Shown here piece after piece: positions 1 to 17,235 of a DNA stretch of 17,235 bases; positions within the stretch are counted from its first letter, which is position 1; each line of letters begins with the position of its first letter. The stretch covers positions 1 through 17,235 of the forward strand of contig JBAXOY010000064.1 of the NCBI GenBank assembly GCA_037133055.1. Reading direction: 5' to 3'. The position numbers and the translations under genes are program-made. The DNA is from Chlamydiota bacterium (lineage in GTDB: Bacteria > Auribacterota > Tritonobacteria > UBA1439). The notes under the pieces are model-generated. The model made no database searches. It was given only the letters and a program-made list of their open reading frames with translations, and was not told the DNA's origin.

Positions 1-1966
<1,966 letters not shown>

Positions 1967-1970
<4 letters not shown>

Positions 1971-2464
1971 TTCCCCGCGCCGCCCAAAAGCTTCGCGAGC
2001 TCCGGCTCGACGTCCCGGCAGTCGCGGCAGACGATCACCCCGTCCTTGCCGACGAGGGTCTTGCTCGGAATGCCCCGAACGCCATAGGCCTTCGCGACCG
2101 CGCCGTCTTCGTCGAGAAGGATCCTGTAGGCGATGTCATACTTGGCGGCGAACGAGGAAACCTTTTTCCCGCTCTCCTCGATAAAGATGCTGAGGAGGAC
2201 GAAATCCCTGTCCTTGTACCGGGCCTCGATCTCTTTCAGTTTCGGGACCGCCGTCCGGCAGTGGGGGCACCACGTGGCGCTGAAGGAGAGGAGCACCACC
2301 TTCCCCTTGAGGTCGCTCAACTTCACCTCCGCGCCTTTTAGGTCCTTCAGGGAAAAGTCGGGCGCTTTGCCGCCGGTCTCCGGCGCGGAGAATCCGTTCG
2401 GACACGTCGTCGCGCCCGTCACGGCTGAGAGTGCGCACACCGCGAGGATGAGTCGAATCTGCAT
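1967..2464 (-). CDS. TlpA/ResA-family thiol-disulfide reductase, exported
   Basis: N-terminal hydrophobic signal; [41 protein letters not shown] cis-Pro loop; GGGGAG RBS. Confidence 0.92.
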
Positions 2465-2477
2465 GGTGCTCCCCCTT

Positions 2478-3188
2478 TCAGATCATGAGGCTGCCGGCGG
2501 TGACCAGGAAATATTCCCCCATCGCGATCAGTATCCACCCGAAGAGATACTTGACCCTTACCATCCAGACGCCCGCGGCGGGAAGGCTCGCGAGGACGCC
2601 GGAGAAGGTCCCGACCAGTATCTGGAGCGTCCCCATCCCCAGGGCAAAGACGAAGAGGAGGCTCGTGCCGAAGACCACGTTCCCCTCGCCGGCCACGTAG
2701 CCGAGGAGGACCGCCAGCACGGGCGCGGTGCAGGGCCCGAGGACAAGCCCCGAGGCGGCGCCCACGAGGAATGCGCCGGCGAGCCCCGCCCGCGGCTTCC
2801 CGGGCCGCATGCCGCTCAAGAACCGCGGCAGGGGAAGCGCGAACACGTCGAACATGGAGAGGCCGAGCAGGATGCAGACGTTCGCGACCGCGAGGTAGGT
2901 CCAGGGACTCGACTGGACCCTCCCGAAAAGGGTCCCCGTGAGCGCGGCGACGCTGCCCAGCACGGTGTAGGTGCACGACATCCCGAGCACGTACACCACG
3001 GAAAGGGAAAAGCCCTTCCACCTTGATCCCCCGCTCTGTCCCCCGATGAACGCCACGGTGATCGGAATGACCGGGTAGACGCAGGGGGTCAGGCTGACGA
3101 GGAGGCCGCCGATGTAGACGGCGAAATACGCCAGGGCCGTCGACCCGTGCAGATAGCTCTCGAGGCCGTTGATGAATTCCTGGATCAC
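2478..3188 (-). CDS. ccdA: CcdA / DsbD-beta-type transmembrane disulfide electron transporter (~236 aa)
   Basis: SLTPCVYPVIP and GPCTAPVL redox motifs, about 6 hydrophobic segments, GVWMVRVKYLFG. Start re-called to GTG 3188, which overlaps the thioredoxin stop (GTGA); the track's extension to 3686 overlaps thioredoxin and ferritin. Confidence 0.92.
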   Translation of the reverse strand: MIQEFINGLESYLHGSTALAYFAVYIGGLLVSLTPCVYPVIPITVAFIGGQSGGSRWKGFSLSVVYVLGMSCTYTVLGSVAALTGTLFGRVQSSPWTYLAVANVCILLGLSMFDVFALPLPRFLSGMRPGKPRAGLAGAFLVGAASGLVLGPCTAPVLAVLLGYVAGEGNVVFGTSLLFVFALGMGTLQILVGTFSGVLASLPAAGVWMVRVKYLFGWILIAMGEYFLVTAGSLMI

Positions 3189-3499
3189 AGTATCCGCTCC
3201 AGGGCCCGCAGGAGTTCGTCCTCGGAGACGTTGCCCGCGAGCCGTGCCTTCTCCTCCCCGTCCCTGAAGAAAAGCACCGCGGGGAGGGCAAGGACGCGGA
3301 GCGTCGAGGCGGTCCGCGCGCAGGCGCTGATATCCACCTTGCCGAACCGCGCCTGCGGGTGCGCCTCCGCGAGCGCCTGCACGCGCGGCGCCACCTTCAG
3401 GCAGACGCCGCACCAGGGGGAGGAAAAGAGGACCACGAAGGGAAGCCTCGGCTCGATCACCTCGCGCGCAAAGTCGGCATCCGTGAGTTCGCGCAGCAT
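3185..3499 (-). CDS. Thioredoxin family protein (WCGVC)
   Basis: 104 aa; LRELTDADFAREV...VVLFSSPWCGVC...FGKVD...LPAVLFFRDGEE thioredoxin pattern; GAAGGA RBS. Confidence 0.88.
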   Translation of the reverse strand: MLRELTDADFAREVIEPRLPFVVLFSSPWCGVCLKVAPRVQALAEAHPQARFGKVDISACARTASTLRVLALPAVLFFRDGEEKARLAGNVSEDELLRALERIL

Positions 3500-3523
3500 G
3501 GCATCCTTCCCCCGGGAGCCGCG

Positions 3524-4048
3524 CTACGCCGCGGCGCCGGGCGCGGCAGGCGGCGGCGTGAAGACGCGCGCGGCGAGCTCGCGGTCGATCATGAAGAGCC
3601 CGCCGGGCGCGTCGCCCATGAGCTTCAGCTTCTTCACAACGTCGTCCGCCGACGCCTCCTCCTCCACCTGCTCGCCCACGAACCACTGGAGAAAGTTGTG
3701 CGTGGCGTGGTCCTCCTCCCGGCCGGCGAGGCTGACAAGATCGTTGATCCAGCCGGTGACCTTCTGCTCGTGGGCGTAGGCCTCCTCAAACACGTTGAGG
3801 GGTGAAGACCACTCCGCGGGGGGGCCGTCGATCGCCGTGAGGGTGACGCGTCCGCCCCGGTCCACGACATAGCCGAAGAACTTCGTCACGTGCACAAGCT
3901 CCTCCTGGACCTGCACCCGCATCCAGTTGGCGAACCCCTTGAGGTTGAGGGATTCGAAATAGGCCGCCATCGCCATGTACAGGTAGGCGGAGTAGAGCTC
4001 GCGGTTGATCTGCGCGTTCAGCGCATTCTGCATCTTCGCCTTGATCAT
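3524..4048 (-). CDS. ftnA: Non-heme ferritin
   Basis: [63 protein letters not shown] ferroxidase motifs; AAGGAGG RBS. Confidence 0.95.
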
Positions 4049-4072
4049 CGTTCCCTCCTTGTTGCGCGCGAT

Positions 4073-4570
4073 TCAGGCCTTCGGCAGCGCGTCCTGCATC
4101 TCCTTCAGTCTCCGCGCGTGCAGGCGTTCCTCCGCGATGATGCGGTCAAGCTGCCGCTTCGTTTCGTCCGACGCGACCCTGCCGCGGCAGGCCTCGTAGA
4201 ACTGCACGCTCCTCTCCTCGACGATCTGCCCGAGCCTCAATGCCTTCCGGGGGCTCTCCAGGGCGACCGCGAGATCCCGGTACGGCGCGAAGATGCCATA
4301 CTCGAGGGAGCTCGCGAGGTCGTCTTCCTCGAACGCGTCCTCTTTCGTCGCCCTGAGCCTCGCGAGTTCGCCCTCAAAGAATTCGAGATGATCGCGCTCC
4401 TGGCTCGCGAGGGAGAGGATTGATCCGCGGGCCGCGGCGGCGGTCATCCTGCCGGCCAGCGCCTCGTAGAATGCCATCCCGTCCCTCTCGATCCTCACGG
4501 CGATCTTGCACGCCTCGAGATCGTCGAAGTCGACGACGACCAGCGCCCCGGACCGCTCCTCTATGCGCAT
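4073..4570 (-). CDS. Rubrerythrin-family (ferritin-like diiron) protein lacking the rubredoxin domain
   Basis: Duplicated pattern AVRIERDGMAFY...QERDH and QIVEERSVQFY...EERLH; GGAGAGG RBS. Confidence 0.85.
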   Translation of the reverse strand: MRIEERSGALVVVDFDDLEACKIAVRIERDGMAFYEALAGRMTAAAARGSILSLASQERDHLEFFEGELARLRATKEDAFEEDDLASSLEYGIFAPYRDLAVALESPRKALRLGQIVEERSVQFYEACRGRVASDETKRQLDRIIAEERLHARRLKEMQDALPKA

Positions 4571-4592
4571 GCGTCCTCTCCCACGGGTCCGC

Positions 4593-4967
4593 TCACGCCG
4601 ACCAGAGCCCGTGCAGGTTGCAAAGCTCGCGCGCGGAGATTTGGGCGGCGGACACGGCGAACTCCGCCTCCGGGCGGTCCCCCGGCTTCAAAAACTGCCG
4701 GTAGGCCTTTCCGTCCGCGATCAGCTCTATCCATTCGATGTAGTGCTTCTCCTCCATCGGGTGGGGGGCGCTCCCCACGCGCACCTTCACGCCGCCGGCG
4801 GTCTTCTCGATCACCGGCACGTGCTTCTCCCGGGAAGCGTCCACCGTGTTCTCGACGAGAAGCTTCATCTCCTGCCCGCAGCAGACCAGTGTCCCCGCCC
4901 CATCGCGGAGCACCTCGACGAGGTTGCCGCACAACTCGCACGTGTGGATCTGGAGCCGCTTTGTCAT
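4593..4967 (-). CDS. dfx: Desulfoferrodoxin (2Fe superoxide reductase)
   Basis: From ATG 4967 (RBS GAGGGAGG): CELCGN..VCCGQ desulforedoxin domain; [17 protein letters not shown] and CNLHG SOR-site residues; 124 aa. Confidence 0.95.
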
Positions 4968-5014
4968 GACGCACCCTCCCTCTCGTCCCCGCGCGTGCTG
5001 CGGGGCACGCACCA

Positions 5015-5042
5015 ATGATAGTGGAATATCGCCGGAACGCAA
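5015..5042 (-). promoter_or_regulatory. Possible sigma70 promoter for the dfx-yyaL transcript
   Basis: Minus strand TTGCGT (5042-5037), 16-bp spacer, TATCAT (5020-5015), in an AT-rich patch. Confidence 0.35.
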
Positions 5043-5207
5043 CCTGATTATTTCATTTTCAATTGACTTTTCGCCGCGGGGAATGGGGATGCGCGACACG
5101 GCGAAGCCCCGGGCCATCACTCTCGGAATAAACGGGGCACGGGGCGAACGGAGCGGGGGCCGCGTCAGACCGCATCGCCGCGGGCGGCACACGCGAAAGG
5201 AAGCTCC

Positions 5208-5609
5208 TCAGTGCGCCGTTTTCGCGCACCTCGGGCACATGCCCTCGAACTCGAGCTTGTGTCCCGTAATGGTGAACTGGGTGGCGCCCCTCGCTTCGCC
5301 CTCGATGTTATCGAAGGCCTTCATCGAAAGGTCCTCGACGCACCCACACTTGTTGCAGCGGATGTGGTAATGGTTCGCCGTCGTGGCGTCGTAGCGGCGC
5401 TGGGTCCCGGCGAGCTCGAGCTTGAGAATCACCCCCCTGCCGGAGAGCGTCTCGAGATTCCGGTACACCGTCCCCAGGCTGACGCGGGGTATGCGCTCAC
5501 GCACCATCCGGTAGAGCTCGTCCGCGGTGGGGTGAGTCACCACCTTCCTGAGCTCCTCGAGGATGAGCTGCCGCTGCCTGGTGATTCTGAGCTTCTGATC
5601 CTGTTTCAT
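5208..5609 (-). CDS. Fur-family transcriptional repressor, PerR-like
   Basis: RITRQR..HPTADELY..SLGTVYRNL..RYD..HYHIRCNKCG.VED..EGMCPRC. There are two CxxC Zn motifs, and Asp at the RYD and VED positions as in PerR. AAGGAG RBS. Confidence 0.92.
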   Translation of the reverse strand: MKQDQKLRITRQRQLILEELRKVVTHPTADELYRMVRERIPRVSLGTVYRNLETLSGRGVILKLELAGTQRRYDATTANHYHIRCNKCGCVEDLSMKAFDNIEGEARGATQFTITGHKLEFEGMCPRCAKTAH

Positions 5610-5624
5610 GCGACTTCTCCTTTA

Positions 5625-5639
5625 TAATAACAATTATCA
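5625..5639. promoter_or_regulatory. Fur/Per-like box 1
   Basis: TAATAACAATTATCA matches TGATAATnATTATCA at 12 of 14 positions; it lies between the -10 and the RBS of the regulator. Confidence 0.7.
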
Positions 5640-5645
5640 AAACTA

Positions 5646-5674
5646 AATATACCCTATGTAAGAATACCTGTCAA
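5646..5674 (-). promoter_or_regulatory. Sigma70 promoter of the perR/fur-like gene
   Basis: Minus strand TTGACA (5674-5669), 17 bp, TATATT (5651-5646). Confidence 0.8.
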
Positions 5675-5686
5675 TAAGAATTATCG
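5672..5686. promoter_or_regulatory. Fur/Per-like box 2 overlapping the -35
   Basis: CAATAAGAATTATCG shares AATAAnAATTATC with box 1 and lies 47 bp from it. Confidence 0.6.
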
Positions 5687-5756
5687 AAAAAGAATCGCGA
5701 GGCCTGAATCTTCATGCGCCCATGTAAGGGCACGCTATGCTACCATACTTCACGCC

Positions 5757-6695
5757 ATGAGCACGAGCACGCTCCTGATGAGGGAGTACACTCGCCGCCT
5801 CAATCTCGCCCTGGACCACATCCGGGAACACCTCGACGGCAACCTCACGGTCGGATCGGTGTCCCGCGCCGCCCTCTTCGGCCCCTTTCATTTCCACCGG
5901 CTCTTCAGCGCCATGACCGGCGAGACGCTCTACAACCACATCCGCCGCATCCGTCTGGAAAAGGCCGCGAATCTCCTCCTTTACTCGCCGGAGCGCTCCG
6001 TCACCGACATCGCGCTCGAGGCCGGCTTCGGCTCGTCCGCCTCGTTCGCGCGGGCGTTCCGCGATCATTTCGGCATGAGCGCCTCCGAATGGCGGGCGTC
6101 GGGGGGGGCGCAGAAAAGCAAGAATCGCAAAGCGAAGAGCAAGGAGGGGAAAGCGGGCGGGAACCGTTCCCGGTATAGTGGTGCCCGTCGACGATCAACA
6201 CCACAACCAGGGAGGTGCGGCATGAAGGTGGAGGTGAAGGAGCTTCCCGCGTACCGCGTCGCGTACGTGAGCAGCAAAAGGGGTTACGAGGGGGATGCGA
6301 TCCACGAGGCGTACGGGACGCTGATGCGCTGGGCGGGGCCGCGCGGGCTCTGCGGGCCTCACACGGAGGTGATCGGCGCGTCGTACGACAACCCGGAGAT
6401 CACGGCCATGGCGAAGTGCCGCTACGACGCGTGCATCTCGATCGGGGACGACGTGAAGCCCGAGGGGCCGGTCTCCGTGAAGAAGTTCCCCGGCGGAAAG
6501 TATGCCGTGTACCGGTACCGCGGCAGGCCACAGGACCTCGGAAAAGTCTTCCAGCAGTTCATGGGAGAATGGTTCCCCTCGAGCGGGTACCAGCCGGGCG
6601 ACGCGCCGTGTCTCGAGTTCTACCACAACGACCCGGACCGGGACCCGAAGGGCGAGGCGACCGCGGACATCTGCATCCCGGTGAAGCCGCTCTGA
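5757..6695 (+). CDS. AraC-family regulator: N-terminal double HTH plus C-terminal GyrI-like effector domain
   Basis: FHFHRLFSAMTGETL..RRIRLEKAA..SVTDIALEAGFGSSASFARAFRDHFGMSASEW (AraC HTH); YDNPEIT..CRYDACI..GGKYAV..WFPSSGY..LEFY..DICIPV (GyrI-like). Confidence 0.93.
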   Translation: MSTSTLLMREYTRRLNLALDHIREHLDGNLTVGSVSRAALFGPFHFHRLFSAMTGETLYNHIRRIRLEKAANLLLYSPERSVTDIALEAGFGSSASFARAFRDHFGMSASEWRASGGAQKSKNRKAKSKEGKAGGNRSRYSGARRRSTPQPGRCGMKVEVKELPAYRVAYVSSKRGYEGDAIHEAYGTLMRWAGPRGLCGPHTEVIGASYDNPEITAMAKCRYDACISIGDDVKPEGPVSVKKFPGGKYAVYRYRGRPQDLGKVFQQFMGEWFPSSGYQPGDAPCLEFYHNDPDRDPKGEATADICIPVKPL

Positions 6696-6713
6696 CGGCG
6701 GCCGCGCACGGGC

Positions 6714-6755
6714 GCCCTCTCCCCTCCCCGGGAGGGGGGAGGGCACTTCTTTTCT
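6714..6755 (+). terminator. Intrinsic terminator hairpin after the araC-like gene
   Basis: GCCCTCTCCCCTCC-CCG-GGAGGGGGGAGGGC stem followed by ACTTCTTTTCT. Confidence 0.65.
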
Positions 6756-6819
6756 CAGGACGATGGGAAACCCGAAGGCGTCAGCACGGAGAGAATACCG
6801 CCCGCGCAGCCATTAGGGT

Positions 6820-6843
6820 GGGGTCAAATCTTTAATCTTGAAT
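6820..6843 (+). repeat. Left inverted repeat GGGGTCAAATCTTTAATCTTGAAT
   Basis: 23/24 match to the reverse complement of 7863-7886; contains the transposase stop codon. Confidence 0.9.
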
Positions 6844-7837
6844 CCTCTATAATGCGATTGCTCACTTCTTCAAATTGCTTTGCGAGCTGCCGGTCCTCCC
6901 GCATCTTGGACCGTAACTTTTTTCTGGCATAGCTCACCGCACTATAATCGATGCCCCCCATCAGCTTCCCGATTTCGTGCTGCGTGAGAAAACAATACCG
7001 ATAGAGAAGCTCCATCAGCATCGCCCTTGCAGTGGACTGTATCCCCTTCCGGCAGAGCGATTCCCTCGTTTCCCCGATAATGGCGCAATACTGTTCGATC
7101 AGTTCCTTTGGCGAGTATCTTTTTCCGAGTTCTCGCGTAGCGGGCTGTTCTCTCCGGGATTTTTCCTCTGGAACCATTTTCTCTTTCACCCAGGCAATGA
7201 ATTCCTTCTCCCCCACAATCCCATGCCCGCGCCCCATTTCCAGAGGACTCCTTATCTTCTTCTCTAGTCCTTCCACGATGAACCGCGCGTACGCATCCCT
7301 GCCCCGCCGTGTGTCCCCGCCGAAGTGAGCGAGAACCTCCTGATAGTCGACGAACTGCTGCTTTTTGCCGATGCCGAGATAGCCCTGAAGACTGCTCTCG
7401 CGATACCCCCAGAGATATTTCCACTTCTCTTCAATCGTCGCATCCTTGAACCTGTCCCCATGCACGGGATTGCTGTGCACATACCTGGAAAGTTCAATGA
7501 GATAGCTGTCCGAATCGACGAGAAACGCCTTGTACCGCCCCTGATACAGGTGCCCTACCCGCCCATGTCTCCGGTTGAACGCCATGGTGTAGGAGATGTT
7601 GAAATGCCTCATAAACTCAGACAAGTTCCCCTCCGCCGTGCGCACCATAAGGTGGAAGTGGTTTGGCATGAGCACATAGACATAGAGAGTAACGCGATAG
7701 GTTTCCAGGGAAAGGGAAAGTGTCTCGAGGAACTTTTGCCGGTCCGCGTTATCGCGGAAGATGGCCCTACGCTCGTTGCCGCGGCAGGTAACGTGGTAGT
7801 ACGCGCCTGGATACTGGATGCGAAGAGGTCTGGCCAT
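6824..7837 (-). CDS. RAYT/TnpA(REP)-like Y1 HUH transposase with C-terminal DnaA_C/TrpR-like HTH
   Basis: From ATG 7837: MARPLRIQYPGAYYHVTCRGNERRAIF..YVLMPNHFHL (HUH)..GHLYQGRYKA..YVHSNP (catalytic Tyr); C-terminal LTQHEIGKLMGGIDYSAVSYARKK; 337 aa. Confidence 0.9.
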   Translation of the reverse strand: MARPLRIQYPGAYYHVTCRGNERRAIFRDNADRQKFLETLSLSLETYRVTLYVYVLMPNHFHLMVRTAEGNLSEFMRHFNISYTMAFNRRHGRVGHLYQGRYKAFLVDSDSYLIELSRYVHSNPVHGDRFKDATIEEKWKYLWGYRESSLQGYLGIGKKQQFVDYQEVLAHFGGDTRRGRDAYARFIVEGLEKKIRSPLEMGRGHGIVGEKEFIAWVKEKMVPEEKSRREQPATRELGKRYSPKELIEQYCAIIGETRESLCRKGIQSTARAMLMELLYRYCFLTQHEIGKLMGGIDYSAVSYARKKLRSKMREDRQLAKQFEEVSNRIIEDSRLKI

Positions 7838-7862
7838 ATAATCCCCCCCGACCCACCCCAAT

Positions 7863-7886
7863 ATTCAATATTAAAGATTTGACCCC
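7863..7886 (-). repeat. Right inverted repeat ATTCAATATTAAAGATTTGACCCC
   Basis: Reverse-complement partner of 6820-6843; contains the metacaspase stop codon. Confidence 0.9.
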
Positions 7887-8680
7887 AAAAGCTCCGAGAA
7901 GACCGCGCGCCGCTTCGCCTCTGCGGGGCCCTCGAGCTGCGGGCGCTGCGTGTAGCCCGCTCCGGCGAGCGACCTTCTCACCCGCGCAATCAGCTCTTCG
8001 TAACTGATCCCCGGGCCGGACGCCTCCAATTCCCGGACCGCGAAATAGCTGAAGGCCCCCCGGGTCGCTCCCGTGAAATCCCCCTCCGAGGCGGGTTCGT
8101 CGTCCGAGGCCGCGCTCAGGAAGACCTCCCTCATCCCCTCCTCGCCGCGACCCAGAAGCCTTCTCTTGAGCGGACTCCGGGAGGTCACGCCGCCGGCAAA
8201 GGCGGCAGGGGGCTTGATGAATCTCGCTTTGCCGCCGGGCAGAATCCGCGTCACCGTGCCCGAGTAGCACGAGTCAGCGATGAAGGTGAAGGCGACGCCG
8301 TCGGGGATCCGGTCGAGGATGGGGCGGAGCTCGTCGTCCGTGATGAGTTTTCCGACATCCGCCTCCCATGGAACGAGCGCCTCGTCCCTCCCGTCCGCCT
8401 CGTCCCTCGCCCCCCTGTCGGGGACCCATGTGCCGTGACCCGAGTAGATGAAGGCGCAGACGTCGCCGCGTCGCGCGCCCGCGACGAGTCCATCGAGCGC
8501 GGCGAGGATGCCGCGCCGCGTCGCCTCCCCGTTGCGCAGCGTCCGCAATTCTCCCCGCGCAAAGCCGAACCGCCCGGCGAGAAGATCGGCCCAGGCGCGC
8601 GCGTCGTTCACGCAGCCGTGAAGATCGTTGTCCCCGCCGCAATAATCGTCAATGCCGATGCAGACCGCTTTCCTGCCCAT
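7871..8680 (-). CDS. Peptidase C14 caspase-like protein (metacaspase), single domain
   Basis: KAVCIGIDDY..LHGCVNDA..ATRRGIL..FIYSGHG (catalytic His)..DEADGRDEALVPW..IADSCYSG (catalytic Cys)..GAFSY..QRPQL. Confidence 0.92.
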   Translation of the reverse strand: MGRKAVCIGIDDYCGGDNDLHGCVNDARAWADLLAGRFGFARGELRTLRNGEATRRGILAALDGLVAGARRGDVCAFIYSGHGTWVPDRGARDEADGRDEALVPWEADVGKLITDDELRPILDRIPDGVAFTFIADSCYSGTVTRILPGGKARFIKPPAAFAGGVTSRSPLKRRLLGRGEEGMREVFLSAASDDEPASEGDFTGATRGAFSYFAVRELEASGPGISYEELIARVRRSLAGAGYTQRPQLEGPAEAKRRAVFSELLGSNL

Positions 8681-8813
8681 GGCTCACCCGTGCCCCCCTT
8701 TTCCGGGGAGGGCGGATTCCCCGACACCCGGCTTTTCCGTGACCGCCCCCGCGATTTCTCCCCTGCCCCGGGTCCCCGCTTCCGGCCGCCGGCGCCGACG
8801 CGCCTTCGTCCCG

Positions 8814-8842
8814 ATACTACACCCCGCGCGGCACCGGCGCAA
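8814..8842 (-). promoter_or_regulatory. Possible sigma70 promoter for the metacaspase
   Basis: Minus strand TTGCGC (8842-8837), 17 bp, TAGTAT (8819-8814). Confidence 0.4.
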
Positions 8843-8896
8843 CATTATTGATGCGGGACGATCCATCACCCCCCCTTCTTCATCCCCCTTCTTCAG

Positions 8897-8925
8897 TTGC
8901 TTTTTACCCGCCGTTCCCCTATACT
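8897..8925 (+). promoter_or_regulatory. Sigma70 promoter for pta and the methionine synthase
   Basis: TTGCTT (8897-8902), 17 bp, TATACT (8920-8925). Confidence 0.6.
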
Positions 8926-8980
8926 GCCGGGGTCGTTGTCGGGCGCTTCGCCGCGCCCGGTTCCGCGAGGAGATTCGTGC

Positions 8981-9991
8981 ATGCCCGAGAGAAGCGCGTT
9001 CCTGGAAGAGGTGTTTGCCAGGGCGAGGAAGGAGCCGAAGCGGCTCGTCCTCCCCGAGGGGCACGACGAGCGCATCGTCAGGGCGGCCGGCATCATCGCG
9101 CGGATGGGGCTCGCCCACCCCATCCTCCTCGGCAACCGCGACATGATCCTCGCCCTGATACGGTCGTCGGGGGAGAGCGCCGAGGGGATCGAGATCGTCG
9201 ACCTCCATGACAACCCCAGGAGGGAGGAGTACGCGAAGACCTTCTTCGAGCTCCGCCGGCACAAGGGCGTCACACTCGAACAGGCCCGCGAGACGATGGC
9301 CTCCTGGATATACTTCGGCACCATGATGGTCTACAAGGGCGAGGCGGACTGCCTCGTCTCCGGCGCGACGCACTCGACGCGCGACACGGTCATGCCCGCG
9401 CTCCGGATCATCAAGTGCAAGAAGGGCTGCTCCCTCGTCTCGAGCCTCTTCTTCATGGTCCTCGGCAGGGACGTCTTCGCCTTCGCCGACTGCGGCGTGG
9501 TCGAGAACCCCACGAGCGATCAGCTCGCGGAGATCGCCGTCGAGACCACCGAGACGGCAATGCACTTCGGCATCCCCCCGATCATCGCGCTCCTCTCCTA
9601 CTCCACGAAAGGGTCCGCCGCGGGGCCGCTCACGAAAAAGGTGACCGACGCGGTCGAGATCGCGAAGGTAAAGATCGCCCGGCGCTTCCCGGACAACAGG
9701 GAGATCGTGATCGACGGCGAACTCCAGGTGGACGCGGCGATCGTCCCGGCGGTCGCGGCGCGGAAGGCCGCGGGGAGCCCTGTGCAGGGGAGGGCGCGGG
9801 TGCTGATCTTCCCCGACCTCAACAGCGGCAACATCGCCTACAAGCTCGTCCAGCGCCTCGCGAAGGCCGAGGCCTACGGCCCCATCCTCCAGGGCCTCGC
9901 GAAACCCGTGAACGACCTCTCCCGCGGCTGCGTCGCCGACGACGTGGTCGGGGTCGCCGCCGTCACCGTCGTCCAGGCGCAGGGCGCCTGA
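8981..9991 (+). CDS. pta: Phosphate acetyltransferase (short, class I)
   Basis: From ATG 8981 (RBS GAGGAG): RLVLPEG..VSGATHST..FADCG..LLSYSTKGS..DGELQVDAA..LIFPDLNSGNIAYKL..GPILQGLAKPVNDLSRGC. Confidence 0.95.
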   Translation: MPERSAFLEEVFARARKEPKRLVLPEGHDERIVRAAGIIARMGLAHPILLGNRDMILALIRSSGESAEGIEIVDLHDNPRREEYAKTFFELRRHKGVTLEQARETMASWIYFGTMMVYKGEADCLVSGATHSTRDTVMPALRIIKCKKGCSLVSSLFFMVLGRDVFAFADCGVVENPTSDQLAEIAVETTETAMHFGIPPIIALLSYSTKGSAAGPLTKKVTDAVEIAKVKIARRFPDNREIVIDGELQVDAAIVPAVAARKAAGSPVQGRARVLIFPDLNSGNIAYKLVQRLAKAEAYGPILQGLAKPVNDLSRGCVADDVVGVAAVTVVQAQGA

Positions 9992-10007
9992 CGCTTTCGG
10001 AGCGAAG

Positions 10008-11051
10008 ATGAATTTCATTCCTTCCTGCAGGGCCACCGCGGTCGGCAGCATGCCGTACAGGGACGCGGGCGAGGCGGTCGATCGCGTCCTCGCGGCGTTC
10101 CCGGAGATCCCCGCCTGGCCCCAGCTCCCCAACCGGTCGTTTCTCGAGAACATGTACGTGCAGTACAGCGAGGGGCTCCCCTGCCTCGTCGTGGACCGGG
10201 AGAAGGAAAGGGTGTACTTCGACACCTCGGGCGACACGATGGCGGAGATCGAGGCGTTCTACGGGAAGGTGATCGAGGCGAACCTGGACGCATTCGCGAT
10301 CAGCCGCGAATACGCCCCGGGCTTCCACCGTCTCGTCGAGGCGCTGGCCGCCGCGCCCCCCGCGGGCCTCGCCTGCGTGAAGGGCCAGATCGTCGGCCCC
10401 GTCAGCATGGGGCTCACGGTGACCGACCAGGACAAGCGCGCGATCCTCTACCACGACGAGCTGATGGACGCGGTGCTGAAGTCCATCTCGATGAAGGCGG
10501 CATGGCAGGTCCGGGAGCTGAAGAGTGTGTGCCCGAACGTGATGATCTGGCTCGACGAGCCGTACCTCGCGAGCTTCGGCTCGGCCTACGTGAGCCTCTC
10601 GGAGAAGCAGGTCCTCTCGCTCATCGGCGAGGTGACGCAGGCCATCCACGACGCCGGCGCGCTCGCGGGGATCCACTGCTGCGGGAACACTGACTGGTCG
10701 CTCCTCATGAAGGCGGGTCTCGACATCATCAACTTCGACGCCTACGGCTACTTCACGGGGATGACCTGCTATCCGGAGGCGCTGAAATCCTTCATAGGTG
10801 AAGGCCGCATCCTCGCCCTCGGCCTCGTCCCCACCTCGGACAAGATCCGGGAGGAGACGGTCGAGAGCCTTGCCGCAAAGCTCGAGGAACGCCTGGGCGC
10901 ATTGGCCCAAAAGACCGGACTCGGGACAAAGGAGATCATGGCGCAGTGTCTCCTCACGCCGAGTTGCGGCACGGGGAGCCTCTCGCCGGAGCTCACCGGC
11001 AGGATACTCGAAACGGTCAGCGGGCTCTCCCGTCGAATGCGGCGGGCGTGA
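10008..11051 (+). CDS. Cobalamin-independent 'core' methionine synthase (MetE C-terminal barrel only; MesB-like)
   Basis: TAVGSMP..PAWPQLP..KGQIVGPVS..DEPYL..GIHCCGNTDW..NFDAY..GLVPT..LLTPSCG; Zn-ligand-type HCC and PSCG motifs; 347 aa with no N-terminal folate-binding half. Confidence 0.75.
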   Translation: MNFIPSCRATAVGSMPYRDAGEAVDRVLAAFPEIPAWPQLPNRSFLENMYVQYSEGLPCLVVDREKERVYFDTSGDTMAEIEAFYGKVIEANLDAFAISREYAPGFHRLVEALAAAPPAGLACVKGQIVGPVSMGLTVTDQDKRAILYHDELMDAVLKSISMKAAWQVRELKSVCPNVMIWLDEPYLASFGSAYVSLSEKQVLSLIGEVTQAIHDAGALAGIHCCGNTDWSLLMKAGLDIINFDAYGYFTGMTCYPEALKSFIGEGRILALGLVPTSDKIREETVESLAAKLEERLGALAQKTGLGTKEIMAQCLLTPSCGTGSLSPELTGRILETVSGLSRRMRRA

Positions 11052-11068
11052 TCGCCGCTCCCCCATAC

Positions 11069-11117
11069 CGCTTCATGCGCTTCGCGCGCTTCACGCGCAT
11101 TGCACGATTCATGCGCT
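11069..11117 (+). repeat. Degenerate 9-bp tandem repeat, about 5.5 copies (CGCTTCAYG-like)
   Basis: cgcttcatg cgcttcgcg cgcttcacg cgcattgca cgattcatg cgct. Confidence 0.75.
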
Positions 11118-11125
11118 CCCCGTGC

Positions 11126-11147
11126 AGGGCACACTTAAGTGTGCCCT
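11126..11147. repeat. Perfect 22-bp palindrome AGGGCACACTTAAGTGTGCCCT (REP-like or terminator hairpin)
   Basis: Exact self-complementarity; no U-tract. Confidence 0.85.
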
Positions 11148-11210
11148 ATAGCTGTGGATAACTTTTGCTTTTCCCCGCCCTGTTTGTCCTTTACTATTGT
11201 CGCACGGATC

Positions 11211-11240
11211 TGCTATATTATGTAGTAGTGATTATCACTA
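11211..11240 (+). promoter_or_regulatory. Extended -10 promoter and palindromic operator upstream of cooC
   Basis: TGcTATATT (11211-11219), then a perfect 7-1-7 TAGTGAT-T-ATCACTA (11226-11240) ending 2 nt before the ATG. Confidence 0.6.
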
Positions 11241-11242
11241 AC

Positions 11243-11989
11243 ATGAAAATAGCCATCACGGGAAAGGGCGGCGTGGGGAAGTCAACACTGAGCGCCCTCC
11301 TCTGCAGGGAGTTCGCCCGGGAAGGGCATGCGGTGCTCGCGGTCGACGCCGACCCCGACGCCAATCTCGCGTCGGCGCTCGGGTTTCCCGACGCGGAGAC
11401 CATCAAGCCCGTCTCCGAGCTCAAGGACCTCATCAGGGAGCGCGCCGGAGACGGGGGCGGCCTCGTGCGGCTGAACCCGCGCGTGGACGACATCCCCTCG
11501 ACGCACAGCGCCGTGCACGACGGAGTGAAGCTGATCGTCATGGGCGGCATCACCCGCGCCGGGAGCGGCTGCGCGTGCCCGGCGAACGTATTCCTGAAAG
11601 AGCTTATGCGCCACATCCTCCTCGGATCGGGGGAGATCGTCGTGATGGACATGGAGGCGGGGATCGAGCACCTTGGCCGGGCGACGGCCGACAGCGTCGA
11701 CGTGCTCGTCGCGGTCGCGGAGCCGTCGGCGATGAGCATCGGCTCGGCGAAAAAGATCGCCCGCATGGCGGGGGAGATGGGGATCAGGAGGATCGCCGCC
11801 GTCGCGAACAAGACCGCCTCCGAAGACGAATCCGCCGCGGTGGCGCGGGAGCTCGCCCCGTTGGAGTTTCTCGGCGCCCTTCCGTTCAGCCGGGCGCTCC
11901 GCGACGCCGCCCTGCGGCGCGGCGCGGCGCACGGGGACCCCGCGCTCGCGGCAGCGGTGTCCCGCATCGCCCGCCTGATCGCCGGGTGA
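11243..11989 (+). CDS. cooC: CO dehydrogenase nickel-insertion ATPase CooC
   Basis: MKIAITGKGGVGKST (deviant Walker A), VDADPDANL, GSGCACP (CxC Ni site), DMEAGIEHLGR, VANK. Start re-called to ATG 11243. Confidence 0.95.
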   Translation: MKIAITGKGGVGKSTLSALLCREFAREGHAVLAVDADPDANLASALGFPDAETIKPVSELKDLIRERAGDGGGLVRLNPRVDDIPSTHSAVHDGVKLIVMGGITRAGSGCACPANVFLKELMRHILLGSGEIVVMDMEAGIEHLGRATADSVDVLVAVAEPSAMSIGSAKKIARMAGEMGIRRIAAVANKTASEDESAAVARELAPLEFLGALPFSRALRDAALRRGAAHGDPALAAAVSRIARLIAG

Positions 11990-12010
11990 GCGCGCGCGCC
12001 CCATATATCA

Positions 12011-12040
12011 TTGGCACGGGTTTCGGCGAGGGGGTATAAT
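12011..12040 (+). promoter_or_regulatory. Sigma70 promoter directly upstream of cooS
   Basis: TTGGCA (12011-12016), 18 bp, TATAAT (12035-12040). Confidence 0.65.
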
Positions 12041-12092
12041 CGGCCGCGCCGGCTTTTCCACTCCGCGCGCGGCGTGACAGGGGAATGAAACC

Positions 12093-14006
12093 ATGAAACA
12101 GACGGTCGATCGGGCGGCGCAAAAGGTGCTGGATTCCACGATTGGGCGGCAGGCGAAAACGGTGTGGGACCGGAGCGAGGCAATGGAGCCGCGGTGCGGC
12201 TTCGGAGACCTGGGAATCTGCTGCACCATCTGCCTCCAGGGCCCGTGCCGCATCGACCCGTTCGGGCCCCCGGACCAGAAGGGGTGCTGCGGGGCGGACG
12301 CCGACACGATCGCCGCGCGGAACTTCATCCGCGCCATCGCCGCGGGCTGCGCGGCGCACTCCGACCACGGCAGGGACATCGCCTCCACGCTCCTCCACGC
12401 CGCCAAGGGCGGCACGGGGGGATTCCGGATCACCGACGCTGCGAAGCTCAACGCGATTGCCGCCGAGCTGGGGATTCCCGCGGAGGGCCGCTCCCCGGAA
12501 CAGGTCGCCGAGAAGGTCGCCCTCGCATGCCTTGAGCAGTTCGCCCGCTCCCCGCTCCCGTTCATGCAGCGGGCCCCCGAGCCGCTCAAGAAGAAATGGA
12601 GCCAGGCGACCCTCTGGCCGAAGGGGATCGACCGCGAGGTCGTCGAGGTCCTCCACCGGACGCACGAGGGAGTCGACGCCGACTACCGCAACCTGATCCT
12701 CTCCGGCATCCGCGCGGCGCTCGCGGACGGCTGGGGCGGGTCCATGCTCGCCACCGAATTGAGCGACATCCTCTTCGGCTCGCCCTCCCCCATCAGGTCG
12801 AAGGCGAACCTCGGCGTCCTCAAGGCCGACGAGGTGAACATCGTCGTCCACGGGCACGAGCCCGCGCTCTCGGACATGGTCGCCCGCGCCTCTCGGGAGG
12901 GCGAGCTCCTCGACTACGCCCGGCACAAGGGGGCGAAGGGGATCAACGTCTGCGGCCTCTGCTGCACCTCGATCGAGCTGCTGATGCGGCAGGGCTACCC
13001 GGCGCTGGGGAACTTCCTCAGCCAGGAGCTCGCGATCCTCACGGGCGCGGTGGACCTGATGGTCGTGGACGTGCAGTGCGTCATGCCGGGGATCCAGGAC
13101 ATGGCGAAATGCTTCCACACCGAGCTCCTCACCACCTCGCCCAAGGCGAAGATGCCCGGCGTGAACCATCTCGAGTTCGAGGAGTCGAAGGCGCATGCGC
13201 TCGCGCACGAGATCGTCCGCCGGGCGGTGGACGCCTACACCCGCAGGCGTCCGGAACGCGTCAACATCCCCGACGAGGTGATGGACCTCGTCGCGGGATT
13301 CACCGTCGAGAACATCTTCACCAACCTCGGCGGCACCTTCCGCTCCACCTTCCGCCCGCTGAACGACGCCATCATCTCGGGACGCCTGCGCGGCGTCGCG
13401 GCCGTCATCGGCTGCAACAACGCCAAGGTGACGCAGGACGAGGGGCACCTCGCCATGACGAGGAGGCTCCTCGCCGCCGACGTGCTCGTGGTGCAGACCG
13501 GCTGCTCGGCCACGGCGTGCGCCAAGGAGGGGTTCCTCCGCCCCGAGGCCGCGCTCGAGCTCGCGGGCGAGGGGCTCCGCGAGATCTGCGAGACCGTCGG
13601 GATCCCGCCCGTCATCCACATGGGCTCGTGCGTGGACAATTCCCGGGTCTTGAGGGCGCTCTGCGAGATGGTGAAGGAGGGCGGCCTCGGCGGGGACATC
13701 AGCGACCTGCCCGTCGCCGCGGCGGCCCCCGAGGCGATGAGCGAGAAGGCCGTCTCCATCGGCTGCTACGCGGTCGGCTCCGGCGTCTTCACGGTCTTCT
13801 CCCCGCCCCCGCGCGTCGAGGGGAGCCGCAACGTCGTCGAGTTCCTCACCCGCGGGATCGAGGATGTCACCGGGGGCAAATTCTGTTTCGAGCGCGACCC
13901 GGTGAAAGGGGCCGAGGCGATGATCGCCCACATGGATGCGAAGAGAAAGGCCCTCGGCCTGAGCCCCATGATGTACAAAGAGAAGATATACAAAGAGAAA
14001 AAGTAG
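12093..14006 (+). CDS. cooS: Anaerobic Ni,Fe carbon monoxide dehydrogenase catalytic subunit
   Basis: CGFGDLGICCTICLQGPC..CG (D and B clusters); AAHSDH; C-cluster ligand motifs HGHEP, GLCCT, DVQC, GCNN, TGC and GSCVDNSR; EAMSEKA catalytic Lys. Confidence 0.97.
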   Translation: MKQTVDRAAQKVLDSTIGRQAKTVWDRSEAMEPRCGFGDLGICCTICLQGPCRIDPFGPPDQKGCCGADADTIAARNFIRAIAAGCAAHSDHGRDIASTLLHAAKGGTGGFRITDAAKLNAIAAELGIPAEGRSPEQVAEKVALACLEQFARSPLPFMQRAPEPLKKKWSQATLWPKGIDREVVEVLHRTHEGVDADYRNLILSGIRAALADGWGGSMLATELSDILFGSPSPIRSKANLGVLKADEVNIVVHGHEPALSDMVARASREGELLDYARHKGAKGINVCGLCCTSIELLMRQGYPALGNFLSQELAILTGAVDLMVVDVQCVMPGIQDMAKCFHTELLTTSPKAKMPGVNHLEFEESKAHALAHEIVRRAVDAYTRRRPERVNIPDEVMDLVAGFTVENIFTNLGGTFRSTFRPLNDAIISGRLRGVAAVIGCNNAKVTQDEGHLAMTRRLLAADVLVVQTGCSATACAKEGFLRPEAALELAGEGLREICETVGIPPVIHMGSCVDNSRVLRALCEMVKEGGLGGDISDLPVAAAAPEAMSEKAVSIGCYAVGSGVFTVFSPPPRVEGSRNVVEFLTRGIEDVTGGKFCFERDPVKGAEAMIAHMDAKRKALGLSPMMYKEKIYKEKK

Positions 14007-14042
14007 CCGCCGGCCGGAACGGGCGGGGGCGGAGAGCATCCG

Positions 14043-14552
14043 ATGAAGGGTGTCATCGTCATAGACGTCGAAAAATGCCTCGGCTGCAGGAGCTGCCAGG
14101 TGCAGTGCGCGCTGGAGCATTCCCACTCGAAGAACCTCGTCGAGGCGATCCGGGAGCGGCCCGCGCCGAGGGCGCGGGTGAGGGTCGAGGCGGTGGACGG
14201 CCTCGCGGTCCCGCTCCAGTGCCGCCACTGCGAGGATGCGCCCTGCGTCAGGGTCTGCCCGTCTCACGCGCTGGAAAAGCCGGGGATCGACGACCCGGTG
14301 TCGGTCACGAACGAGCGCTGCATCGGGTGCAGTCTCTGCATCCTCGCGTGCCCGTTCGGGGTGATCGACATGGACGTCACGGGCAAAGCGATCGTGAACT
14401 GCGACCTGTGCGTGGAGAGGCTGAAAAATGACCGGCTCCCCGCCTGCGTGGAAGGGTGCCCCACGAAGGCGCTCCAGTTCAAGAGTTTGAAGGATGTATC
14501 CTCGGGAAAACGCAGGAAATACCTCACCGCCATCGCGCGGGGCGACAGGTAG
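14043..14552 (+). CDS. cooF: CooF-type 4x[4Fe-4S] electron transfer protein
   Basis: CLGCRSCQVQC, CRHCEDAPCVRVCP, CIGCSLCILACP, CDLC..PACVEGCP; directly after cooS. Confidence 0.9.
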   Translation: MKGVIVIDVEKCLGCRSCQVQCALEHSHSKNLVEAIRERPAPRARVRVEAVDGLAVPLQCRHCEDAPCVRVCPSHALEKPGIDDPVSVTNERCIGCSLCILACPFGVIDMDVTGKAIVNCDLCVERLKNDRLPACVEGCPTKALQFKSLKDVSSGKRRKYLTAIARGDR

Positions 14553-14580
14553 CGCGCCCCCGCCCACCGAAAGGCTCCGG

Positions 14581-15081
14581 ATGCACGCCGCCGACATCAT
14601 CAGGGAGACGGACGAGATCGTCGATCGTTACGGCGCCCGGATCGCGGGCTCGATCGGCATGCTGCAGGATATCCAGGCCCGCCTGGGCTATCTGCCGAGG
14701 GAGGCGCTCACCCGCATGGCGGAGAGGATCGAGGTCCCCCTGAGCCGGATCTTCGGCCTCGCGACTTTTTACCGGGCCTTCAGCCTCAAGCCCCGCGGGA
14801 AGCATCACCTCTGCGTCTGCATGGGCACCGCCTGCCACGTCCGCGGCGCGCCGGGGCTCGTGGACGAGGTGGAGAGAAAACTCGGCGTCAAGCCCGGGGA
14901 GACCACGGACGACAACGCCTTCACCCTCGATGCGGTGAACTGCCTTGGCGCGTGCGCGCTGGGCCCCCTGATGACCATCGACGGGGAGTACTACGGGAAG
15001 ATGACGCCCGGGAAGGTGGAGCCGGTCCTGAAGAAATACCGGAAAACCGTTTCACCACGAAGGCATGAAGGAAAAAAATGA
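14581..15081 (+). CDS. HydC/NuoE-like (BfuC) [2Fe-2S] subunit
   Basis: LQDIQARLGYLP..LATFYRAFSLKPRGKH..VCMGTACHVRGA..VNCLGACALGP. Start re-called to ATG 14581. Confidence 0.92.
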   Translation: MHAADIIRETDEIVDRYGARIAGSIGMLQDIQARLGYLPREALTRMAERIEVPLSRIFGLATFYRAFSLKPRGKHHLCVCMGTACHVRGAPGLVDEVERKLGVKPGETTDDNAFTLDAVNCLGACALGPLMTIDGEYYGKMTPGKVEPVLKKYRKTVSPRRHEGKK

Positions 15082-15085
15082 CGGG

Positions 15086-15173
15086 GGGACGCAGATGAAC
15101 GCAGATCGTCAGGATAGACAGGATACGTCGTCGTATCTGCGTGAATCCTTACGCTCCTGACAATCTGCGTCCC
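15086..15173. repeat. 88-bp imperfect palindrome built from ACGCAGAT/CAGGAT units
   Basis: Outer arms GGGACGCAGAT / ATCTGCGTCCC and a central GATACG-TCGT-CGTATC share the same centre. Confidence 0.8.
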
Positions 15174-15190
15174 GACGTTGAAGCGTTGAC

Positions 15191-17068
15191 GTGGAATGCC
15201 GAATGAAGACCGCCGTGGACAGGATCGCCACCGTTGCCGATCTCGAGGCGCTGCAGAAATCCCTCGCGGCCGGGCGCGACCCCTCGAAGCCCTGCGTCGC
15301 CGTCTGCGCGGGGACGGGATGCTCGGCGTCGGGCGGTGCGCGGGTGGCCGATGCCTTCAGGGCGGAGATCGCGGCGCGGGGCCTCCAGGCCGCGGTCGAC
15401 ATCCGGACGACGGGATGCCACGGGTTCTGCGAGCGGGGCCCTCTCGTGGTGATCCACCCGCGGGGAATTTTTTACCAGAAGGTCTCTCCGGACGATGTCG
15501 CGGAGATCGTCTCCCGGACGGTCGGCGAGGGCCGCGTGATCGACCGCCTGCTCTACGTCGACCCGGCGACCGGGGAGAAAATAGTCCACGAGAACGAGGT
15601 CCCGTTCTACCGCGCGCAGACGAGGCTCATCCTCGGCGCCAACGGCAGGATCGACCCCACCCGCATCGAGGATTATATCGAGGGGGGCGGGTACCGCGCG
15701 CTCGCGAAGGCGCTTTTTTCGATGACGCCGCAGGGCGTCGTCGACGAGATCGCGGCGTCGGGACTTCGGGGGCGCGGGGGGGGCGGCTACCCGACGGGGA
15801 GGAAGTGGGACTCCTGCCGGAAGGCGGAGGGGGATGTCAAATACGTGATCTGCAACGCCGACGAGGGCGACCCCGGCGCATTCCAGGACCGGAGCCTCAT
15901 CGAGGGAAATCCGCACCGCGTGATCGAGGGGATGCTCATCGGCGGGTACGCGGTCGGCGCCCGGGAGGGGTACATCTACGTCCGCAACGAGTATCCCCTG
16001 GCCGTGAAGCACATCGGGATCGCGCTCGAGCAGGCACGCGCCCGGGGGCTCCTCGGCGAAAACATCCTCGGCTCCGGTTTTTCCTTCGACATCACGGTAA
16101 ACCGCGGCGGCGGGGCGTTCGTCTGCGGAGAGTCGAGCGCGCTCATGGCCTCGCTGGAGGGCAGGCTCGGGGAGCCCCGGTTCAAGCACGTGCACGCGAC
16201 CGAGAAGGGCCTCTGGGACAGGCCCACCGTCCTGAACAACGTCAAGACGTGGGCCACGGTCGGCGTGATACTGCGCGAGGGCGCGGCGTGGTTCGCGAAG
16301 ATAGGGACCGAAAAGAGCACGGGCACCATGCTCTTCTCGCTCGTCGGGAAGATCAACAACACCGGCCTGGTCGAGGTGCCCATGGGGATCACGCTGCGCG
16401 AGCTTGTCTTCGGAATCGGGGGAGGGATCCCCGGCGAGAAACAGTTCAAGGCGGTCCAGACCGGGGGGCCCTCGGGGGGATGCATCCCCGCCTCCCTGCT
16501 CCATCTCCCCGTGGATTACGACAGCCTCACCGCGGCGGGGTCCATGATGGGCTCGGGCAGCCTCATCGTCATGGACGAGGACGCCTGCATGGTCAACATC
16601 GCCCGGTATTTCCTCTCCTTCACCATGGAGGAGTCGTGCGGGAAGTGCACCCCGTGCCGGGAGGGGATCGAGCAGATGCTCGGGATACTCGACGCGATCA
16701 CCCGGGGCGAGGCGGGCGAGGGCGACCTCGGGCTCCTCGAGGAGCTCGGGACGATGGTGGGGCAGACGTCCCTGTGCGCCCTCGGCGGCTCCGCGCCCAA
16801 CCCGATCCTGAGCACCCTGCGGTATTTCAGGGACGAGTACCTCGCGCACATCAGGGAGAAGAGGTGCCCCGCCGGCGTCTGCCGCGCCCTGATCCGCTAT
16901 TCGATCGACGCGGCGAAATGCACCGGGTGCGGGGCCTGCGTGAAGGCGTGTCCCGAGGCCGCGATCTCGGGCGAGAAGAAAAAGCCGCACCTGCTGGACG
17001 CGGCGAAGTGCGTCACATGCGGGCTCTGCCGCGACGCGTGCAGATTCGACGCGGTCACCGTGGGATAA
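15191..17068 (+). CDS. HydB/NuoF-like (BfuB) FMN/NAD(P)-binding subunit, long form (start GTG 15191 or ATG 15203)
   Basis: N-terminal CAGTGC..GCHGFC [2Fe-2S] domain; GLRGRGGGGYPTG; CNADEGDPGA; SLBB GGPSGGC; ESCGKCTPCREG..SLCALG; AHIREKRCPAGVC; C-terminal 2x[4Fe-4S]. Confidence 0.93.
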   Translation: MECRMKTAVDRIATVADLEALQKSLAAGRDPSKPCVAVCAGTGCSASGGARVADAFRAEIAARGLQAAVDIRTTGCHGFCERGPLVVIHPRGIFYQKVSPDDVAEIVSRTVGEGRVIDRLLYVDPATGEKIVHENEVPFYRAQTRLILGANGRIDPTRIEDYIEGGGYRALAKALFSMTPQGVVDEIAASGLRGRGGGGYPTGRKWDSCRKAEGDVKYVICNADEGDPGAFQDRSLIEGNPHRVIEGMLIGGYAVGAREGYIYVRNEYPLAVKHIGIALEQARARGLLGENILGSGFSFDITVNRGGGAFVCGESSALMASLEGRLGEPRFKHVHATEKGLWDRPTVLNNVKTWATVGVILREGAAWFAKIGTEKSTGTMLFSLVGKINNTGLVEVPMGITLRELVFGIGGGIPGEKQFKAVQTGGPSGGCIPASLLHLPVDYDSLTAAGSMMGSGSLIVMDEDACMVNIARYFLSFTMEESCGKCTPCREGIEQMLGILDAITRGEAGEGDLGLLEELGTMVGQTSLCALGGSAPNPILSTLRYFRDEYLAHIREKRCPAGVCRALIRYSIDAAKCTGCGACVKACPEAAISGEKKKPHLLDAAKCVTCGLCRDACRFDAVTVG

Positions 17069-17072
17069 GGCG

Positions 17073-17235
17073 ATGGTCAAGGCCATACTGGATAACCGGG
17101 AAATCGAGGTCGAGGAAGGGACGACCGTGCTCGAGGCCGCGCGGAGGATGGGGATCGAGATCCCGACCCTGTGCGACCACCCGGCGATCGAGCCGTACGG
17201 CGGGGCGGCGACGGGCATCGGGGGCGTCATTCGCG
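17073..17235 (+). CDS. Partial HydA/NuoG-like N-terminal [2Fe-2S] subunit (BfuA-like); sequence after ~17204 looks like purL
   Basis: My translation: MVKAILDNREIEVEEGTTVLEAARRMGIEIPTLCDHPAIEPYGG|AATGIGGVIR. Confidence 0.8.
   Translation, partial: MVKAILDNREIEVEEGTTVLEAARRMGIEIPTLCDHPAIEPYGGAATGIGGVIR

Follow-up and report, generated by a model that had tools for sequence, protein, structure and literature searches.

Promoter-like elements in the linker-coding DNA of AraC-GyrI regulator genes and a predicted stand-alone GyrI-like product

Bacteria can obtain a drug sensor and a drug sponge from one gene. TipAL/TipAS of Streptomyces lividans and AlbAL/AlbAS of Klebsiella oxytoca are described, in the accessible parts of the papers, as products of autoregulated genes that give a DNA-binding sensor plus a short drug-sequestering isoform (PMC7762955, PMC6078987), an arrangement resembling the one proposed below. 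The two proteins are made from two alternative start codons and the gene's own promoter is activated. A gene-internal promoter that gives a shorter protein is reported for an AraC-family regulator, VirF of Shigella (VirF30/VirF21), in the available text of PMC5101355; VirF21 is made from a leaderless mRNA, is without the N-terminal segment and represses virF. Among operators, the class II sites of Rob, a protein with the same domain order as the regulator considered here, are described as bipartite, with an A site GCAC and a B site CAAA over the -35 (PMC9178005, in part), and the forward box of Rob, MarA, SoxS and RamA class II promoters is given as centered within -36 to -55 (PMC12052159, in part). 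Rob from which the GyrI domain has been removed is reported to activate with no inducer present (PMC6440114, in part). The two-domain and GyrI-only forms represented by STM3175 and E. coli YgiV both raise albicidin tolerance, and autoregulation of STM3175 was suggested by its authors, the site being unmapped in the portion of the paper covered (PMC10414762). One gene giving sensor and sponge (TipA, AlbA) and a promoter within a gene (virF) are thus already known from these sources. In the literature searched, mostly the main text of non-subscription articles, with the available text of the AsfR and Caf1R papers included, we found no description of an operator-bearing promoter inside the linker of an AraC-GyrI regulator.

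We analyzed a window of 17,235 nucleotides (GCA_037133055.1, contig JBAXOY010000064.1, positions 1 to 17,235), in which a first-pass annotation had proposed that the linker of such a regulator conceals an operator, a promoter and a ribosome-binding site. The observation of these linker elements is confirmed and the interpretation placed on it is supported by the comparisons below. We give a probability of about 0.7 to the reading that the linker DNA is a conserved promoter layout, likely producing a short transcript for a 157-aa GyrI-like domain and probably activated when the full-length protein binds within its own gene.

The regulator gene and its surroundings

The gene at 5757..6695 (+) encodes a 312-aa regulator of the AraC/XylS HTH plus GyrI-like type. 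The N-terminal double HTH matches Pfam HTH_18 at residues 37-114 (PF12833, E=1e-21) together with PF00165, and the C-terminal part has a GyrI-like fold (PF06445, E=1e-37, residues 156-310; Foldseek match to 1JYH, rmsd 2.2 A), the sole GyrI-like match across the whole genome. No Pfam match to a MerR or TipAS domain was obtained in the regulator. Linker residues 127-152 have pLDDT values below 50 in the structure model and the first strand of the GyrI-like domain begins at residue 159. Position 1 of the Pfam GyrI-like profile falls on residue 156, the internal Met encoded by the ATG at 6222, in agreement with the earlier statement that this ATG stands where the domain starts. By both sequence and fold the closest solved protein is STM3175 (7R3W). 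The albicidin-binding proteins STM3175 and YgiV are described as having a Phe at the base of the pocket (Phe265 in STM3175), whereas the regulator has Glu287, a Glu in 133 of 138 homologs, and its ligand therefore probably differs from that of STM3175. In the accessible part of the report on Cass2, an acidic pocket residue goes with the binding of cationic drugs (PMC3048380).

The full-length start at 5757 has no Shine-Dalgarno sequence (pairing +2.2 kcal/mol). A predicted extended -10 element, TG-n-TACCAT (5738..5746, +), 10 nt 5' of the full-length ATG, would likely give a weak, nearly leaderless full-length transcript; five family relatives (L003-L007) have a similar extended -10 element 6-10 nt 5' of the regulator start. 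A leaderless full-length start was rejected as a family rule, since it was found in only 23 of 87 box genes, compared with a coding-DNA control that is no fair match. The one metatranscriptome that contained the region (X17) gave one contig of 167 nt, at 5996-6162, and none in the GyrI part, although assembled contigs cannot show transcription starts.

Past the stop codon lies a terminator-like hairpin with a T-rich tail (6714..6754, +; -37.1 kcal/mol for 6700-6760), which may also be a small repeat because a similar hairpin occurs at four places in the genome. It is followed by an IS200-like transposase gene on the opposite strand. As the hairpin and this gene follow, the 157-aa open reading frame is the only evident product of a linker promoter in this genome. 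The transposase (IS200-like, Y1; 6824-7861, -) is lower in GC and has a weak DnaA-C-like HTH tail, a short flanking sequence (about 6820-6852) recurs in other contigs of the runs, and the transposase occupies the place of the trmO-like gene run of the relatives. In two of these relatives (G002 and G007) the genes behind the regulator are trmO-like, a second GyrI-like one and a third. At the loci L202 (193-2679) and L203 (1267-2500, -), from two close relatives, the second GyrI-like protein, encoded after the trmO-like gene, has a hydrophobic N-terminus and may be exported; the third open reading frame behind the L202 regulator we take to be transglutaminase-like. TrmO-like genes are near the regulator in 10 distinct loci.

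Divergent from the regulator, 1967-5609 (-) encodes Fur/PerR-family, rubrerythrin-like, ferritin, thioredoxin and TlpA-like redoxin proteins, plus open reading frames that are presumably desulfoferrodoxin-like and CcdA/DsbD-like. A link of the regulator to this oxidative-stress operon was considered and found unsupported; the upstream DNA differs in relatives. A near-consensus sigma-70 promoter (TTGACA-17-TATATT) lies at 5620-5674 (-), and an AT-rich site near 5621-5640 has what we take to be a resemblance to a PerR/Fur box, probably autoregulating the fur-like gene. Elsewhere in the window are a caspase-domain (Peptidase_C14) protein at 7871-8680 (-) and, at 11243-17068 (+), a CooC-like ATPase and an anaerobic CO dehydrogenase (both from Pfam) with a ferredoxin-like open reading frame and NuoE/NuoF-like bifurcating subunits read from the open reading frames.

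Promoter-like elements in the linker and their conservation as DNA

Two operator-like boxes of the form GCAA-N8-AAGC lie 21 bp apart on the forward strand of the linker and resemble Rob/MarA class II sites: a distal box (6118..6133) in the codons Ser-Lys-Asn-Arg-Lys-Ala and a proximal box (6139..6154, a matrix match) with its second element over the -35 position (6151-6156). The -10 hexamer TATAGT (6174..6179, +) lies in the Tyr-Ser codons at a distance of 35 bp from the proximal-box G. Further downstream, the Shine-Dalgarno sequence GGAGGT (6211..6216, +; pairing -12.4 kcal/mol) is 5 nt 5' of the internal ATG of the predicted short isoform (6222..6695, +), a 157-aa stand-alone GyrI-like domain that covers positions 1-155 of the 155 of the Pfam profile. 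A transcription start at about 6186 (6184..6188, +), and hence a leader of about 36 nt, is predicted because starts in two published tables are at an offset of +47 from the box G by hand count.

The first-pass annotation had placed all of these elements correctly (AGCAAG at 6117-6122 and 6138-6143, TATAGT at 6174-6179, GGAGGT at 6211-6216 and the in-frame ATG at 6222), and the contrast that it drew between a strong internal Shine-Dalgarno sequence and none at 5757 is borne out by the pairing energies of -12.4 and +2.2 kcal/mol. It had described the repeat as a direct AGCAAG repeat of 21-bp period; the positions and period stand, but the unit is larger and bipartite. Its likening of the site to AraC/RhaS direct-repeat operators fared similarly in that the boxes are tandem at 21 bp but are of the Rob/MarA bipartite type rather than a hexamer repeat.

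A repeated hexamer with 21-bp period is by itself common (1.58 per kb of genome), and the pattern of two boxes and a -10 hexamer is found once in the 2.99-Mb genome, at the linker. With a weight matrix trained on 91 homologs of <60% identity the linker site was the top genome-wide match at 32.9 bits, versus 23.0 bits for the runner-up and maxima of 22.9 and 16.2 bits in two shuffles. A wider regulon was sought in the genome and rejected, because the next matches (23.0, 22.6 and 22.4 bits) are at the shuffle maximum and are not before plausible genes. A simple sigma-70 scan did not list the linker promoter, consistent with the poor -35 noted earlier, a property shared by the homologs, in which the -35 position has three or fewer of the six consensus bases in 90 of 96. 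The proximal box is forward, bipartite, overlaps the -35 and is at a fixed distance from the -10, its center being about -40 from the predicted start. In the window and in the homolog set the A site is GCAA, not the GCAC of the Rob/MarA class; the linker box is a candidate for a related but distinct operator, tied to the regulator by its co-occurrence with AraC-GyrI genes.

The homolog set was built from at least 191 loci among the matches listed and is a sample of one subfamily, the search pattern having come from the HTH helix, within an AraC-GyrI regulator group of 2437 protein matches. Twenty loci were dropped: a duplicate of the window, 17 whose matches were partial or weak, and two with a stop inside the match. 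This left 171 genes and 138 representatives of <80% identity. The homologs are related to each other and p-values overstate their independence. The linker box is present in 114 of the 138 genes. YAnnnT lies at an offset of exactly 35 bp from the last-box G in 96 of those 114, whereas any other offset gives at most 8; the remaining 18 are without YAnnnT at the offset by this strict rule. The sixth base of the -10 is a silent third codon position, and given YA it is T in 96 of 98 genes compared with 425 of 2178 after Tyr or His elsewhere. Among representatives of <55% identity, the silent T was found in 39/39.

Codon usage in the linker was then compared with that in the domains, with residues picked from the protein sequence alone. 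The codon AGC encodes 175 of the 209 linker serines that precede Lys or Asn, compared with 26 of 100 in the domains. For Arg, CGC is used in 112/163 versus 35/93, and high-GC genes encode the Lys of [SRG][KN]xxK by AAA in 73/76 versus 63/367. Box density is 11.0 per kb in the linker and 0.15 per kb in the domains, and Ser, Arg and Gly replace one another in the linker via NGC codons. The linker is conserved as DNA rather than as protein. The expectation that AGC would be kept in place of free TCN usage was thus upheld, as were those of a fixed box-to-(-10) spacing and a conserved Shine-Dalgarno-ATG; each refuting condition of the first-pass annotation that is open to computation came out in its favor, and in one homolog an internal transcription start is mapped at the predicted offset. 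Among the 96 genes with a -10, a strict count gives one box in 5, two in 44 and three in 47, in 21-bp steps, and a second GCAA is 21 bp upstream of the proximal box in 91.

Between the -10 and the GyrI domain, 90 of the 96 genes have an in-frame ATG, which in 69 follows a strong Shine-Dalgarno sequence; of the six genes without one, three have GTG or TTG after a Shine-Dalgarno sequence, and the same-genus relative L008 has GTG at the internal-start position. The first ATG after the -10 has Shine-Dalgarno pairing of -7 kcal/mol or better in 75/103 homologs, versus 52/618 control ATGs, and Met makes up 107 of 2096 residues after the -10 versus 21 of 2836 before it. This conserved Shine-Dalgarno-ATG at the domain boundary is a candidate for an internal start of the TipA/AlbA kind, which would give the ligand-binding domain alone. 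In a held-out set an internal site of >18 bits was found in only 11 of 24 new loci, and three others had an external site. No natural split genes were found among the collected loci, the stops in L098 and L170 being outside the linker. Carriers of the layout belong to what we take to be Myxococcota, Gemmatimonadota, Acidobacteriota, Spirochaetota, Chloroflexota, Bacteroidota, Bacillota and Deinococcota, with cyanobacterial and proteobacterial members. It is also present in Vibrio sp. THAF191d and Aeromonas caviae.

Promoters of Bacteroidota are described as TAnnTTTG, with no Shine-Dalgarno sites, in the portion of PMC7366714 that was available. In the first set YAnnTTT occupied the -10 offset in 4 of 10 Bacteroidota genes versus 1 of 47 other named genes, and a strong Shine-Dalgarno sequence was present in 2 of 10 versus 31 of 41. 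All five held-out Bacteroidia genes have the internal site, with the exact TAnnTTTG at the offset in 4/5; each has in-frame ATGs and none has a strong Shine-Dalgarno sequence. By its sequence, the element in Bacteroidia takes that phylum's own promoter motif.

The element outside the coding sequence and in published start-site tables

A composite element of >19 bits was found outside the gene in 14 of the 24 representatives that lack a linker box and in one of the 114 that have it, the linker match of that one being spurious. The exclusion is not absolute, since the held-out locus L227 has both an internal and an external site. In six loci the element is directly before the regulator gene (autoregulation type), and several of these genes still have a Shine-Dalgarno-ATG ahead of the GyrI domain, which is the TipA-like design. 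In twelve loci it is before another gene. Of ten targets scanned, five are GyrI-only, two TrmO-like, one an acyltransferase/peptidase and one of the glyoxalase family, with one unmatched; all five GyrI-looking targets tested were GyrI-only genes (5/5). A quick FastTree, rooted at the midpoint, was made from 40 of the 96 internal-promoter genes, 15 others and the 5 solo proteins. In this tree each solo GyrI group is sister to the GyrI domains of the regulators next to it (support 0.92) and nested among internal-promoter genes, and the sequences suggest that in one lineage duplication split the regulator and the GyrI-only product into two genes. The motif was not found upstream of ygiV of E. coli K-12 or at two Photobacterium GyrI-only genes. 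In a Bacillus locus (L197:1529-1600) a single box and a strong -10 lie in the gene with no in-frame ATG, and the gene about 20 nt after the stop may be the promoter target; that gene is presumably serine-hydrolase-like.

Two homologs with published transcription starts are CD630_31940 of C. difficile 630 and BT_1904 of Bacteroides thetaiotaomicron, both of which we take to have GyrI domains. The available portion of the C. difficile table classes TSS_1968 as Internal in CD630_31940 (PMC8237595, supplementary file 1). It is 393 nt past the start implied by the primary transcription start and its 191-nt leader, and the upstream DNA, read by eye, shows the end of an AraC HTH and then a single box, with TACAAT at offset 35 and transcription beginning at 47. 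The authors did not assign TSS_1968 to SigA in the part of the paper covered. For BT_1904, an 858-nt AraC regulator gene, the primary start lies at offset 47 from the same box, with TAnnTTTG at 35 (PMC7366714, supplementary file 3, in part). In the same file BT_4495, a small hypothetical gene and a candidate target of BT_1904, has the box, starts at offsets 47 and 49 and a -7 element one base further. Behind CD630_31940 lies a gene described as UvrA-type (PMC8144104, in part), for which no start of its own was seen in the part of the C. difficile table covered. Of 116 B. cereus-group single-box genes, which are similar to that of C. difficile, only 1 encodes a Met downstream of the -10. Given these two observations TSS_1968 may be the start for the downstream gene and not for an isoform; what it proves is that a homolog has an internal promoter, not that an isoform is made. 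The Burkholderia cenocepacia and agrobacteria start-site tables, probed with six words apiece, gave no convincing match among the matches listed.

Proposed circuit, rival readings and known systems

In the circuit that we favor, a low level of the sensor would be made from the weak extended -10 just before 5757, as suggested by the five family relatives. On binding a toxic small molecule the full-length protein would occupy the tandem boxes and turn on the internal promoter in the manner of Rob/MarA class II activation, the proximal box taking the place of the missing -35, to give a short transcript. Translated from its strong Shine-Dalgarno sequence, the GyrI-only protein would accumulate, sequester or inactivate the ligand and also damp the signal. 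Since the HTH is encoded upstream of the boxes, induction would amplify the effector and not the sensor. The corresponding transcript of relatives likely extends to downstream defense genes as well. The GyrI-only, TrmO-like, glyoxalase-family and UvrA-type targets hint at defense against toxic small molecules.

Three other explanations were weighed. The internal promoter may be real and mainly for downstream genes, with the Shine-Dalgarno-ATG only keeping the transcript translated or the short protein incidental, and with the element in the window a leftover of a lost operon. Genes of same-genus and same-family relatives do run on into trmO-like, second GyrI-like and third genes, trmO-like genes are found in 13 loci (10 distinct), the internal Met is missing in B. 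cereus-group genes and the C. difficile downstream gene is without a listed start in the part of the table covered. However, a Shine-Dalgarno-led reading frame is right behind the stop in only 23 of 107 box genes whereas the ATG is kept in 90/96, all elements are intact here despite the hairpin and opposite-strand transposase that follow, and in one lineage a separate gene preceded by this promoter encodes the GyrI-only product. We regard this explanation as unlikely, although the promoter of some relatives probably drives downstream genes as well, or these alone, since the G002 and G007 gene runs, the UvrA-type gene with no listed start and the B. cereus-group genes without Met all indicate that it can. 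The earlier proposal of a one-gene circuit stands for this genome, but in close relatives a run of same-strand genes follows the regulator, and the version of the B. cereus group is without the internal Met.

Less probable still, the boxes may be repressive, the protein acting as a roadblock in its own gene or blocking a constitutive internal promoter until released by ligand. The proximal box does overlap the -35 position, negative autoregulation has an AraC-family precedent in VirF21 according to the available text of PMC5101355, and basal starts are seen under standard growth conditions in the C. difficile and B. thetaiotaomicron tables (as far as covered), but a -35 that is non-consensus in 90/96, a fixed forward orientation and spacing that fit class II activation and the same geometry before separate genes speak against repression. 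Very little weight is left for the linker being conserved as protein, a basic and flexible tether of which the DNA pattern would be a by-product. Although the boxes are in one frame in 257/260 cases and the linker is rich in Lys and Arg, synonymous-site constraint largely refutes this explanation, and it also runs against the Ser/Arg/Gly interchange via NGC codons, the same motif in non-coding DNA, the phylum-specific promoter switch in Bacteroidia and the disorder of the linker in the model.

Beyond the promoter layout, we hold it somewhat better than an even bet that AraC-GyrI genes of many phyla are self-contained sensor-effector circuits, in which the full-length protein binds tandem linker operators and switches on its C-terminal half alone as a toxin sponge. 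The linker would then be a promoter kept open-frame by selection, retuned to the host sigma factor and in one lineage split by duplication into a regulator gene and a GyrI-only gene. If true, this would define an operator and a first target for a large uncharacterized regulator group, a dual-coded linker under strong DNA-level selection and a second product missed by standard annotation; deletion or recoding of the linker would remove a promoter. The motif would also help to identify ligands and regulons (GyrI-only, TrmO-like, glyoxalase-family and UvrA-type genes).

The proposed circuit would be a transcription-level version of the TipA/AlbA sponge strategy, with the effector amplified without the sensor. 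TipA and AlbA have a MerR HTH and another effector fold, whereas the regulator described here has an AraC HTH and would work like these proteins without being a member of their group. They use alternative start codons, whereas here a dedicated promoter and a putative operator are inside the coding sequence. In contrast to VirF21, the predicted short product is the ligand-binding domain, it has a strong Shine-Dalgarno sequence and tandem boxes are at the internal promoter. The bipartite box and its position are like those of Rob, MarA, SoxS and RamA sites, but the A element is GCAA, two or three tandem boxes at 21 bp are usual (91/96), the site is within the regulator's own gene and no wider regulon was found in the genome.

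Follow-up and report, generated by a model that had tools for sequence, protein, structure and literature searches.

The closest described enzyme is WorABCSL of Acetomicrobium mobile (PDB 9MQX), a bifurcating aldehyde oxidoreductase presented in the accessible text of Feng et al. 2025 (PMC12318220). In the solved complex, as described there, the zinc finger and helix of WorA docks WorS. A CO dehydrogenase (CODH) coupled to a Bfu module, Codh-Bfu, was predicted by Schut et al. 2022 (PMC9304861); in 2025 the CodhABCSF set from Sporomusa silvacetica followed (PMC12318220). The available parts of the 2022 paper place Codh-Bfu in Firmicutes (4 sequences, clade 49) with the Codh genes between bfuB and bfuA, propose oxidation of low CO, and leave ACS unmentioned. 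According to the available portion of PMC12318220, Codh-Bfu or any other electron-bifurcating CODH had never been purified as of 2025; the preliminary description of the DNA studied here had likewise called such complexes predicted and little characterised. Dehalococcoides mccartyi has a Wood-Ljungdahl pathway that is incomplete and made up of AcsB, AcsCD and core-MetE/MesB (PMC7005905, PMC7857596). The electronic wiring of CODH/ACS outside the model acetogens is little known.

The present locus resembles WorABCSL in its short A subunit with only Fe-S sites (A1, A2, A4, zinc finger and helix), its WorS-like wire and its GESSAL-type B subunit. It differs in the catalytic unit, where a Ni,Fe-CODH homodimer linked to ACS stands in place of the tungsten protein WorL, and in a BfuB with Q228, K348 and M376. 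It shares with Codh-Bfu, as outlined in the accessible text, a single cluster of BfuABC, CooS and CooF, but it occurs in Ca. Auribacterota, has the order cooS-cooF-bfuC-bfuB-bfuA-acsB and encodes a BfuB with a WorB-type motif. As in D. mccartyi, acsB, acsC and acsD accompany a MesB-like gene and acsE is missing. Five relatives in the family possess precisely this set, without CODH, whereas the genome here has in addition a CODH cassette, which could take away the CO, and also MetH and MetF. CooS-CooF-FNOR clusters use the same acsA-acsB slot for a different CooF and a single flavoprotein, from which no ferredoxin branch is expected. In contrast to the trimeric [FeFe]-hydrogenase HydABC, no H-cluster domain is present and BfuA is only 251 aa. 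The literature search returned no account of Bfu genes within an acs operon, and the accessible text of PMC5736913, PMC7325909 and PMC9888536 contains none. The acsE-less, MesB-linked setting, the three-state cassette within one family and the case for an oxidative direction are new.

Gene order across the assembly break

The window is the whole stretch of 17,235 nucleotides that was analysed, and it equals the entire contig C64 of an uncultured lake bacterium of Ca. Auribacterota (genome G000). The preliminary description had placed cooC, cooS, cooF, HydC- and HydB-like genes and a HydA-type N-terminus from position 17073 on the forward strand, and these coordinates are correct (Table 1). Its end point of 17204 narrowly misses the real junction, which is at 17202.

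Table 1. Features of the window, with positions counted from its first base
Feature	Position	Strand	Basis or remark
pta, phosphate acetyltransferase	8981..9991	+	PF01515 and TIGR00651 over cut-off; first gene of acs region
MesB-like core methionine synthase (predicted)	10008..11051	+	Zn ligands, fold, neighbourhood
Sigma-70-like promoter match before cooC, 9/12	11190..11219	+	Consensus match only
cooC, nickel-insertion ATPase	11243..11989	+	PF01656
Sigma-70-like promoter match before cooS, 11/12	12011..12040	+	Consensus match only
cooS/acsA, Ni,Fe CO dehydrogenase, 637 aa	12093..14006	+	TIGR01702 over cut-off; cluster motifs
cooF, 4x[4Fe-4S] wire, 169 aa	14043..14552	+	16 invariant Cys; basic C-terminal tail like WorS
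bfuC (HydC/NuoE-like, [2Fe-2S])	14581..15081	+	PF01257
Small inverted-repeat element between bfuC and bfuB	15081..15178		Related copy between bfuA and acsB (contig C29)
bfuB (long HydB type: FMN/NAD(P) site, B1-B5 sites), 621 aa	15203..17068	+	Pfam domains, ligands
bfuA, 5' part, first 43 of 251 codons	17073..17202	+	Rest at start of contig C29
Tail of 33 bases	17203..17235		Without support elsewhere; likely assembly artefact

Bases 17203-17235 have no support in other assemblies, and contigs of sequencing runs X2, X3 and X4 diverge from the window after 17202. The X2 contig (1885 bases) spans window positions 15850-17202 and C29 1-537, and the X4 contig (515 bases) spans 16849-17202 and C29 1-166, each with 0 other letters. 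These are two independent sequencing-run contigs from two studies; runs with small word shares were left out of this evidence. The related locus L141 (89-95% nucleotide identity) crosses the same join. For CooS, CooF, BfuB, AcsD, AcsC and a full AcsB, the longest contig listed is in each case 61,479 bases long, and in G008 the whole operon lies on a single contig. The gene order of the window is genuine, and the window stops at an assembly break.

C29 begins with the remainder of bfuA and continues with acsB-acsD-acsC-acsV, so the joined order is pta-mesB-cooC-acsA-cooF-bfuC-bfuB-bfuA-acsB-acsD-acsC-acsV. Since acsB lies on C29, its reported absence is true of the window and false of the locus, and in this CODH/ACS operon CooS has the place of AcsA. 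The earlier picture of a stand-alone CODH is wrong because the genes sit inside the acs operon. Sigma-70-like sites number 2 against 0.5 expected and are consensus matches only. A search of the window with Rfam gave no match.

The CODH, its wire and the Bfu module

CooS scores 649 bits against the NCBIfam anaerobic CODH model (cut-off 478), and its PDB relatives are CODHs without exception. It retains the motifs of the D-, B- and C-clusters, as the preliminary description had stated, and also the catalytic His and Lys; the motif roles follow C. hydrogenoformans CODH-II. CooC is 74% (G004) and 69% (G008) identical to the products of genes that precede cooS. The top PDB match of CooF is WorS (9mqx_E). 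On the CooS tree the window pairs with G004 (support 99), and on the CooF tree it sits with G008 and other Bfu-linked CooFs. Constraining the CooFs of the window and G004 together was rejected (AU p 0.015). CooF thus follows the redox module and not CooS, which agrees with the earlier proposal that the CODH is wired to a Bfu module.

The cofactor set of BfuBC is full. BfuC has the four Cys of the C1 [2Fe-2S] cluster. In BfuB the Cys and His ligands of B1-B5 and the FMN site are complete, and the extra domains of a HydB-like protein noted earlier were all located: the N-terminal [2Fe-2S] cysteines (C35, C40, C72, C76), the site C462/H549/C555/C560 and, at the C-terminus, the 2x[4Fe-4S] domain, besides B1 (C479, C482, C485, C525). 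Of the signature motifs, A226, F227, F306 and GGPSG are kept. The variant residues are Q228, S311, K348 and M376. The Met of AFM, which is kept in bifurcating enzymes (PMC12018979, also the source of the motifs), is replaced by Gln228 (AFQ), an E348K and K376M swap lies near the flavin motifs, and the NADH-selecting Glu is Ser311. WorB carries the same Ser. BfuB is a candidate member of clade 45: it shares GESSAL and a K-x-x-H-A-T motif with WorB, and its tree was built without reference sequences. GESSAL was rejected as a unique or NADP-specific mark, being common (at least 120 GTDB stretches with GES[S/T]AL) and present in the NAD-using WorB. K348 was also rejected as a sign that a BfuB is linked to CODH. 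Counts of 19/24 informative K rows (metagenome scan) against 4/43 informative E rows (GTDB scan) seemed strong at first, but these row sets come from different patterns and collections, and no signal emerged from independent pairs (2 supported pairs, p 0.5-1). The BfuB tree was made with FastTree after exclusion of the frameshifted L023 and the duplicates L001, L003 and L196. In the clade of the window's BfuB, 13/15 rows have cooS or acsB in the available DNA, and for the remaining 2 the DNA is too short for a judgement.

The joined BfuA has Cys 34/45/48/64 and two [4Fe-4S] sets (A1 and A2 present). Its Pfam matches are to Fe-S families only, and A3, A5 and a catalytic domain are missing, as in the WorA-like type 2 Bfu. 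No H-cluster, Mo/W-bisPGD or GltD domain was found in BfuA, so the third subunit is not a complete hydrogenase or formate dehydrogenase, which the preliminary description had named as a refuting outcome. The candidate identities StnC, HydA and FdhA were discarded for this 251-aa Fe-S-only protein; a separate StnABC-like set is located on contig C19. The intact BfuA orthologue of G008 is identical to the joined BfuA in 160/256 columns, and with this orthologue as the query the top PDB match is WorA (9mqx_A, E 2e-48). The C-terminal end carries a zinc finger (Cys 204/207/234/237) followed by 14 residues, as in the WorA-type finger and helix. In a survey of 106 rows, among which kin are not independent, a finger with a tail of at least 12 residues occurred in 24/24 uncut BfuA with a nearby CooF/WorS-like gene, and such a gene was near 0/46 BfuA without finger plus tail. 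The other 36/106 rows had finger and tail without CooF and include long fusions mis-scored by the pattern and short loci. A modelled complex that pairs CooF with the last 140 residues of BfuA scored 0.80; as one control reached 0.62, it counts neither for nor against docking. The module has the WorABC architecture, which docks a CooF homologue, and docking of CooF is predicted here.

Family comparison and the MesB-like gene

The operon encodes acsB, acsC and acsD in one cluster, and AcsB has its N-terminal domain and A-cluster ligands. This N-terminal domain is 82-86% identical to those of the CODH-bearing G008 and G004 and 54-59% identical to those of five CODH-less relatives, while the other AcsB domains are 86-87% identical in the CODH-less G002 of the same genus. 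AcsB here therefore retains the N-terminal domain type of CODH-bearing relatives. Among the family genomes, acsB is present in 8/8, cooS in 2/8 and stand-alone AcsE in 0/8, and in five of them the mesB-like gene lies directly 5' of acsB with CODH absent. In G002 pta is also directly 5' of the mesB-like gene. In G004 a different cooF and a simple FAD-NAD oxidoreductase (FNOR) take the slot of cooF-bfuCBA. The acsA-acsB slot holds CooF-FNOR in G004, G016, G050 and G051, and a second family has both forms (Bfu in G049; FNOR in G050 and G051). The family thus offers a natural comparison of three states on near-identical CODH/ACS genes, in which CODH is absent, is paired with a simple NAD(P) reductase or is paired with Bfu. 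The intact operon of G008, with the order cooC-cooC-acsA-cooF-bfuCBA, is available for expression.

The MesB-like protein has no Pfam family over cut-off, and a profile search of PDB sequences with its alignment gave nothing meaningful. Its best fold matches are cobalamin-independent methionine synthases, followed by UroD/MtaA, and its Atlas match is "methionine synthase family" (0.97). The Zn ligands H223, C225, D244 and C320 have MesB-like spacing (compared with PMC7857596) and are invariant in 11/11 aligned homologues; the gene is beside acsB. Homologues in two Dehalococcoidia genomes match at E 1e-107 to 1e-109. The published threshold for MesB is a score of 173 bits or more with D. mccartyi DET0516 as the reference (PMC7857596), and Price et al. 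caution that in genomes of this kind distantly related MesB-like proteins may have another role. The motif spacing, fold and neighbourhood suggest a MesB whose methyl donor would be the corrinoid Fe-S protein. Since the host genome also encodes MetH and MetF, MesB looks redundant, which weakens the argument from methionine.

Direction of electron flow and competing explanations

The CODH of the acs operon, CooF and the catalytic-domain-free BfuABC are given about an even chance of forming one CO-oxidising path that would split electrons between NAD(P)+ and ferredoxin. Because the operon lacks the usual methyl-transfer gene, the enzyme likely burns CO from acetyl-CoA that is split for methionine synthesis. 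ACS would work in the cleavage direction (acetyl-CoA to methyl-CoFeSP and CO), and MesB would transfer the methyl to homocysteine, along the lines suggested for Dehalococcoides. CooS would oxidise the CO from cleavage, or outside CO. Electrons would pass from CooF to BfuA cluster A4, then A2, A1 and the FMN site, as in WorABCSL. The net reaction would be 2 CO + 2 H2O + NAD(P)+ + 2 Fd(ox) -> 2 CO2 + NAD(P)H + 2 Fd(red). Ferredoxin could be reoxidised by Rnf, which is present in the genome along with a 57-aa 2x[4Fe-4S] ferredoxin, or by a group 4 hydrogenase-like complex on contig C68. A more far-reaching version is possible, though doubtful. It supposes that CODH/ACS, CooF and BfuABC form one supercomplex. 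ACS would cleave acetyl-CoA, CODH would capture the CO passed on through a channel, and CooF, as a nanowire, would supply the bifurcating module, which makes NAD(P)H and reduced ferredoxin; methionine made from acetate would in this way repay low-potential electrons. The cassette would have been gained, FNOR-swapped or lost in one family, and CODHs would have recruited Bfu about five times.

The module could instead be a CooF-wired, plain NAD(P)-linked diaphorase that does not bifurcate and is interchangeable with the FAD-NAD oxidoreductase of G004, which is unlikely. The exact replacement in the sister G004 suggests that bifurcation is not needed there, the second family has both forms, and CO is reducing enough to need no bifurcation. 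The change of AFM to AFQ, Ser311 and the E348K/K376M swap also fit a diaphorase. On the other hand, the module keeps B1-B5, C1, A226, F306 and GGPSG, and the available text of PMC9304861 reports B2-B5 as missing from non-bifurcating homologues. The Ser is also found in WorB, whose enzyme needs both NAD and Fd according to the accessible part of PMC12318220. Another reading, which is improbable, is that BfuABC is merely co-transcribed and serves another partner, with CooS-CooF passing electrons to ferredoxin or a membrane hydrogenase. The complex on C68 has both CxxC motifs, Williams et al. proposed CODH-Ech coupling for Ca. Tritonobacter lacicola (PMC9324843), and related BfuABC sets stand beside other enzymes or alone. 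Yet bfuCBA lies between cooF and acsB, the BfuB clade is tied to cooS or acsB, CooF changes along with the module, and BfuA has no catalytic domain and no alternative partner gene nearby; the main text of PMC9324843 does not mention a Bfu module.

A reductive CODH/ACS is quite unlikely, although pta heads the region, ackA adjoins the second cooC and the genome has MetF and FolD, as well as a MetH whose pterin domain is AcsE-like. In loci L018 and L090, which belong to other lineages, this layout comes together with acsE, so the module itself does not imply an oxidative direction. Against reduction, stand-alone AcsE is missing throughout the family and ACS without CODH in five relatives fits only cleavage or uptake of outside CO. 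In the host genome, no fhs or stand-alone acsE was found, nor a catalytic formate dehydrogenase (sole match, the StnC-like protein of C19), and searches for MttB and the MtaA/UroD family were without match. Of the set that defines a full Wood-Ljungdahl pathway (AcsE, Fhs, formate dehydrogenase), no member was found in this assembly; at 92% completeness, absent genes could have escaped assembly. No [FeFe]-hydrogenase was found either, with no PF02906 match in the genome. With NAD and Fd together (mean donor potential -390 mV), CO at equilibrium would be just about 1/25,000 of pCO2, and with Fd alone 1/5, as computed from the potentials in Table 1 of Schut et al., a source available in part. Such a pull would suit scavenging and make the reverse harder. 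If the CO-oxidising path is correct, linkage of CODH/ACS to Bfu is not in itself a sign of CO2 fixation, and annotation of such genomes as autotrophs or CODH-Ech hydrogenogens overlooks a built-in electron acceptor.

Two further features concern contig C29. The acsB gene has an in-frame TAG at codon 566, where another assembly reads Lys; pyrrolysine read-through was rejected, as PylS had no match over cut-off. The C29 copy of the inverted-repeat element has high depth.

The CODH-Bfu operon and its third subunit

The six genes of the preliminary description, cooC-cooS-cooF and HydC-, HydB- and HydA-like genes (bfuC, bfuB and bfuA), are all found on the + strand where it placed them. The Ni,Fe CO dehydrogenase (CODH) CooS scores above the cut-off of the curated model for anaerobic CODH and keeps the cluster motifs, whose residues we take to be the ligands. 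BfuB carries the N-terminal [2Fe-2S] domain, FMN/NAD site, B1, Cys/His/Cys/Cys site and C-terminal 2x[4Fe-4S] domain. A structure-database comparison gives bifurcating B subunits as its closest solved relatives (NiFe-HydB 7T2R, WorB 9MQX and HydB 8A6T). By consensus scan only, there are two promoter-like matches, upstream of cooC and of cooS, and no terminator-like site on the + strand in the intergenic gaps from cooS to bfuA. Small inverted-repeat elements, very abundant in the lake metagenomes, also occur within the operon.

The window makes up all of contig C64 in a 92% complete genome (G000), and its end is an assembly break. Contigs of three other sequencing runs (X2, X3 and X4) agree with the window through 17202 and diverge beyond; the final 33 bases have no support in these runs and disrupt the conserved GACRLC motif of bfuA. 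The remainder of bfuA is the start of contig C29 of the same genome, which overlaps the window by 5 bases. The junction is spanned without mismatch by a 1885-base X2 contig and a 515-base X4 contig from two studies, and is also crossed by a related metagenome contig (L141). Recovery of the true downstream gene, which the preliminary description proposed as a check, gives a BfuA of 251 aa and 17 Cys. Its only domains are Fe-S domains, one [2Fe-2S] and two [4Fe-4S], and a CxxC...CxxC ends 14 residues before its C-terminus. The related genome G008 has the same operon on one contig. The best match of its BfuA orthologue is WorA and that of CooF is WorS, both from Acetomicrobium mobile WorABCSL. 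The reported lack of acsB applies to the window and not to the locus, where acsB, acsD, acsC and acsV stand downstream on C29.

Codon 566 of the G000 acsB is an in-frame TAG. A 729-aa AcsB from a 61,479-base contig shows two differences only from the G000 protein and has Lys at this codon; 61,479 bases is also the longest contig listed for CooS, CooF, BfuB, AcsD and AcsC. The TAG is taken as a presumed assembly error or strain variant. One TAG is present in the acsB of G056 as well.

Features with coordinates in the window and in other loci
Feature	Sequence	Position	Strand
Oxidative-stress cluster: Fur/PerR-like regulator, desulfoferrodoxin, rubrerythrin-like protein, ferritin, thioredoxin, peroxiredoxin-like protein, DUF255; DsbD-like membrane protein (judged by sequence inspection only)	window	1-5609	-
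Y1 (IS200-like) transposase gene	window	6824-7861	
Metacaspase-like peptidase (PF00656)	window	7871-8680	-
Inverted-repeat element	window	15081-15178	
Unsupported final bases	window	17203-17235	
Inverted-repeat element	L011 (C29)	758-895	
TAG in acsB	L011 (C29)	2702-2704	
Second Bfu set	L012 (C19)	4282-9889	
Long AcsB	L151	4532-8368	

The CODH slot in relatives

By the public protein names of three related genomes (G002, G007 and G008), the group belongs to Ca. Auribacterota. The acsB gene occurs in 23 of 79 genomes of the phylum and in all eight of the family; a search for cooS was positive in 5 of 41 relatives and in two of the eight. The remaining PF03063 matches, we infer, are of hybrid cluster protein length. 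Five family genomes (G002, G003, G005, G006 and G007) have a MesB-like gene immediately upstream of acsB and no CODH cassette, and the acsB of G001 begins at a contig edge. G004 has cooC-cooS in this slot, along with a distinct cooF and a FAD-NAD oxidoreductase (FNOR). In the CooS tree the window pairs first with G004 and next with G008, and the CooF tree groups the window with G008 and other Bfu-linked CooFs; forcing the window and G004 CooFs together is rejected (AU p 0.015, 21 of 32 CooF rows). In its N-terminal domain, AcsB shares 82-86% identity with G004 and G008 and 54-59% with the five CODH-less relatives, and in the other domains identity tracks kinship. This split by CODH presence fits CooS as the true ACS partner. 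Four other loci (L213, L214, L218 and L219, from G055, G033, G052 and G047) have acsB-acsC-acsV-acsD, with acsE in three and no cooS within the sequence covered; the search of relatives' genomes gave no cooS match in G033.

The locus is real and likely belongs to the predicted Codh-Bfu kind. That kind was put forward by Schut et al. 2022 on the basis of four Firmicutes sequences (clade 49), and their Supplementary Table 1 may list more (PMC9304861). For Sporomusa silvacetica, Feng et al. 2025 proposed a WorABCSL-like set, CodhABCSF, on bioinformatic grounds only (PMC12318220). The G000 set has a variant setting: it is inside an incomplete acs operon, is WorABC-type, is outside Firmicutes and is swappable with an FNOR. 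No description of Bfu genes inside an acs operon was found in the literature searched, which covered few subscription journals.

Direction of carbon and electron flow

Architecture and co-variation suggest that CODH is wired through CooF to Bfu; electron bifurcation and an oxidative direction are predicted. Stand-alone AcsE is absent from all eight family genomes including G000, the sole match being a MetH-length frame, and Fhs is absent from G000 and present in three of the eight. The 92% complete genome has no match to a catalytic formate dehydrogenase, [FeFe]-hydrogenase, MttB or MtaA/UroD family. It encodes Rnf, a group 4 hydrogenase-like complex, a StnABC-like set, MetH, MetF, FolD, Pta and AckA, and the gene upstream of cooC resembles MesB in its zinc ligands and methionine synthases in its fold. 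In Dehalococcoides, acetyl-CoA is cleaved by AcsB without AcsE or CODH, CO leaves the cell and the methyl group is proposed to pass from the corrinoid Fe-S protein to MesB (PMC7005905; PMC7857596). Williams et al. suggested the same cleavage route for CODH-less Auribacterota, and coupled CODH to Ech in Ca. Tritonobacter lacicola; their main text does not mention Bfu genes (PMC9324843).

From the potentials in Table 1 of Schut et al., CO is computed to be held at about 1/5 of pCO2 by ferredoxin alone, 1/25,000 by NAD plus ferredoxin and 1e-8 by NAD alone. On these values, a Bfu-linked CODH would combine good CO clearance with half of the electrons kept at the ferredoxin level. However, MetH and MetF make MesB look redundant, and the same layout occurs with acsE in other lineages (L018 and L090), where either direction is possible.

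BfuB variants and spread of CODH-Bfu

The window BfuB has AFQ in place of the bifurcation-associated AFM and retains F306 and GGPSG. Its Ser311 occupies the position of Glu286 in T. sibiricus NfnB, which selects NADH over NADPH (PMC12018979). WorB has Ser at the same position and uses NAD, so the window BfuB may use either NAD or NADP. E348 pairs with K376 in 77 of 77 BfuB rows and K348 with a residue other than Lys (Met/Val/Thr/Ala) in 55 of 55, with neither in 2 of 134; about six changes or origins on the tree point to a compensated swap. A tie of Lys348 to CODH linkage was lost under phylogenetic control. A second Bfu set in G000 adjoins glutamate dehydrogenase and has a GltD-like, StnC-type large subunit and a BfuB with canonical AFM and GEETAL; it is likely a Nfn-Bfu/Stn transhydrogenase.

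A GTDB scan by the GES[S/T]AL motif gave at least 120 stretches, 80 with long flanks. In four of these 80 (Clostridia, Spirochaetaceae, Anaerolineales and Pirellulales) cooS or acsB adjoins the Bfu module, and one further stretch has cooC and a nearby cooF. In metagenomes, a scan by the NNVKTWATV motif of the window retrieved 64 loci, of which 58 have BfuB; 19 of 52 long rows show cooS/acsB linkage. FastTree analysis of 133 BfuB proteins places the window within a 15-row clade (support 100), with cooS or acsB in 13 and the other two too short. Since the CODH link needs five changes over 73 rows of known context, the unrooted BfuB tree suggests that CODHs recruited Bfu modules repeatedly.

Each of the 24 uncut BfuA that have a CooF/WorS-like neighbor carries a zinc finger and tail, and no such neighbor accompanies any of the 46 BfuA lacking them. 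These counts match the rule of Feng et al. (PMC12318220). The pattern occurs in 36 more BfuA rows with no such neighbor within the sequence covered. Three CODH-linked Bfu loci (L145, L184 and L192) have a different wiring, with no BfuA zinc finger and no cooF within the sequence covered. In CODH-Bfu operons of one metagenome clade (L151, L194, L147 and L157), AcsB runs to about 1279 aa or more and contains internal insertions or repeats of domains. Three loci (L186, L200 and L201) carry two bfuCBA sets each, with Lys348 in one set and Glu348 in the other, and their adjoining ribosomal genes look archaeal by eye.
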